This document shows positions 1 through 64,000 of a stretch of 64,000 bases of DNA, piece after piece. The translations under genes and the position numbers were made by a program. The DNA comes from a virus, in IMG/VR virus record IMGVR_UViG_3300023174_005299, positions 1 through 64,000 of that record. One strand, 5' to 3'. The notes beneath the pieces were generated by a model. The model was not told the DNA's origin. It saw nothing but the letters and a program-made list of their open reading frames with translations, and searched no databases. How positions within the stretch are numbered: the first letter of the stretch is position 1; each line of letters opens with the position of its first letter.

Positions 1-60
1 TTGGTTCAGGCTGTGCTTTTTGCGGTTTTTCTTTTTTTCTTTTAAAGAATTTTTCAAACA

Positions 61-438
61 TTATTTTATCCCCTTGCTAACAAATGGCGCCAATTTTGGC
101 GGGTTCCATCCCATGGGCTTTAACACTTTGCCATCTTCACGTTTACGAACTTTGCCGGTTAGTTTATCAATTTTGGCAAAGTTGGTACTCATGACCTCTT
201 TCCATGCGCTTTCGCCATCTGCACCCATGCTGTGTATAGCACCAACAGTGACAACTAGGATATCAATTAAGGCATCAAGACATTCAACTTTGTCTGAGGC
301 AGAATTAGCAACCCACAATTCATCAACTTCTTCCTGTATCAATTTGGTGTACAAATCAAATTGATCTTGGTTGAATTGGTCAACTGTTTGGTCACAGGCC
401 CGCATAAATTTTTCTTGATCACGAAACACATTGGACAT
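61..438 (-). CDS. MazG-like / all-alpha NTP pyrophosphohydrolase
   Basis: Acidic ExxE...DxxxD helical motifs (IQEEVDEL, CLDALIDIL) and the C-terminal REDGKVLKP typical of phage NTP-PPases. Confidence 0.8.
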   Translation of the reverse strand: MSNVFRDQEKFMRACDQTVDQFNQDQFDLYTKLIQEEVDELWVANSASDKVECLDALIDILVVTVGAIHSMGADGESAWKEVMSTNFAKIDKLTGKVRKREDGKVLKPMGWNPPKLAPFVSKGIK

Positions 439-448
439 TGTAATTCCT

Positions 449-661
449 TTAGACGTCTAGGTCCATTTCGCCGGCTTCTTTGACTAGAGCCAGCACTTCT
501 TCTAATGTATTACAAAGAATCTTGGCGTTGACGTATTCGCCTTTTTTGTTGCGACCACCTGCTTCTACCATAAAACCGTTATCGTAACGATTGATGGTAA
601 AATTTTCATTGATCTTTGTCAGCTTGTCGCTGAACTTGGTTACTGATTTTGCTGTCGCCAT
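449..661 (-). CDS. hypothetical protein (70 aa)
   Basis: ATG at 661 preceded by AAGGAAAT; fits between metK and the MazG-like gene. Confidence 0.6.
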   Translation of the reverse strand: MATAKSVTKFSDKLTKINENFTINRYDNGFMVEAGGRNKKGEYVNAKILCNTLEEVLALVKEAGEMDLDV

Positions 662-678
662 TTTAATTTCCTTTAAAT

Positions 679-1779
679 TTAAAATAAATCTACTTGTTCC
701 CACGGCAAGTTTTCCTTGCCAAAGTGACCATAGTTGGTTGTTGAGCTGTAGATAGGGCGGAACAAGTTAAATCTTTCGATGATACCTCGAGGAGTTAGAT
801 CAACATTGTCTTGAATCCATTTAGTCAATCTACGTCCTTGTGCGGCATCGGCAGTTTCAACATAGAAACTCATTGGTTGTGCCATACCGATTGCATAACT
901 AATCTGTACGTTTGCCCAAGGTGCTTGGCCACTGGCTACAATATTCTTGGCAAGGTAACGCATCATATAGGCGGCACTACGATCCACTTTAGTAGGATCT
1001 TTGCCACTGAAGGCTCCGCCACCATGAGCACTATAGCCACCGTAAGTATCAACAATAATCTTACGGCCAGTAAGCCCAGTATCGCCATCAGGACCACCAA
1101 TAACAAATCTACCAGTGGGGTTAATAAAGAATTCAGTTTCATTGTCTACGTATTTCTCTGGTAATACTCCACGAATAATATTTTCTACTACCATTCGAAC
1201 TTGTTCAATGCTGGCGCTTTCTGCGTGTTGAGTTGAACACACCACTTTGGCAATACGTCGTGGTGTGCCATCATCATTGTATTCAAATGTGACTTGACTC
1301 TTGGCATCAGGTTCTAACCAGACTACTGTACCTGCTTTGCGAATTTTAGCAAGTTCTTCTACAATACGATGGCTCCAATAAATTGCACTTGGCATATATG
1401 AAGGAGTTTCATTGCAAGCATAACCAAACATCAAACCTTGGTCGCCAGCACCAAATGTGTCAGTACCTAGTGCAATATCGGCACTTTGTCCGTGTAGTAG
1501 GTTAGTAATCTCTACAGTACGCCAATCAAAGCCGGATTGTTCATACCCAACATCTCTAATAACTCTGCGAACAGCACTGTTGATTGCCTCATCGGGAACC
1601 AGTCCCTTAAACTCACCAGCAATAACTACACGATTAGTAGTAACCAATGTTTCACACGCACACCTCAATGCTGGATTCTTTTGCGCCATAAACAAATCTA
1701 AAACAGCATCACTGATGGCATCAGCAACTTTATCAGGATGTCCTTCACTGACACTTTCACTAGTAAACAAATAACTCAT
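679..1779 (-). CDS. metK: S-adenosylmethionine synthetase
   Basis: FTSESVSEGHPDK, GAGDQG, GGGAFSGKDPTKVDRS signatures; start at 1779 with AAGGA RBS. Confidence 0.98.
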   Translation of the reverse strand: MSYLFTSESVSEGHPDKVADAISDAVLDLFMAQKNPALRCACETLVTTNRVVIAGEFKGLVPDEAINSAVRRVIRDVGYEQSGFDWRTVEITNLLHGQSADIALGTDTFGAGDQGLMFGYACNETPSYMPSAIYWSHRIVEELAKIRKAGTVVWLEPDAKSQVTFEYNDDGTPRRIAKVVCSTQHAESASIEQVRMVVENIIRGVLPEKYVDNETEFFINPTGRFVIGGPDGDTGLTGRKIIVDTYGGYSAHGGGAFSGKDPTKVDRSAAYMMRYLAKNIVASGQAPWANVQISYAIGMAQPMSFYVETADAAQGRRLTKWIQDNVDLTPRGIIERFNLFRPIYSSTTNYGHFGKENLPWEQVDLF

Positions 1780-1789
1780 TAATTTCCTT

Positions 1790-2083
1790 TTACCAACACT
1801 CAACGTCGGTGATGTCCATCTTAATTGATTGCTTGGGATCAAACTCAATGGTGACTGTGGGACCAATACCATTGGTGCTTACTTCACTCCACACTATTTG
1901 ATCCACGCTGTCATACATTTCAAAAACTTCTTGCAGTCGTTCAAACTGCTTACGTGTGATTATTATGGAAGTTGGTCGATTGCGCATCTTGATAAATTCC
2001 TCGTATTTTTCTTGTGTGCCCACACTGTAGCCACCGTCGCCTGAGTGGAGATCGGCACCTACTTGAATATTTTGGTTCATCAA
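1790..2083 (-). CDS. hypothetical protein
   Basis: 97-aa ORF with ATGA-type overlap to queE. Confidence 0.55.
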   Translation of the reverse strand: MMNQNIQVGADLHSGDGGYSVGTQEKYEEFIKMRNRPTSIIITRKQFERLQEVFEMYDSVDQIVWSEVSTNGIGPTVTIEFDPKQSIKMDITDVECW

Positions 2084-2964
2084 GTGCCCCAGGCATTGCG
2101 CCAGATGTCAACTTGTAATCTTGGACTGTAGCGATAACCACGACGCATGGCCAGTGTGGCCACCTGTTGTGTATTGAGATTGTACACACCTGGCACTCCG
2201 CCAATGGGCATTAAATACACAGGTCCGCCAAACCCGGCACTGCGAAACTCTTCCACAGCACGATCCACATCACGCAAGTCCTGCTCATTACCCACAACAA
2301 ACTTCAAGTAAGTCATGCCCACGCTTTCATACTCTTTGATGATATTGGGATTGATGGCCTTGTCCCACGACTCGCCGGAACACGGAAGCTTGGGACTGAC
2401 ACTGAATGTCAACCGGTCATAATCTCTACCATGACGAGTAAATTCCTCAAACAAGTACTCACGAACATTGTCATACAAGGGTTGAGTACCATTGGTTTCA
2501 AATGTTAGATTTCGCAGTCCACGATCTCGACACTGTTGAATCATTTCTGGGTACAGTTGTTGATACGCCAAAAACGGTTCACCACCTGTGATCACCAAGT
2601 GTACATCATCAAGTCCATTGACCCCACTCCATTGTTGTCCCGGGATCATGTCATGCATCTTGTTCACAATTTCTTCAACTGTGCCCTGCTCATTGAACTT
2701 TTTAAATTCTGGATAGATACTTGCATAAGTGTCACAGCCCGAAGTCACCAATGGCAATTCTTCAAACTTATTGTACTTGTCAATGTTACGAATGATCTCA
2801 ACGACTTCAGGATTGGGACCGTTGATGACTTCGTCGCGGTCTCGTCCAAATTTCTTGCAACGAAAGTTACAGCCAAAGGTACGAAAGAAAACGCTGGGTA
2901 CTCCGGCCCAACGTCCTTCACCTTGCAAACTATAAAAGATTTCTGTATAGGTAATTTTTTCCAT
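2080..2964 (-). CDS. queE: 7-carboxy-7-deazaguanine synthase (radical SAM)
   Basis: EIFYSLQGEG, RTFGCNFRC...CDT (long insertion in the Cys motif), ITGGEP, ETNGT, VSPK, SPRLQVDIW; folE and queD nearby. Confidence 0.92.
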   Translation of the reverse strand: MEKITYTEIFYSLQGEGRWAGVPSVFFRTFGCNFRCKKFGRDRDEVINGPNPEVVEIIRNIDKYNKFEELPLVTSGCDTYASIYPEFKKFNEQGTVEEIVNKMHDMIPGQQWSGVNGLDDVHLVITGGEPFLAYQQLYPEMIQQCRDRGLRNLTFETNGTQPLYDNVREYLFEEFTRHGRDYDRLTFSVSPKLPCSGESWDKAINPNIIKEYESVGMTYLKFVVGNEQDLRDVDRAVEEFRSAGFGGPVYLMPIGGVPGVYNLNTQQVATLAMRRGYRYSPRLQVDIWRNAWGT

Positions 2965-2999
2965 GTTGTATTATACTATAAAAATAAGATTTATGCTAG

Positions 3000-3776
3000 T
3001 TAAATTTTTCTTGCTTTTACCAAAAGGTGCCATCCTAGATACTCTCTAACAGCTTCCCTCATGACTTCTGGCATGGCAGCAAACCAGGGTTCTAATTCAA
3101 AATGTCCTTGTTTGTATTCAGGCACATTGTACATAAAACAATGATCCTGTCTCACTCGTTCAACGTTGAACAACCCATCTAAGAGTCCAACTATGTCTTC
3201 TTTGGTGTAGGCGTCGGCATATGGACATTCGGCTTGTGCTTCAAATTGGTCTAGACCTTTTTGTATCATGGCATACTTCCAACTGTTCCTTGCATATACC
3301 ATGAATCTAAATTCGCCGTCAACGTCCAAGACTTCATGCAAATTCTTAATATGCTCTCGCATGCCCGGGAAATGATGCAACACACCATAACTGTATACAA
3401 GATCAAATTTTCCTATGTGTGATAACAGATCTTTGTCAGTGACACTGCCTTCGTGAAATTCTCCAGCAAGATCCAACAACTCGAATCGATCTCGACAGAT
3501 TTGAATGCTCTGGGAACTTATGTCTATACCAGTGTAATGTGCGCCATGGCGAGCAAATTGCTCAGCATCAGTGCCAATGCCACATCCAATCTCCAACACA
3601 CGTTTGCCCCTCCACAAATGGAACTTGGCAAAATCCAGCACATGGGGTTCAGCACGATATCTTTTTTCTGTGACTTGTTGAAAATACAATTCAGTACCCA
3701 CAGGCTCGTTGCTGTGGTTGATGTTGCAAGGTTGTCGATTCCAGTAGTCAACTATGTTTTGATCTAATGTTGTCAT
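3000..3776 (-). CDS. class I SAM-dependent methyltransferase
   Basis: VLEIGCGIG motif I, GIDIS, FDLVYSYGVLHH. Confidence 0.9.
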   Translation of the reverse strand: MTTLDQNIVDYWNRQPCNINHSNEPVGTELYFQQVTEKRYRAEPHVLDFAKFHLWRGKRVLEIGCGIGTDAEQFARHGAHYTGIDISSQSIQICRDRFELLDLAGEFHEGSVTDKDLLSHIGKFDLVYSYGVLHHFPGMREHIKNLHEVLDVDGEFRFMVYARNSWKYAMIQKGLDQFEAQAECPYADAYTKEDIVGLLDGLFNVERVRQDHCFMYNVPEYKQGHFELEPWFAAMPEVMREAVREYLGWHLLVKARKI

Positions 3777-4591
3777 AAAAAGTTTTCTTTGTTTATCCGT
3801 TTAATCTGTTGATTGGGGTCATATTCGGGGCTGACCATTTTTTCCCAGGGATCTTGTGTGCCATTTAAAATATTTGTAAACCAAGAAATGTCTTCGCCTT
3901 GGCTTTTAAGATATTCTGCTATTTTTCGGCAATCACCAAGCCGATGAGTGCGCCAAGATATGAAATTAAAATCCTTGGGATGACCTGGATTACCTTCTAG
4001 CATGGGCCGATTGTTAAAAGTCTCATCGTTGTTGTTGCCAGTCAAATCAAATCTATCATGTGTTACATCAACATCAAGGTTGACAACAATGTCAACCATG
4101 TAACTAATTTGACTAATCCAAGCGTCGGATAACTGGTGAGCACTCAAATATCCAAACAGTTCAAACCATTTGCGTGGGACAATTGGAAAAACAGCATAGG
4201 GGTGGCAATTGTGTGTGGGTATACGCAATGTTCGGAATTTGCCAGTGTGTTCGGTGATTTTTAAATCCCAATCTTTGGTGTGAATAATTGCATCATCATT
4301 CCAAAACATAATCCAATCTCCAGTGGCATGTTTGGCCAATGAATTTACATATTCATTTAGTCTTTCATACCCAACTGGTTCATAGATCAGTGCTGTGAAT
4401 GGCATGCTGTGTTGCTCAATCACAGGTTGAATATTGGTTGAAAAGTACTCAATGCTGTCAGTGTCATCGTTGTCAAACGCCAGCAGTAATTGCACTTTTG
4501 TTATGTCATTGGCTGTGTCAATTAAACTTTTGACACTGGCTTCTAACGAAGCAGTCCTGCCACGAGTGGGTAATAGTACAGAAATATTCAT
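3773..4591 (-). CDS. glycosyltransferase, GT-A/GT2 family
   Basis: ISVLLPTRGR N-terminus, DNDD, GDWIMFWNDD DxD-like motif. Confidence 0.85.
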   Translation of the reverse strand: MNISVLLPTRGRTASLEASVKSLIDTANDITKVQLLLAFDNDDTDSIEYFSTNIQPVIEQHSMPFTALIYEPVGYERLNEYVNSLAKHATGDWIMFWNDDAIIHTKDWDLKITEHTGKFRTLRIPTHNCHPYAVFPIVPRKWFELFGYLSAHQLSDAWISQISYMVDIVVNLDVDVTHDRFDLTGNNNDETFNNRPMLEGNPGHPKDFNFISWRTHRLGDCRKIAEYLKSQGEDISWFTNILNGTQDPWEKMVSPEYDPNQQIKRINKENFL

Positions 4592-4602
4592 TTTAATATA
4601 TG

Positions 4603-5088
4603 TTAGATATCAAACTCGCCATCTTCTCTATGACCACTACGGCCTGCCATGTTACTATCAGTCTCACGCACCTCTACTCTACAGCACCATACACGTTTGG
4701 CTTCTTCACTACCGCAGTTGGGTAAAAAGATTGTGTTGATATATTCATATAAGAAATCAGCAAGACCTTCACATCCTGTACGCTCAACTTCTGTGATCTT
4801 TGCCAGCTTTAAACGGCCTAGTTCCAGTAGGTGTTCACGCATGGGATCATCTTGTGCAACTAATAGAGTATGGTCAAACCATTCTTCTAATTTATCTTTG
4901 AGTGGGCGTAAGCCACCGAAGTCAGTTACCCAGTTACGGGCATCTAATGTATCAGCTTCAAACTCAAAGTGAAAACTCATGGCATAGCCATGAATCAAAT
5001 TACAATGACTGTCGGCACGCCATTGACGGTATGCCACAGGACCTGTTTGTCTGTATGTCTTTGTTGAAAAGAACTTTTTATTTGCCAT
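4603..5088 (-). CDS. queD: 6-carboxy-5,6,7,8-tetrahydropterin synthase
   Basis: CNLIHGY, DFGGL, FDHTLL, E-x-LA, VEVRET motifs of the PTPS/QueD T-fold. Confidence 0.9.
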   Translation of the reverse strand: MANKKFFSTKTYRQTGPVAYRQWRADSHCNLIHGYAMSFHFEFEADTLDARNWVTDFGGLRPLKDKLEEWFDHTLLVAQDDPMREHLLELGRLKLAKITEVERTGCEGLADFLYEYINTIFLPNCGSEEAKRVWCCRVEVRETDSNMAGRSGHREDGEFDI

Positions 5089-5160
5089 GTTTTCTCCTAT
5101 GTTAGATTATAGCATAGGCAGCAGAATTTGTAAAGCGGGAGTGATGCCAAAAGACCGCTA
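5089..5160 (-). promoter_or_regulatory. candidate cis-regulatory RNA (pseudoknot plus SD-sequestering hairpin) in the queD leader
   Basis: Minus strand: AGCGG/CCGCT stem, loop GGCA can pair with downstream TGCC, and a CCTATG...CATAGG hairpin covers the AGGAG RBS. Confidence 0.5.
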
Positions 5161-5164
5161 ATAA

Positions 5165-5821
5165 TTACAAGGTTTTCCAAGTCTCAATTGATATAAACTC
5201 TTTGACCCATGTTTGCTTGTTGTACTCGATATCACTGTACTGACAAGAGCAATGCCATTGAAAATTTTCCCAAGCAATTAAATCTCCCGGGGATTCCCAT
5301 TTTATAGTTTCTCGAACACTAAAGTTTGCTGATTCTTCTTTAAAAGATTCTGAATAGTTAGGCAAAATATCCAGCATATCTGAGTAAAGTGGTTCGTCTA
5401 GATTAGGCGGACTGTTAAAAAAAGCAGTACCCGGGGCGTAGCCTTTCTTCCACCATAGTGGTATCAAGAAAATAAAACCACCGCGATGGCCATTATTGCG
5501 ATGTTCAGTTAACCAACTTGTGTTCCTGACATCTGAGTGAGGTCCAATTGGCGCTGAAAGATATCTTATACTAGAATCATAAATGGTAAAGTCTCCAAAG
5601 TCTTCTTTTAATTTAGAAACTATTTGATGAATTGGACTGTCTAATTTTTCGTAGTGTAAAATTCGATCCCAACATCCTTGATATCCAATTTTTGATTTTT
5701 CCCAGGTATATGGTCCACTGGATGCCAACAAAGAATCATTTATTTTATTATAGTATGATCTAAATTGATCAACAAAATCTACTGTAAGGTAGTTCTTTTT
5801 GTATATAATTTTTTTCTGCAT
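5165..5821 (-). CDS. hypothetical protein, possible 2OG-Fe(II) oxygenase fold
   Basis: HSD...H pattern (GPHSD, GDLIAW, WHCS); AT-rich. Confidence 0.45.
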   Translation of the reverse strand: MQKKIIYKKNYLTVDFVDQFRSYYNKINDSLLASSGPYTWEKSKIGYQGCWDRILHYEKLDSPIHQIVSKLKEDFGDFTIYDSSIRYLSAPIGPHSDVRNTSWLTEHRNNGHRGGFIFLIPLWWKKGYAPGTAFFNSPPNLDEPLYSDMLDILPNYSESFKEESANFSVRETIKWESPGDLIAWENFQWHCSCQYSDIEYNKQTWVKEFISIETWKTL

Positions 5822-5829
5822 ATTGTTAA

Positions 5830-6222
5830 TTATGCTGGGATTCGATAACTAGTTTTCTTGTAGTTGGCCTGCCCAACTATCACGCCCCGAACCCCACCGA
5901 CTGGGTCTGCACAATCACCGATGCGTCTTGGGATAAGATGCACATGTGGATACATCACTGTTTGACCAGCGGCTTCACCCGAGTTGATGCCCACATTAAA
6001 GGCATCACATTCACCAGCATCCACCATTCGTTGACCTTCAAACAACGCTGACGCCAGGGCTTCTCGAATCACGCTAGGCGTGTTGTATTTGGGTACAAAC
6101 AAAAGATGGCCCTTGGTCACTGGATAACGATCGCTGTATACAACAATGTGGAAATCTTCCCAAACTTTTTGATCCCACGGAGCCACACCTTGCTGTTGTG
6201 CAGTTTCTAGATCCACTATCAT
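5830..6222 (-). CDS. HIT family hydrolase
   Basis: YPVTKGHLLFVP, NVGINSGEAAGQTVMYPHVHLIPR; start could alternatively be 6249. Confidence 0.92.
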   Translation of the reverse strand: MIVDLETAQQQGVAPWDQKVWEDFHIVVYSDRYPVTKGHLLFVPKYNTPSVIREALASALFEGQRMVDAGECDAFNVGINSGEAAGQTVMYPHVHLIPRRIGDCADPVGGVRGVIVGQANYKKTSYRIPA

Positions 6223-6223
6223 G

Positions 6224-6907
6224 TCAGTTTCTCTTGCAGTTGTTGACAATGTTCATGAACTCCACACGCACTGATGGATCATTCTTAAAAACACCACCAA
6301 GCTTGCTGGTAACTGTTGAACTACCTACATCTTCGACTCCGCGGCTCTTGACACAATAGTGTTGTGCATCTACCACAACTGCAATATCGTCGGTTTCTAG
6401 AATATACTGTAGAGCATAGTACACTTGTTCGGTCAGGCGTTCTTGAATCTGAGGTCTCTTGCTAAAGTACTCAACCACTCGATTGATCTTTGACAAGCCT
6501 AGTACTTTTTGTTTGGGAATGTAGCCCACTGTGGCCACTCCATCAATGACAACAAAGTGGTGCTCGCAGTTGCTTTGCACGTTGACGTTGCGCTCAACCA
6601 CCATCTCATCGTACTTCATCTTGTTGTCAACTGTGGTACATTTGGGAAATGCTTCGTAGTCTAGTCCCCAAAAGATTTCATTCACATACATCTTGGCCAC
6701 ACGCTTGGGCGTGTCCATCAAGCTGTCATCGCTCAAGTCCAGGCCCAACACTTCCATGATGTGTTTAAAATCACGCTCAATCAAGTCAATCTTGTCTTTG
6801 CGATCAACAGCATGTTGAAATGTGGGAGTTTCTACTCCACACTTGACCAAGTGTTGGTGTACACGTTGACCCAGATCGGGGTCACATTTAGTTTTATTAT
6901 AACTCAT
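6224..6907 (-). CDS. folE: GTP cyclohydrolase I
   Basis: TPKRVAKMY, CEHH, GLSKINR, QIQERLT, HYCVKSRG; RBS AAGGAAGG before ATG 6907. Confidence 0.97.
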   Translation of the reverse strand: MSYNKTKCDPDLGQRVHQHLVKCGVETPTFQHAVDRKDKIDLIERDFKHIMEVLGLDLSDDSLMDTPKRVAKMYVNEIFWGLDYEAFPKCTTVDNKMKYDEMVVERNVNVQSNCEHHFVVIDGVATVGYIPKQKVLGLSKINRVVEYFSKRPQIQERLTEQVYYALQYILETDDIAVVVDAQHYCVKSRGVEDVGSSTVTSKLGGVFKNDPSVRVEFMNIVNNCKRN

Positions 6908-6943
6908 TTTGTTTTCCTTCCTTACGCGGATTAATTTGAAAAG

Positions 6944-6965
6944 TTTGCTACCTTTGTGTAGCAAA
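6944..6965 (-). promoter_or_regulatory. 8-bp perfect hairpin in the folE leader
   Basis: TTTGCTAC-N6-GTAGCAAA lying just downstream of a CTAAATA motif. Confidence 0.4.
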
Positions 6966-6999
6966 AGATATTTAGTAAATTATAGCAGTATCTAAGAGA

Positions 7000-7965
7000 T
7001 TATGCAAGTTTTTTATTATACCAGGCCCAGGCATGAGTGATCATGTCAGCTAATGTGTATTCTGGTTGCCAATTGCCCACTTTGGCAAACAGCGAGCTGT
7101 CAGCACACAACTTTTCTGGGTCTCCAGTCCGACGGTCACCGTACACTACGTTGACATTTTTTCCAGTAATCTTTGATACAGTATCAATTACTTCTTGGTT
7201 ACTGTGCATTTTATTCACACCAAGATTGTAAATGCCACATGGTACAGATGGATCAATGGCAGCCACATGTGCCCGAGCAATATCTGCCACATGCACATAG
7301 TCTCTTAAACAAGTTCCATCAGCAGTGTTATAATCTTTACCATAGCAAGTGAACTCGGTGTTGTCTCTAACGCTTTCAAGCAATTTTGCAATAATGTGTG
7401 AGGCACCAGTTCCTTGTCCATGTCTTGCTTCGGGGTCTGCGCCGGCAGCATTGAAGTACCTAAACGTCACAAAGTCCAAGCCATAAGCTTGTGCATAGCT
7501 TTGTAAAAACCATTCAGTCATTAATTTACTTTGCCCATATGGACTTATCGGTGCAGTAGGGTCGACTTCAAAACAAGGAGTCATTACAGGATCACCATAT
7601 ACTGCGGCACTACTGCTGTAGATAACTCTGGGACGATTTTCAAGGAACAACAATGCATCCAGCATTGCCAAAGTTTTGGCTGTGTTGTTGTGGAAATATT
7701 CTCTGGGATTATCATGACTTGGTCCCACCAAGCTTGTGCCAGCACAATGTACCACTGCTAGCACTTCCTCCGAAGCCAACATCTCCAACGATCTATTGCT
7801 GGCAAAATCAGTTTGTACAAACTGTCCAACATATGTTTGTAGATGCTCAGGCAATGGTAGTAAGTCAATGCCCACTACTCTGTACCCTTGTGAGTGCAAC
7901 TGTATTGCAGTCTGTCCACCAATGTAACCGCTTACTCCGGTCACTATAATAATATTACGATTCAA
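7000..7965 (-). CDS. galE: UDP-glucose 4-epimerase (extended SDR)
   Basis: TGVSGYIG, SSSAAVYG, YGQSK, FRYFNAAGA, DGTCLRDYVHV. Confidence 0.92.
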   Translation of the reverse strand: MNRNIIIVTGVSGYIGGQTAIQLHSQGYRVVGIDLLPLPEHLQTYVGQFVQTDFASNRSLEMLASEEVLAVVHCAGTSLVGPSHDNPREYFHNNTAKTLAMLDALLFLENRPRVIYSSSAAVYGDPVMTPCFEVDPTAPISPYGQSKLMTEWFLQSYAQAYGLDFVTFRYFNAAGADPEARHGQGTGASHIIAKLLESVRDNTEFTCYGKDYNTADGTCLRDYVHVADIARAHVAAIDPSVPCGIYNLGVNKMHSNQEVIDTVSKITGKNVNVVYGDRRTGDPEKLCADSSLFAKVGNWQPEYTLADMITHAWAWYNKKLA

Positions 7966-8025
7966 TTTTTACCACCTAACATTTTTAACAAGATTTCACT
8001 ACCAATAAATTTGGTACAACTTTAA

Positions 8026-8583
8026 TCATTTGAAATTTTTACTATACCATACTTTGTGTAATTTATTTACGGCATCAACGTTAAGATTAATTTTTAAAAA
8101 ATAATTAATTCTATTAATAACAGAAGTTATGTCTTCAACAAACCATTCTGAAATAGAAATATTCATAATATTGTCTAGTGATTCATTAAAATAGTGCTGG
8201 TACATAAAAGGTTCATATAAAAATACTTGCTCGCCTTCAAAATAATCGCCGTTTTTAAAATAAACATATCCTAATTGTTTTCTTCTTTTGGATAGTAATT
8301 GGTGATCTTGTGAATTGTCGTTACAGATTATGATAAATTTTTTATTTTTTATATCTCGTATTTGATTTTGATAAGACATAATTTCACCAAAGTGTCCATG
8401 CAATACGTGTGTATTTTCTGGATCAGCCAATGCTGTTTCGATTTGGCTTGCTTGTAAATTTCTTCCTGGAGTTTGATGCACAGTTGGGTTGGTATACTGC
8501 AATTTAGAAATATCACTAACAAGTATATTTTTTAAATGATTACCTCCGGCAGCCGGAGGAAATGGTATTATAATAGTAGTCAC
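8026..8583 (-). CDS. hypothetical protein, possible P-loop/sulfotransferase-like
   Basis: N-terminal FPPAAGGNHL loop; very AT-rich. Confidence 0.4.
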   Translation of the reverse strand: MTTIIIPFPPAAGGNHLKNILVSDISKLQYTNPTVHQTPGRNLQASQIETALADPENTHVLHGHFGEIMSYQNQIRDIKNKKFIIICNDNSQDHQLLSKRRKQLGYVYFKNGDYFEGEQVFLYEPFMYQHYFNESLDNIMNISISEWFVEDITSVINRINYFLKINLNVDAVNKLHKVWYSKNFK

Positions 8584-9782
8584 TGTATAATTTTGTTGAC
8601 TTGATATTTTTCATGTGCGGCATGGTCGCGATAGCGATTGCCTGCGCGATTCCATTCTTCGCCTCGTCCTGTCATAATGTCAATTACACGATCAATGGTG
8701 CCATTATTCCAGTCTGAAATCAATCCCATGTTGTGATGCGGATCACGCAACAAATTTTGCATCTTGTGATAAGCATCATCTATGCTCCAGGGAACGTAGA
8801 GCCTATTGGGGTCATTTGCAAAAGTTTCAGGGAAACTGCGATAAGCAGGATATAGAACGTTGGCTCCAAGCGTGTCTGCTTCACTGACAGTGTTTGATAC
8901 CCAATCTTGGAGAGCACAATTAAACAACACACGAGTATTGTTAAGGTGAGCATAGTATTCGTTCTTGGTTATGTTGTCAAATATTTTGAGTTTGCCTTCT
9001 GCCTCCATGCGCCGAGCACGTTCAACATACTCTGGATTGTTGCTTCGCAAAGGACCACCACTGTATATTGCAAATTCACAAGGCTCGCTGGTAAGTTCGC
9101 CATACATTTCAATCAAGTCCATAAAGAAGCCAGGCTGCTTCTCTTGATCAAATCTTGCGGCAAATCCCACACGACGTGGACGCTGATCAAATGCCTTGAT
9201 GTTCTCTGCACCACCAATGCGTTCTAACACTTCTTCCTTGCCAAATGCTAGGCCACTAATATTGTATATAGGAGCACGCCATCCAGCAATGCGCATATGA
9301 GCAACCATCTCTTCGTTTGTGGCGAGAACTCCATCCACGAACTCATTAACCATTTGTTCGTAGAGTCCCATCCATTTTGCCATACCCCATACATGTACGA
9401 AGTCATCAGGATCAATGGACTGAGCAAGACAGCGCACATACACGCGAGGACGTTGATCAGCAGGAACCTGATCAAGGATGTAGGGTAAACTCTCAATGCC
9501 GGGTTGAAACATGTCTTCAAAGTAGATAACATCTTCACTGGTGACCTCTCCGTTCTTCATCATTTGAACCAAGTTCATCATCTGACTCATGCCAAAGTAA
9601 CTGCGCCCATGTGCATCCAACACTTGACCTACTGAGATAGCTTGACTATTGTCAATGGTAGTTCCAGGAACATACACAACGTCAAGACCTCTACGGTCAA
9701 ACACACGTCGGTTCCACTCTGTTAGTTGTAGTGTGTAGCGGGCTTCGTAGCTTTCCAAGCCCATGTAGTAGAGCTTTTTCAT
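8580..9782 (-). CDS. GT-B (GT4-like) glycosyltransferase
   Basis: FAARFDQEKQP, ALQDWVSNTVSEA, YPAYRSFPE resemble the GT-B donor-binding region; ATG 9782 overlaps the upstream stop. Confidence 0.75.
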   Translation of the reverse strand: MKKLYYMGLESYEARYTLQLTEWNRRVFDRRGLDVVYVPGTTIDNSQAISVGQVLDAHGRSYFGMSQMMNLVQMMKNGEVTSEDVIYFEDMFQPGIESLPYILDQVPADQRPRVYVRCLAQSIDPDDFVHVWGMAKWMGLYEQMVNEFVDGVLATNEEMVAHMRIAGWRAPIYNISGLAFGKEEVLERIGGAENIKAFDQRPRRVGFAARFDQEKQPGFFMDLIEMYGELTSEPCEFAIYSGGPLRSNNPEYVERARRMEAEGKLKIFDNITKNEYYAHLNNTRVLFNCALQDWVSNTVSEADTLGANVLYPAYRSFPETFANDPNRLYVPWSIDDAYHKMQNLLRDPHHNMGLISDWNNGTIDRVIDIMTGRGEEWNRAGNRYRDHAAHEKYQVNKIIQ

Positions 9783-10009
9783 TGTTGTACTCTTGGACGG
9801 AAAGTAGGTCGAGCGTCCTGGTCCCACATGTCTTTGACATTTTTTCCTTGGGTGTACTTATTAAATTGTTGGAACGCATAACTTTTCCAGTTGTACAACT
9901 CGGCTTCGTTGTACCGATATCCAAATCGTTGACAGAACTCTAAGAAGTTTTCAAGATCTTCAAAGATCTGAGTCACACGGGGATTAGTAGTAAATGTAAT
10001 TTTTCCCAT
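9779..10009 (-). CDS. hypothetical protein
   Basis: 76-aa ORF with RBS (AAGG), translationally coupled to the glycosyltransferase. Confidence 0.6.
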   Translation of the reverse strand: MGKITFTTNPRVTQIFEDLENFLEFCQRFGYRYNEAELYNWKSYAFQQFNKYTQGKNVKDMWDQDARPTFRPRVQQ

Positions 10010-10023
10010 TTTTATTACCTTGA

Positions 10024-10467
10024 TTAAATTTTAATTGATTGAGTAGGGCGGTGAGTGTTGTACTGAATTATGGCACCGTTCTCACCATCTTCGGCGACTT
10101 CAATCCAGACACTACGATCTGGATATCGACTTGCTATTTGTATATATAGGTCATCACTGATCATCTCACAACTTTTATAGTTGAGTTCCAGTATTCCACC
10201 GGCATAGAGATTCTCCAGCCAACGTTTAAACTGGATGAATTCAATATCGCGATCATTATGAAAAACATCGATCCAAACTCGGAAATGAAAGATGTGTCTA
10301 TGAGGCACCCCAAGGAAAGACACATCATATTCATCACCGGTCGCCAATAGTGGATCAGTGGCAGCGGCAGGGTACTTGTGGATTCCTTCTTTGCGGAAGG
10401 TGACCCAGATTTTTCTATCTGCATATTGCTTGCATCTTTCAATTTGTTCTCTTTGTTCTTGATTCAT
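10024..10467 (-). CDS. dpdL: QueD-like T-fold protein, putative 7-carboxy-7-deazaguanine decarboxylase
   Basis: LGVPHRHIF matches the LxxxHRHxF signature reported for DpdL; also DIEFI, SCEMI, EVAEDGENGA; sits among folE, queD, queE and a TGT-like gene. Confidence 0.75.
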   Translation of the reverse strand: MNQEQREQIERCKQYADRKIWVTFRKEGIHKYPAAATDPLLATGDEYDVSFLGVPHRHIFHFRVWIDVFHNDRDIEFIQFKRWLENLYAGGILELNYKSCEMISDDLYIQIASRYPDRSVWIEVAEDGENGAIIQYNTHRPTQSIKI

Positions 10468-10973
10468 AATTTTGAATCTCCCTTGTAGTCATCCCAAGAA
10501 GTAAAAGTGTCACGGCTCATCAAGCTGTGTAGACTATGGCACCAAACGCCGGGATTGGTGGCGTCAAAGTCTTTGTCATCTATTTTTAACATTGTATTAT
10601 AATTCCATAGCTTTGTATATGGTATGCTTACTCGAATCTGTGGAATAAAGTTGCGATGCTCGCACAAACCACCATCATGAAATTCTTCCACATGGGTGAT
10701 TGGGATATCCAAACTACACAAATAGCCCTTGCTTAAAAAAGGCTGGATCATACTTTCCCAACGTTGCCATTCAAGTGCGCTATCAGGGTGAAAGCTGTGA
10801 TTGGCACCAAAGAAGATATGTTCGATGCCATCTGGATTTTTGCTAAAATGGTATGCAATTTTGTCAACTGGTTGTATGCCAACCACAAACAAAGTAGTTT
10901 TACCAAATGCTGGAGTACGCTCTACTTCGACCCCGGTAAAAAAATCAACATTGTCATGACCTTCTCGATTCAT
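10464..10973 (-). CDS. hypothetical protein between the dpdA-like and dpdL-like genes
   Basis: 169-aa ORF overlapping both neighbours (coupled); HIFFGANHSF motif. Confidence 0.65.
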   Translation of the reverse strand: MNREGHDNVDFFTGVEVERTPAFGKTTLFVVGIQPVDKIAYHFSKNPDGIEHIFFGANHSFHPDSALEWQRWESMIQPFLSKGYLCSLDIPITHVEEFHDGGLCEHRNFIPQIRVSIPYTKLWNYNTMLKIDDKDFDATNPGVWCHSLHSLMSRDTFTSWDDYKGDSKL

Positions 10974-12493
10974 TATACACTATCCTCTAATGCTGTCAGT
11001 AGTTCTGGGTTTAAATCATCTTCGGAATCCAAAGGATTGTCAACGTCAAACAGGTTGTTAAACATGGTATTGGCATTCACTGCTCGCTTACCAGTATAGC
11101 CACGAGTACCAATCACTCGTTCCCATATATTAGCATGATCATCAATAATTTGCAAGCTCTTCTGGCGATCCTTGGCTGCAAACACACGATTAATTACACT
11201 ACGGAAATCATACCAACGATCAGTTGGGTGCAACAGCATATCTGGTCCTTGCCCAGAATCATACACTCGATTTGCACGTTGTACTGCTTCAAGGTGCATC
11301 CAAGCATTGTGTCCCATGAGCAAGGCATAAGAGAAACTGTCCCATGATGTTTTACCTTCCTTGCCAATCTTATTTAGATCACCAGGCTTGTAAATGCAGA
11401 TATCGGATATCTTTAATCTACTGCTTATGGGACTATCTTCAAACTTGTCATGGATTCCATCTTGGCGCACAGCATCTCCAAACAGTCTTGAATCAAGTGA
11501 ATACTTTTTGTCATCCGCAGTGGCACTCATTCTATAACTCCACTTGTCACGATTCTCAGTAACAATTGAATGATAGAGTTGTCCATTTGCTGTGGCCAAG
11601 AATGGACTTGCGCAATCAAAGCTGATGGTAAAATTGGCATTGTGATGATATCGCACAGCACGTTGAATGTCTGTGAGCAACACTGCCCACTCTAATTTAC
11701 TGGTGCCCAAGAAGTGCATCCAATCATGCAGACCTTTTTCCAGCAAACCATCATGCATGAGGTTTACAATTCTCTTTAGCACAAGGTGCACATCACACAT
11801 GTTCTGCCCGCCCATGCCCCACCCATCAAAGGGCCTTTGGTGTTTGGCGGGGTCGCAGTAGTCTTTCATTAGACCGTACCAATGATCAGCTTCACCGTGA
11901 TTTGATCCTTGCAACACATTGAGAATCTTGACATCGCCATGACGATTGTTGATCCAGTATTCGTTGTTGAACTTACTGGCATTCACTGCATCATCATAGC
12001 TGTGAATGCCACAGGCTGCGGCAGCTTCTTTGTTGAGGTATGTCCAAGTTGGAATGTCCATGGTGAGCCCATGGGTGGCAATACCACACTGCCATTCCAA
12101 CACAGCTCGGCGTTTTTTCTCTGCGGCCTTGTCTTTGGGATCTGCCCATTGTCCGGGCCAAACACCTTTGGCAATTTGGAAACCACCCGAGTCACACAGC
12201 AATGTTGTGCCTGGCTCTCGATTCCTGAGCATGTCTTCTTTGGGAACATGTTTGGTAAGGTCCAAGTCAGCATGACCGGCACTGTAAAGACTCCACTTGT
12301 AGGGAAACAAAGCTTTTTGAGAATTCAACCAGTTCAATTGTTCCATGTCTGTTATACCTGCCGGCATTCGAGACTTGGGGATGTATTCATTAGATCGCTG
12401 TTTGCCTATGTAGGTTGCATAGAAACCCGACACTGCTGGTAAAAACAAAGCGTAGTCTAATTGTTTGGCGGTTAAGTTGTCTTGTTCAGTCAT
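10973..12493 (-). CDS. dpdA: tRNA-guanine-transglycosylase-like protein (DpdA-like 7-deazaguanine insertion enzyme)
   Basis: DSGGFQ, MDIP, LNVLQG, GWGMGG, MHFLG, SFDCASP are the TGT TIM-barrel motifs; deazaguanine gene context. Confidence 0.75.
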   Translation of the reverse strand: MTEQDNLTAKQLDYALFLPAVSGFYATYIGKQRSNEYIPKSRMPAGITDMEQLNWLNSQKALFPYKWSLYSAGHADLDLTKHVPKEDMLRNREPGTTLLCDSGGFQIAKGVWPGQWADPKDKAAEKKRRAVLEWQCGIATHGLTMDIPTWTYLNKEAAAACGIHSYDDAVNASKFNNEYWINNRHGDVKILNVLQGSNHGEADHWYGLMKDYCDPAKHQRPFDGWGMGGQNMCDVHLVLKRIVNLMHDGLLEKGLHDWMHFLGTSKLEWAVLLTDIQRAVRYHHNANFTISFDCASPFLATANGQLYHSIVTENRDKWSYRMSATADDKKYSLDSRLFGDAVRQDGIHDKFEDSPISSRLKISDICIYKPGDLNKIGKEGKTSWDSFSYALLMGHNAWMHLEAVQRANRVYDSGQGPDMLLHPTDRWYDFRSVINRVFAAKDRQKSLQIIDDHANIWERVIGTRGYTGKRAVNANTMFNNLFDVDNPLDSEDDLNPELLTALEDSV

Positions 12494-12846
12494 TTAATTA
12501 AGTGTTGTGCTAATACCATACAGCTCAGCCATGCCCACATTGTGTTAAATGCAACCAAGGTTGGCAGTAGTTTTTTGTTGCTTGCCCAGATCAGTGTAAG
12601 GCTTGTTAATAATGTAAGCCAATAAAACTGCCATAACGAAACACCAAAAATTAAGCCTGGAATGATAATTAATGCTTTAGCAGTCCAACTAGCCGCCTCA
12701 ACTTTGTTATAAAAGTGGTCCCAGTATTCTTTAGTGAACCACATGTTATAACATTCTCGAATTTTATCCCAGCCTGTTTGATGATAAGTGAATGCTACTA
12801 ATATTAGTGACGCAGTAGTGGCCCATACAATTTGTTCTAGTGTCAT
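12490..12846 (-). CDS. small integral membrane protein
   Basis: Several hydrophobic segments. Confidence 0.6.
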   Translation of the reverse strand: MTLEQIVWATTASLILVAFTYHQTGWDKIRECYNMWFTKEYWDHFYNKVEAASWTAKALIIIPGLIFGVSLWQFYWLTLLTSLTLIWASNKKLLPTLVAFNTMWAWLSCMVLAQHLIK

Positions 12847-13046
12847 TCTATTTTACCCCACTTAATTTTAAGCCATATTCGTTCATGAATATAGTAATCT
12901 ACACTTAGGAGAATATGCAGTGCTGTGGCAAAACCTGTAGCACTACTGATATCTCCTGTAAACAAATATGTCCATAAGATAGTAAACAACCATGCTGTCA
13001 CACGGTATGTCAACATCCTTACAACTGTTCGTTTTTTAGTTTCCAT
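12843..13046 (-). CDS. DUF2061-like small membrane protein
   Basis: ETKKRT...TYR...YYIHERIW...WG pattern. Confidence 0.7.
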   Translation of the reverse strand: METKKRTVVRMLTYRVTAWLFTILWTYLFTGDISSATGFATALHILLSVDYYIHERIWLKIKWGKIE

Positions 13047-13777
13047 TACTTGCTCTGTGCTGGCAATGTGTAGGTGTACACAGCAACACCAGAATTCACA
13101 ATAATCTGCATGGCACCCTCATCGCTGATTTTCATAATCTTGTCGCCATCCAGGTCCAGGATACTAATTACTTGTTTGACTGGCCAGCCCCAAGAGTGTT
13201 TCATAGAGCCAGTTATGCCGGATTCAAATACAAAGTCACCGGCATGGGTGCTGTGATCACCAAACGCAAACTTTAAATTGTTGTTGTCAACCCGTACTTT
13301 AAAGTTTGGTTGCTCACTGTTGGCCTGAGCCTGCATTTTTAATTTTGTGATACCACTGAGCTTGGGTTCAAATTCTATGTTCCAGTTAACTGGTCGCATC
13401 TTGGCAGTTTTTAATTGGTCAGACACAATCTCACTGCTCATGAATCTATAATCATTTTGAAAGTCCCCGCCAGCATTAGTAAAATGCAAGCCCACTGGAA
13501 CATCAACATCATTGCGATTTTGTTTAGTCACAGTGATATCAGCATTTTCGCGATACTCTTGAATGTTTAAAAGAATTTTTAATTTATCCAAATTGGGCAT
13601 ACCAAATGTACCCACAAAGTCTGATATTGGTTGCAAGAAGCTTGCTTGCAATACCACAGATTTGTCAGTGGCCAAGCCAGCAATCTCTGTCACTGTGTCA
13701 GTGCCAATGATTTTAACAAGGCCAATACAACCGAGGTCGTGTGTGTGTTCAACTAAGTCTAATAGATTATCTCTCAT
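13046..13777 (-). CDS. putative sliding clamp (T4 gp45-like)
   Basis: 243 aa, beta-rich, FGMPNLDKL...YTYTLP pattern, close to the DNA polymerase. Confidence 0.6.
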   Translation of the reverse strand: MRDNLLDLVEHTHDLGCIGLVKIIGTDTVTEIAGLATDKSVVLQASFLQPISDFVGTFGMPNLDKLKILLNIQEYRENADITVTKQNRNDVDVPVGLHFTNAGGDFQNDYRFMSSEIVSDQLKTAKMRPVNWNIEFEPKLSGITKLKMQAQANSEQPNFKVRVDNNNLKFAFGDHSTHAGDFVFESGITGSMKHSWGWPVKQVISILDLDGDKIMKISDEGAMQIIVNSGVAVYTYTLPAQSK

Positions 13778-13821
13778 GTGTTCTCCAAAAAATTTGATGG
13801 TGTATTTAGATTAAGTCTAAA

Positions 13822-14802
13822 TTATTTGCTATTATTACTGATTTTCAAGCTCTTGTCAACGATCTTGGCCAAAGCCTGACCGCCACGCAATGTACTCAAT
13901 GTTCCGGGTTTTTTAATCTCCAACCAGGTATTGCTGGCATCCAGATGCCGTTCAATTTCAACTTCGTAATTCAATGATTTAACAACTTTATGGACTTGCT
14001 GGGCAGGTGTGTAACACATGTAACTTCGTTCCACTAGTTCTACTCCGGCAGCGTTTTCACAGTTGTTGAATGTAAATGCAAATATGCCGCCGGGTTTGAG
14101 TTTTTGATACATTTCAGTTAGATACTGAGTCATTACTTCAATAGGTTTGTAATTAAAATAGTTATAGGCCAACACAAATCCAAATTGATGATCGGGAAGT
14201 TGGTGCAATATTGCTTGTGTGCCAGTTTCTTGTGTGCCAACTTCTTGAACCTGGTACATTCTCAATCTTTCCAGGTAATGTTGATTAAATTTGTCCTTGA
14301 TTGGATGAAACAATGCCAAGTCTTGATCAACAAGGTACAACGGATCAAGCCCCACTAGCATGTCAACCCAAGGCTCCAATCCTGGACGTAGAATCATTCC
14401 TGGGTGCCTCCAATCGCTGTATTTTTTTAGTCTCCCTGTGAGGAATTCTTCTGACTTAGATGACAACACCAGGCGCCGGTTGAGTAGGTATTCAACTGAG
14501 TCCTGGCTCTTACCTTCCAGGTATATACGATAACTGTCTTCCAAATATGTTGGTTGCAGTGTACCAACTTCTTTGATTAAATTGGATCTAAGATTTACTA
14601 TACTGTTATCAAATCTTTCAATGGCTTGACGCACCTGAGACAGGTTGAAATCAACTGCCTTGGTAAAGTTAGGATACTGTAGATCGTGTGTAGTGATTAA
14701 ATGATGCAGGGGTTCTAGTTCGCCAAACACAGCCTGACGGGCATTATGTTCCAACATAGAATCAATTAGATTTAGATATCTTACTATTGCACTGAGTTTC
14801 AT
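13822..14802 (-). CDS. methyltransferase-like protein
   Basis: C-terminal FGFVLAYNYFNY...LKPGGIFAF. Confidence 0.6.
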   Translation of the reverse strand: MKLSAIVRYLNLIDSMLEHNARQAVFGELEPLHHLITTHDLQYPNFTKAVDFNLSQVRQAIERFDNSIVNLRSNLIKEVGTLQPTYLEDSYRIYLEGKSQDSVEYLLNRRLVLSSKSEEFLTGRLKKYSDWRHPGMILRPGLEPWVDMLVGLDPLYLVDQDLALFHPIKDKFNQHYLERLRMYQVQEVGTQETGTQAILHQLPDHQFGFVLAYNYFNYKPIEVMTQYLTEMYQKLKPGGIFAFTFNNCENAAGVELVERSYMCYTPAQQVHKVVKSLNYEVEIERHLDASNTWLEIKKPGTLSTLRGGQALAKIVDKSLKISNNSK

Positions 14803-17459
14803 GAAAATTCAAATAAAGACTGTAAGGTGTTATCGGTATTGGTAGCTGACTCTAGACCCCAACCCAGCACCCCCAATAAATTGTCAACCTTGCCATCGAT
14901 CACAGTGGCTTCCATTTCACTGTCGTCAAATGGTAAATCTTTAAACCACTGTGGCAAATGCAATTCATCAGTGGGATAAGCAATTGATGTCCAACCCAAC
15001 GGGTTTGATTTTAACTTGCAAACAATCACTTTCATGCCATCAACCACCTGCATGCTGTAGTTATCGCTGTTCATGCGCCTTAAATTATTCCAGTTCATTG
15101 CGGCACGAACATGTCCAGGCATGTTGGCTTTGCCTAATCGAGTTTCTTCCGCGCCATACTTGGTCAAATTGTTGACACGTTTGGGTGAACCTTTTTCCCA
15201 ACCTGGGCGTTCTTTAAAGATATATTTGAATTCACGGATCTTTTCAATGATTGCATCTTTGCCGACCCCTTGCAGAACATCATTGAGGATGTCACTGAGA
15301 AATTCTTGAATCACCTTGGGCGTGTCACTGCGCTTCAAATCCAAGCCCATGGCCTTGACCTTGCCAGGCTTGCCTTCAACATCCAGGCGCTTGCCTTCTT
15401 TGTCAATGATCATCACAGCATAACGCTTTTTAGTAATGAACAGGCCTTTGCTGGCAACAATCTCTCGACCACCTTTGATGATGGATCCATTTTCTCTAGG
15501 ACAATGAAATGCTTGCTCCATGAATCCCGGAAAACTGGCATTAACTTGTTCAGCAATTGAATCATACAATTGGATACAAATTTCTTTTGACCACTCCATG
15601 CGACCTTCGTTGACTTCAGACTTGAGCACACCCCAGGCACTGAAATAACAACTATCAGTGTCGCCATAAATTATGGTTTCACCAGTGTGATCATATTTGC
15701 CAGTCACACATTCATTGACATAGGCATCCATGTGCTTGGCAATAGCACGACCTGTGAGTGTGGTACTCTGTCCAATACGCTTGTCAAAGAATCTGCAACC
15801 AGGATTAAGAATAGCGCCATACAGGCTGTTCAAGTTAATCTTCTTAACCAACTGACGTTTGTCCCAGTATTCTTCTTCGGCCTTAGTTGCACAAGCCTTG
15901 AGTTTGGCCTGCATTTCTTTACGTTCTGCATACCAACGTTTGAGCAAGCCTGGAATGATTCCTTCCTTGTCATAGGTGAAGATAGTACCGTTGGCTGACA
16001 GTATCCAAGGATGATTACTGTCAAAAATTATTTTCCAAATCTCTGCGGCACTGTGCACACTTTCATCACCGTCTTGCCAGTCAATGGTGATTTCCGTGCC
16101 ACGTTGTTGTTCCATCACAGCAGTGTATTCTAGGCTACCAAACAAACCCTCCCAGGCAGCCGCAAAACTCATGTTTTGTGACTGTCGGTCATGAATGTAT
16201 TTGTCGGTCATGACCGGTCTGAGTTGTCCAACAATTGTTTCGGGCCCCATGTTAAGAGCACGGATTGCTGACGGGTAGAGCGAGTTAATGTCAATGGAGC
16301 CAATGTATTCGTGAATCCCTTTTTTGGGATAAGCAACATAGGCACCTGCGGCTTGCGTATCATCATCTGTGAGTCTCTGTTGTCGGTTGGGAACTACTAA
16401 ACCACGTTCGTGGGCTTCATTGATAATTGCTTGTTCAGTAACTGCCACAGCACCCATGGTGGTTTGTAACAGCACTGTGTTTTCGTGTGCCAGGGTATTG
16501 GCCAAGTCCAAGAAACGCAGTTTCTTGTCAATGGCAGCTAGTCCATTTACGTCTTGCCGGTTGTACTCGATAAATGTTTTGAAATTTTGATTGTACAATT
16601 GATCAAGTGTGCCTTCAAACTTGGTTTTGCTGCCAAGGTCCTCATACTCAAGGATGGCATCTAAGCTATAACTATGGCGTTCTTCATATGTGTACTTGCG
16701 ATACAGTTGCATGTAGTCAAGATGTACACGCCCAATTAAATCATATGTTTGTTGCTCAGAACCAAATCGTTCAAACATGCGCGGCTTAGGCAGTTGATTT
16801 AGTAGACAAAATCGACGAGTGTCATCTTTGCTAAGGACTCGAATACATCTGTTGATGGTGTAGGGAATATCATAGCCCTCACTGTTCCAGCCACTGACCA
16901 CATCTGCATCTTCAATGAGATTTAAAAATGTGTCAATGAGTTCAGCCTCGGTTTCATACACAAAGGTGTTGGGGAATTCGGCAGCAATTTCCCTAGCAGT
17001 TTCTTGACTCATGTGCCGGGGCGGGACCACCACTGTTACTAATTGATCTAACCAATCCAAATACACTGATATGGCAGTGATGGGGTTGAATGGGTCATCG
17101 GGTCTGCTAAAACCACGCTCGGGATCAAAGTCTACTTCAATGTCAAAAAATGCTGTGTGCAGTTTTGGTCCGTCTTGACCTTTGTAGTTTTCTTCTAGGC
17201 ACCGAAAGATAGGATTGATATCACTCTCATACAATCGCTTGCTGGAGTGCATTTTGACTTCCTTGCGGAACTCTTTGTTGTTGCGTGTGCTGAAACGACT
17301 GACAGGTGTGCCATAGATGCTTTGAAACTTGCCTCTGGCATCGTCATAGTAAAAGATGTAGTTGGCAGGATACTCTCGGTATTGCCTTTCACCATCGCGG
17401 CGTTCCACAATGTGAATGCGATCGTGTTCACGATCAAAAAGTGCGTCAATATAACTCAT
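14799..17459 (-). CDS. DNA polymerase, family B
   Basis: Exonuclease FFDIEV, GWNSEGYDIPY, YNRQDV; polymerase DINSLYPS, KINLNSLYG, YGDTDS, KKRY. Confidence 0.97.
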   Translation of the reverse strand: MSYIDALFDREHDRIHIVERRDGERQYREYPANYIFYYDDARGKFQSIYGTPVSRFSTRNNKEFRKEVKMHSSKRLYESDINPIFRCLEENYKGQDGPKLHTAFFDIEVDFDPERGFSRPDDPFNPITAISVYLDWLDQLVTVVVPPRHMSQETAREIAAEFPNTFVYETEAELIDTFLNLIEDADVVSGWNSEGYDIPYTINRCIRVLSKDDTRRFCLLNQLPKPRMFERFGSEQQTYDLIGRVHLDYMQLYRKYTYEERHSYSLDAILEYEDLGSKTKFEGTLDQLYNQNFKTFIEYNRQDVNGLAAIDKKLRFLDLANTLAHENTVLLQTTMGAVAVTEQAIINEAHERGLVVPNRQQRLTDDDTQAAGAYVAYPKKGIHEYIGSIDINSLYPSAIRALNMGPETIVGQLRPVMTDKYIHDRQSQNMSFAAAWEGLFGSLEYTAVMEQQRGTEITIDWQDGDESVHSAAEIWKIIFDSNHPWILSANGTIFTYDKEGIIPGLLKRWYAERKEMQAKLKACATKAEEEYWDKRQLVKKINLNSLYGAILNPGCRFFDKRIGQSTTLTGRAIAKHMDAYVNECVTGKYDHTGETIIYGDTDSCYFSAWGVLKSEVNEGRMEWSKEICIQLYDSIAEQVNASFPGFMEQAFHCPRENGSIIKGGREIVASKGLFITKKRYAVMIIDKEGKRLDVEGKPGKVKAMGLDLKRSDTPKVIQEFLSDILNDVLQGVGKDAIIEKIREFKYIFKERPGWEKGSPKRVNNLTKYGAEETRLGKANMPGHVRAAMNWNNLRRMNSDNYSMQVVDGMKVIVCKLKSNPLGWTSIAYPTDELHLPQWFKDLPFDDSEMEATVIDGKVDNLLGVLGWGLESATNTDNTLQSLFEFS

Positions 17460-17513
17460 AGTCTCCGTTTGTGGCCGGTAAGCCGTGATGTGTGCTCGTA
17501 AAGTGAGCGGCTC
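17460..17513 (-). promoter_or_regulatory. GC-rich structured leader of the DNA polymerase gene (candidate translational operator)
   Basis: GCTC-N7-GAGC hairpin within an AGCC/GGCT stem, plus GGC-TTACCG-GCC next to the CGGAG RBS. Confidence 0.4.
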
Positions 17514-17602
17514 TTGTTGTTAATTATACACAATTTGCTTGACATTGTCAAGCTCATTTAGTATTTTTATTTGGTTAGTGATTGGTATATAAGCTTGCAT
17601 AC

Positions 17603-18670
17603 TCAAATAATACTGTTAAGAAATTGTAATGAAGATTGATTCTCGGACTCACACACTTTGTAAAAGTTTCCAGATAATATATGATTTTGATTGTGTAAGG
17701 ACGATTTGTGCACACAACTGGTAAGGTCTTTTAAATTGATGTCCTTGAGATCATCAATCAATTGAATAATTTGCTGGAACCTTGACAAATTCCCAGCATC
17801 ATTGTCCCAGTGTCGATTAAATCCGTAGTCAAACTGAAATCCTAGATTTTCTAATATCTTGTATGTATGGTATTGTCCTACTGGAACTAATGCTGTTCCG
17901 GCCACCAAACATTTGAGAGTTTTTTCTGTAATGTATGGCCCTGGGTAGATAAATTCTTTATCGTCGACTATCATATAACTGTAATGAAAGCTTTCGTTAG
18001 AAAAATGTACTACAGTATCGGTGTACCAGGGCTTCCAGGGATTACCGGATGATGTATGCTCGGTCTGTGCGTTTGAAAAATCATCTAAGCGAATTTCTTT
18101 GCCCTGGTATTTTTCTTGGAATTTTGTTGTAAGCTGATCTAAAACAGTATTTCCGGTCAGTTGCCAATTGTGTACGTTTTTATCTTCAATCCAGTTTCCT
18201 AAAATTATCAAACTCTCATCTGCGGCAACTTCAAGTAACTTAGTGGTAATCCAAACTTTACTCTGTGAGACTCGATTACAAACTGTGCTAAATTTATAAT
18301 TTCTCTCATGAGATACTGGATTGCCAAACCACTCAAGCATTAGGTCTGTCTGTACATGCCAATAAAAAAACGGCAGAAAAATCAGTCTTTCGTGGTCTGA
18401 CGGCATAGGTTCGCCGTCATATAAACAAATTATAGTTCCAGTTACTTGTTTAAGTTGTTCCGATAGCCAATCAAGATTGACTGCTTCTATGTGGTATGAC
18501 ACAAAATAAAAATCATAGCCATCTGGCAGACTTACCGTTTGATGCCAAGTAAGACCCAGTGCAAGATATATTTTTGCACTAGACTTAATTTGCTTGAGCC
18601 AGCTATATGCCGGAATGTCTGGCACCTGATCTTTTGGACCATGCCAGAGATTTGGATAAAACATTGGCAT
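17603..18670 (-). CDS. hypothetical protein, possible glycosyltransferase-like
   Basis: C-terminal NESF...ITEKTLKCLVAG...LENLGF pattern seen in GT-B-like phage proteins. Confidence 0.45.
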   Translation of the reverse strand: MPMFYPNLWHGPKDQVPDIPAYSWLKQIKSSAKIYLALGLTWHQTVSLPDGYDFYFVSYHIEAVNLDWLSEQLKQVTGTIICLYDGEPMPSDHERLIFLPFFYWHVQTDLMLEWFGNPVSHERNYKFSTVCNRVSQSKVWITTKLLEVAADESLIILGNWIEDKNVHNWQLTGNTVLDQLTTKFQEKYQGKEIRLDDFSNAQTEHTSSGNPWKPWYTDTVVHFSNESFHYSYMIVDDKEFIYPGPYITEKTLKCLVAGTALVPVGQYHTYKILENLGFQFDYGFNRHWDNDAGNLSRFQQIIQLIDDLKDINLKDLTSCVHKSSLHNQNHILSGNFYKVCESENQSSLQFLNSII

Positions 18671-18674
18671 GGTA

Positions 18675-18935
18675 TTATAATGTTTTGCCGACTGTTTCTA
18701 AAATTGTTTCCAGTAACTCATGATCCAGTTTGGCTTTACCAAACTCGGCTTTGTGTGCAACCCTTATTGCTTTTTTAAGCACAGCAGGTTTGATCTCTAA
18801 CTCCTCGGCAATGGCCTTGATGGTGTCATTAAGGCCAGCATTGAGAGTTTCAACTTCGTGCATGACTTGCATACCCTCATTGATGATTTGTGTGAGTTTG
18901 AGTTTTTGCTCACCATTAAAAGTTTTGGTATCCAT
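18675..18935 (-). CDS. small helical DNA-binding protein (DsbA/GapR-like)
   Basis: 86 aa all-helical, IKAIAEELEIKPAVLKKAIR; GAGG RBS. Confidence 0.55.
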   Translation of the reverse strand: MDTKTFNGEQKLKLTQIINEGMQVMHEVETLNAGLNDTIKAIAEELEIKPAVLKKAIRVAHKAEFGKAKLDHELLETILETVGKTL

Positions 18936-18979
18936 ATGTCCTCGGTAAAATTCAATTATACTAGCAAGTTTTCTATTTG

Positions 18980-20260
18980 TCAATACCTATAAGCATCGGG
19001 TTTGTATGGTCCGGCTTGATTGACACTGATATAGTTTGCTTGTTCTTCGGTTAACTCGGTGAGTTCGGCATGACATCTTGCAAGGTGCAGTCTAGCTACC
19101 ATTTCGTCTAAGTGCTTGGGCAATACATAAATCTCACCAATTTCATAATTGTTGGTATTAGTGTAAAGTTCAATCTGTGCCAACACTTGGTTGGTAAAAC
19201 TGTTGCTCATCACAAAGCTGGGGTGACCTGTGCCGCAACCCAAATTCACCAAGCGGCCTTTGGCCAACATGATAATGCGCTTGCCGTCGGGGAACACAAC
19301 GTGGTCCACCTGGGGCTTGATTTCTTCCCACACTAAGTCGCCTAAACTTGCAACATCAATCTCATTGTCAAAGTGTCCGATGTTGCACACAATGGCATTG
19401 TTTTTCATACGGCTCATGTGATCAAAGTTGATGACATTCACATTGCCGGTGGCTGTGACAAATATGTCAGCTTTGTCGGCAGCATAGTCCATGGTGACAA
19501 CTCGATATCCCTCCATAGCAGCCTGTAGTGCGCAAATAGGATCAATTTCTGTAACCCAGACTTGTGCGCTGAGTGCACGTAATGCTTGTGCACTGCCCTT
19601 ACCTACATCTCCATAGCCAGCCACCACAGCAATCTTGCCAGCAATCATTACATCAGTGGCACGTTTGATACCATCTACTAGACTTTCACGGCAACCATAC
19701 AAGTTGTCAAACTTGCTTTTGGTCACACTGTCGTTGACATTGAACACACGGAACGGCAAATTGTTGGCCAGTTGTTTTTCTTTTAGTCGATAGATACCTG
19801 TGGTGGTTTCTTCACTGACCCCTAGGATACCCGGCACAAGATCGGGAAAGTGTGTTTGAATACGATCAGTTAAATCATGTCCATCATCTAACACCATGTT
19901 GGGTTCCCAACCAATCAAGGTTTGATCAATGCACCACCAATACTCTTCTTCAGTCTCACCTTTCCAGGCAAACACCGGAACTCCCAAGTCAGCCAATGCG
20001 GCAGCGGCATGATCTTGTGTGCTAAAAATATTGCAACTTGACCAGCGCACTTCGGCACCTAGATCTATCAATGTTTTGACCAACACAGCAGTTTGAATAG
20101 TCATGTGTAGACTACCCACAATTCGTGCGCCGGCCAAGGGCTTTTGATCACGGAACTGTTCTCTAACTGCAATCAGTCCCGGCATTTCGGTTTCAGCGAT
20201 GGCAATTTCTTTGTGTCCCCAGCTGGCTAGGGCAATATCGGCAATTTTAAAATTATTCAT
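18980..20260 (-). CDS. ahcY: S-adenosylhomocysteine hydrolase
   Basis: [66 protein letters not shown]. Confidence 0.98.
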
Positions 20261-20281
20261 GTTTGTAATATAGTTGTTAAT

Positions 20282-20372
20282 GCTCACTTCAGACTACAAA
20301 GGTAGCGAGTCTTTTTCGTCTAGGCAGCAGCCGCCCACACACTCGGTAACGAGTACCGGTCCTAAGGTGTGT
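20282..20372 (-). ncRNA. candidate structured RNA upstream of ahcY
   Basis: GC-rich; ACACAC/GTGTGT stem enclosing CGGTA/TACCG, GGGC/GCCT hairpin, AGAC/GTCT stem, CTCGCT/AGTGAG pseudoknot potential. Confidence 0.45.
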
Positions 20373-20619
20373 TCTTTTTAAGTGTGTAATACACTTTAAT
20401 TTGATTTATCATTTCTTTGAGCACGGTGTCAGATTCTGACGCACGTCTAATTTCACCCCAAAGTTTATCTTCTCGAATCTGGTCAACAAGACTTTTGGCC
20501 CGAGTATTCTGTCCAATCATTATGCGTTCAGACTTACCAAGTTCTCTAGCGTATACTGTGTCACCACCGTCGGGACTTTCGTAGATGTAAGTAGCACCTG
20601 GTTTAAGTTTACCCATCAA
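20362..20619 (-). CDS. hypothetical phage protein
   Basis: YIYESPDGGDTVYARE motif common in T4-like phage small proteins. Confidence 0.7.
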   Translation of the reverse strand: MMGKLKPGATYIYESPDGGDTVYARELGKSERIMIGQNTRAKSLVDQIREDKLWGEIRRASESDTVLKEMINQIKVYYTLKKNTP

Positions 20620-21713
20620 TTTGTTAGGTAGTCCACAGCATAGTCTTGATCCACAAGACTTTTATGACACTTTTGTTCACACTCTACCCAAGCACAGCTT
20701 TGATCATCGAAGCTGTTGAATAAGTGCGACCAAGCATCATCATTTAACACATCCTCTAGACTGCGATGGTGTAGATTTATACTGTCCTTGAATTTGTTTT
20801 GAAAATTATCTTTGAAATGAATGGTTTTGCGATCATTGCCCATCTCTCGATAAGTGTAGCTGGTCCAACTGCAGGGATGCAATAACCCATCAGCACTGAC
20901 ATAGATGGCACGATTTCCAATTTCACACAATGGTGTGATAAATGTGTTGTGTTTGTTTTTGACCTGCTCAAATCTCTGCTGTGTTTCAGCCATGAATTGT
21001 TGATTCAACTGTTGCCGTCCTGACAAGTTGATCAACCGACGTTCGTATCTATGACTTTTGCTGATCCATTCTGCTCTAGGTTCAAGCTCATCGTGGTCGC
21101 CATTGTATCGCTCGCCATACTTGCTGCCAAACTTGGTGCTCAATGTCAACTGCAACCCATCACATCCAATGGATCTAGCCTGTTGTTCAATGTTGGCAAG
21201 ATGATCTTGATTGAATTGAAAAACAATTGTGGCCCAGTAAACAAAGGCCTTGCTGTGTTGGCACATGATATTCATGCCGGACATGATGCTGTCCCAGTCG
21301 CTGTTGACTCTGTATAAATTGTTGCTGGCTTGATCATAGCCATCTACACTGAAATTCACAGTGTCATACTCGTTGCTGATTTTTGCAAAGTCGTGCCACC
21401 AAGAGTCCTTTTTGTAACTGCCATTGGTGATGGTGTACAAGTGTATGCGATCATTGTGTGTTTTGATGTAATCAACAATGTCTAGATATTGACTGGCATA
21501 GATGGGGTCACCAATGTCACCGCACATAGTAATGCGTTGCACTTCGTTTTTCAACAGATCTGGACTCAGCACCTTTTTAAAGAAATTCAAATCAAGTTCT
21601 TTGTTTAATTTAAAAACAGGCTCTTCGTCATTTCTAGGACATCGTGGGCACTTCAGGGTGCATTTACCACTTACTTCAAAGTGCCAATGATATAACTGCC
21701 AGGGATATTTCAT
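20616..21713 (-). CDS. radical SAM protein with SPASM/twitch-like C-terminus
   Basis: CTLKCPRC, GDIGDP, TNG, FSVDG, C...DGLLHPC...C..C. Confidence 0.9.
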   Translation of the reverse strand: MKYPWQLYHWHFEVSGKCTLKCPRCPRNDEEPVFKLNKELDLNFFKKVLSPDLLKNEVQRITMCGDIGDPIYASQYLDIVDYIKTHNDRIHLYTITNGSYKKDSWWHDFAKISNEYDTVNFSVDGYDQASNNLYRVNSDWDSIMSGMNIMCQHSKAFVYWATIVFQFNQDHLANIEQQARSIGCDGLQLTLSTKFGSKYGERYNGDHDELEPRAEWISKSHRYERRLINLSGRQQLNQQFMAETQQRFEQVKNKHNTFITPLCEIGNRAIYVSADGLLHPCSWTSYTYREMGNDRKTIHFKDNFQNKFKDSINLHHRSLEDVLNDDAWSHLFNSFDDQSCAWVECEQKCHKSLVDQDYAVDYLTN

Positions 21714-22330
21714 TTTTCTAATCTAATGTGTTTTAGCAAGTGCTGTTGATCACCCAATGCAGTTCTCACTGGTGCCACCAAGTCTTCGGGCACCATGTAA
21801 TTTTGTCCAGCATACCAGGCATCAATCTCTGAGTGCGGCACTGTGCCGTTGTGTCGATTGTATCTAAGATTGGTTTTGCATAGACCGGGTTGTATGTAAG
21901 TGAGTCCAATCTCGGGAGGTAGTTCACGCTGTATGCCTTGGCAGAAAGTTTCAAGTCCAGTTTTGGACACTGTGTAGGGAATTTTACCCGGCCATACATA
22001 GTCGGTGGAGGTGCTACCAATCACAACGATCTTGCCCCAGTTGGGAGGCCGTTGAGCAAGATAGAATTTTACCAAGTGCATGTTGGCAATCAAATTCACT
22101 TGTATGTTGTATTGCCAGTCATCGTCGGGCATGTCAACAAATGGTTGGTTTCCACTGCGGTCAGCCCCGGCACACAACACAAGTGCATCAAAGTCATTTA
22201 ACAATGCCAAGAAAGGTTTGGATAGATCTAGTTCACTGCGAGGTAGTGCAACTACATCATGGTCTTTTTGTAAATCTTTATTAATTGCTTGTCCGATACC
22301 ACTCGAACCACCGGTCAAAAATACTCGCAA
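21710..22330 (-). CDS. short-chain dehydrogenase/reductase
   Basis: TGGSSGIG, YTVSK (YxxxK), PGLCKT; TTG start. Confidence 0.88.
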   Translation of the reverse strand: MRVFLTGGSSGIGQAINKDLQKDHDVVALPRSELDLSKPFLALLNDFDALVLCAGADRSGNQPFVDMPDDDWQYNIQVNLIANMHLVKFYLAQRPPNWGKIVVIGSTSTDYVWPGKIPYTVSKTGLETFCQGIQRELPPEIGLTYIQPGLCKTNLRYNRHNGTVPHSEIDAWYAGQNYMVPEDLVAPVRTALGDQQHLLKHIRLEK

Positions 22331-22420
22331 AATGTGTCCTTAAAATTTTAGTGTACTATCAAGTAGACTATAATTTATTATACAACCATTGTACAGCCAA
22401 TGTCAAGCTATTTTAAAGCT

Positions 22421-24724
22421 TTATTGCCAGACGCCGCCTTTGTTTTTGTACCAGATTTTAGCCCATCGATTGGCATCTTCAACAAGATGTTGATCAAACC
22501 TACTTGATGCTGCCACCTGTGCCTGTTCCCACAATAATAAATTTGAAGGTTTCAATTGGTTCTCAGTGATGCTTTCATTGGGCACACAGTTGCGTACTTG
22601 TCCGCCATTCTTACCTTTTTTAGTGCCCTCGGCGTGCTTGCCTGGCCAACAACGTGTGTAACCATTGGCGTCTTTTTGACCTTTTTTGATCTCATTGATA
22701 TTGCCATGTGTTTGACACATGCCACAGTCTTCACACACCATTTCCATCTCTGTGCTTTCATTGTGTTTCTTCTTACCTGCACAGTGAGCACGTTGGCTAA
22801 ACCCTTTAGGGTGAGAGCAGTTGATTGAATTTTTATACTTTTGGCTCCAGGCTTCGTTTAGTTCTAATTCACTGTGCGGGAAGGCAATATATGTGTCACC
22901 GTTGACATCGCCTGGACGAATTAAAAATACCCCTGCATCATCATCACCAGATTCATCTTGACCAATTTCCCAACCCATTGAAGCCAATGTTCGTTGTGCT
23001 TTGGCCATTTGTTGCTCTGTGCCCAACCACCATTGTGAGGCCAACTGCTTTAGAATATGTTCTTCATCGGGCTCACGGTCATCACCACCAGGTGGTGCAA
23101 ATTCACTTAATTCTTTTTTTTTAGCAATGGCAGCTTCTTCTACAGCCTTTTTAAACCCCTTGCCTGGTACCCAACCTGCAATGGGCTTGCACTTGCAACT
23201 ATCTCCGGGACATTTGCAGTTTTTCATACCACATTGCATACAGCGTTTTTCTGTGCTTTCGGCTACGCCCTGTTGTGGATCGTTGGGGTTGGTGGTCAAT
23301 ACAAACTCTTTGCCTTTGTTGAACAGTTTAGCCTGCATTGTTAATGCGGCTTTGTTTGCGGCAGCCTTGCCACGGTACGAGTAGGGATTGCCTTGTTTGT
23401 CTCTAATGAGTTTGCCATTGAGACGAATATACCAAGTCTGGGTGTCACGATCTAAGTCATGTCGCTCATCATCTCTTGCGCCACGTGCAAACCCTGTGGT
23501 ATTGGCATGATATTTTTGGCCTGCTTCGCCTAGACCTTGCTCCATTTGTCCCAATGTTTGTTCAACTTGGCGTACCCACCCGCTGACATCACTGCTTCCA
23601 ATTTCTTCTACGTCGCCCACAAAGTCGGCAACTTCATCAATGGCATTTAAAACTTTTTCAGGACCGTACTTGCTCAATAAGTCAACTCGTTGGCTCATGA
23701 TGCGACGTGTGATAGCACCGGCCACTGGACTGTGTTCTTCACCTTCTGCCACACCTTGTTCTTTATCAGTGTCAATCAACGTAAAGTTTTGCATACGCAT
23801 TTTTGCTTGTTGTTTTAATTGTTGCCATTCTTGTTGCTTTGCGGCTTTTTGTTCTGGAGACATAGCGGCATACTCTCTACCACTAATGCGAACCTCGACC
23901 TTTTCTGGGTTGGAGCCTTCTGCCACGCTTTCTTTTTTAGCAGCCAGCTCAGCTCTTTTCTTCATTAATAATGCCAAGCCTGAATTAGGAGCAGGTTCTT
24001 TATTACCATCCTCTGCCACACCTTGCTGGCTATACTTGTCAATCGCTTGGCCAAGCCATAACCTATAAAAACCAGGGCGTTCATTATATGCGCTAGTGCC
24101 GAGTACAGTTATTAATGCGGCTATAGCATCATTTTCTGTTGGGCCTTTCATTTTGGCTGCTATTTTATCAACAAGTGGATCAAATCGTGGTGTATCTTCT
24201 GCCATACCTTGTGTCTGACTCAATGCTTGTTTCTGACGCAATGCATCACGAGCCATTACTGTGTTTTCACGCGAGTTGTCGGGACCAAACCCATGTAATC
24301 TATTGCCGGCAGCAACGCCTGCACCTGTGGCCTTGCTGACATCTTTTGGTGTTGAGGAATAGCCACTTGTTGGGTTTGCACTCCACGCATCCATCTTATC
24401 GTATGCTCTGTTTTGAACTGCACCCAGTGCCGCTCTACCTGCCGGAGTGTTTCCAATTTCACTTAATTGTTCTTCCGCTATACCTTGTTGATCTTTTTGT
24501 AACCATCCGTAAACACTTACTAGGTCACTGGGAAAGTCTGCGTCGTAGTTGAACACAGACATGGCTCTTTTATTACCCAGTGCTGTTACTGCCAAGGGCC
24601 AGGCCGCATCTAGTATTTGATTTTCATCATGGATGTTGGGATTGGCATCAAACACTTGTTTTGCCAGGTCTTCGGCATAGTTGCCGCCACTGTTTGTGTT
24701 TTCAAATAGTTGATTGAGATTCAT
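22421..24724 (-). CDS. modular polyvalent protein with repeated QGVAE-type linkers and Cys-rich micro-modules; probable virion-internal protein
   Basis: 767 aa; linkers QGIAE, QGMAE, QGVAE x3, ESVAE, QGLGE; Cys-rich modules near the C-terminus. Confidence 0.7.
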   Translation of the reverse strand: MNLNQLFENTNSGGNYAEDLAKQVFDANPNIHDENQILDAAWPLAVTALGNKRAMSVFNYDADFPSDLVSVYGWLQKDQQGIAEEQLSEIGNTPAGRAALGAVQNRAYDKMDAWSANPTSGYSSTPKDVSKATGAGVAAGNRLHGFGPDNSRENTVMARDALRQKQALSQTQGMAEDTPRFDPLVDKIAAKMKGPTENDAIAALITVLGTSAYNERPGFYRLWLGQAIDKYSQQGVAEDGNKEPAPNSGLALLMKKRAELAAKKESVAEGSNPEKVEVRISGREYAAMSPEQKAAKQQEWQQLKQQAKMRMQNFTLIDTDKEQGVAEGEEHSPVAGAITRRIMSQRVDLLSKYGPEKVLNAIDEVADFVGDVEEIGSSDVSGWVRQVEQTLGQMEQGLGEAGQKYHANTTGFARGARDDERHDLDRDTQTWYIRLNGKLIRDKQGNPYSYRGKAAANKAALTMQAKLFNKGKEFVLTTNPNDPQQGVAESTEKRCMQCGMKNCKCPGDSCKCKPIAGWVPGKGFKKAVEEAAIAKKKELSEFAPPGGDDREPDEEHILKQLASQWWLGTEQQMAKAQRTLASMGWEIGQDESGDDDAGVFLIRPGDVNGDTYIAFPHSELELNEAWSQKYKNSINCSHPKGFSQRAHCAGKKKHNESTEMEMVCEDCGMCQTHGNINEIKKGQKDANGYTRCWPGKHAEGTKKGKNGGQVRNCVPNESITENQLKPSNLLLWEQAQVAASSRFDQHLVEDANRWAKIWYKNKGGVWQ
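23258..24487 (-). repeat. dispersed 15-bp repeats (consensus CAAGGTGTGGCRGAA) encoding QGVAE-like linkers
   Basis: Copies at 24473-24487, 24197-24211, 24011-24025, 23918-23932, 23744-23758, 23525-23539, 23258-23272; further copies at 29139-29153 and 29523-29537. Confidence 0.75.
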
Positions 24725-25275
24725 TATTTTTCTTCCAAGTAGTCCGCATTGCCTTCGGCCATTTTGCGTCGATTACAGTACATTTCACAAGCCATGACTG
24801 CATGTTCTAAATTTTTAAATTTTGCTGAGTGTGGTCGGTTTTTAATAGATACACGGAACCCATCATCTTCGTTGCCGTGAATCTTGATTTCGTGGCCATC
24901 ATCTGTGGTGATTGTTTTCACAGCAGAACCAAGCATGTCATCCTGCATTTGTTTATTTGATTGTAGTCCAGTGTCATGATTGATTGCACTGGCAACATCC
25001 TGCAAATAGTCGCCCAAGCGTTTTTTGACATTGCTCACAACATCTTCACTGGCCATGGATTCTTCCACACTTTCACCGCCTACAAAATATTTCTTGGCAG
25101 GATGTGCAGGGTCTGTTTTATCTTTTAAAACAGAAATAGAATTTGGTTTAAACAATGCTGGCATCTGCGGCACAGATTTTTGTTGTTTGTTTAGTCCATG
25201 CTTGACATTGGTGGGGGTGACATCACCTTCATTAATGGCATCAATGCGAGAAAGAATTTTTCTAATGTCACTCAT
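24724..25275 (-). CDS. hypothetical protein (probable head-associated)
   Basis: 183-aa ORF coupled to both neighbours; MSDIRKILSRIDAINE leader ending in xxE. Confidence 0.65.
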   Translation of the reverse strand: MSDIRKILSRIDAINEGDVTPTNVKHGLNKQQKSVPQMPALFKPNSISVLKDKTDPAHPAKKYFVGGESVEESMASEDVVSNVKKRLGDYLQDVASAINHDTGLQSNKQMQDDMLGSAVKTITTDDGHEIKIHGNEDDGFRVSIKNRPHSAKFKNLEHAVMACEMYCNRRKMAEGNADYLEEK

Positions 25276-25712
25276 GCTCGATTATCTTTCAGGAAACTAC
25301 GCAACATCCAACCATGCTTGCCATGTGCATCAAGACGCTCGGCCACAAAGTTGGCAATGCCTTGATTGTTTTCTTGCTCAGCTGATGCAAAGCATTGATT
25401 TAACAAATCAATCATGGTGCTGTTGTTGTCAAGTAACTCTTCGATCATCAAACGAGCACGTGGAATCTTTGTTTGTCCTTGGATAACTGATAACTCTAAA
25501 AAACGCTCAAAACTGCCGGGACTGTACTCGTCTAATGTGCGAATGTATTCAGCAATTTTATCAACAACACCATACACCTCACTGTAAAAATCCCCAAAGA
25601 ATTCATGCATTTGAGCAAAGTCTGGACCTTCCACATTCCAGTGAAAGTTTTGTGCTTTGATACTCAGGGCATATTGGGTAGCAAGTAGGGTCTTTAAATC
25701 ATCAGCGAGCAT
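25272..25712 (-). CDS. dps: Dps / DNA-binding ferritin-like protein
   Basis: NFHWNVEGPDFAQMHEFF, DKIAEYIR, KHGWML. Confidence 0.93.
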   Translation of the reverse strand: MLADDLKTLLATQYALSIKAQNFHWNVEGPDFAQMHEFFGDFYSEVYGVVDKIAEYIRTLDEYSPGSFERFLELSVIQGQTKIPRARLMIEELLDNNSTMIDLLNQCFASAEQENNQGIANFVAERLDAHGKHGWMLRSFLKDNRA

Positions 25713-25866
25713 TCTTTTTTCCTTTAGGCCATGCATTTACATAGCTATTTTTATATTTAGTTTTATTGGGTAATCCTGGTCGCGTAATTACCTCGCCCAT
25801 GGGCATGGACACTGTGGCAATTCCACCGCTGACTGTGTTTTCTCTGACAAATTCTCGTGCTCGCAT
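25702..25866 (-). CDS. small protein (54 aa) with MRAREFVRE leader; absent from the ORF track
   Basis: Hand translation MRAREFVRENTVSGGIATVSMPMGEVITRPGLPNKTKYKNSYVNAWPKGKKNAR; TAATG overlap with the upstream gene. Confidence 0.7.
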   Translation of the reverse strand: MRAREFVRENTVSGGIATVSMPMGEVITRPGLPNKTKYKNSYVNAWPKGKKNAR

Positions 25867-26153
25867 TATTCAATCACCAAAACATTGTTTTCTTCCCAGT
25901 GTGCATCGCCATGTTCAACTGCATGGCAGTCAATGGTGATTTGTGATGCACAAGGAGCAATGGATTCAACTTCAAGTTGATATCTTCCAGGAACTGCTTC
26001 TATTTGTAATATTTGTTTTAGATAATAATTGGAGTCCCAGCGCCAACTGCGTTCGGTGAATAATTCACCGTTGAGATACACACGATAAACTGGGGGTATC
26101 CCCTCCCAGTTACATTCTAAATCAAACACAGCTAGAACAAATTTTTTATCCAC
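25866..26153 (-). CDS. hypothetical protein
   Basis: 95 aa beta-rich ORF, GTG start after CTAAATA. Confidence 0.6.
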   Translation of the reverse strand: MDKKFVLAVFDLECNWEGIPPVYRVYLNGELFTERSWRWDSNYYLKQILQIEAVPGRYQLEVESIAPCASQITIDCHAVEHGDAHWEENNVLVIE

Positions 26154-26160
26154 TAGATAT

Positions 26161-26367
26161 TTAGCGGAGTTTAATTTCTTTGGGTTGCCCTACTAGTACA
26201 TTGCGATCGTTGTATTGTGCCCGGATAATTCGACGAGCCATTTCAGCATTACGGGCCTGCACAGTGGTGTCTATGATGTTGGTGTATCCCGGCTGTTTTA
26301 GTTTTATTTTTACAGCAAAGGTTTTTAGGCCTGTTTTTTTAGGATTTAAAAAATCTTGTGCTTTCAT
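26161..26367 (-). CDS. small basic protein with MKAQDF leader
   Basis: ATGA overlap at 26364-26367; TTVQARNAEMARRII motif. Confidence 0.65.
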   Translation of the reverse strand: MKAQDFLNPKKTGLKTFAVKIKLKQPGYTNIIDTTVQARNAEMARRIIRAQYNDRNVLVGQPKEIKLR

Positions 26368-27197
26368 TTTTTCTTGCCCGATTTCATATTGGCGCACCAG
26401 TGATACATCCGAGCCCGTTCGCCTGATGCGTTTTTAGCACGAGCACGTAGATCAGTTACTGACCCATCACAACTGGCACCTGCACGTTTCACACGTCCAG
26501 GACGACTCTTGCCCTTGACCTTGCCATCTGCAAAGTTTTCTTTCATGATCCATGTATCTGGTACTTGTTTATACCGGTCTACCCACATGTCATGCAACTT
26601 CTGACCACTGATGCTGTGAGTTTTTGCAATACGTGTCATTATCTTGTCAATTGTGTCATACACTTGATCATTGCTGGCAGACTGTAATCGTTGTTTGCGA
26701 GCCGTCAATGCCGCTCGTAGTTCTTCCACAGCTTGATTATCTTTGCTGTGGTCCATGTTTTCCGCCACAGTGGATTCCGCGGCAGTACCGATCAAATGCT
26801 TTGCATCGCCTGCCTTGTTCCAGGCCGCCCACATTGCTTGGCCTTGACTTGTTTGATTGTAACTGGGTCGAATATCATTGCCTAACATTTTGGCATACGC
26901 ATACATTGTGGATGCCACACCTTTGTTTCTATATGCTGGGTCAACCTCAGTGCCGCCGCTTTCTAAGTAATCCGCGGATGGATCTCTCTTCCCTCCTGGA
27001 GATCTTACAATTATTTCAAACAGGATATGACCTATTTCCCTATCGCTATCATAGGCCTTAACTGACAATAATGGCTCACCCATAAACATTTCAACTGATG
27101 CTTTGTAAGTATAATCACCAATCTTTTGTGTGTGTCTGAATCTTCGATTAAGAATATCTGTGTTTATTGTTTCAGTAACAAACTCTTGTGCTCTCAT
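26364..27197 (-). CDS. GNAT-like acetyltransferase domain plus small modules; MRAQEFVTE leader
   Basis: VDPAYRNKGVASTMY (GNAT motif A), QTSQGQAMW; modules begin after VAE and MKE. Confidence 0.7.
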   Translation of the reverse strand: MRAQEFVTETINTDILNRRFRHTQKIGDYTYKASVEMFMGEPLLSVKAYDSDREIGHILFEIIVRSPGGKRDPSADYLESGGTEVDPAYRNKGVASTMYAYAKMLGNDIRPSYNQTSQGQAMWAAWNKAGDAKHLIGTAAESTVAENMDHSKDNQAVEELRAALTARKQRLQSASNDQVYDTIDKIMTRIAKTHSISGQKLHDMWVDRYKQVPDTWIMKENFADGKVKGKSRPGRVKRAGASCDGSVTDLRARAKNASGERARMYHWCANMKSGKKK

Positions 27198-28075
27198 GCT
27201 AGTCCAATCTTGCCAGGTGCCATTGGTCCGTCTTTGATTCTTTCACCGCCATCAAAGTAACGTATTTCAATGGGCATGTCCTGCCAGTTTAATCTGTAGG
27301 CAGCCATGATACGATGATTGCCTTCGTTGACCCATGCTTCACCATTGTAGGCCACCATGATATAGGGCAGGTATTCCTGATCGGGATTACTGCCCATGGG
27401 CGGCAACTTGCCTGTGCGTTCCATGTAATCCATCAACCACTTTAAGTCATCTCGACGCACATTGGTTTGTTCGTTGCGCATGCCGGGAAGAGAAGCCAAT
27501 CTCATTACACGCACTCTAGGTGGAGTTCCAACAACACCGGCAGTAGTGCTACCCATATAAGGAACACCGTAGCTGTTGCGGCCTTTGCTTTGAGCATAGT
27601 CTATTTTATCTTGTAACCATTCTTCGTTGGGTACATCTACACTTAACTTGCCTTCTGTTACTGTTTGCTCTTTGATTCGTGGATTTAGGGTTTTTATGTG
27701 TGTAGCATCGCCTTGTTTTTCCCACTTATTCCACATGGCCTGGCCATCATCTGTTTGATTGGTAGAAGGTGATATGTTGGCACCCAGCATACGCATCACA
27801 GCATACATGTTTGCGGCAATACCTTGTCCCTGCCACTCTGGCTCTACATGAGTGCTTAGACTTTCCAATCCCGGACGAGTTTTGTGCTTCCAAAATCCTG
27901 CTTGAGCAATCACTTCGTTGTTTTTGTCAGTCACAGTGACCACCGGGCCAAATCCTTGATCATTTGTTACTTCGTACATGACGCCATTGATTTCCTGACG
28001 GAACTCAAACCCCGGTTGCATCACATCCTGGTTGAATTTTTCTTTGTATTCGCGTAAAAACTCTTGTGCTCTCAT
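27194..28075 (-). CDS. GNAT-like domain fused to a ParB/Srx-like domain; MRAQEFLRE leader
   Basis: VEPEWQGQGIAANMY, QTDDGQAMW; C-terminal VNEGNHRIMAA (ParB GxHR). Confidence 0.72.
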   Translation of the reverse strand: MRAQEFLREYKEKFNQDVMQPGFEFRQEINGVMYEVTNDQGFGPVVTVTDKNNEVIAQAGFWKHKTRPGLESLSTHVEPEWQGQGIAANMYAVMRMLGANISPSTNQTDDGQAMWNKWEKQGDATHIKTLNPRIKEQTVTEGKLSVDVPNEEWLQDKIDYAQSKGRNSYGVPYMGSTTAGVVGTPPRVRVMRLASLPGMRNEQTNVRRDDLKWLMDYMERTGKLPPMGSNPDQEYLPYIMVAYNGEAWVNEGNHRIMAAYRLNWQDMPIEIRYFDGGERIKDGPMAPGKIGLA

Positions 28076-28076
28076 A

Positions 28077-29612
28077 TTAGTGGAACATTAAGTAACTGTC
28101 GATCACATCCTTGCGATTGGCTGCACGATCTCCGGCACCGGGCTGTACAATAACATTCCACTTGGGTGCAGGACCCACCGGTGTTGCCAGCATTTGATCG
28201 TAGGTGATAATTGACTTGGGATCAACCTGATATTGCTGTGCAAGACGTTGTTTAAATGTGTCAAGTGCTTCAGGACTGGCAAACTGTGTGCGGCCCTTGG
28301 CGTCTTTGATCAAACTGTTGCCGTTACGTGCAATCAAATCAAAAAACATGTTCTTGGGAACTGTAACACCTTGCTTGACTGTGGCTCCAGGATTTTGTTG
28401 TTTATAGAATTCCACTTTCTTTTCTTCGCCACGTTTACTACCTGATGAGAAGTTCATTGTAAAGTTTGCAGGTGACGCACCTGTGGCAACATCGCCCATC
28501 TTGGTGTAGGCATAGAATTGTACATCAGGATTGGATTTAGCAACATCATAAGCAAGATCCAAGTATTCCTTACTGAAGAAGTCACCAGCATCGTGCCAAC
28601 GCACAACTAGTTGAATACCAGCTTTGTCTGCTTTGGCTTTAATTGTTTTAATCTCTTGATTGACTCTGGCACTGTAACCTTCGGGATCATTCACCAAGAA
28701 ATTTAGTGCTTGCGCCGCTGACATAGAGCTAGCAGGGAACATGACATAGCCACCCTTACGTGCATAGCAGAATAATTGGCAAGCACCAGCACCAGGACAT
28801 GTAGTAATTTCCACAAAGTCACCGGTGTCTTCATCTACAACAATGCCACTCAGCGCCGGCAATGTCAAGTCATAAATGATTTCACCTTCAGTCTTGCTCT
28901 TTTCCATTTTGGCATTGGTACCAAGTATAGCTCGTGGGCGTGTAGTAATTTGACTAGCTAAGTCGTCTAAGTCCCACTCGGTGTTGTTATCGTCTTTGGT
29001 GATGGCTTTGATGTTGCTGCCGTGAATAATTGGGGCAAACTTATCACGCTTGGTCTTTGTACCGGTCTTGATACGATTAGCATAGCCCTGCAATTCATCA
29101 CGTGGTATTGTGCGTTGTGGTGCGTTGAGTTTGATTGCTTCCGCCACACCTTGCTCTTTTTTAACAACAAACGATATTTGTTTGTTTCCAGTGTTGGGAT
29201 CTGTGTATACGCTCTTGAACACTCTACCGCCATGTTGTTTGGCATGAGCAAATGCTTCTTGTTTGTTGTCAAATCTGTTAGTAGGTGGCTTGATCATTGG
29301 GCTGGCTTCTTCGCCTATGCCACGAACAGCACGATCTAATCGCCATCTTTGTTGCGGTCCCAGCAAATGATTGTCTTCGGGTTTGGGACTATGGCCACCG
29401 TAACGACTTGGGTCAGCATGATGTCTTATACCTGTGGCAGTTTTTTCCACCGACCCTAGGTTAACTGGGGAATTATCTGGCGGAGAATTTGGTCCACGAC
29501 GACCACTGTTGGCGTTGCCAGCTTCTTCAACACCTTGATCTTGAATGTTCAATACCTTGACTGGAAATCCACCCAGGGTTGTTTCTTTTAATATAAAATC
29601 GTGAGCTCTCAT
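28077..29612 (-). CDS. modular protein with C-terminal Gp88-like (radical-SAM-related) domain; MRAHDFILKE leader
   Basis: CPGAGACQLFCYA, VRWHDAGDF, FYAYTK; QGVEE and QGVAE linkers. Confidence 0.65.
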   Translation of the reverse strand: MRAHDFILKETTLGGFPVKVLNIQDQGVEEAGNANSGRRGPNSPPDNSPVNLGSVEKTATGIRHHADPSRYGGHSPKPEDNHLLGPQQRWRLDRAVRGIGEEASPMIKPPTNRFDNKQEAFAHAKQHGGRVFKSVYTDPNTGNKQISFVVKKEQGVAEAIKLNAPQRTIPRDELQGYANRIKTGTKTKRDKFAPIIHGSNIKAITKDDNNTEWDLDDLASQITTRPRAILGTNAKMEKSKTEGEIIYDLTLPALSGIVVDEDTGDFVEITTCPGAGACQLFCYARKGGYVMFPASSMSAAQALNFLVNDPEGYSARVNQEIKTIKAKADKAGIQLVVRWHDAGDFFSKEYLDLAYDVAKSNPDVQFYAYTKMGDVATGASPANFTMNFSSGSKRGEEKKVEFYKQQNPGATVKQGVTVPKNMFFDLIARNGNSLIKDAKGRTQFASPEALDTFKQRLAQQYQVDPKSIITYDQMLATPVGPAPKWNVIVQPGAGDRAANRKDVIDSYLMFH

Positions 29613-32600
29613 TTTGCTTTGATCTCTTTCAGTTGGTTTTGTAGTTTGGTCATCAATAACGGTGGGCTGCCATTATCATCAATTGCCCAACCCAATTTCT
29701 TGGCTTGTCGCTGTGTTTCGCCAGGCTTGATATCAACTGTTAGGCCTGACACATAACGTGGATCGTGCGCCAGTTTGCTGTCAACAGGAATAAAACCGGT
29801 GGCTTCTTTTAACTGAACTGTTTTGGCACGGGCCGCCAGTTTTTCTGGCAAGGTAAATTCTGAATCAGGAGCAACACACACTGTGTCGACGCATTGATTG
29901 AGAACTTCGGTGGGCAAATCAATATAACTCAATGCACCACCATAGGCTTCTTGGAATGGCAAAGCAATGCCCACCAGGGAGTTGGTGAACGTTGGATTCT
30001 GTCCCACTTCACCAGGGCGATTCCCCCTCCAAAGACGAGTCTGACCTGATGCAACTGCCGGTAATTGACTTTGAATTTTGTTTGCTTGAGCAACTAGACT
30101 GCGAATTCGCGGTGTGTTTGCATAGTCATGCCCGTCATGAGTTATTTTGCCTTCTTGCTGTTCGTTTGATCTGACATACACTTTTTGCGGCAGTTGTTTG
30201 TTGTCGTTATTATATTTTGCCGGCTCACTGGATTTTTCTTTGTCAAAATACTTTCGCATCTCTGCTGAACTTGTCTTGGATTTTCTTTCACCGGGGGCCT
30301 TGGGCTTTGTTAAAAATCCAATTACACCTTCATCTGCAATATCTTCCGCTATTGGTTTTATTCTACTCAATTCGTACATGACTTTGTTGCCGGTTTCTGC
30401 ACGGAACGCACGGAAGCCCAAAGCCCTTGCATAACGCTGAACCAAACTGTCATACAGTCTTGCCCTGGTCATTGCTTTCCTTTGATCCTCATCTGGTTTA
30501 ACTTCTTTTGAGGCTGAGAAATATATTTTATTGGGCTTGTATTTTCCTTTTGCACCAGGCACCCTGTCAGAAATAAATGTTTGAACAGCACTTAGCACAG
30601 TGGCAAATACACGCTGTTGATCACCCTCACCTGTCTTTTCTTGACTGTTGTTTCTAAAGAACTCAACACTCCAGGCTTCCTCTTTTGTCTCTTGTTTAAA
30701 TCCCTTGTTAAACATAATGCTTAGAAAAGTTCCGTCATCTAATCGTGCTATTGCGTCTACATCACCGTGGTCACCCTTTTCCCACCGAAGTATTTTATAG
30801 GGTTGGTCCAATGATTCATTTATAGATTCATCAAATCGCCAATTACCAGTAAAAAATGGATCATTAATGACTATCTCGCCATCACTGCCAAGCATAAAAT
30901 TACCGCCATGCAAATCAAGTCTGTATCCCTTTCGGTCAGCAAGCTTATCCAGTTGCTCAATGGTGTTGGCCAACAACAGAAATTGTTGCCGCCCACCAAC
31001 CAATGACATTAGTTTTCCTGTTTCTTGATCTCCGTGGCGTCTTAGGAATTTATTAACTCCACGGTCTGCACCATTGGACTGTATCAAACTTGCCAGTTGC
31101 CCTAGCCTGGAACCAACCAGTATCAACCCAGACTTGCTAAGATCAAACATTCTTTCACAGTTGATCTGCAGATATCGTTTACCTTCAAAGTCAAAAGGTT
31201 CCCAGCCGCCAAACTGTGGCAAAAATGGATTGTTAGGCTTTGCCATGCAGTAATCGGCAAAGTCTTTGAAACTTTGTTGTCCTTGGGATAACTTACCGCC
31301 TGGACCGTAACCGAATATTTTGAGAACAGTTCCGTCGGGTGCTAGATAGGCATCTTGGTCCTGACCTTTGCCCAAAAATGCGTAGCCTTTTTTTACAAGA
31401 ATTGGTTGAATGTTTTTGCTGATCTGAGCTTCGTCTATGCTTTGTTTATCTTCGTCAGTGGTTGATTCGGGCACCGCTTGCCCTTGGCGACGACGCAGAT
31501 CATCTTTCATGCGCTGTAATAATTCTTCGCGAGCACCGGCAGCACCCATGTGCTTGATGGTCTGCGATGCACGCCCTATGGTTTGTATGTCCTTGACTGT
31601 TTGTCCAACACCACTGGTGGTGGCGCAACCAGGTGTGCCAGCTATGCATGCTGCCGCGGCCACGGCTGCTAGTTGGTCTTTGACAGATTCTTCCAATGGA
31701 ATATCTTTAAAAAATTCTGGGTACTGATCCACCCAATGACGCATGATACGGCCTGCCATGGCATTGGCCTCATCTTCGTGGGGTGATCCTGTTTCGCCTG
31801 CATCTACAGGCATGGTGGCCAGTTCATCCTGACGAGCATGCGTGAGTTCGTGTGCTAGAGTACGCAGTATGTCCAAAGGATGTCGGTTACTTACTGCCAG
31901 GGTCACTGAATATGTGTCAGTGTCAAACTGACCAAACGTGCCGTGTCTACGTGTCCACTCAGGATCTTTTTTTATTATAATTTTTGGGGCTTGTTCAATA
32001 CCAAGATATTCCATACAACTGTTTATGAATGGTTGCAGTATTTCTTTAATGTCACGGGGTTGTTGAGCTTCGGCTATGCTTTCGCTGACACCACCGTCAT
32101 CGCCACTACCACCGTCAAGCATGTTCAATGGACCAAAGCTGCCATACACAAATTTGGGTTTTTTGCGTTCTTTGAGACTTAGACTTTGGCTTTTGGCTGC
32201 TTGGCGTGCGGCTGTTAATCGATCCAATGTGCCGTTGTTTCTCAGCACTTTGAATGCTAGATTCTCGGGACTGAATTCACCAGTGTCTGCCAAACCAGCT
32301 TTGCGCATGTCTTTGATTTTGTCAGCAACTTGATCCATGCTGTCAAGGTCGCCACTTGCAATAGCCGAGTCAACTCGGTGTCCTAGATCTTCATACTTGC
32401 TCTTGACACTGATGTCATTGATGCTGGGTTGACTACGTTTGGGTACGCTCAACCATTTGTTGTCGCGAATTGAATATATGCCTTGACTGACATGCGGCTG
32501 TTTGCTGTCTTGCACATACAACTCAATGTCATAAGGGCCAATTTTAAAATTGTACTCATCATTGTATTGATACTTCTTGGCATTGAACAGTTCTTGATAT

Positions 32601-32872
32601 ACAGGATCATCGGGAATGTCTACAACTAGGTGTAGGTCAATGTCGCTGTGTGGGGTATATGTGTAGGCAGCATTGCTGCCGCTCAGTGTTATATCTTTGA
32701 GTGCCAGGTCATCTACACCCAGAAATTCTCGAAAATCATCTGCAATTTTCAGCAGATGATCTCGAACATCCAGGCGTAAATGTTGGTTAGACCCCCATAG
32801 TCGAGGGTTTAACTCTTGGTTAAATTTAATTGCGTCACTGAGACGAAATGATTCTAGTTCGTTGATGTCCAT
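29609..32872 (-). CDS. large polyvalent protein: Pol-beta-type nucleotidyltransferase, HExxH metallopeptidase, protein-kinase-like domain and further modules
   Basis: GSNAAY...SDIDLH; LAHELTHARQ...EDEAN; LGKGQ...VLKI...DLHGGNFM...INDP. Confidence 0.8.
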   Translation of the reverse strand: MDINELESFRLSDAIKFNQELNPRLWGSNQHLRLDVRDHLLKIADDFREFLGVDDLALKDITLSGSNAAYTYTPHSDIDLHLVVDIPDDPVYQELFNAKKYQYNDEYNFKIGPYDIELYVQDSKQPHVSQGIYSIRDNKWLSVPKRSQPSINDISVKSKYEDLGHRVDSAIASGDLDSMDQVADKIKDMRKAGLADTGEFSPENLAFKVLRNNGTLDRLTAARQAAKSQSLSLKERKKPKFVYGSFGPLNMLDGGSGDDGGVSESIAEAQQPRDIKEILQPFINSCMEYLGIEQAPKIIIKKDPEWTRRHGTFGQFDTDTYSVTLAVSNRHPLDILRTLAHELTHARQDELATMPVDAGETGSPHEDEANAMAGRIMRHWVDQYPEFFKDIPLEESVKDQLAAVAAAACIAGTPGCATTSGVGQTVKDIQTIGRASQTIKHMGAAGAREELLQRMKDDLRRRQGQAVPESTTDEDKQSIDEAQISKNIQPILVKKGYAFLGKGQDQDAYLAPDGTVLKIFGYGPGGKLSQGQQSFKDFADYCMAKPNNPFLPQFGGWEPFDFEGKRYLQINCERMFDLSKSGLILVGSRLGQLASLIQSNGADRGVNKFLRRHGDQETGKLMSLVGGRQQFLLLANTIEQLDKLADRKGYRLDLHGGNFMLGSDGEIVINDPFFTGNWRFDESINESLDQPYKILRWEKGDHGDVDAIARLDDGTFLSIMFNKGFKQETKEEAWSVEFFRNNSQEKTGEGDQQRVFATVLSAVQTFISDRVPGAKGKYKPNKIYFSASKEVKPDEDQRKAMTRARLYDSLVQRYARALGFRAFRAETGNKVMYELSRIKPIAEDIADEGVIGFLTKPKAPGERKSKTSSAEMRKYFDKEKSSEPAKYNNDNKQLPQKVYVRSNEQQEGKITHDGHDYANTPRIRSLVAQANKIQSQLPAVASGQTRLWRGNRPGEVGQNPTFTNSLVGIALPFQEAYGGALSYIDLPTEVLNQCVDTVCVAPDSEFTLPEKLAARAKTVQLKEATGFIPVDSKLAHDPRYVSGLTVDIKPGETQRQAKKLGWAIDDNGSPPLLMTKLQNQLKEIKAK

Positions 32873-32892
32873 ACGAACTATATTTACCGCAA

Positions 32893-33765
32893 TTATTTTT
32901 TCTTAGTAGATGTCTTGGGTTTGGCTTTTTTAGCTGGTTCGTCGCTAGCCAGTACCACTGGTTCATTGCTGGCCAACACCACTGGTTCTTGAACTGGTGT
33001 TGCAGGCGTTTGTGTCTTTTGTAAATTGGCGTCCATGGCTTGGAATGCACGATACAAGGGTTCTTGTGCCTGGAAGTCAAACACATAGCTGCCGGTGTGC
33101 TTGAGCAACACACGTTTGTCCACCCAGATTTTGCCACCGATGTCACGCCAGTTTTCACAGAACGTCCAGTCTTCACTGTAGTAGCGATTTTCACGCACAG
33201 CAGTGTCATAGTAAGTGCGCAAATGCTGGTCCAGTTCCTTGGGCAAGCCAATGTCATTGTTGAATGGCTTGACTGCGGGGTGGGCATTGAGTTTTTCAAA
33301 CACATCGCGCTTGACCAACATAAAGCCGGTACCAGTCTTTGATACTTCTTGTAAGCCATCTTCGCCTTCTTCGGCGCCGTCAAACCCATTAACTACCCAC
33401 TTAACTGGCAAGGTCTTCATGGGATACAATCCACCAATCACATCAACTTGGCGATTCAACATCACCAGCAGATGCCAAGGTTCCCAGCCAATGTCAGCAT
33501 CGATGAACATCAAATGCGTTGAATCAGGATTGGCCAAAAACTTAGCCACTAGGGTATTACGTGCACGACTGATCAAACTTTCATTGGTCATGGTTTCCAT
33601 GGTCCAGTCAATGCCTAGTTGTCGGCATGTGTTGGCCCATTTGATGTAGCTCATGAATGTTGATTCAGTTAACATGCCACCATAACAGGGCATGCAGATG
33701 TGTACGCGAGTAGTGCGTAAGTAGTCGACGTTGACTTGAATTTGTTGTTGCTGTTGTTCGGACAT
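32893..33765 (-). CDS. GT-A-like glycosyltransferase
   Basis: ESLISRARN, THLMFIDADI, GTGFMLVKR, SEDWTFC; low-complexity C-terminal tail. Confidence 0.8.
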   Translation of the reverse strand: MSEQQQQQIQVNVDYLRTTRVHICMPCYGGMLTESTFMSYIKWANTCRQLGIDWTMETMTNESLISRARNTLVAKFLANPDSTHLMFIDADIGWEPWHLLVMLNRQVDVIGGLYPMKTLPVKWVVNGFDGAEEGEDGLQEVSKTGTGFMLVKRDVFEKLNAHPAVKPFNNDIGLPKELDQHLRTYYDTAVRENRYYSEDWTFCENWRDIGGKIWVDKRVLLKHTGSYVFDFQAQEPLYRAFQAMDANLQKTQTPATPVQEPVVLASNEPVVLASDEPAKKAKPKTSTKKK

Positions 33766-33945
33766 TGTTTCCTCGTAAAAAAATTGTGCAAATATTTAAC
33801 AAGGTCGCCAACCAGCGGTGATTTTTATGTGGGTATTTTGAGTCCAAGTCCGATTATTGGAGCATGGCGCACTGGGCGCGGTGTCATTTTTGTGAGTGGA
33901 GACCCGTGCTGTTGAGTCTTGGGCGCTCGTGTAGTGGATTGAGGT

Positions 33946-34980
33946 TTATTGGCTGGTTTCATCGATGTAATCGTTGTTCTCGCCAATGTCAATCTCACGG
34001 CCCCGGGCCACTGGGCGTCGCCCTTGTTTTTGTCTAAAATCTTCAAGTCTAGCCAAGGCCTGCAATTTGCTCTGCATTGCGCCGGCCTTGTACAATACAT
34101 GTTCAGCACCGCGATAATTGCCAGATTTTAACATCCCGATTATTTCTGCAAATTGTTTGGCCAGACTGGATTTCAATGTATCTTCAGTCCAAGTGCCAAG
34201 TCCGCCTGTGGGACGAATTAATTCGCCTTGATCAGGATCATTGACTAGTGTAGCCTCATCAACTGGTGATTGTTTCCTGACAATGTCGGCCATGGCCTTT
34301 TTGTTGAGATTTTTAGTTTCTGCTGGCGCTTGTTTGCTGTCAGTGCCCATGCCGTTGTCCATGAGCTTGACTGTGACGTCTGTGAGTCTTGGATTATTGG
34401 CTGTGGCTGGGTACATGATGTTAACCAACTGTGCTTTGGTAGCATCATCATAGTTGGCCCACTTGGCACGAATTTCACTGCCTGATGTCATGCCATTGAA
34501 TTCATGCACAGGCAGGTACTTCAAATAACCGTGTTGACTCATTGGGGCAAGGCCATTGCGCTTGTAGTACTGCAACCAATCACTCACAGGTTGCCCTTTT
34601 CTAGCACCGCGAGTGACCAAGGGCAACTGCCCAGTTTTGGGATCTACTTCAGCCGGGAATGGTCCTTCGGGATCGGGTCCGTTTTTGGCATTCTTTTGAC
34701 TCTTGACAAATATTAACTGTGTATCATTGTCGGGATAGTGGCTGGTGATTTCGTCGGGTTTAAACGGACTCTTAACTTGTATGAATCTATGTGGTGGCAC
34801 ACCGGCCAGTTGTGCTAGTTTTTTCTTGATAGCAAAAGGAAACGGTCGTTCACTGCGATCATCAGTGGCTGCAATATAAACATCAGCTGAAGGAAATGCT
34901 TCGACTGCTTTGTCATACAAAGCCTTGTGTCCTGCATGGAACGGGTGAAAACCACCGGGAATTATAACCAATTTTTTCAT
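33946..34980 (-). CDS. HIGH-family cytidyltransferase-like protein with C-terminal extension
   Basis: PGGFHPFHAGH, SGSEIR. Confidence 0.8.
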   Translation of the reverse strand: MKKLVIIPGGFHPFHAGHKALYDKAVEAFPSADVYIAATDDRSERPFPFAIKKKLAQLAGVPPHRFIQVKSPFKPDEITSHYPDNDTQLIFVKSQKNAKNGPDPEGPFPAEVDPKTGQLPLVTRGARKGQPVSDWLQYYKRNGLAPMSQHGYLKYLPVHEFNGMTSGSEIRAKWANYDDATKAQLVNIMYPATANNPRLTDVTVKLMDNGMGTDSKQAPAETKNLNKKAMADIVRKQSPVDEATLVNDPDQGELIRPTGGLGTWTEDTLKSSLAKQFAEIIGMLKSGNYRGAEHVLYKAGAMQSKLQALARLEDFRQKQGRRPVARGREIDIGENNDYIDETSQ

Positions 34981-34995
34981 ATTGATTATTTATGT

Positions 34996-35427
34996 TTAGA
35001 TGTTTTCTAGGAACCAAATATAAACTGGGCTAGAGAATTTAAACTCTACTTTACCATTACAGCCCATGATACCGTATAATTTATCTTCTATGATGTCTGC
35101 ATTTTCATCGTTGAAACTGTGATGATATGTGTTTAATTTGTAAAAAAGTTGAGTTGATTCCACACCTTCAAGGAAAATATCAAAGATTTCAATGACATGA
35201 TCTTCGACAATTACCCCGGCATCATCAACCACAGTGTGTTCACATGTTTTGCCACTTAGGAAAAATTCCACGACGTGATCTTGGTCATTTTCATCATCAA
35301 AACAGTGCTTGAAAGTGCGTTCGGCAGTGACTGCATCGGAGAATATCTCCTTGCCATCAAACACAAACTTAAAGTGCAGATCAGGGCTACAAGCCCTGAC
35401 AGTGAACGTAAACTCTGATTGGGTCAT
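34996..35427 (-). CDS. hypothetical protein
   Basis: 143-aa ORF in operon orientation. Confidence 0.6.
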   Translation of the reverse strand: MTQSEFTFTVRACSPDLHFKFVFDGKEIFSDAVTAERTFKHCFDDENDQDHVVEFFLSGKTCEHTVVDDAGVIVEDHVIEIFDIFLEGVESTQLFYKLNTYHHSFNDENADIIEDKLYGIMGCNGKVEFKFSSPVYIWFLENI

Positions 35428-35430
35428 TGA

Positions 35431-35799
35431 TTAATATGAAAGCATGACTTTGGTAATTGTGCCAGTTTGGAAATCTTCAACTCTGGCACGTAGCCATGTA
35501 AAATTTCCTGTGACGTTTGCGCTAAAATTGTCAGTGGTGGTAGTTGTAGTGCTATCAAAATCATAGACTTGAAACCAATCTGCCTCCACAGCCGGGGTAC
35601 TTTCTAAAGTGGCTTGTATGCGTATTCTACCTTCAAAACTCAGTAGAAAAAATGCAATAGTCTGCAGTCCCCCGTAGGCACCATAGTAGTTTGCTGCCTT
35701 TTGATCTTCGCCACTAAAGTCTTGACTAGACCCATCATAGTTGCCCGAAGGGGTTCCATAAGTGGTGGTTGGCAGCAGTTGTACTGTGGTGGTTTTCAT
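35431..35799 (-). CDS. hypothetical beta-rich protein (possible virion protein)
   Basis: IQATL...DWF...GNFTWLRA pattern. Confidence 0.6.
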   Translation of the reverse strand: MKTTTVQLLPTTTYGTPSGNYDGSSQDFSGEDQKAANYYGAYGGLQTIAFFLLSFEGRIRIQATLESTPAVEADWFQVYDFDSTTTTTTDNFSANVTGNFTWLRARVEDFQTGTITKVMLSY

Positions 35800-35963
35800 C
35801 AGGCTTTGTCCGCTTCAACAACAACGCCTGCGCCTGCTAGCTCTTCGGCCACGCTTTGCAGAGCCGCAATGACATCAGCAGTGGCAATCTCGCCACCTGC
35901 ATCACTGTCTTTGACCAATTTTGATAGTTTGATCACAACTATTTCTTCGTGTATTTTTGCCAT
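35799..35963 (-). CDS. small protein (54 aa); absent from the ORF track
   Basis: Hand translation MAKIHEEIVVIKLSKLVKDSDAGGEIATADVIAALQSVAEELAGAGVVVEADKA; TGATG overlap downstream, CTAAATA upstream. Confidence 0.7.
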   Translation of the reverse strand: MAKIHEEIVVIKLSKLVKDSDAGGEIATADVIAALQSVAEELAGAGVVVEADKA

Positions 35964-35969
35964 AGTAAA

Positions 35970-36689
35970 TTATTTAGTTAAGACTTGAATTGTTTTTCTA
36001 ATTAATCCTGGGGTAATTAATTCCAACATTTGAGATATTGCATCATTGTTGTGATCAAAATAGTAGTGACGTGCCACTAGATTATAGTGCCTTACACCAG
36101 CACTACTGAGCCAGGATTTGAAACTGGGACCTAGATTGATCCCTTGTTGACTTGTCAGGTACGCTGCCAAGGACTTTTTGGCTTCTTGAGAAATCAAACG
36201 TTCTTTAAAGTATGTTCGCCGAGTGTATTCACCAGTACCACGCACTGAATCAAAAGGTCTGTCAATTAACGCTTCGTGTACCACCTTGACATTGAAATCT
36301 TGAGCTGTTAGTTTGTCGACTTGTGTGATATCATTGGTGTAAACATAACACCAGTTTCTTGTGGTGGAAAATTTAAAATCTCCAGCTTGATTTTTGATCA
36401 AAGAATACAACCTGCACAATCTTTGTTCTCGATTAGCAAGAGTGAGTTCGTCATTTTGATAAGGTCTTGGAATCGCCCAAGACCCACCATAGTTGATATC
36501 CGGCTGCCAGCCCAGGCGTTTGGAAATAGTGTCAGGCGCAGTATCAACGTCATTGGAGAACAACCCACGCAACACACTGCATCTAGGTTCATTGATTGAA
36601 ATACTGTATTTGTATTTGTTAAAAAACAATCGATCTGTTGATTTTTTCTTATGCATCGGGATCAAGTTTTTCAAAAATAATGTAGCCAT
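35970..36689 (-). CDS. hypothetical protein
   Basis: 239-aa ORF; start could be 36656. Confidence 0.6.
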   Translation of the reverse strand: MATLFLKNLIPMHKKKSTDRLFFNKYKYSISINEPRCSVLRGLFSNDVDTAPDTISKRLGWQPDINYGGSWAIPRPYQNDELTLANREQRLCRLYSLIKNQAGDFKFSTTRNWCYVYTNDITQVDKLTAQDFNVKVVHEALIDRPFDSVRGTGEYTRRTYFKERLISQEAKKSLAAYLTSQQGINLGPSFKSWLSSAGVRHYNLVARHYYFDHNNDAISQMLELITPGLIRKTIQVLTK

Positions 36690-38934
36690 CTTTATTAACC
36701 TTGGGCAATTGAGGATCTAACACCGGCACAATATCAAACACCAATTGGTCATTGTCTAATCCAAGATTGATTGTGCAATCTTGCAGTCTATCAAACAAGA
36801 TTTTCTTTGACAGCGGAACTCGAATCAGTTCATCAATTTTTCTATTCAAGGGTCTTGCACCCATCTTGCTGTCATATCCTTTGTCGGCCAAATGTTCAAT
36901 CACAGACTCTGTGAGGTTTAGTTTTATGTTCTTGTCCACTAAACTTTGCTTGAGCACATCCACAAATTTTATTACAATCTTTTTAATTGCCAACTGATCA
37001 AGCTTTTTAAATTTGCAAATCAAATCAATTCGATTGCGCATTTCTGGTTTAAAAAAGTCCTTGACTGCGGCATCTTCACTGCCGGTTTTTTCCAGGGACT
37101 GTGAAAAACCAATGTTGTTGTTTTCGTTGTCTCTGGCACCAAGATTTGATGTCAGGATGATGATGGTGTTTTTACAATCCACAGTTTTGCCACTGCTGGA
37201 TGTGATCCTACCTTCATCCAGCATCTGCAACAAGATGTTTGAAACATCGGGGTGAGCTTTTTCAATTTCATCAAATAATAAAATAGCATAGGGGTTTTTG
37301 CTGAGATCTGAAATCAGTTTACCACCACTTAAATTGCCATCTTCAAATCCCACGTAGCCAGGAGGAGCACCAATCAAAGTACTCACTGTGTGTTTTTCCT
37401 GATACTCGCTCATGTCATAGCGCAACAATGGCATGCTTAGATTCTCTGCCAACAGTTTGGCCAACTCAGTTTTACCAGTTCCGGTGGGTCCCAGGAACAA
37501 GAAACTGCTCATTGGCTTTTGTGTGTTGCCCAAGCCTGCATAGTTGACATACACACGTTCCAGCACATTGTTTACCACTTCGTCTTGTCCATAGAGTCGT
37601 TGCTTGATATTGCTTTCAAGTTCTATGATTTTTGTGCTATCTTTGTTTTCTAGTTTGTCCATGGGCACACCGGCAACTCGACTCAACTGCTGTAAAATCA
37701 TGCCGCGATTCACAGTGACATTGCCCAGGTCTTTGACACGTTCCCGGCTACAGGCAGCATCCAGCAAGTCAATGCTCTTGTCAGGATTCTTTTTGTCATG
37801 AATATATCGTGCACTGAGTTCCACAGCCGCTGTGATTGCATCAGTGTCAATGAGCACATTGTGGAATTGCTCAAGTCTTGGACTCAATCCAATAAGAATC
37901 TGTTCTGTGGTATTTGCATCGGGCTCGTCTACTGCCAGTCTATGAAAGCGGCGCATCAAGGCACGATCCTTCTCAAAGCTTTCGTAGTATTCTTCCCAAG
38001 TGGTTGATGCCACAACTTTGAGGTTGCCTTTGGTGATGGCAGGTTTGATCATGTTGGCAAAGTCCAAGGAACTTGACCCCGAGCTACCAGCACCTTTCAT
38101 GGTGTGTGCTTCGTCGATGAATAACACACACTTCTTGTTGCTTTCGAGAGCCTGAATAACCATTTTTAATTTTTCTTCAAACTCACCGCGGTACTTGCTG
38201 CCTGCCAACAATGAACCAATCTCCAGGCTCCATACTTCATGATCCTTGAGAAAGTTTGGTACTTTGCCATCAGTGATTGACTTGGCAAGGCCTTCAATCA
38301 AGGCTGTTTTGCCCACGCCAGGGTCGCCTACCAACAACACGTTGGCCTTGAAGCGACGAGCTAATGCAGTGATCATTTCTTGAATATCAGTTTCTCTACC
38401 AATCACTGGCTCAAGACGATCTTCTCGTGCCAACTGTGTAAGGTTGACACAGTACTCTTCAAGAATCTCTGTGGCTTGTTGATGGTTGATTTTTGCATCA
38501 TTGTGATTGTAGTTTTGTTCCCAAAACTTTGCAAATTCTTGTTTGTTGACACCGTATTTGAGCAAGAAATAATGTGCATGACTATTGCTTTCGCTCATGA
38601 TGCTGAGATACAAGTCAAGTGTTGTGATGGTTCTGCGTCCGGTAAACAACACCTGAGTCAATGCTCGATTAAAAACTCTTTCCAGCGCATTTGTTTTCTT
38701 TGTGTTCCTGCCCGCTGCCTTGTTTTCGATGCTGGTCAGACTGTCAAGATACGCACCAAGTTCCTTGCCCATCAGTTCAATGTCAATGCCAAATTTGATC
38801 AACACTCGTTGAAACGGAGTGTGTAGTAGTAAACTGGCCAACAAATGTTCAGTGGTCACATATTCATGTGATCGCTCTCTGGCAATCTTTATAGCGTTCT
38901 CAATGATTTGTTCAATTTCTGGATTGTTTTGCAT
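36649..38934 (-). CDS. clpA: ClpA-like AAA+ chaperone
   Basis: N-domain HEYVTTEHLL, GDPGVGKT, LFIDEAH, GPTGTGKTE, GAPPGYVG, DEIEKAHPD, MGARPL; no ClpB middle domain. Confidence 0.93.
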   Translation of the reverse strand: MQNNPEIEQIIENAIKIARERSHEYVTTEHLLASLLLHTPFQRVLIKFGIDIELMGKELGAYLDSLTSIENKAAGRNTKKTNALERVFNRALTQVLFTGRRTITTLDLYLSIMSESNSHAHYFLLKYGVNKQEFAKFWEQNYNHNDAKINHQQATEILEEYCVNLTQLAREDRLEPVIGRETDIQEMITALARRFKANVLLVGDPGVGKTALIEGLAKSITDGKVPNFLKDHEVWSLEIGSLLAGSKYRGEFEEKLKMVIQALESNKKCVLFIDEAHTMKGAGSSGSSSLDFANMIKPAITKGNLKVVASTTWEEYYESFEKDRALMRRFHRLAVDEPDANTTEQILIGLSPRLEQFHNVLIDTDAITAAVELSARYIHDKKNPDKSIDLLDAACSRERVKDLGNVTVNRGMILQQLSRVAGVPMDKLENKDSTKIIELESNIKQRLYGQDEVVNNVLERVYVNYAGLGNTQKPMSSFLFLGPTGTGKTELAKLLAENLSMPLLRYDMSEYQEKHTVSTLIGAPPGYVGFEDGNLSGGKLISDLSKNPYAILLFDEIEKAHPDVSNILLQMLDEGRITSSSGKTVDCKNTIIILTSNLGARDNENNNIGFSQSLEKTGSEDAAVKDFFKPEMRNRIDLICKFKKLDQLAIKKIVIKFVDVLKQSLVDKNIKLNLTESVIEHLADKGYDSKMGARPLNRKIDELIRVPLSKKILFDRLQDCTINLGLDNDQLVFDIVPVLDPQLPKVNKDGYIIFEKLDPDA

Positions 38935-38989
38935 TTTGCTCCTTGTGCTTGTCATGTATAGTAACATGATTAATTGAATGCCACAATAT

Positions 38990-39769
38990 TTATTGGCTAT
39001 TCCAGTGCCGAATTTGTTCTATTTGTTCAGGTGTTAGGTCAGTGGGTAATTTGGCATTGAGTTCTACCATGAGGTCGCCACGTTGGCTGGTTCCTTTTCT
39101 AGGAAATCCATGCCCTCTAATACGCAAAGTGGCACCAGGTTGTGTTTTGGGAGGCACACTAACCACCACTTGATTTTTGTGAATAGTATCAACTGTGATT
39201 TCTTGTCCCAGTATCAATGCCCAAATGCTGATATCAAACTTTCTAATAGAGTTGGCACCTTCTCGACGCCATGTCAAATCTGGATGTATCCTAAAAGTTA
39301 TCACAAGGTCCATGCCATTGGGGCCAACCCTGGCATATCTAACAGTGTCACCATCTTCAATGCCAGGGGGTATTTGTATTTCAACATTGATTTGTCCTTG
39401 ATGGGTGCCCACAGCAATCAGTCTGGGTCCACCGGACGCAACATCTTCCATGTGAATCCACAAATTTAATCTAGCCGATCGATGTTGTGCATTTGGGTCC
39501 ATGCCGGGCCTGGCATTGAACATGTCAAATATGCTGTCAAAGCTAAATGGGTTGCCGCCGCCCATGTTGACTCTCATGCCTGGATTGTCGTACTGCTGTC
39601 GTTTGCCCGGATCACTCAGTGTGTCATATGCTATTTGTATTTCTTGAAACTTTTGTGTATCGCCACCTTTGTCGGGATGATGTTGACTGGCCAGCCGGCG
39701 GTAAGCACGTTTAATTTCGTCGGCAGTGGCTGTGCGGGTTACTCCCAATGTGGCATAGTGATCTGTCAT
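38990..39769 (-). CDS. DnaJ/CbpA-type co-chaperone (no zinc finger)
   Basis: J-domain with HPD, C-terminal LRIRGHG...RGDL. Confidence 0.92.
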   Translation of the reverse strand: MTDHYATLGVTRTATADEIKRAYRRLASQHHPDKGGDTQKFQEIQIAYDTLSDPGKRQQYDNPGMRVNMGGGNPFSFDSIFDMFNARPGMDPNAQHRSARLNLWIHMEDVASGGPRLIAVGTHQGQINVEIQIPPGIEDGDTVRYARVGPNGMDLVITFRIHPDLTWRREGANSIRKFDISIWALILGQEITVDTIHKNQVVVSVPPKTQPGATLRIRGHGFPRKGTSQRGDLMVELNAKLPTDLTPEQIEQIRHWNSQ

Positions 39770-39789
39770 TGCATGTAATTATGTGTCAG

Positions 39790-40089
39790 TTATGACCACC
39801 TCAATAAGAACGCAGTAGCGTCTTGGGGGTCTTTGAATAACCACTGCCCTTTTAACAACTTGTAATCACCTTGAGCGTTTAAGTGTACCCATTCTGCTGT
39901 TTGACTATACCAGTCATTGAAACTGCCAGACATCATTCCGTTAGGTGGAAAAGCAGGATTGATTTTAGTTTCGGTCCAACCTTCATCTTTAAGTACATCA
40001 ATCATAATTGTGTCCAGTATCTCTTTGTCTATTTTTTTGGCAATTTCGTCAGCCAAAGTCTGGGCTATTTTGTTTTCTAAATCACTCAT
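39790..40089 (-). CDS. hypothetical protein
   Basis: 99 aa; C-terminal F..P.DA.AF.L.W motif common in these phage ORFans. Confidence 0.6.
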   Translation of the reverse strand: MSDLENKIAQTLADEIAKKIDKEILDTIMIDVLKDEGWTETKINPAFPPNGMMSGSFNDWYSQTAEWVHLNAQGDYKLLKGQWLFKDPQDATAFLLRWS

Positions 40090-40462
40090 GGTACCATGAC
40101 ATTCCGTTGCTGAGTCTGGCCCAAACTAACAGTTTTTCCATGTGTGCTTTGAACTTTTCAGCCTGATAAATGTCAGTAAATCTTACCCCGGGTATGGTAT
40201 ATTCTGCCAGCCGCTTGGCCATGTGTTCACGTCCGTGCTCTTCTAGCCATAGTATATTTGAAATGTGCATGGTGCGCCAGTCATTGTCTCTGCCCCGTTC
40301 GTACAAACCAATCATGGCTTCATCTACACCCACAACATCAAACATGATCTCCAGCAACTTTAGTACTTTGCCAGGATTGTTGACCACATTGCGTTCAAAC
40401 CCGGGCCAGGTCACACTGTATGTTCCATTGGGTAAATTGTTAATAATAAATCTATCAGTCAT
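40082..40462 (-). CDS. hypothetical protein
   Basis: 126-aa ORF overlapping the next gene. Confidence 0.55.
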   Translation of the reverse strand: MTDRFIINNLPNGTYSVTWPGFERNVVNNPGKVLKLLEIMFDVVGVDEAMIGLYERGRDNDWRTMHISNILWLEEHGREHMAKRLAEYTIPGVRFTDIYQAEKFKAHMEKLLVWARLSNGMSWYHE

Positions 40463-40511
40463 GAAAAAGTCCTGTACAACAATTATACAGGACTTGTTGA
40501 GTTAAGTCAAG

Positions 40512-40730
40512 TTATTTCTTTTCAGGAATAGCTGTGCCTTCGTGCTTTTTGTGCTTTTTCATTTCTTTGCAGTCCTGTTTGGGTTTACCCGTTTTGGCGT
40601 CCAAGACAGGCTTGCCATCCTTGCCTTGTACGTCAATACAGACTCGTACAGTTTCTTTTTTTGGCTCTTCAGCCAACACTGGCTGTGCCAATGTCAAACA
40701 TAGTCCTGCTACAAATATAACGTTTTTCAT
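40512..40730 (-). CDS. small exported protein
   Basis: Signal peptide (AQPVLA), two Cys in the mature part, Lys-rich; AAGGA RBS. Confidence 0.65.
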   Translation of the reverse strand: MKNVIFVAGLCLTLAQPVLAEEPKKETVRVCIDVQGKDGKPVLDAKTGKPKQDCKEMKKHKKHEGTAIPEKK

Positions 40731-40740
40731 TTTAATTTCC

Positions 40741-41340
40741 TTAAATTAATGGATCGTCTTGTTGGGGCACAACCTTCTTGCCGCCCCAACCAGTTGTTAC
40801 CGTTGCTGGCCCAAAGCCATTAGACGCTGACGCTCCAAATCCTGAATTGCCACCAAAGCCTGTTGCCGGTGGTACTGCTCCAAATCCGGGTGCTGAGCTT
40901 CCAAATCCGCCGCCAACTGGTGTTGTGCCCCAGGACTGAGTAACTGTGGTTGCTGTTGGTGCACCAAACGCACCGGCTCCGGGCTGTTGTACTGCGCCCG
41001 GCGGTTGATATGTTGTACCGACATTTGATGGTAAGTTGATTCCGCCATTGTTAGCCCCTCCTAGTTTTTCTTGTGTACGACCATAAGCCGCAATACCCAG
41101 CACAGCACCCATGGCAATGTGGTACAGGCCCGCACCTTGAAGAGTAATAGGTTGCCACTGTACATTGACTTGACCCTTTGACACACTTTGTAACACGCTC
41201 CATAACACTGGAAATATCACAAAGTCTGCGATACAGGTTAACATGTAACTCCAGCCCATCATGGGTCGCCATTTACTGTTCATCCAGTCTTCTTTTTTCT
41301 TTTCACTTTCACTCATCTTGTTGTAGGTTTTTTCGGTCAC
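40741..41340 (-). CDS. 3TM-holin-like membrane protein with Gly-rich tail
   Basis: KWRPMMGW...LGIAAYGRTQEK resembles the GTA 3TM holin family. Confidence 0.65.
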   Translation of the reverse strand: MTEKTYNKMSESEKKKEDWMNSKWRPMMGWSYMLTCIADFVIFPVLWSVLQSVSKGQVNVQWQPITLQGAGLYHIAMGAVLGIAAYGRTQEKLGGANNGGINLPSNVGTTYQPPGAVQQPGAGAFGAPTATTVTQSWGTTPVGGGFGSSAPGFGAVPPATGFGGNSGFGASASNGFGPATVTTGWGGKKVVPQQDDPLI

Positions 41341-41480
41341 AATTTACTCCTAGGTTGCTTCAAAATATTTAGCTTTTATACATCAAACACCTTTTGGCAA
41401 ACTCTGCAGTTTATTTTTGGCAAAAACCACCTAAATATACACAAGAAATAGAATAAAAATTCTATCAAGGAGCTAGAAAA

Positions 41481-42767
41481 ATGAAAAAAATAATTGCATC
41501 TACGATTGTGTACGTTACACTGTTGTCTGGGGCTGTACAAGCACAAACTACAACAACATCAAGCTCGTCCGGTGGCACAACCACAGGTACAAGTACATTA
41601 ATTAATCAAGGTACCTATGACTCCAAGAGCCTAGTGGACACCAACAGCACCAGCAACAGCACCAGCACAGTTACTTCAAACAGCAATACTAATAGCACAA
41701 GTAACAGCAATAGTACTAGTGCTATCAACAGTACCAGCAACAATACCAACAACAACAATAGTACCAGCACCAGTGTGAATACTAACAATAACATTCAAAG
41801 TGGAACTGTCACTAACAATAACAACAATGTCAACAGTGGAACAATGACGTATAATAACAATAACGTCAACAGTGGCACAATGACCTATAATAACAATAAT
41901 GCAAGCACAAGTACCGCTACAAATAACAATAACAATGTTAATACCGGCACAATGACATACAATAACAACAATGTCAGTTCTAGTACTAGCAATAATGTTA
42001 ACACAAATAACAACATTAATACTGGTACAATGACATACAATAACAACAATGTCAATACTAGTACAAGCACTGCTACTAACAATAATAACAATGTTAATAC
42101 TGGTACAATGACATATAATAACAATAATGTCAATGCAAGTACCGCTACCAACAATAACAACAATGTTAATACAAGTACTGCTACTAATAATAATGTTAAT
42201 ACCGGAGATATGACTAATCGTAATATTAATACTTCTACAAGCGCAAGTACTTCAGTTAATAACAATGTTAATCAAAATAACTCAGTTAATACAAATATTC
42301 AGCAAGGTGAATTGACCAACAAAAATATTAATACAACTGAAATAACACAACGAATTATTCAACCTCCTCCAACTGCTGTTGCACCCGCTATGTTGAGTGG
42401 TGGCAATGCCGATTTATGTAGCACCGGAAGTAGTGGCAGTGTTCAAACACAAGTATTTGGTGTAAGTTCAGGTGGCACTATCCGTGATATGAATTGTGAA
42501 CGACTAAAGTTATCTAAGACGCTATATGATATGGGTATGAAAGTAGCCGCAGTAGCTACAATGTGTCAAGACCGTCGTGTGTTTGATGCTATGATAGCCG
42601 CAGGCACACCTTGCCCATACGAAGGCAAGATTGGTGAGCAAGCTAAAGCAAGTTGGGAAGCTAATCCAGATCGTATTCCAAAGATGGATGAGGAAAAGAT
42701 AGATGACACTTATAAGAAAGTTGGCATTGGGGCTGTTCTTGGTCTTATTGTCAACAAAATATTCTAA
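41481..42767 (+). CDS. exported Asn/Thr/Ser-rich repeat protein with Cys-containing C-terminal domain
   Basis: Signal peptide; NNNNVN(S/T)GTMTY repeats; C-terminal CERLKLSK...MCQD...GTPCP; AAGGAG RBS. Confidence 0.85.
   Translation: MKKIIASTIVYVTLLSGAVQAQTTTTSSSSGGTTTGTSTLINQGTYDSKSLVDTNSTSNSTSTVTSNSNTNSTSNSNSTSAINSTSNNTNNNNSTSTSVNTNNNIQSGTVTNNNNNVNSGTMTYNNNNVNSGTMTYNNNNASTSTATNNNNNVNTGTMTYNNNNVSSSTSNNVNTNNNINTGTMTYNNNNVNTSTSTATNNNNNVNTGTMTYNNNNVNASTATNNNNNVNTSTATNNNVNTGDMTNRNINTSTSASTSVNNNVNQNNSVNTNIQQGELTNKNINTTEITQRIIQPPPTAVAPAMLSGGNADLCSTGSSGSVQTQVFGVSSGGTIRDMNCERLKLSKTLYDMGMKVAAVATMCQDRRVFDAMIAAGTPCPYEGKIGEQAKASWEANPDRIPKMDEEKIDDTYKKVGIGAVLGLIVNKIF
41779..42290 (+). repeat. imperfect tandem AAC/AAT-rich repeats encoding NNNNVN(T/S)GTMTY units
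   Basis: About 10 poly-Asn units visible in both DNA and protein. Confidence 0.85.
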
Positions 42768-44535
42768 TAGTCAAGATATATCTACTACCGGTAACCTGAC
42801 TAACTTTACTAATCAGGCTACTGGTACTACCTCTACCTGGCAAAATGCCGGTACGATCGGTCAGCAGTTAACTTGCTGGGAAGCCGGAGGTCCAGGTTAT
42901 TGTGGTCCATTACCTAGAGTTGCAGCCTGGGGTTCAGGTAGTAATGTCATTAACTTCTCTTATGGACTAACAGACTTAAATCAAGTAGTCAATATTAAAA
43001 ACGCATTGCCTAATAGTGGCACAGGATTACAAGTTAACGGATTTAACTTTAGCTTCCAAGCTAAAAACGGTAACGGTTGGGACAATGGAATGACCGACAC
43101 GCTTAGTGCCTATGTAAACATTTATAATAACACAAACTCAAAAGTATTAGAGAGTTATAATTGGAATCTATCTTATAATACATATGGATGGAGAAACTTT
43201 AATCTTGGCAAAGACTTTACGACTCCATATACTGTACCTGATTTAGGTAATGCTCAGTATGGTTTTGTTGGAAAGGATAACAACTTTTGGGTAGGCCCAT
43301 ATGGTCCAGAAATAACTGCTGTGAATTTTAATTTAAAATACAGTGTTGATCCTTGTGCTAACAATCCATTATATTCTACTAGCTGTAGAGGATACAACGA
43401 TGCACTTGCAAAACTAAACCCTGTAGTAGTTACAGCAGAAGATGCACCTCCGCCGCCACCTGATGGTTCACCACCTCCGCCGCCACCTGGCTCAGAGCCT
43501 CCACCAGGCAGTCCGCCCCCACCAGGACCGGGTCCCGGTCCAGGTAATAATCCAAATGGTCCACCTCCCCCAGGTAGCCAACCACAAGGAGGAGGAGGGC
43601 AACAACCTAAGCCTGGTGAAACTAAAACAGCAAGTGATAGTAAAGCTGGGCCTAGTTTAGGATCAGTATTAAGCATGATTAGTAGTAATCAAGCTAGAAT
43701 TGGCAATGAAGCAAAGTCTGTGGTTCAAGCCGCAGAATCGGCTGCTGCCAAAGATGCATTGCAAGCACAAGAACAAGCAGAGACCGTTGCTGCCTCGGCA
43801 GTTAGTCAAAGTACCACAACTACTACAACAGCCAGTAGCACAACAACCAGTTCAACACAATCACAGAGTTCTAGTGGTCCATTTAGTAGTGCTACACAAA
43901 CAAATGTAGGTAAGGTTGAAGTACTAAAATCAAATACCTCATCACAATCAACAGATATAGCTTCATCAGTTGCTACATTTACTGTTGAAGTATTAAAGCC
44001 TGCAACTCAGTCAACACTCACAAGTGATAATACATTAACTACTATAGTGGCAACGGTTAATAATAGTTATGTTCAACCTTCTATTGAGAACATAACAAGT
44101 TTACAGAGTATTAATACAACAAGCGAAACATCTCGCTACGAACTGTTTGCATTGCGTTCTACAATTAATTCAAGTGTTGAAGTAGAAACTCCACAGCTAG
44201 AAGGTATTAAAATTGGAACACGTTCTGTAATAAATGATGCAATCGAAGAACGTACTATTTTACAAAACACAACTACACAAGAACAAAAAACAGACGCAGT
44301 AAACAAGAATGTGCAACCAAATGAATTGGCGGGTAAAGTAGATATTGCGTCAATGGCGACACAACCTACAGGATATCAAGCATATTCAGTAATGATGCCT
44401 GACGTAGCATTCTATGCACCAAAAGAAATATACAAAAATCAAGTCAATGTTGATAATATCAGATTGTTAAGAGGTCTAGGTAGCGATAGACTACACCAAG
44501 AGATGGTGAATCAACAATACCGAATCAAAAATTAA
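42703..44535 (+). CDS. exported protein with beta-sandwich N-terminus, poly-Pro linker and Ser/Thr-rich region
   Basis: Signal-like N-terminus, DPCANNPLYSTSCRGY, PPPPG run at about 43444-43610. Confidence 0.8.
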   Translation: MTLIRKLALGLFLVLLSTKYSNSQDISTTGNLTNFTNQATGTTSTWQNAGTIGQQLTCWEAGGPGYCGPLPRVAAWGSGSNVINFSYGLTDLNQVVNIKNALPNSGTGLQVNGFNFSFQAKNGNGWDNGMTDTLSAYVNIYNNTNSKVLESYNWNLSYNTYGWRNFNLGKDFTTPYTVPDLGNAQYGFVGKDNNFWVGPYGPEITAVNFNLKYSVDPCANNPLYSTSCRGYNDALAKLNPVVVTAEDAPPPPPDGSPPPPPPGSEPPPGSPPPPGPGPGPGNNPNGPPPPGSQPQGGGGQQPKPGETKTASDSKAGPSLGSVLSMISSNQARIGNEAKSVVQAAESAAAKDALQAQEQAETVAASAVSQSTTTTTTASSTTTSSTQSQSSSGPFSSATQTNVGKVEVLKSNTSSQSTDIASSVATFTVEVLKPATQSTLTSDNTLTTIVATVNNSYVQPSIENITSLQSINTTSETSRYELFALRSTINSSVEVETPQLEGIKIGTRSVINDAIEERTILQNTTTQEQKTDAVNKNVQPNELAGKVDIASMATQPTGYQAYSVMMPDVAFYAPKEIYKNQVNVDNIRLLRGLGSDRLHQEMVNQQYRIKN

Positions 44536-44536
44536 C

Positions 44537-44758
44537 ATGGACTACATTGCTTATTTTGTGCTAGGGCTTGGTATTGGAATGGCGTTCTATTATATATTTT
44601 ACAGCGATAATTCACAAGCTGTGTTAGAACGCATGCGGCATGACCTTGCTGTACGTAAAGAATGGTTTAGAATGTTGGCTGACCAAAAAATAAAAAACCC
44701 AAAATGGCCAGCAGGTTGGGAAGAAAAATTAGGAGAAAAAAATGACAGAAGAAATTAA
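44537..44758 (+). CDS. small membrane protein
   Basis: N-terminal hydrophobic helix. Confidence 0.55.
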   Translation: MDYIAYFVLGLGIGMAFYYIFYSDNSQAVLERMRHDLAVRKEWFRMLADQKIKNPKWPAGWEEKLGEKNDRRN

Positions 44759-45350
44759 AAACGTAAATGCCAAAGTTGATGAACTTGAAGCAGCCGCAAA
44801 AAAGTATGCCAGTAAAGATACTGTTATCAGTATTGGTGGCTATGAATTTACACCCGCTAAACTAATGGTGGCATTTACCATTGTAAGTAGTATCTTAGGT
44901 GGACTTTATGGCACATTTGAAGTGTACAAAGACTACGTGGGCATGAAGAAAAAGATTGCAGAATATAGTGCGCCTGATTTAACCGAGTTTGATAAACGAA
45001 TATCTATACTTGATCAAAAAATTAAAAAAGCCGAAGATTCTGTTGCCGAGGCAAATGGATACACACGTGATATTAAAAATGACCTAAAGAGTGATCTACG
45101 TAGGAACGAAAGTGTCACTGAACAAGTTGAGCGTAGCGTCAAAACTGCACAGCGCGAAACTGAAAGTGAAATGCGCCAAGCAAGAAAAGATGTGCGCGAC
45201 GACTTAGACAAAGCACGCTCAGAGGTCAATGCTATCCGTAAAGAAATGGCCGATGCTCGCAGAGAAATATCTAGAGAAGTTGAAGTGTTAAAGAAAGAAG
45301 TTGATGGTAAAATACAAAAAGCCATTGACAATCCATTGGCCAACAAATGA
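44742..45350 (+). CDS. membrane-anchored coiled-coil protein
   Basis: One TM segment then a long heptad region ending IQKAIDNPLA; AGGAG RBS. Confidence 0.75.
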   Translation: MTEEIKNVNAKVDELEAAAKKYASKDTVISIGGYEFTPAKLMVAFTIVSSILGGLYGTFEVYKDYVGMKKKIAEYSAPDLTEFDKRISILDQKIKKAEDSVAEANGYTRDIKNDLKSDLRRNESVTEQVERSVKTAQRETESEMRQARKDVRDDLDKARSEVNAIRKEMADARREISREVEVLKKEVDGKIQKAIDNPLANK

Positions 45351-46051
45351 CTGAAATAATTTACACCCTGATAGTCACACACATCACTATAGTATGTGTC
45401 ACGTTATTCTTGCATCGTGGACAAGCACATCGTGGAATAGAATTTCATCCCGTGCTTGCACACTTTATGCGGGCTTGGCTGTGGCTTACCACCGGCATGG
45501 TTACTCGGCAATGGGTGGCTATTCATCGCAAGCATCACAGACACACCGAATCTGAAGGTGACCCTCATAGTCCACACATTTACGGACTTTGGCGTGTGTT
45601 ATTCAAGGGTGCAGGATTGTATCATAGTGCCAGTAAAGATCAAGAAATGGTTCAACAGTATGGCGCTGGTACTCCTGATGATTGGATTGAACAAAATTTA
45701 TACACTAGATATAGCCGACTGGGCATTGTGCTTATGTTGATAATAAACCTGCTGATATTTGGCTTACCCGGTTTATTAATTTGGGGGATACAAATGATTT
45801 GGATTCCATTCTGGGCCGCAGGTATTATTAATGGTGTTGGACATTGGTGGGGGTATCGTAATGGTGAAACTCGAGATCACAGCAGAAACATTGTTCCTTG
45901 GGATATCATTGTTGGTGGCGAATGCCTGCATAATAACCATCATTTGGATCCTGCTAACCCTCGACTAAGCCGTCGTTGGTTTGAGTTTGATGCGGGCTGG
46001 ATGTGGCTGACTGTGTTTAGAATGTGTAGACTGGCTAAACTAAGAGCGTGA
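45347..46051 (+). CDS. fatty acid (acyl-CoA delta-9-like) desaturase
   Basis: His boxes HRGQAH, HRKHH, HNNHH. Confidence 0.93.
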   Translation: MTEIIYTLIVTHITIVCVTLFLHRGQAHRGIEFHPVLAHFMRAWLWLTTGMVTRQWVAIHRKHHRHTESEGDPHSPHIYGLWRVLFKGAGLYHSASKDQEMVQQYGAGTPDDWIEQNLYTRYSRLGIVLMLIINLLIFGLPGLLIWGIQMIWIPFWAAGIINGVGHWWGYRNGETRDHSRNIVPWDIIVGGECLHNNHHLDPANPRLSRRWFEFDAGWMWLTVFRMCRLAKLRA

Positions 46052-46729
46052 TTGTTTGAGAACAGCTTGCACCAGGCTGTCTATGCTGTTGACAATGGGT
46101 GTGTTTTCTTCTTGCGTGATTCTAATAGCCAAGGGTAGTTCTGTGCAACCCAACACAATGGCCTTTGCACCACGATCTATTAGGCTGTGAATCACTTTCA
46201 TCAACAGTAATTGAGACTCCATAATCTTATCTGCTTTGATCAAGTCAATTGCAGGTTGCACAAAAAAATCCATTTCTGCACGGTCTGGAACTATACATTT
46301 CCAGCCCTGTCGTTCCAGGCGGGATTGATAAATCCCATATTCAATTGTGCCTTGTGTGCCCATGATGCCAATGGTGGCATTCTCAAGTTGCAACGCACGT
46401 AATTCGTCAGCAATGCTGTCCACTATGTGAGTGATAGGCACGCCCATTTTGATCATGTCATCATACCAGAAGTGTGCAGAGTTGCAGGGAATAACAATAT
46501 GGTCGCAGCCTACTGTTTTTAATGCCTGTATACCTTGCAGTAACCACAGCAATGGTCGATTATCACCGTTACGCATACTGGTACTGCGGTCTGGGATTCT
46601 TGGTTCGTTCCACAACACAAAAGGTATGTGTTCCTGATCGCAAGTGGCCGGAGTTTGTTGAATTAATCTAGACACAAACTCCGCACTGGCCGCTGGGCCC
46701 ATTCCGCCAAGTATGCCCAGCTTTTTCAT
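46040..46729 (-). CDS. aspartate/glutamate racemase family protein
   Basis: LGILGGMGPAAS, IPCNSAH, LGCTELP (two catalytic Cys). Confidence 0.93.
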   Translation of the reverse strand: MKKLGILGGMGPAASAEFVSRLIQQTPATCDQEHIPFVLWNEPRIPDRSTSMRNGDNRPLLWLLQGIQALKTVGCDHIVIPCNSAHFWYDDMIKMGVPITHIVDSIADELRALQLENATIGIMGTQGTIEYGIYQSRLERQGWKCIVPDRAEMDFFVQPAIDLIKADKIMESQLLLMKVIHSLIDRGAKAIVLGCTELPLAIRITQEENTPIVNSIDSLVQAVLKQSRS

Positions 46730-47331
46730 TTTTTATTGAATAACAAACTGGAAGCAATGCCCATTGCGGTCTGCATCTCTTCTACGTTGTCTGGCGGTTC
46801 TTTCCAGCCCACACTAATCTGTCCTATAAACACACCAGGTTCAGCAGGTACACTGATACGGCACATGTAGTTCACACCATAGTCTCGGTACACAAATCCA
46901 ATGAGACTCTGAGGTTTCAAGTATGGACTGCAGGGAATCTTGCCTGACATTAGGCCAATCACATCATTGTTGTTATTGTAATCTTTGGAAAATAGTCCAA
47001 CTTGCAGACCATCGTGATTCTTATCTCTCCCAGCGCCGCGTGTGATCAAATAAACAACTCGACGAGTATTAATTAATGTGTTTACTTCTAGAATGGCAAT
47101 CATTTCTGCGTTGGTATTCTTCAACAGAAAGTTTGCGGCTTCTTCGTACTTGCCATTCATCTTGGGCAAGGCTTGTTGGGCACGATAAGTTGCCAGGAAG
47201 GCGTCTTTTTCAGTGTAAACAATCCAGCCGCCAAACCCTAGTATGCAAAGTAACACAACCGCAAACAAGCGGAATGGACTTGACCCAATCCATTCCAATA
47301 GTGTTAATAACGTGGCTTTAAGTTGTTCCAC
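46726..47331 (-). CDS. single-TM protein with periplasmic domain, possible T4 holin T-like
   Basis: N-terminal TM, two Cys, GQISVGW near the C-terminus. Confidence 0.45.
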   Translation of the reverse strand: MEQLKATLLTLLEWIGSSPFRLFAVVLLCILGFGGWIVYTEKDAFLATYRAQQALPKMNGKYEEAANFLLKNTNAEMIAILEVNTLINTRRVVYLITRGAGRDKNHDGLQVGLFSKDYNNNNDVIGLMSGKIPCSPYLKPQSLIGFVYRDYGVNYMCRISVPAEPGVFIGQISVGWKEPPDNVEEMQTAMGIASSLLFNKK

Positions 47332-48595
47332 CAGTAGCTACCTCTTTGTCACACACAAATGCTGTGACCGCTACGTTACCGTGTACATGACTTGCTGTGC
47401 GAATCATATCCATTAATGGATCAACTGCAATTAACAATACTAACACAGCTTCACTTGGCAGTTTCAACAAGTCACAAACAACTGCTACAGTAGCAACTGT
47501 TAAGATACCTGTTGTGCCTGCACTTGCCAAGCCTGCTAATATACTGCCAAACAATACAACTAACAATCCAGTAACGCCTAATGGAGCATCATAGATGTTG
47601 GCAATAAACACTGTGGCAATAGCATAATATACAATACTACCAATGCGGTTAACTGTGAAACTCAGTGGAACAGTTAGTTCAACTCCGCCCTTGTCAAAGT
47701 GTAATTTGTGTAGGGCTTCTTGTGCATAAGGGATACATGCTAGACTGCTACGTGAACTAACTGCTACAATCAGCGTTTCTTTAGTTTCACGAATCACGGT
47801 CATTAAACTCAATCCGCTACGTGCCCAAATCACAGCAGTACCTGCGGCTACAACTAATAATCCACCAATAAACTGCTGGAACACAAAGTCAAACATGGTC
47901 ATAAAAATGCCAACACCAACTTTGCCCACTTGACTACTGATCATGGCCAACAATGCTATCGGCAAGAAGTAGTTTAGGAATTTAAAAATACTAATACTTG
48001 CTTGCTGTATGCTTTTTAGAACTTCAACCAACATACGTTGACCTTCTGTTTTCAAGTGCCCAAGTGCAACACCAAATATCAAACAGAATATAACAATCTT
48101 CAAACTCTCACCATTGTTTAAGGTATTGAAGATGTTTTCTGGAATAAACTTCTCTGCCATTTTACCAGCATTAACCGGGGCGGCAGTTGGCATTGGTTCG
48201 TGTAGTGTGATGTTCAAGTCAGTGCCACTGTCCTTGTCATTGACCAGGACGCCAAGCTGTGTTTTCTTCTCAGGTGTCATTTCTGTACCTGTTACAAGCA
48301 CAGTGCCCACACCAATCACAGAGGCCAGGAACATGCTGCTCACAAATCCAATGATAATTTTGCGAATCAATGTTTGACTACCTTCTTTTTGTAGCAAGCC
48401 AATGATGCCCACCAGGATAGTAGCCAACAAGAATGGCAACACAACTACCTTGAGCAAGCTGATGTAGATACTACCAATGCTGTCAAGACCTATACTAAAG
48501 TCTGGCGCATACACACCGGCTAGAATACCCACAATGATTGAACCAAGTATGGTCCACGGGCTTGTTAAAAATGTTTTTAAATGTGTGGTTGTCAT
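47318..48595 (-). CDS. dicarboxylate/amino acid:cation symporter (DAACS, GltP-like)
   Basis: Multi-TM; FIPENIF, SSRSSLACIP, LASAGTTGI, AVDPLMDMIRTASHVHGN. Confidence 0.9.
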   Translation of the reverse strand: MTTTHLKTFLTSPWTILGSIIVGILAGVYAPDFSIGLDSIGSIYISLLKVVVLPFLLATILVGIIGLLQKEGSQTLIRKIIIGFVSSMFLASVIGVGTVLVTGTEMTPEKKTQLGVLVNDKDSGTDLNITLHEPMPTAAPVNAGKMAEKFIPENIFNTLNNGESLKIVIFCLIFGVALGHLKTEGQRMLVEVLKSIQQASISIFKFLNYFLPIALLAMISSQVGKVGVGIFMTMFDFVFQQFIGGLLVVAAGTAVIWARSGLSLMTVIRETKETLIVAVSSRSSLACIPYAQEALHKLHFDKGGVELTVPLSFTVNRIGSIVYYAIATVFIANIYDAPLGVTGLLVVLFGSILAGLASAGTTGILTVATVAVVCDLLKLPSEAVLVLLIAVDPLMDMIRTASHVHGNVAVTAFVCDKEVATGGTT

Positions 48596-48604
48596 GCTAG
48601 GTCC

Positions 48605-49423
48605 TTATTTCTTTTCAGCTTTGTATCTGTCCATTAACTTTCGAGTGTCAATGTTGTTGTATTCATTTTTAATAACGTAATTAACAATGCTGAGTAATTG
48701 CGTTGCTTTTGGATTTACAGCAATAGCAATGTTATCTACGCTGTCACTGATTGTAATACTCTTAGTAGTAATTGCCGCATCTGGCTTTTCAAAAGCAATT
48801 TTCTTAATTTCAAATTCATCACGGTAAGCGGCAGCAATGTCGCCACGTGTGACTTTGTCAATGATCACATCCCATTTTTCTTCAGGTTGGAATATGGCGT
48901 TAGGGAAGTTGACACGAGCAAATGTATCATAACTTGAGTTCTTGATAAAACTAATCTTGCCATTGAAATTTCTAATGACTTGATAGACTTCACGACCCTG
49001 GCTGTTTTGACTTAGCCATAGTCTATTGATAACTAAACTCTGTCTTAGTTTAATATAAGGTTCGCTGAACCTAACAACTTGTAAACGTGGACCAGTTACG
49101 GATAGTTTACTAACTGCTATGTCTGCTCGTCCGTCTCTAACTTGTTCTACAACTTCGGCAAAACTTTCGGCATCGCGCCTGAATTGCACCGGAACTCCGA
49201 GCATGACTCCAATACGTCGAGCAATCTCAACGTCAAGACCATGTATTGTATCCTCATCTCCACTGAAGAAGGGAGGATTATCTTTTTTGGTCATTGCTAC
49301 AACAAGCACGTTGGCTTTCTTGATTGCGGCAATGTCGGTGGGTAGTGGTACTGTTGATGTTGGCATTTGTGCCGAAGCAACAGACGCCAGCAATAGCAAT
49401 ACAGAGGTGAATAGTTTTTTCAT
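48605..49423 (-). CDS. amino-acid substrate-binding protein (family 3)
   Basis: Signal peptide, PPF, GLDVEIARRI, DGRADIA, RFSEPY. Confidence 0.9.
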   Translation of the reverse strand: MKKLFTSVLLLLASVASAQMPTSTVPLPTDIAAIKKANVLVVAMTKKDNPPFFSGDEDTIHGLDVEIARRIGVMLGVPVQFRRDAESFAEVVEQVRDGRADIAVSKLSVTGPRLQVVRFSEPYIKLRQSLVINRLWLSQNSQGREVYQVIRNFNGKISFIKNSSYDTFARVNFPNAIFQPEEKWDVIIDKVTRGDIAAAYRDEFEIKKIAFEKPDAAITTKSITISDSVDNIAIAVNPKATQLLSIVNYVIKNEYNNIDTRKLMDRYKAEKK

Positions 49424-49461
49424 TGAATGTAATCCATAATATGGGTAGTAAATACCCATTC

Positions 49462-49469
49462 TATTTATA
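49462..49469 (-). promoter_or_regulatory. T4-type late promoter TATAAATA upstream of the binding protein/transporter/racemase block
   Basis: Exact TATAAATA followed by an ATGGGTA/TACCCAT inverted repeat (49441-49459). Confidence 0.45.
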
Positions 49470-49549
49470 AAAAATTTCTATGTATCTGTTTGATTTAATA
49501 GAGTTATTTCCCAAACAACCAGTTAATAAATAAATCAAAGGAGCACATT

Positions 49550-50098
49550 ATGGCAGAACAAAAAACAGAACAAAAACCCTTGTCACGCAGTGAGCGTGAG
49601 GCACAGATCAAAGACAAAGCAGGCTGGGTAATCACAGTGATTGCTTGTTTGTTAGCAGCCACAACCTATATCAGCAACAATTTCAGTAGCAAGGCAATGA
49701 CCAACTTGATCAAGGCCAATGACACTTACAGCTTCTATCAAGCCAAAAGTATCAAACAAAGCATTGCCGAAGGACAGTTGGAAGATGCCAAGGATCCCAA
49801 GCGCCGAGCAGAATTAGAAGCAAAAATTGCCAGATACGAAAGCGATCCAGTTAAAGGTGAAGGCAAGCGTGAATTACTGGCCCGAGCCCGGGAACTAGAA
49901 GCCGAACGTGATGAAGCCAAGCTTCACTCTCCGTGGCTTACCTTTGCTGGTATGGCCCTGCAGTTTGCCATTGTACTATTAAGTGCTAGTATATTGGCAG
50001 TGAGCACAAAGATGTTCAAATGGAGCATTGCTGTGAGTGCGTTTGGTGCTGTGCTATTAAGCCAGGGTATCTGGCTGTGGTTACCGCTGTCTCTGTAA
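49550..50098 (+). CDS. DUF4337-like membrane protein
   Basis: TM segment, YQAKSIKQ, two C-terminal TMs (LQFAIVLLSAS); AGGAG RBS. Confidence 0.7.
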   Translation: MAEQKTEQKPLSRSEREAQIKDKAGWVITVIACLLAATTYISNNFSSKAMTNLIKANDTYSFYQAKSIKQSIAEGQLEDAKDPKRRAELEAKIARYESDPVKGEGKRELLARARELEAERDEAKLHSPWLTFAGMALQFAIVLLSASILAVSTKMFKWSIAVSAFGAVLLSQGIWLWLPLSL

Positions 50099-50389
50099 TT
50101 ACTCTACTGATTTTTCAAAAATAATTTTTTGAACTTGATACCACTCCTGCCAAGCGTCGGCTTTGATGGCGCACTCGTAGTACGTGGTATAGTTTATTGT
50201 AATCACATGACTTACATCACTGAGTTTGACACTGTCCGGCAGTTTTTCTAAATTTGGACAGCGTGTCATGGCTGCCTTGCCTGGCGGCTCAGGGAACTTC
50301 ATTGCCACTGGCACAGCAGTGGCACAGCCGCTGATAATCACTGCTATAGTGAGCAAAAGAACAAAAGTTATGATTGTGGGGATTCTCAT
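50099..50389 (-). CDS. putative o-spanin lipoprotein
   Basis: Lipobox ISGC, Pro-rich, C...YYEC; directly downstream of the i-spanin candidate. Confidence 0.75.
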   Translation of the reverse strand: MRIPTIITFVLLLTIAVIISGCATAVPVAMKFPEPPGKAAMTRCPNLEKLPDSVKLSDVSHVITINYTTYYECAIKADAWQEWYQVQKIIFEKSVE

Positions 50390-50862
50390 TTTGGGGGAGC
50401 CTCTGCCGCACGATTGTGTGCAATTATAAATTCCTGGGGGATTTCACAAACGCCACCAGGTGCAAACTTGACATCATATTTGACCACTTCACGGTCAACA
50501 TATTTGATAATGTCATCACCACGTGTGCGTACAAGTTCTATTCGCTTGACAACTTTTTCAACAATTTTGACATTTTCTTCTTTGCTTCGTTGTTCAGCCG
50601 CAATAACTCGGGCCTCGGCTTCGGCTACACGTTCGCGCCACTGCATTTCTGTGCTGTAGCCGCCTTTAAGGTAGACTCCCAGCAAAAATACTGCCACGCT
50701 GGCTGCCTGTAACAATCGATAGTAACCGGCTAGAGCCGGGAACCACATCAGCAATCTATTAATGACAAATAGTGTGACGATGGTACTTATTAAACCCACA
50801 ACCAAGATGCTGTTGATCACAAATTCTAAGAAACCTGCTGGCAAGAAATGTAAGATCCACAC
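50386..50862 (-). CDS. putative i-spanin
   Basis: TM segments then coiled coil and C-terminal Cys; between endolysin and lipoprotein. Confidence 0.7.
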   Translation of the reverse strand: MWILHFLPAGFLEFVINSILVVGLISTIVTLFVINRLLMWFPALAGYYRLLQAASVAVFLLGVYLKGGYSTEMQWRERVAEAEARVIAAEQRSKEENVKIVEKVVKRIELVRTRGDDIIKYVDREVVKYDVKFAPGGVCEIPQEFIIAHNRAAEAPPK

Positions 50863-50866
50863 CAGA

Positions 50867-51499
50867 TTATGCTCCTAGCACATGCAATGCATGGTTGTAG
50901 TGCTTGATGCGGTCTTCTAGGCCAATGGTACCACCATTGATGCGTTTGGTTGCAGTTAGCACATCGCCCTTGTCGGCCCACTGATTCAAATTATTGGTTT
51001 CCCAAAACCAGCAAGCACTTTGCACAGCACCTTCAAACGTGGCCAGGTAGTCAGCACACTCTTCCACTGGTATGCCAAGGCTGCCAGCAAACAGGGTGTA
51101 GTTGTTTTTGCCAGTGAGTTGGATCAAGCCGCGACCGCAGTAGCGATAACCATCACCACTGTCTTCGGGGCCATTGCCCATTCGATTGGCATAGATTCTA
51201 TTGGCAATGGCTTCTTGTTTGTTTGGCAAGGCACAATAGCGTGTGGCTGTGGGCAAGTCAAAGTACTTTTTAAACAACGCTACCAGACTGGCTGGACGAT
51301 AGTTCAAATTTTCTTTGATGGCTCTAAATCCGCCACTTTCGTGCGCACACTGTGCAATAAACATGGCTACTCTAGCCGGTGTGTTTATTTCATATTCAGG
51401 TAATATTTCAGCAATGGCTTCGTACCAGTGATCAATGTAGGGATTGCCTGGCACCATCTCTGCTAATTTTTGTTGTGTAAATTCAAATTCAAAACTCAT
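50867..51499 (-). CDS. glycoside hydrolase family 19 endolysin
   Basis: FIAQCAHESGGF, ENLNY, GRGLIQLTGKNNY, TKRINGG. Confidence 0.93.
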   Translation of the reverse strand: MSFEFEFTQQKLAEMVPGNPYIDHWYEAIAEILPEYEINTPARVAMFIAQCAHESGGFRAIKENLNYRPASLVALFKKYFDLPTATRYCALPNKQEAIANRIYANRMGNGPEDSGDGYRYCGRGLIQLTGKNNYTLFAGSLGIPVEECADYLATFEGAVQSACWFWETNNLNQWADKGDVLTATKRINGGTIGLEDRIKHYNHALHVLGA

Positions 51500-51620
51500 A
51501 GTAGGCCCTTTTGTTATATTTAGTGATCAGAGAGCCAGGATGTGGTTGACCAGGTCTTGACTTGATCACGGGTAATTGAATTCATTTTAGTGTCCATTTA
51601 CGTCACAATAAATATCTAAT

Positions 51621-52820
51621 ATGAACGTTCTAATACTTACTCCAGATGCAGTGGGAAGTACTCTTTTACAGAGACTGACCACCGTCTACATGCAGTTTCA
51701 TCAATATGACAAGCCTGTAATTAACTTACATGAACTAACCAATGGATTGTCCAAGTACTACAGCAGTGATTTCAATCGAGAAGTCCTGGGGAAAAAAGCT
51801 GACAAATGGGGCTATCATCAGAGTCTTCAGGAAGTTGTTGAATTACTGGAAAGTGTTGATCATTACAAAACATCTAGATTGGCTCAGTATCACATACGAA
51901 GAAGAAACGATTCCATGGCAGATCAGATCCCGTTTTACAATTATCTCAATGAAAACTTTTTTGTAATTGCCTGCCGAAGAAAAAATGTGTTTGAACATGT
52001 GCTGAGCTGGTCTCTCAACAAAATTACAAAAAAATTAAATGTGTACTCAGGTGAAGAAAAATTAGACACGTTTATTGACATGTATGCTCAACCCATAGAA
52101 ATCAATACTGAGGCCTTGGTTAAAAGTATATACGAATACAAGGATTATCTTGATTGGTCCAACAACTATTTCAGCGTGGGATCTTATTTTGAATATGACC
52201 ATGACATGGAAAACATCGAATCCTACATTTTAAATTTGCCGATGTTTGCCGCACAAAAAGAAAAAATTTCCTGGAAGAAAACTTTTGGCATAGAATTTAA
52301 TGACTGGAACCGTTGCCACTATCTAAGCAGTGATGTTGGGTCGTTGGCGCTGGACCACAAAGAAAGATTTAATTTGTTGTTGGCAGCGCCGGAATCAAAG
52401 TCACGTGATTTGCAGGTTGTCAACAGAAATTTTCTGGATCTATTGCCCAATGATCACAAGACATTTTTAAAAGACAATCTCAAATCATTTGTGGATGCCA
52501 AACAGAGTGTGAATCGCATGGTTGAACTTGGTATCATGGTCAGCACTATTCCCATCAAGAAACAAACACTGAGAGAAAAAATGCATATTGTTAAAAATCT
52601 CGACGAGTGCATAGATGCCTACAACATGTTCATTAAGCACAATCCCGGTGTGGGTGATCTCGTCAACAGAGAAGAACTCATGGAAGCTGCCAATGCAGAA
52701 CGAACACGCTGGCTACCAAGAATTAGTCAAGACGCAACAACGGCACAATCTGATTCACAAAACTTTGACTTGTTATTAAGTCAAAATGATGCGCATCACG
52801 GGCATAATCCAATTGCTTGA
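51621..52820 (+). CDS. P-loop / sulfotransferase-like protein
   Basis: ILTPDAVGSTLLQ, NLHE, IACRRKNVFE...S. Confidence 0.55.
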   Translation: MNVLILTPDAVGSTLLQRLTTVYMQFHQYDKPVINLHELTNGLSKYYSSDFNREVLGKKADKWGYHQSLQEVVELLESVDHYKTSRLAQYHIRRRNDSMADQIPFYNYLNENFFVIACRRKNVFEHVLSWSLNKITKKLNVYSGEEKLDTFIDMYAQPIEINTEALVKSIYEYKDYLDWSNNYFSVGSYFEYDHDMENIESYILNLPMFAAQKEKISWKKTFGIEFNDWNRCHYLSSDVGSLALDHKERFNLLLAAPESKSRDLQVVNRNFLDLLPNDHKTFLKDNLKSFVDAKQSVNRMVELGIMVSTIPIKKQTLREKMHIVKNLDECIDAYNMFIKHNPGVGDLVNREELMEAANAERTRWLPRISQDATTAQSDSQNFDLLLSQNDAHHGHNPIA

Positions 52821-53634
52821 TTTCACCAAGATAGTTTTTTGTAGATATTTTTTTTATTTGTTCAAGATAAAATACATCAAATGCAATATCGTCGTAGATT
52901 TTAAAAACAGTTTTAAGTTCATCAATGATGGTACCATCCAAAGATAGTAGTTGATCCATGGTCATGGGGGGATCAGAGGGCCAATTTGCACCTTTAATAT
53001 TATCCCAGGTAGTTTTTAAATGTCTTTCTCTACTACGTTGTTTGGTATAATTCCCAGCTAATCCGGACGCATGTGGGATAATACCGTGAATCACATTAGT
53101 AGAGTTGGCCTGGGCTATTACGTTGGTTGCGCACTCTACAAAGTTTAAAAAATCATCCTGATCTGTGGCATCTTCGGCGTTAAAAAATCTACGTACTTCG
53201 TCGGGATACTCATCTGCCCCTTCGCGGTTCTCTTCGCGGCGATGAAAATAACTCCAAAGAATAACAATATTTTTAGGGGCCACTGTTTGTATTAATTCAA
53301 TGGCTTTCCTTGCCATCCACATGTTGCTGGCACCATCCATACTGACATTGATAGTTCGTCTGTTGATTTTTGATTCTAGCACTTTTGACCAGGCATGGTT
53401 TATAGGAGCACCTAGTCCCACAGTGAAACTGTCTCCAATGCACCAAACCGCATCTTGCAATCCTGAATCAGGCCATTCAGAGTCTCTAAATCCTCGACTA
53501 TTGTAATTATAGCTGACACTGTGCGGATAGTTTTTGAAATGATCTACATCTTTGGTAGCTTCTAAAGAATCAATACCGGTCTGGTCCCACGCTTGATTAG
53601 CCCTGGACCTAAGATAAAATTTTGGTAGTATCAT
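52723..53634 (-). CDS. SGNH-hydrolase-like protein
   Basis: NSRGFR, IGDSFTVG, NVSMDGASN, RDAHH. Confidence 0.65.
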   Translation of the reverse strand: MILPKFYLRSRANQAWDQTGIDSLEATKDVDHFKNYPHSVSYNYNSRGFRDSEWPDSGLQDAVWCIGDSFTVGLGAPINHAWSKVLESKINRRTINVSMDGASNMWMARKAIELIQTVAPKNIVILWSYFHRREENREGADEYPDEVRRFFNAEDATDQDDFLNFVECATNVIAQANSTNVIHGIIPHASGLAGNYTKQRSRERHLKTTWDNIKGANWPSDPPMTMDQLLSLDGTIIDELKTVFKIYDDIAFDVFYLEQIKKISTKNYLGEIKQLDYARDAHHFDLITSQSFVNQIVPLLRLD

Positions 53635-54425
53635 TTAAGTCCAAGTTCTTTTCTTATTTTTGTTGCGCTAATACTGTGAATAGCATCATCAAATGTTTCC
53701 TGTTCAATTTTGTAGCCCACATCTCGACCATAGGTGATGTTGACAATGTTGGGAACAACTTGAATTTCGTATTGTCCTTGATACAGCATGTCTAGGTCAC
53801 GTTGAATAAATGATTTTACTTTGTCAATTTCAAATGGGTTGCTGCCTTGCCAACCCTGACAGTCGCGAATTTGAATAACAACTTGACCAGTTTTGGCAAT
53901 GGCACGTTCAAACAAGGCACGGTGTCCAGCATGCCATGGCTGCCAACGACCCAACATCTGCACAGTTTCTTTTTGCCAATCAAATACGGGTCTGCGTCTG
54001 TTGTCTAAAATATGTGCGGCAACAAACTCGCCCCACTTTTCTGCTTGTTGTTCTGTGATGCGGAAATCGTAGACCTCGGGTGCAATAAATGCTTTGTTTG
54101 TATCGTCGTAGCGACCTTTGTCAATGGTATCAACCCACACAGTCCAATCTGCTTTGAAATTGTTGCGCATCTCAACCAAGGGTGCAACAAAGTCACAGAT
54201 GACATAATCACAATCTGTCATAGCATCTGCTAGTTCACGCATACGCAGGCTTTGGCGGATCCGACCAGCTTCGCTAAAGTCCCAGTCATTGTACTTCTTA
54301 CGCACATCGTCGGCATTGAGCCAACCCACACGTTTTTTGTCAGCTTGTAGGTGATCTACAATGTGCTGTGCTAGATAGGTTTTGCCTGCTCCGGGCAGGC
54401 CCATGATTAAAATTCGTTGTGTCAT
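53631..54425 (-). CDS. adenylylsulfate-kinase-like domain fused to a HIGH-family nucleotidyltransferase
   Basis: GLPGAGKT, LNADDVR, DFS..GR.RQ, DFVAP; then GRWQPWHAGH and SISATKIR. Confidence 0.8.
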   Translation of the reverse strand: MTQRILIMGLPGAGKTYLAQHIVDHLQADKKRVGWLNADDVRKKYNDWDFSEAGRIRQSLRMRELADAMTDCDYVICDFVAPLVEMRNNFKADWTVWVDTIDKGRYDDTNKAFIAPEVYDFRITEQQAEKWGEFVAAHILDNRRRPVFDWQKETVQMLGRWQPWHAGHRALFERAIAKTGQVVIQIRDCQGWQGSNPFEIDKVKSFIQRDLDMLYQGQYEIQVVPNIVNITYGRDVGYKIEQETFDDAIHSISATKIRKELGLK

Positions 54426-55051
54426 TTCCATCTCCTTGAAGTGTGTCGTGCTAGATCATCTGTGGGATGATGATCTACGGGTTTGAAATATTTACTGTTA
54501 GTATCATCTGTCAAAATATTTGCCAGCTGGGTGCTGGAGTAATCCACAGGGAATTCTAACTGTTGTGCTATTTGTTGTAGATAAAGATTGCCATAAAGAT
54601 GCAGTAATTCATAACTTAAAAACACTGGTGCCCAAGTACGTAACCGCTTGTATTCTTTTAATGCAATATCATATGTGGGCTCACCACGCACACGACGTTC
54701 TTGATAGGTTAATATGTTACGGTCACGACCTATAATGGCAATCTTTACCTGTATGCCCAGCCCCATGGCAGTGGCAGCAAAACGCACAATGTTGGGCACA
54801 GTGCGCTCACCGTTGAGCATGTAGGGAGTGCTGATACTGGTAACATAGTGATCACACTGACTCCAGTCAAACTCTTGTAAAAGATCAGGATTTTCCCAAC
54901 AGGCTGCAAAAGGTTCTTGATCATGCCCTATCCAGTATTCGTGTAACAGCGCATGCCAGGCATATACATCGGGATGTAAGGCAAAGATCTTGCTCCATAA
55001 ATGATTACCTGACCCTTGAGGCCCAGTTAATATTAAAAGAGTTTTTGTCAT
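54422..55051 (-). CDS. P-loop / sulfotransferase-like protein
   Basis: ILTGPQGSGNHL, IIGRD, LSYELL. Confidence 0.6.
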   Translation of the reverse strand: MTKTLLILTGPQGSGNHLWSKIFALHPDVYAWHALLHEYWIGHDQEPFAACWENPDLLQEFDWSQCDHYVTSISTPYMLNGERTVPNIVRFAATAMGLGIQVKIAIIGRDRNILTYQERRVRGEPTYDIALKEYKRLRTWAPVFLSYELLHLYGNLYLQQIAQQLEFPVDYSSTQLANILTDDTNSKYFKPVDHHPTDDLARHTSRRWK

Positions 55052-55053
55052 GG

Positions 55054-55278
55054 TTAATCTTTATCTGTGACAATGACAGCAACTTGCTCAACCCAGACCA
55101 TTCTGCCCCGACAAGCAATGTTCCACTTTGTTTCGCCATGCTCGTGTGTGCACTCTGTGTAAGTTTCTCCAATGATGCGAACATCTGTTGCCAAATGTTC
55201 TACACCATTTTCAAAAATGCGCCATACCAGCGGGCTACCGTTGTGCTTAGTATTAAATCTAACGTGGTACTTGTTCAT
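55054..55278 (-). CDS. hypothetical protein
   Basis: 74-aa ORF coupled to the upstream gene. Confidence 0.6.
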   Translation of the reverse strand: MNKYHVRFNTKHNGSPLVWRIFENGVEHLATDVRIIGETYTECTHEHGETKWNIACRGRMVWVEQVAVIVTDKD

Positions 55279-55940
55279 CTGGGCATGTTGGCCAAATAGT
55301 TTTGTGTGCGATCAGTTATGACGCCTGTGAGCTGTAGCGTCACTCGTGGATGGTGGCCTGCATTGGCTGTGCTGTGTGGCATGTTGGCCCAGTCAAATGT
55401 TGAAACATCTCCGGCACGCCATTGATTCCAGTGGTGGTTGCCGTATTCCCAGAACTGTCCAGGTTGCCAATCAGTTAGTTGTACAAAGATACGCATTACA
55501 CGACTGGGATCTTCGGGATTCCATTTCTGTAGTTTGTCCATGTGTAGATTCCACACTTCACCCGGGCGTTGTACATGAATGCGTTCCATGCAGTCTGCCA
55601 GTCCAAATTGTGCACTGACTCGTTTTAATGATTCGGGCATGTTCCAATTTAAATGAGTGATTGTCATTTTGGGGTCAGCACCCACACGCTCTAGATCATA
55701 TTCTTCTGCCACTAAATCTTCACGTGGAGGCAGCACACCCTCACCTTTGTAACCACGTGTTTCCCAGGTTGCTGGCTTGGAATTGGCAACAATGTCTGCT
55801 ATGTCTGCCGACCAAGTGGGTTCAATGTGTCCTAGATGTGCAATCACATCTTCAAAACGATCTTTTTTCTTGGGATCAAAATGGTATGTGCTGGTGCTTT
55901 TAGTAAAATCCCAACTGCTTTTAAATTCGTCTGTTATCAT
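55275..55940 (-). CDS. 2OG-Fe(II)/cupin oxygenase-like protein
   Basis: PGEVWNLHMD (HxD), WRAGD, PHSTANAG...R (Asp/Asn beta-hydroxylase-like). Confidence 0.7.
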   Translation of the reverse strand: MITDEFKSSWDFTKSTSTYHFDPKKKDRFEDVIAHLGHIEPTWSADIADIVANSKPATWETRGYKGEGVLPPREDLVAEEYDLERVGADPKMTITHLNWNMPESLKRVSAQFGLADCMERIHVQRPGEVWNLHMDKLQKWNPEDPSRVMRIFVQLTDWQPGQFWEYGNHHWNQWRAGDVSTFDWANMPHSTANAGHHPRVTLQLTGVITDRTQNYLANMPR

Positions 55941-56566
55941 ATTACTTTTACCCTTATGTCGTTTACTGCGTATTCTTGTGTGTACTCTGGGGGAGGTGCA
56001 TCTATGCCCAAGGCCGCAGCCAGTCGTAGATTGTTGTCCATTACAGGCTGATCATTGTACTTCCACCATGCGGCCAATATGTCTCGATTCTGGCTGCGAA
56101 TGATCTGTGCCATGTTCTTTAAGTCTCGAAAGTACTCATGATAGTCAGGATACGTTATATCAAAATGCCCACATTTTACCCACCAGCCCAGGCATGCGTC
56201 ATCATTTCGATGCACAATTACAATGGGTGTTTCAGGGAATAGTTCGCGCAAATAGTCAATGTGATTTGAGAACACATGACTTTTGATAATACGCACACCC
56301 TTGGATTCTTTAAATTGAAATGGCTCAGCAAATATTTCTTCTAGTTGCTGCCGATTCAATGTGGTCAAATCTTCAGGCAAGGGTGATGCCATGCCCGGGT
56401 CAAAGTAAGCACCCAGGTGCATGAGTTCCATTTTTCCCGATGCGTCATGATAATAGGTCCATTCATCTCTATAGTCTGACCGATCAATGTCGGGACTATA
56501 GTAGATGTTTTTGACTACACTGCTCCATTTACTGCCTGGAGCACCGGCTACAAAGATATATTTCAT
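55937..56566 (-). CDS. P-loop / sulfotransferase-like protein
   Basis: FVAGAPGSKWS, IIKSH, LFPETPIVIVHR. Confidence 0.6.
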   Translation of the reverse strand: MKYIFVAGAPGSKWSSVVKNIYYSPDIDRSDYRDEWTYYHDASGKMELMHLGAYFDPGMASPLPEDLTTLNRQQLEEIFAEPFQFKESKGVRIIKSHVFSNHIDYLRELFPETPIVIVHRNDDACLGWWVKCGHFDITYPDYHEYFRDLKNMAQIIRSQNRDILAAWWKYNDQPVMDNNLRLAAALGIDAPPPEYTQEYAVNDIRVKVI

Positions 56567-57549
56567 TCTTTACTTAAATCAATTTTCTCTAGTACGGGTA
56601 AAAAGGTGGTTCTCAAGCTGTCCATTTGCTTTCGAAGCCCAGCTGGAGTTAACTCATCTTCTACATAAAACACCACATTAAGGTCACGCCATTCTGCATA
56701 CTCTTTGCTTTTAATTGCAGTACTAAATGTCTTTTGATACCAGTCCACAATCTCGGGTGCAGTACCTTTGGGCAATTGAATACTCCAGGCAGCATACACA
56801 TTTATACCTGGTGCTACATCACGCAACAAAGGTACTGAGGGGAATTGTGGCATACGTTGTGTGCCTGTGAATCCAATGGCCTTGACCTTGCCTGCTTCTA
56901 CTAGAGGGCGTGCCACAGCAATGGGCATGACACCAAATTCTGTTCCTCCCAGTTTGGGATCAAATGATGCCACACTCATCACAGCGGGCTGTGGGCCGTT
57001 GAATTTAATGGGCTTGACTTGATCTCTGTTGCCATTACCACGTTCCATTAAAAATTCAAATGCAGTACGATGTGCACCGCCACCTACTCCAATATTAATG
57101 GGCTTTGTAGTAGTTGAAATTAACCGTACAAAGTCCTGCGGTGTGTTAACTGCACTACTGGGATGTGCCACCAATACCAATGGGCTTTTGCCCATGGTTA
57201 ACACATCAATGAAATCATCATATCGAAATTTCTTTACTGACTTTTCCCAGATGTCATTTGTGACATATGTGCTCATGTGGCTGGGCAAGTTAATTGTGTG
57301 GCCGTCGGGTGCTTCAGTTTTAAAATGATTTTGTGCGATTACGCTGTCTGCACCTGGACGATTTTCAACTACGTATACAAACTTGGGGTGACTTGTTTTT
57401 TGTACAATCTCGGCTAATTTTCTAAATGCAATTTCGTTGCCGGCTCCGGGCGTGTTGCCTACAATCACAGTGACTGGCTTTGTGGGCTGCCACTGGGCGT
57501 GGACTAAGGTGCTTGCGGTAACAAGCAATAGTGCTAATAAACGTTTCAT
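56563..57549 (-). CDS. Bug/TctC tripartite tricarboxylate transporter substrate-binding protein
   Basis: Signal peptide, PTKPVTVIVGNTPG, VVENRPGA, APDGHT, PKGTAPEI. Confidence 0.88.
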   Translation of the reverse strand: MKRLLALLLVTASTLVHAQWQPTKPVTVIVGNTPGAGNEIAFRKLAEIVQKTSHPKFVYVVENRPGADSVIAQNHFKTEAPDGHTINLPSHMSTYVTNDIWEKSVKKFRYDDFIDVLTMGKSPLVLVAHPSSAVNTPQDFVRLISTTTKPINIGVGGGAHRTAFEFLMERGNGNRDQVKPIKFNGPQPAVMSVASFDPKLGGTEFGVMPIAVARPLVEAGKVKAIGFTGTQRMPQFPSVPLLRDVAPGINVYAAWSIQLPKGTAPEIVDWYQKTFSTAIKSKEYAEWRDLNVVFYVEDELTPAGLRKQMDSLRTTFLPVLEKIDLSKE

Positions 57550-58106
57550 TTTGTTTCCTTAAAAAGTAAGTTTTCTATTTCGTCTGGAAGCCATGGCCTA
57601 TCCATGCGTTCGGGATGCCAGACCACCCCTGCCAGTGTACCATCAATCCAGGACTCAACATGTCCATCTTGATCCGTACACAGCACAGTACCTGTGGGGT
57701 GCAATTGTTGAATAGCCAGGTTGTGAAAGCTATTGACCATTACTTCTTCCCCAAAGTACATCACCAGGTGCAGTGTTTCAGAGTGGTCACCAACAGCAGC
57801 CACCACACTACCTCCCAATAAATCTGTTAACATAAATGCACCGTGACATACACCAATCACAGGTTTGTTCAGGAACATCATTTGTTTTGCAAGTTTAATT
57901 TCTGTTATTCTGCGTAAAGAACTATCATCACCACCGGTGATAACAAACGCATCTAAAGATTTGGCAATTATTTTAAAATCCTGCCCAGGATCATTTCTTA
58001 TAGGGCAGAGCGTATGTTGTTTAAAATATGAATACCATCCATGTTCAAGTGCATCATACGCTCTTCCTTGATGCCATAGGATTCGTTGACTTAATCCTAT
58101 GTGCAA
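57546..58106 (-). CDS. class I glutamine amidotransferase / peptidase C26-like
   Basis: ITGGDD, IGVCHG, VNSFH, WHPE triad. Confidence 0.88.
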   Translation of the reverse strand: MHIGLSQRILWHQGRAYDALEHGWYSYFKQHTLCPIRNDPGQDFKIIAKSLDAFVITGGDDSSLRRITEIKLAKQMMFLNKPVIGVCHGAFMLTDLLGGSVVAAVGDHSETLHLVMYFGEEVMVNSFHNLAIQQLHPTGTVLCTDQDGHVESWIDGTLAGVVWHPERMDRPWLPDEIENLLFKETK

Positions 58107-58107
58107 A

Positions 58108-58806
58108 TTACCAACCGTATGCGTCAGCTACTAGTTCACGGCCTGAATTGGCTGCAACTGTGTTTTTGCATGAAATTTCATACAAGTCACGACGCATGGC
58201 TTTTACCAAACTTTCGATACGCTCTTGCTCTTCGGCTGTGCCTACAAACTTCTCTAATGCTCTAGCACCGATCTTTGCGTGAAAACCTTCATCGCGGGCA
58301 ATTTTAGCATAAGCACCAGAGATGAATGTATCATCAATGCAACGTGCCATTTCGTCCCACACAGCTTCTGCACGGCCTTCGGCGACCAACTGATAAGCAG
58401 CCAAGGCAGCAGGATCAGTCTCAGCACTGTACTTGGCCAGCAATCCAGCACCTTTGGCAGTGGGCTTGGCGGCTTCTGCGGCAATGGCAGCGTTGACATC
58501 AACTGGGCTACCTTGAATGTGCTCAATGACTTCTTTGACTAAACGGAAGTGAATTGCTTCGTCATGTGCTTGTTGCGTTAACAATTGCAATTCAACTGGA
58601 TCTGCATCAGCTGGCATGTCAGCAATGGCACGGCTGATTTCAACCATGTTCATACGCTCGTTGACCATGCGACCAATAAAGTGCTCTACCAATTCTTCTT
58701 GAGCAGGTTTTGAATCAAAGTAAGCCTTGACATTGTGTTGGCTGGCTTTGAAAAGGGCTTGGTTGTCCTGAACCAATTTTTCTACAAACTGTTTTCCTGT
58801 AAGCAT
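58108..58806 (-). CDS. ferritin-like di-iron protein
   Basis: E...DEAIH...E...DEGFH paired ExxH motifs; AAGGAG RBS. Confidence 0.75.
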   Translation of the reverse strand: MLTGKQFVEKLVQDNQALFKASQHNVKAYFDSKPAQEELVEHFIGRMVNERMNMVEISRAIADMPADADPVELQLLTQQAHDEAIHFRLVKEVIEHIQGSPVDVNAAIAAEAAKPTAKGAGLLAKYSAETDPAALAAYQLVAEGRAEAVWDEMARCIDDTFISGAYAKIARDEGFHAKIGARALEKFVGTAEEQERIESLVKAMRRDLYEISCKNTVAANSGRELVADAYGW

Positions 58807-58902
58807 GTTGTCTCCTTAGATATATACTTAATCAAAAAACAAGAGACTGCAAAATTTTTTGCTATTTCTTGTAAAATTATTTACCTTTTTAAAAAAATTT
58901 AT

Positions 58903-59637
58903 ATGAACACCAAAATTTTTAATCTAATCCACGAAAATTTGCTTCGTGCGTTTAATTTACCCAAGTATGAAAATATTTGTGACAACATTGGACCGCATAC
59001 AATTGTGGACACGTTGCCCTGGACTCCAGCACGTTATCGCAAGTTCAAAGATGCGGTAGAAGCAGAATTGCAATTGCCTTGCGATTATGTAGGTACATTA
59101 CGCGGCATTGTAGACGATCTATCTGAACGCTACATCCTGCGTTTCTTTAGTGAGATTTGGAAGCCCAGAACCGGCGATTATGAACACACCGGATGGGAGT
59201 TGGCTGAAGAAATTAACAAGTTAAATCCTGAAAAGGTGCTAGATGTTGGCTGCGGGTATCATCCGTTTAAAGGGCGTATCAACAACCTAATTGGTATTGA
59301 TCCCTATAACAACTGTGCCGACTACGAAGTAGATATCCTAGACTACAAAGTCAAACCTGAGAGTCACGATGTCATCATGGCCTTGGGTTCAATAAACTTC
59401 AATGATCGTGCGGAAATCGAAGCACGTTTTGCACACTGTGTGAATTTACTGAAACCGGGCGGTCGATTCTATTTGCGAGCCAATCCTGGTATCACACACA
59501 AGACAGGTCCTTATGTTGAAATCTTTCCTTGGACGTTTGAAGTGGTAAATGATTTTGCAGAAACCTACAATTTACACCTAGACACATTTAAAAAAGATGC
59601 CAACGATAGACTGTATTTTGTCTACACCAAGTTGTAA
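58903..59637 (+). CDS. class I SAM-dependent methyltransferase with N-terminal extension
   Basis: VLDVGCG, GIDP, LKPGGRFY. Confidence 0.85.
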   Translation: MNTKIFNLIHENLLRAFNLPKYENICDNIGPHTIVDTLPWTPARYRKFKDAVEAELQLPCDYVGTLRGIVDDLSERYILRFFSEIWKPRTGDYEHTGWELAEEINKLNPEKVLDVGCGYHPFKGRINNLIGIDPYNNCADYEVDILDYKVKPESHDVIMALGSINFNDRAEIEARFAHCVNLLKPGGRFYLRANPGITHKTGPYVEIFPWTFEVVNDFAETYNLHLDTFKKDANDRLYFVYTKL

Positions 59638-60305
59638 TTGTTAAGTGCAGATTGTACGTGCGGCCAAAGATACTCACTGGCCGCTTGGTGTGCATGTTCC
59701 AAGGGATGCAATGTTTTGCTGATGTCAAAATTGTTGTCCTGGCTCCAGTGCAAAAAGTTCTTTCCATCAAAATCTGTTATGTAAGGACGCACTTGATTCT
59801 GCAGTTCTATGATGCTTGATGGCACATGCCAGTTTTGATCAAATATCAGTGAAGAATCCATGCAGGTCATCACAAACGGACACTTCTTTTCTTTGAGTAT
59901 GTCTATGGCCACTTTGATGTTGATCAAGGTTGTGAACTTGTCCCTAAACTCGCTGTGAAAATTTTTGTAATATGTCTTGGCTTCCGGGGAATCTGTAATT
60001 GGACAAATAGTGGTGTAATCCTTGGTGGTGCTACTGGTATCCAGGTCACCATAGTCGAATCGAGCACTGTAAGACCAACCAATCAAGAACAACGATTGTT
60101 CGTTGCTGGCAGCGTCCCTGAGTATGCAATCTAAAATTTGTAGATTTCCAGCTCCGCCCTTGGCTCGACACACATAGGGTTGCTGTAGTTTTGCAGCCGT
60201 CAATGCTGGCCATGTAAAATTGCTGGGAGTATAAGAGCCGTTGCGGCCTTCGTCAGCTAAATCTGTGCCAAAGATAAAGCTACATCCATAACTTCGTGTA
60301 ATCAT
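59622..60305 (-). CDS. SGNH-like hypothetical protein
   Basis: YGCSFIFG, GGAGN, GWS...R, HPLE.AH. Confidence 0.6.
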   Translation of the reverse strand: MITRSYGCSFIFGTDLADEGRNGSYTPSNFTWPALTAAKLQQPYVCRAKGGAGNLQILDCILRDAASNEQSLFLIGWSYSARFDYGDLDTSSTTKDYTTICPITDSPEAKTYYKNFHSEFRDKFTTLINIKVAIDILKEKKCPFVMTCMDSSLIFDQNWHVPSSIIELQNQVRPYITDFDGKNFLHWSQDNNFDISKTLHPLEHAHQAASEYLWPHVQSALNNYNLV

Positions 60306-60319
60306 AGTATATAAAAAAA

Positions 60320-60874
60320 TTATATACCAGCGATGTTCTGTAGTTGTCGAATATCTGGTTGGCGGTCAAAAATCTGCACTGGTTGTATACCAGCAGCCAC
60401 TCGCATCTCATTGAGACCTTGTTCTTTTTCTTGACGATATAGGTGCGGACTCAATGGAACCAAACGATCAAATTCTTCACGACTGAAGGGATAATCTTTG
60501 TCATTGTAATGCATGGTCCAATCCTTGGGCTCAAACTCAGTTAGAGTGGATAAATCTTCGAGTAGCTGTGCAACCCATTCTCCGGCATTGCTTCTGCGAC
60601 GCATTTCAATGTACACCAAATAACGCCCGGGCTTGATTTCTCCGGGACTTTGATCAGCATCCATGACAAAATCATAGCCTTTTTCAAACCAAGATGCCAG
60701 ATCACGAGCAGCCTGTTTGCTACGAACAAAGAAACTGATGACAATGATTTCATCATCATCACCCATTTTGCTGGCAAACTCATCTATGTGAACAGTGGGC
60801 TTTAACATGCCCTCCATGTCTTTGTATTCAAGAGCTTCAAATAGATGGAGCGATTGGTTGTTGAGGTTGTGCAT
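60320..60874 (-). CDS. hypothetical phage protein
   Basis: Well-formed ORF (IDEFASKMG, DADQSPGE); start uncertain. Confidence 0.65.
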   Translation of the reverse strand: MHNLNNQSLHLFEALEYKDMEGMLKPTVHIDEFASKMGDDDEIIVISFFVRSKQAARDLASWFEKGYDFVMDADQSPGEIKPGRYLVYIEMRRRSNAGEWVAQLLEDLSTLTEFEPKDWTMHYNDKDYPFSREEFDRLVPLSPHLYRQEKEQGLNEMRVAAGIQPVQIFDRQPDIRQLQNIAGI

Positions 60875-61439
60875 TTGGTTGTCCTGGTGCCAGCTCAGTC
60901 TGTTGTGCTTGTGCTGGCGCATTTTTAAATTCTTCTTGATCTATGTCTTTTTCGTAGGCCTGATCCAAGTCTTCAAGATCAATGGATTCGTCTTCTAGAT
61001 CAATACTGCCGGTCCTGATGTCAGTCATCAAGCTCTTGGGCATGGTGATCTCCACCAGCCAGACTGGACGCTTGATCAATCTTGCCTTGTGTGTGCCCGG
61101 AAGATAATCATCAGGATCTTCGACTTTGATTGGAATACTTATTTCGGTTTTTTTGAACTTGACTTCGCAGTCAAACGGCAATAATCTGCGACCGCCGCGG
61201 GGGTCAGGCATCAATGATGCTGGGTACATGAACGTACAACTGACCTTGTATCTGCCAATCACTGGTCCTGACACCAGCTCGCCAAGACTCCAGTTTTTAA
61301 AGGCATATAGATCCAATTCATCTAACACACGCTCAAAGTCCAAAAGGCTGAGAATACTGCCATCGCTCATGTACAGTTTTTTGATATTGTCAGCTACTAG
61401 CCAGTAGTCTGTGTGATTGCGGAAAATGTCCTTGTCCAT
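60837..61439 (-). CDS. hypothetical phage protein
   Basis: 200 aa (LLDFERVLDELDLY, MPDPRGG); preceded by TATAAATA. Confidence 0.7.
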   Translation of the reverse strand: MDKDIFRNHTDYWLVADNIKKLYMSDGSILSLLDFERVLDELDLYAFKNWSLGELVSGPVIGRYKVSCTFMYPASLMPDPRGGRRLLPFDCEVKFKKTEISIPIKVEDPDDYLPGTHKARLIKRPVWLVEITMPKSLMTDIRTGSIDLEDESIDLEDLDQAYEKDIDQEEFKNAPAQAQQTELAPGQPNAQPQQPIAPSI

Positions 61440-61444
61440 GCAAG

Positions 61445-61452
61445 TATTTATA
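61445..61452 (-). promoter_or_regulatory. T4-type late promoter TATAAATA
   Basis: Exact TATAAATA 5 nt upstream of the ATG at 61439. Confidence 0.55.
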
Positions 61453-61581
61453 CTTGCTGTAGGCTTTTGTTGTATAACAAGATTTCAGAGTTAGAATAAT
61501 ACTTAGTCGATATTAATTAGATATAACACACACGAAAACTGGCACAACAACACTCTAAATACTTGTGCAAAGGTAGCCACT

Positions 61582-62349
61582 ATGACTAAAGGAGAAATAG
61601 ATTTGAGTCGAGCAAGAGGAACCAAGGCGCAACAACGTCGTTTGTTACACCAACAAATGGAAGTCGAAAATACAATCAACTTCAAACTAGCTTCAAAACA
61701 ACAATCAAAGCGTATTGAATTAAAACCAAAATCGCTGGCACAAGAAAAGCTAATACTAAGTCTAACAGACCCCAACACATATGTAACTGTGGCTGTGGGT
61801 CCAGCGGGCACCGGAAAAAGTTATCTAGCAATGCTGGCAGCTTTGAAGGCCTTTAAATCAGGAGAATGCCAAAAAATAATTCTCACACGTCCAGCAGTGG
61901 GTGTGGAAGATGAAAAACATGGATTTTTACCCGGGGACTTAAACAAGAAAATGGAACCTTGGACTCGTCCATTACTTGACATAATGAAGGAATTTTACCA
62001 TCCCAAAGATGTCATGAAAATGATCGAAGATGAAGTCATTGAGATTTCGCCCTTGGCATTCATGCGTGGTCGAACATTTAAAAATGCCTGGATTGTGGCA
62101 GATGAAATGCAGAATGCCACGCCTAACCAAGTCAAGATGTTGTTGACCCGCATTGGGGAAAACAGCAAGATCATTGTCACTGGTGACGTTGAACAAACGG
62201 ACAAAAACACCAGCAACAATGGGTTACTAGATCTCTGCGCCAAACTCAAGGCTTCAAAGTTTGCTGGCCTAGAAGTGTGCGAGCTAGGAGTGCGCGATGT
62301 CCAGCGCCATCCAATTATAAGTTCAGTACTTCAGCTATACAGCCAATGA
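61582..62349 (+). CDS. phoH: PhoH-like ATPase
   Basis: GPAGTGKS, LTRPAV, GFLPGDL, LAFMRGRT, DEMQN, TGDVEQ, VQRHP. Confidence 0.96.
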   Translation: MTKGEIDLSRARGTKAQQRRLLHQQMEVENTINFKLASKQQSKRIELKPKSLAQEKLILSLTDPNTYVTVAVGPAGTGKSYLAMLAALKAFKSGECQKIILTRPAVGVEDEKHGFLPGDLNKKMEPWTRPLLDIMKEFYHPKDVMKMIEDEVIEISPLAFMRGRTFKNAWIVADEMQNATPNQVKMLLTRIGENSKIIVTGDVEQTDKNTSNNGLLDLCAKLKASKFAGLEVCELGVRDVQRHPIISSVLQLYSQ

Positions 62350-62350
62350 C

Positions 62351-62944
62351 CTAAGATTGACCCACAATGATTTCGTAAATCTCTCGCCAGTTTTTTACAC
62401 GAGGAACTTGTGGGTCTTCATAGTCCATGTTATGACCATGCTCCATGAGCAATGGTTTTAGTCCCACTGCTAACCCAGACTGACAGTTTGCAATCTTGTC
62501 TTCAATCCACCAAAGCCCAGTGTCGGTGTAAGGGGCCAAGGCCTCATCTTTGTCTGCTCCAGTGTCCAGGAATATGAATTTATCAAATGCTGTTTTGCCA
62601 AACAATTTGTTGAGATTCATTCTACGCAGTTCTTGTGCATTTTCATCTTTGCTGAGTGATGTGATGGCATGAAACACATACCCATGTTCCTCGTGCAAGC
62701 GTTTAATGTAGTACATGGCATCACGCAAGGGCGGTAAAAAGCCAATTGATGCTGACTCATTGAAAATTTTAATTAGTTTTTTGCCTTGGCTGCTGTCAAT
62801 ACCATATTTTTTACCAATATCATACTTGAGCTCACCGCCGGGCACTTTGTTAAAGCCGTGTTGCTGTAAATAGACGTTGAATGCATATTCCCAGTCCAGG
62901 CAAACACCATCAATGTCAGTTAGTATTACTTTGTTTTGCTTCAT
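62351..62944 (-). CDS. HAD-family 5'(3')-deoxyribonucleotidase-like protein
   Basis: TDIDGVCLD, ITS, K, WIEDK, VKNW.EI. Confidence 0.85.
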   Translation of the reverse strand: MKQNKVILTDIDGVCLDWEYAFNVYLQQHGFNKVPGGELKYDIGKKYGIDSSQGKKLIKIFNESASIGFLPPLRDAMYYIKRLHEEHGYVFHAITSLSKDENAQELRRMNLNKLFGKTAFDKFIFLDTGADKDEALAPYTDTGLWWIEDKIANCQSGLAVGLKPLLMEHGHNMDYEDPQVPRVKNWREIYEIIVGQS

Positions 62945-63215
62945 TTATTTTTTTCAAGTTGTCAATGATTGATAATTTAGATTCAATACCGTCAATGATT
63001 TTAGAATAGTGTTGGTAGTAAAAATCTCTAATTCGCTGCCATTCTTTTGGTACCTGAGTACCGGCCAAACTACATTGTAGCACAGATTGGGTTTTAAAGT
63101 CAAGAATGACGTTGGCCATTTGATAGTGTCTGGGTTTTAAACTTTTTTCCAAGGTCACTTGCTCATCCATTTTGCCATCTGGTTTGCGCACATAAGTGAT
63201 TACAAAATATCTCAT
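62916..63215 (-). CDS. hypothetical protein
   Basis: 99-aa ORF coupled to neighbours. Confidence 0.6.
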   Translation of the reverse strand: MRYFVITYVRKPDGKMDEQVTLEKSLKPRHYQMANVILDFKTQSVLQCSLAGTQVPKEWQRIRDFYYQHYSKIIDGIESKLSIIDNLKKINEAKQSNTN

Positions 63216-64000
63216 GTTAATTCAATTCCTAAAAAATCTTTGTGTTTTAAATTTCTACGCTGGTCAATGTCATTGATGTATTTGGCCAGAATATCTGGCT
63301 GTCCAGTCTTGGCCAACAATGTCAATACTGTGTCCACTCGTGATTTAAAAATTACATCCTTGGTGTAGAACTTGCTGTTTTTCAATGTGTCCCATTTGGA
63401 TTCCATTAGTTTTTTCACTGATGTTGGCAAATTTTCCACCTGTAGTTCCGGGGGATTTACTAATATATCCAAGTCCCAGTGATCTGCATAATGTTCTATA
63501 CTCACTAACTCAGGTATGCCCATGATCGATACTGCATCAACCACAGTGTTGAACATGATGGTGCAATTAATTGATTTGGCCCACTCTAAATTACGAATAA
63601 ATTTATTCCATTTTAACGGCCAGCGATGATATTCATTCACAGCACCATATGCGTCAACACTGACTGTGAGTGTGAGTTTTTTGATTTTTGCCAGCGTTTG
63701 TTCAAGTTCGTCGGTGACCGAAGTCAAGTTGGTGTTGATCACAACTTCAGGCTGTGTTTCCAATTCACTAACTGCCTTTAACACATCAATGAATGACTCA
63801 ATGATCAATGGTTCACCACCGGCCATGTAGATCTTCTTAGATTTTAGTATGTCACTAAGTGACCATGGGGGAGTGTGTTTTGCAACAGTGACTTCTAGTT
63901 CTTTGGCCCAAAGGCTGCTGTGCCTGGGTCCACATCCAATACAGGCTAGATTGCATTTGTTGTCATACCGCAGATCATAAAACCAAATTTGATCCGGGCT
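63212..64000 (-). CDS. radical SAM protein (5' end beyond the window)
   Basis: Frame is open to the window edge: KCNLACIGCGPRHSSLW then AGGEP, NTN, VSVDA. Confidence 0.88.
   Translation of the reverse strand, partial: SPDQIWFYDLRYDNKCNLACIGCGPRHSSLWAKELEVTVAKHTPPWSLSDILKSKKIYMAGGEPLIIESFIDVLKAVSELETQPEVVINTNLTSVTDELEQTLAKIKKLTLTVSVDAYGAVNEYHRWPLKWNKFIRNLEWAKSINCTIMFNTVVDAVSIMGIPELVSIEHYADHWDLDILVNPPELQVENLPTSVKKLMESKWDTLKNSKFYTKDVIFKSRVDTVLTLLAKTGQPDILAKYINDIDQRRNLKHKDFLGIELT

Follow-up and report, generated by a model that had tools for sequence, protein, structure and literature searches.

Predicted cut sites between the modules of a polyvalent protein encoded by a T4-related jumbo phage

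The polyvalent gene and its surroundings

The window analyzed here, a stretch of 64,000 nucleotides, stems from an uncultured T4-related jumbo phage, whose DNA polymerase is of the T4 type. It harbors an uninterrupted open reading frame (ORF) for a protein of 1,087 amino acids (here named P0001), located on the minus strand (Table 1). The original prediction had reported this ORF without its strand; the ORF list and the translation bear out its position and contain all of the motifs quoted at the time, which are beyond chance, since they are conserved in relatives. Its list of domains, comprising a nucleotidyltransferase, a zincin peptidase, a kinase, and a lipoprotein-signal-like segment, holds in its approximate limits but was incomplete, as three further modules follow the kinase. 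The genes around P0001 encode ClpA-like, DnaJ-like, and ferritin-like proteins, an AdoHcy hydrolase, a radical SAM protein, and a DNA polymerase. Three genes directly downstream start with a leader of the form MRAxEF(L/V)xE that is similar to the capsid-targeting sequence published for T4, whereas codon-shuffled windows give 0.04 such starts.

Table 1. Features of the P0001 locus (positions in the window; res, residues of P0001)
Feature	Positions	Strand	Basis
Whole ORF P0001, polyvalent modular protein, 1,087 aa	29609..32872	-	ORF list, translation
N-terminal MDINE (res 1-5) with I-N-E motif, possible short leader	32858..32872	-	Residues M1, E5, and L6 invariant
M1, putative Pol-beta-type nucleotidyltransferase, res 6-235, end L233-K-E235	32168..32857	-	Pfam, PHROG, catalytic residues
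Gly-rich linker, res 236-268, with V-S-E264 and I-A-E268	32069..32167	-	pLDDT <50 at res 240-270
M2, putative zincin-like metallopeptidase, res 269-395, H341ExxH345 and E366, end L393-E-E395	31688..32068	-	Model, fold search, conservation
M2b, res 396-469, signal-/lipoprotein-signal-like start SVKDQLAAVAAAACIAGTPGC (C409, C416) followed by ATT, then helices, end V467-P-E469	31466..31687	-	59 contexts, low pLDDT
Short acidic linker, res 470-481, end I479-D-E481	31430..31465	-	Motif positions, model; aligns with MKIxELLxE leader of stand-alone kinases
M3, putative protein kinase truncated after DFG-equivalent, res 482-682; K518, E573, D653, N658, D671; then F-D-E682, I-N-E686	30827..31429	-	Fold search, PHROG, conservation
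M4, DUF6934-like module (by sequence), res 687-843, end I841-A-E843	30344..30814	-	PHROG, Pfam in relatives
M5a, Lys-rich low-complexity stretch, res 844-905	30158..30343	-	Few proteins share M5a
M5b, putative small ADP-ribosyltransferase-like module, res 906-1023, R946, R949, T963-N-S965, E1005, end L1021-K-E1023	29804..30157	-	Model, fold search
M6, C-terminal module of 64-65 residues, res 1024-1087, start ATGFIPV	29612..29803	-	Present in 114/119 relatives
Downstream cassette gene, 511 aa, leader MRAHDFILKE, GP88 domain; start overlaps P0001 stop (ATGA)	28077..29612	-	Pfam GP88 E = 1.3e-32
Cassette gene, 293 aa, leader MRAQEFLRE	27194..28075	-	Modules inside polyvalent P0040, P0100, P0038, P0025
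Cassette gene, 277 aa, leader MRAQEFVTE	26364..27197	-	Modules inside P0025, P0115, P0038, and others
54-aa ORF, leader MRAREFVRE	25702..25866	-	Leader pattern
767-aa gene, start MNLNQLFE	22421..24724	-	Modules common to relatives' polyvalent proteins

Fold and sequence relationships of the modules

As originally predicted, M1 is supported as a Pol-beta nucleotidyltransferase by invariant catalytic residues and by matches to the Pfam model NTP_transf_2 (PF01909) in its family. The Pol-beta signature is present with hG[GS] at G65-S66, the [DE]x[DE] pair at D77-I-D79, and a third carboxylate at E117, and none of the residues G65, S66, D77, D79, and E117 varies across the 63 family members aligned. 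P0001 itself matches NTP_transf_2 with an E value of 0.0014 and 19.4 bits, i.e., under the curated cut-off of 21 bits, while 25 of 36 relatives match at E ≤ 0.01 and 8 of the 36 reach at least 21.0 bits. The module also matches phrog_36119 (E = 1.1e-43), and cyanophages as well as Maribacter and Lak phages encode it on a gene of its own.

The assignments of M2 as a zincin-like peptidase and of M3 as a kinase are both supported by confident models and fold matches. In M2 (pLDDT mostly >90 over residues 271 to 396), the motif H341-E-L-T-H345 and a downstream third ligand, E366, are found on a zincin fold, with H341, E342, H345, and E366 invariant in the 63 aligned family members. VIA-align matched the M2 model (residues 272 to 384) to AQ_1354/YbeY (Z 9.2, rmsd 2.9, 102 aligned), Wss1 (Z 9.0, rmsd 3.4, 99 aligned), entry 6mdx (Z 8.7, rmsd 3.0, 98 aligned), minigluzincins, and PprI, with metallohydrolases in 21 of 50 rows among the matches listed; a Z near 8 can reflect a common arrangement. 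Among 36 zincin relatives, no specific Pfam peptidase family reached its cut-off, and the matches to DUF6782 (24/36) and Peptidase_M78 (10/36) were all sub-threshold.

M3 probably represents a truncated protein kinase. It contains a Gly-rich loop (G501-K-G503), the beta-3 Lys (V516-L-K518), a helix-C Glu (E573), a D-x4-N catalytic loop (D653-L-H-G-G-N658), and a metal-binding Asp (I669-N-D-P672), and the C-terminal subdomain is absent. All 56 kinase-module sequences share G503, K518, E573, D653, H655, N658, and D671. A Foldseek search of the model against the PDB gave 51 matches at E ≤ 0.001, and among the matches listed all were protein kinases or APH(2''). VIA-align matches (Mps1, Z 9.3; PknE, Z 8.2) stop at the DFG region of their targets; the match to PknB, for example, covers its residues 3 to 159. 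The module matches phrog_15752 (E = 3e-5), and its BFVD matches include phage entries named "protein kinase", some of them from T7-like phages (e.g., E = 2.2e-8). It thereby resembles the T7 gp0.7-type kinases. In contrast to gp0.7, which is an early gene product, M3 is a module of a putative polyprotein or a leader-bearing protein of roughly 215 aa, and it ends 11 residues past the DFG-equivalent Asp671.

By sequence, M4 is a DUF6934-like module, with matches to phrog_16075 (E = 9.6e-11) and phrog_6387 (E = 1.8e-8); DUF6934 matches occur in 12 of 36 relatives and are above the cut-off in four of those 12. A homologous module is located behind an L-T-E joint in a cultured, KVP40-like Vibrio phage. 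The confident model of M5b (pLDDT 94, pTM 0.85) suggests a small ADP-ribosyltransferase (ART)-like module. Tpt1, PARP, and ART toxins formed the top rows of the Foldseek search, with a best E value of 0.026 (Tpt1) and none at E ≤ 0.001. In VIA-align, at least 30 of 50 rows were named ARTs, PARPs, or Tpt1, and the best match (Z 4.7, rmsd 3.3, 77 aligned) had a Z under the level that the tool calls safe. As candidates for an R/H-S/Y-E-type catalytic triad, R946/R949 (strand 944 to 950), T963-N-S965 (at a strand end, with a helix next), and E1005 (at a strand start) are conserved in 43 sequences. M5b comprises 131 clusters among 1.84 billion representatives; in other proteins it is found together with ART-PolyVal, LPD38, and InPase, all of them known from polyvalent proteins. 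It would define a new small ART-like domain family without a Pfam model. For M6, the Atlas search gave no match.

Joints, leaders, and module shuffling

P0001 was modeled over residues 240 to 700, and the model shows separate confident domains (271 to 396 and 478 to 683) and not one integrated fold; pLDDT is <50 at residues 240 to 270, 397 to 443, 468 to 477, and 684 to 700, i.e., in linkers at the joint positions. The "xxE" boundaries that had been proposed between the modules proved real, as 12 of the 17 [LIVMF]-x-E motifs in P0001 are located outside the six domain cores, whose limits were set by the author, non-blind, from homology and model confidence. This outside portion makes up 239 of the 1,087 residues, for which 3.7 motifs were expected, and none of 2,000 whole-protein shuffles reached 12. 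The cores are depleted of the motif (5 versus 12.5 expected), but the remaining five count against reading it as a cut joint.

Comparison with relatives strongly supports the predicted precursor with putatively cuttable joints. Upstream of M6, a Glu is found within 2 residues in 84 of 84 distinct contexts, and 79 of these carry V, L, I, M, F, or A at P3, whatever module precedes (background for a hydrophobic P3 given E, 0.23). In relatives, the hydrophobic-x-E pattern likewise follows M2 and flanks M4 at either end. The joints show Glu at P1, a hydrophobic residue at P3, and a small residue at P1'. Since hydrophobic-x-Glu is the motif published for T4-type prohead proteases, they are predicted cut sites.

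The leader is also conserved beyond this locus. In 37 related loci, 48 such leaders were found, each of them encoded in the same orientation as the polyvalent gene, and the pattern occurs 16 times in five related genomes, compared to 0 for a reversed control pattern. Stand-alone kinases carry hydrophobic-x-E within their first 14 residues in 53 of 55 cases; stand-alone zincins (about 132 to 137 aa) bear their own leader and therefore look like cargo. Modules interconvert between split and fused forms: the 511-aa neighbor of P0001 is fused in frame behind M6 in P0034, P0039, P0011, and P0007, and the fused forms keep the leader as an internal MKIxxILKE/ILNE joint (e.g., ...MKIANILKE/ATLGGFP). 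Judged by their sequences, the short linkers at the joints correspond to the leader (MRAxEF[LV]xE or MKIxELLxE) found at the N terminus of the same modules where these are encoded separately.

P0001 matches 1,493 proteins of 597 to 1,903 aa at E ≤ 0.001 among 8,000 scored candidates, and its modules are reshuffled in at least 119 relatives encoded by uncultured jumbo phages related to T4. Of 119 relatives, 117 contain M1, with M2 in 118, M2b in 74, M3 in 6, M4 in 56, and M6 in 114, the latter positioned before or after M4. Short stand-alone proteins match the kinase module (170) and the zincin module (163), and some family members carry SLT, GH19, or LysM modules. The M3-M4 block shares 94 to 100% DNA identity with the relative L001, with flanks at about 55 to 80%, suggesting that recombination at the joints is frequent.

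M2b directly follows IPLEE (residues 391 to 395), shows low pLDDT over residues 397 to 443, and is internal in P0001 unless the chain is cut at E395. In all 59 distinct contexts, a K or R and an upstream hydrophobic-x-E/D are present, and the n-region (K398) and the h-region are kept; 56 contexts have a Cx6C form and three a Cys-less, A-x-A-like form. The usual lipobox consensus is [LVI][ASTVI][GAS]C. Both candidates in P0001, T-P-G-C416 and A-A-A-C409, fall outside it, while a canonical-looking L-S-G-C is found in two distant relatives. Accordingly, the lipobox-like segment of the original prediction stands as a conserved element exactly behind a predicted cut and new N terminus, but its lipobox is not the usual one. 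The near-invariance of the stretch suggests a role more specific than that of a generic signal peptide.

Possible processing and delivery of the modules

Neither polyvalent proteins nor the T4 tag are new; the literature is cited here from excerpts. The prohead proteases of T4, phiKZ, and SPN3US cut C-terminal to a Glu after a short motif (PMC9026906, PMC10052503), and T4 Alt is cut by gp21 at ITE-6 and LTE-619 (PMC5694885). In the T4 capsid-targeting tag, MKTYQEFIAE (PMC8442874), residues 4 and 7 serve targeting and residues 8 and 10 processing (PMC9026906). T4 IPI, IPII, IPIII, and Alt share with the P0001 locus a leader ending in hydrophobic-x-Glu, with EF(I/L)xE in both MKTYQEFIAE and MRAQEFLRE. 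They can also be likened to the predicted P0001 system in being cut after Glu, in forming a cargo with an ADP-ribosyltransferase-type enzyme, and in having variable genes that are non-essential for assembly. Whereas the T4 cargo proteins are single-module and cut once or twice, the P0001 family, known from sequence alone, has up to about eight modules per chain, with the leader recurring as internal joints. In phiKZ-like giant phages, a gp21-related protease cuts many head-internal proteins (the substrates of SPN3US gp245 and phiKZ gp175) behind a Glu, and these proteins are ejected into the host (PMC10052503, PMC5694885). There, however, the motif is A-x-E or S/A/G-x-E and long N-terminal propeptides are removed, whereas the P0001 joints have V, L, or I at P3, with putative folded enzymes between the predicted cuts. 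A Peptidase_S77 (gp21-type) gene was found above the Pfam cut-off in four of five related genomes that are 92 to 100% complete, with none in the fifth, and no match was obtained in the 72.5-kb record to which the window belongs and which is about 21% complete.

With at least two disparate activities predicted in one phage polypeptide (the nucleotidyltransferase from sequence, the zincin and the kinase from models and fold matches, and the ART-like module from its model), P0001 can be grouped with the polyvalent proteins described by Iyer, Burroughs, Anand, de Souza, and Aravind in 2017 (PMC5512222). Shared features are a Pol-beta nucleotidyltransferase, a zincin-like peptidase, a kinase without C-terminal subdomain, and an ART-like domain in one chain, the phage origin, smaller cassette-like genes beside the large gene, and predicted processing and injection. 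None of the polyvalent Pfam models (MPTase-PolyVal, Kinase-PolyVal, ART-PolyVal, LPD families) matched P0001 at E ≤ 1, and matches in relatives were sub-threshold only (MPTase-PolyVal in 6 of 36 zincin relatives, best E 0.031; Kinase-PolyVal in 2 of 56 kinase relatives, best E 7e-4). The excerpts of PMC5512222 place nucleotidyltransferase domains mainly in firmicute conjugative elements, mention a prohead protease once, and contain no mention of signal peptides; to this extent, regular hydrophobic-x-Glu joints, leader-derived linkers, and an internal signal-like peptide are undescribed there.

We consider it somewhat probable (roughly 0.55) that P0001 is a capsid-loaded polyprotein that is cut by the head protease into effectors ejected with the DNA. 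The chain would comprise independently folding units, namely, a nucleotidyltransferase, a zincin-like peptidase, a signal-like peptide, a truncated kinase, a DUF6934-like, a small ART-like, and a 64-residue module. Its leader would act like the T4 capsid-targeting sequence and bring the protein into the prohead core, where a gp21-type prohead protease would then cut after each junction Glu. Once freed, the enzymes would remain inside the head until they reach the host along with the DNA, where they would modify its proteins or further targets, possibly including host defenses, while the cut M2b fragment would expose its signal-like N terminus and reach the membrane. Against such a head cargo count the lack of head genes among the P0001 neighbors and the start of P0001, MDINE/LES (MDINELES), which bears only partial likeness to MKTYQEFIAE, although its residues M1, E5, and L6 do not vary across the 63 family members aligned. 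A sigma-70-like site with an 11/12 match (40510-40482), upstream of the co-directional gene string, could direct early transcription of this string, which likewise argues against head cargo; such sites are not enriched, however (41 versus 35.3 expected). The T4 late-promoter word TATAAATA is absent near the locus, and its two matches in the whole window (2.36 expected) both lie elsewhere.

Cleavage might instead be performed by the zincin of P0001 itself, in the infected cell or after transfer, with the head protease uninvolved. The excerpts of PMC5512222 predict such autoproteolysis of polyvalent proteins by zincin-like MPTases. In the present family, the zincin occurs in 118 of 119 relatives with an invariant HExxH...E, directly precedes the most conserved joint (LEE/LDE, then the signal-like peptide), and is often paired with a single other module in short proteins. 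We nevertheless regard self-processing as unlikely, as the motif at the predicted cuts, in which P1 is Glu, P3 hydrophobic, and P1' small, matches the published sites of T4-type serine prohead proteases. To our knowledge, such cutting is no known zincin specificity. Moreover, zincin-less stand-alone kinases and cassette genes bear the same leader and motif, the stand-alone zincins with their own leader look like cargo, and the nearest folds (Wss1, entry 6mdx, IrrE/PprI-like, minigluzincins) target other proteins. Still less probable, in our view, is that the chain is not processed at all and acts as one long multi-enzyme, with the hydrophobic-x-Glu words and leader-like joints as fusion or recombination scars or flexible linkers. 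Fused forms clearly arose from joined neighboring genes, starts included, the M3-M4 block points to frequent recombination at the joints, and some polyvalent proteins are transferred at full length according to the excerpts of PMC5512222. Scars alone, however, would not hold a hydrophobic P3 and a Glu at P1 in 79 to 84 of 84 contexts, nor would they deplete the motif within domains or conserve the leader on separate genes across many phages, and a near-invariant signal-like segment that always stands behind such a motif makes sense only at a free N terminus.

For M2b alone, a tentative alternative with a real but minority chance of being correct is that the hydrophobic AAAACIAGTPGCATT stretch is no export signal but a specific membrane-inserting or oligomerizing helix (e.g., part of an ejection channel) or a recognition site for another phage protein. 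Near-invariance in 56 of 59 distinct contexts, in proteins otherwise about 45 to 70% identical, is unusual for signal peptides, T-P-G-C and A-A-A-C are unlike the usual lipobox, and the stretch is rich in small residues, like packing helices. On the other hand, a basic residue precedes the hydrophobic run in every context, a few relatives have the canonical-looking L-S-G-C, and the most distant ones swap the stretch for Cys-less hydrophobic runs with A-x-A-like ends, which is the ordinary signal-peptide pattern. An extended form of the capsid-loaded polyprotein reading, which we put forward as speculation, is a concatenated T4 internal-protein system: effector genes with leaders would have been joined in frame, the leader word serving as address, cut site, and recombination joint. 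M2b would then be an injected pre-lipoprotein or secretory peptide that uses host export to settle in the envelope in the first moments of infection, e.g., as a means of preventing superinfection or sealing the site of entry.

If P0001 is indeed a capsid-loaded polyprotein, T4-related giant phages would inject a far larger and more varied enzyme set than T4 with its three internal proteins and Alt, and a simple modular code, consisting of a leader, a module, and a cut site and readable from sequence alone, would let them swap effectors as cassettes. The leader would then be a natural multi-cargo packaging tag that could serve engineered T4-type particles, and cultured KVP40-like Vibrio phages with the homologous module behind an L-T-E joint offer a route to the bench. 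On this reading, the nucleotidyltransferase, peptidase, kinase, and ART-like modules become testable candidates for enzymes of early host take-over and counter-defense.

Modules of the 1087-aa protein

The 1087-aa product of the examined ORF, P0001, contains every motif quoted in the original prediction, in the positional order stated there. A sequence search of solved structures with P0001 alone returned nothing usable (best match, a ribosomal protein at E = 0.096), and searches with the profiles A1, A3, A2 and A8 gave unrelated chains throughout (best E values of 0.12, 4.7, 1.7 and 0.56, respectively).

Features of the P0001 locus, with window positions in nucleotides and module limits in P0001 residues
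Feature	Window position	Residues	Strand	Basis or location
P0001 ORF, 1087 aa	29609-32872		minus	ORF translation
M1, nucleotidyltransferase		6-235	minus	Pfam NTP_transf_2 and PHROG 36119
M4		687-843	minus	PHROGs without assigned function; DUF6934 in relatives
M5b, small ART-like module	29804-30157	906-1023	minus	predicted model and fold searches
M6		1024-1087	minus	C-terminal module
344-aa protein, start MKKLVIIPGGFHPFHAGH	33946-34980		minus	two genes upstream of P0001
ClpA/ClpB-like double AAA+ protein (772 aa) and DnaJ-like protein (259 aa)	36649-39769		minus	just upstream of P0001
Ferritin/Dps-like protein	25272-25736		minus	Pfam Ferritin, E = 3.4e-24
S-adenosylhomocysteine hydrolase, radical SAM protein and short-chain dehydrogenase cluster	18980-22330		minus	

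The nucleotidyltransferase module M1 matches its PHROG at E = 1.1e-43, and its Pfam match (E = 0.0014, 19.4 bits) lies slightly under the cut-off of 21. NTP_transf_2 was matched at E ≤ 0.01 in 25 of 36 relatives scanned and with at least 21.0 bits in 8 of the 36, and residues G65, S66, D77, D79 and E117 show no variation across 63 family members.

Residues 240 to 700 were modeled from a 63-row alignment, the columns of which were checked by script (mean pLDDT 78). Confident blocks span residues 271 to 396 and 478 to 683, with low confidence at 240 to 270, 397 to 443, 468 to 477, and 684 to 700. Comparison of the second block, the kinase module M3, with the PDB using Foldseek gave 51 matches at E ≤ 0.001, and those listed are protein kinases (MEK1, PknB, WNK, and others) or APH(2''). 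Since kinases fill that list, the zincin block is missing from it and was seen by VIA-align only. In the VIA-align search of the model against 48,161 chains, 29 of the 50 listed rows were, by our own tally, kinases on model residues ~247 to 441 (best Mps1, Z = 9.3), and the other 21 were zincin-type metallohydrolases on model residues ~33 to 145. The latter include AQ_1354/YbeY (Z = 9.2), Wss1 (Z = 9.0), entry 6mdx (Z = 8.7), minigluzincins, and PprI; according to the tool's warning, a common arrangement can give Z scores near 8. Among the BFVD matches are T7-like phage entries named "protein kinase" and proteins named "IrrE N-terminal-like".

Because H341-E-x-x-H345 and E366 are invariant, M2 is firmly assigned as a zincin-like metallopeptidase, with the fold match taken from the predicted model. 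No Pfam peptidase family reached its cut-off for M2 in P0001 and the 36 relatives, and sub-threshold matches of the zincin in these relatives were to DUF6782 (24), Peptidase_M78 (10), MPTase-PolyVal (6), and WLM (5). For M3, residues G503, K518, E573, D653, H655, N658, and D671 do not vary in 56 sequences, and PHROG 15752, annotated as protein kinase, is matched at E = 3e-5. The module stops 11 residues past D671, the same truncated form in which Iyer et al. described kinases of polyvalent proteins (PMC5512222).

The original prediction had pointed to a lipobox-like hydrophobic segment behind the zincin that would become N-terminal only after cleavage. In all 59 distinct contexts, the terminal L/V/I-x-E/D of the zincin is followed by a basic residue and then by an uncharged hydrophobic run, which opens the segment called M2b. 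The run is the near-invariant AAAAC(I/V)AG(T/S/A)(P/S)GCATT in 56 contexts and lacks Cys in the other three; on visual inspection, L-S-G-C is present in two distant relatives, and the most distant ones have A-x-A-like ends. This conservation supports a segment that would act at a new N terminus. Given its invariance and its non-canonical box, this segment may serve as a signal of the lipoprotein type or, alternatively, as a specific helix in the membrane.

Among the remaining modules, DUF6934 was matched by M4 relatives in 12 of 36 proteins scanned, 4 of them over the cut-off, and an Atlas search with M6 found no match. M5b goes beyond the modules of the original prediction. Its family (P0122 to P0251) comprises 131 clusters among 1.84 billion representatives, 116 of them at E ≤ 1e-10, and it occurs alone in proteins of 100 to 240 aa or embedded in proteins as long as 6044 aa, the large ones carrying ART-PolyVal, LPD38, InPase, or Sno-type helicase domains. 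The domain itself had no Pfam match in 18 members scanned. Its model is confident (pLDDT 94) and its fold matches are weak (Foldseek best E = 0.026; VIA best Z = 4.7, rmsd 3.3, over 77 residues), with nearly all rows of the ADP-ribosyltransferase fold (Tpt1/KptA, Arr, PARPs, and classical ART toxins), including at least 30 of 50 VIA rows named as such kinds. In the model, the conserved R946, R949, T963-N-S965, and E1005 lie on strands in an order that we infer to be that of an R-S-E-type site. The Atlas search with M5b returned viral clusters without names and one weak lead, DUF4765/"EspN family" (score 0.92, few features in common).

A shuffling family and the source phage

When 8,000 candidates were scored, 1,493 proteins of 597 to 1903 aa were found to be related to P0001 at E ≤ 0.001. 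Within the best 119 relatives, M1 (117), M2 (118), and M6 (114) are nearly always present, M2b (74) and M4 (56) are less frequent, and M3 occurs in 6. M6 stands either ahead of or behind M4, and additional modules are inserted, namely, Amidoligase_2 (15 of 36 scanned), GP88, GNAT, cytidine deaminase, a zeta-toxin-like kinase, SLT, GH19 with LysM, and DUF5661. Modules also exist as separate genes, with 170 short proteins matching the kinase module and 163 matching the zincin module. The fused architecture of P0001 was found in none of 50,697 phage records, a collection from which close relatives may be excluded, the cultured phages among them having single modules only.

The closest complete relative (352 kb; locus L001) is 94 to 100% identical to window positions 30344 to 31465 (M3-M4) at the DNA level, silent sites included, whereas the flanking modules M1-M2b and M6 share just ~55 to 80%. 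Its polyvalent gene has an additional module between M2b and M3 and is devoid of M5b. This mosaic of identity, together with the module differences, indicates that exchange occurs at the joints, and it points to M3-M4 as a two-module block that was swapped recently.

The source record of the window has 72.5 kb and an estimated completeness of ~21%. Its T4-type DNA polymerase shares 43 to 50% identity with those of Sinorhizobium phage Phosso and Agrobacterium phage Atu_ph07, and likewise with those of 350-kb Yersinia, Erwinia, Serratia, and Vibrio jumbo phages. Chaperone and unfoldase genes of the phage adjoin the cargo locus, and the ferritin/Dps-like gene sits between the leader-bearing cassette genes and a 767-aa module protein. 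The 344-aa protein matched nothing in Pfam or PHROGs; its start, MKKLVIIPGGFHPFHAGH, resembles the HxGH motif of cytidylyltransferase-type nucleotidyltransferases. Fusions of zincin relatives with PF01467 cytidylyltransferase-like domains occur in other phages. The window shows no enrichment of sigma-70-like or terminator-like sites; one perfect sigma-70-like site, TTGACA-18-TATAAT at 22406 to 22377, lies 5' of the S-adenosylhomocysteine hydrolase cluster. Two copies of the T4 late-promoter word TATAAATA (49462 to 49469 and 61445 to 61452, minus strand) lie a few bases 5' of minus-strand ORF starts at 49459 and 61439 and may be T4-type late promoters of these other genes.

Joints and leader sequences

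Irrespective of the preceding module, each of the 84 distinct contexts before M6 has a Glu within 2 residues of it. Two positions before this Glu, at P3, V (50), L (16), I (10), or M/F/A is found in 79 of the 84 contexts; a hydrophobic P3 given Glu has a background chance of 0.23. A or S occupies P1' in 79 contexts. A similar pattern holds where M2 and M2b end and on either side of M4. With core limits set by us, 12 of the 17 hydrophobic-x-E motifs of P0001 fall outside the domain cores, in a total of 239 residues; 3.7 were expected from whole-protein shuffles (12 reached in 0 of 2,000) and 5.1 from per-compartment shuffles (2 of 2,000), and the cores hold 5 compared with 12.5 expected.

The three genes directly 3' of P0001 encode proteins beginning with MRAHDFILKE, MRAQEFLRE, and MRAQEFVTE, and a 54-aa ORF starts with MRAREFVRE; codon-shuffled windows give 0.04 such starts. 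These downstream genes are homologues of modules inside the relatives' polyvalent proteins. In related loci (741 kb), all 48 leaders have the same orientation as the polyvalent gene and mostly follow it; five related genomes contain 16 leaders and no instance of a reversed control pattern. Stand-alone kinases start with a leader, M[KR]xxE[FIL][IL]xE, in 53 of 55 cases (hydrophobic-x-E within the first 14 residues). The complete relative also carries the leader on genes of a second locus, at a great distance from its polyvalent gene (G001:C1:263121-263515 and G001:C1:54208).

In the window, P0001 and its 511-aa neighbour are split by a stop codon that overlaps the next ATG. In the relatives P0034, P0039, P0011, and P0007, this neighbour is fused behind M6 and the leader is kept internally (...NLRESQDSNMKIANILKE/ATLGGFP, the slash marking the joint). 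As the leader is retained inside the fused relatives and stands at the gene start in the window, joints and leaders are, judged from these sequences, one element.

Proposed processing and packaging of the predicted polyprotein

The joints are of the same kind as the sites of T4-type prohead proteases. The prohead proteases of T4, phiKZ, and SPN3US all cleave C-terminal to Glu (PMC9026906), T4 Alt being cut at ITE-6 and LTE-619 (PMC5694885) and SPN3US gp245 cleaving after A-x-E (PMC10052503). The leaders share the core EF(I/L)xE with the T4 capsid-targeting sequence, MKTYQEFIAE (PMC8442874), in which residues 4 and 7 mainly serve targeting and residues 8 and 10 serve processing (PMC9026906). 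A gp21-type protease gene exceeds the Pfam cut-off in four of five related genomes (92 to 100% complete). Several observations count against a capsid-targeted polyprotein cut by the head protease, namely, that the incomplete 72.5-kb record itself has no Peptidase_S77 match, that the neighbours of P0001 are non-head genes, that its own N terminus is leader-like in part only, and that the late-promoter word is as frequent in the window as expected (2 versus 2.36), with none at the P0001 locus. Alternatively, the invariant zincin module could be the protease in place of the head protease, and MPTase/zincin-type processing has been proposed by Iyer et al. (PMC5512222). We regard as the best reading, at slightly better than even odds (about 55%), that P0001 is a polyprotein targeted to the capsid, cleaved by the head protease, and ejected with the DNA.

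Polyvalent proteins as such have been described (PMC5512222). In the literature searched on polyvalent proteins, prohead proteases and ejection proteins, and capsid targeting, we found no such processed polyprotein and no published account of leader-bearing cassettes chained into one polyprotein with protease-type joints, nor of the family size, the internal signal-like peptide, or the small ART-like domain; the supplements and FTP files of PMC5512222, which may list related architectures, are excepted.

In the cultured, KVP40-like Vibrio phage vB_ValM_R10Z (L044:431-1947), a 306-aa two-module protein has an M4-like module behind ...NLTE/AFDRP, and the gene upstream of it starts with MIEFLTE. 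The leader-and-joint code may recur here in a phage amenable to experiments.

The T4 tag has been suggested in a review to allow T4-like phages to load various proteins (PMC9026906). On the head-protease reading, P0001 would be targeted to the capsid as a polyprotein, the head protease would cleave it there into about eight pieces, and these would be ejected along with the DNA.
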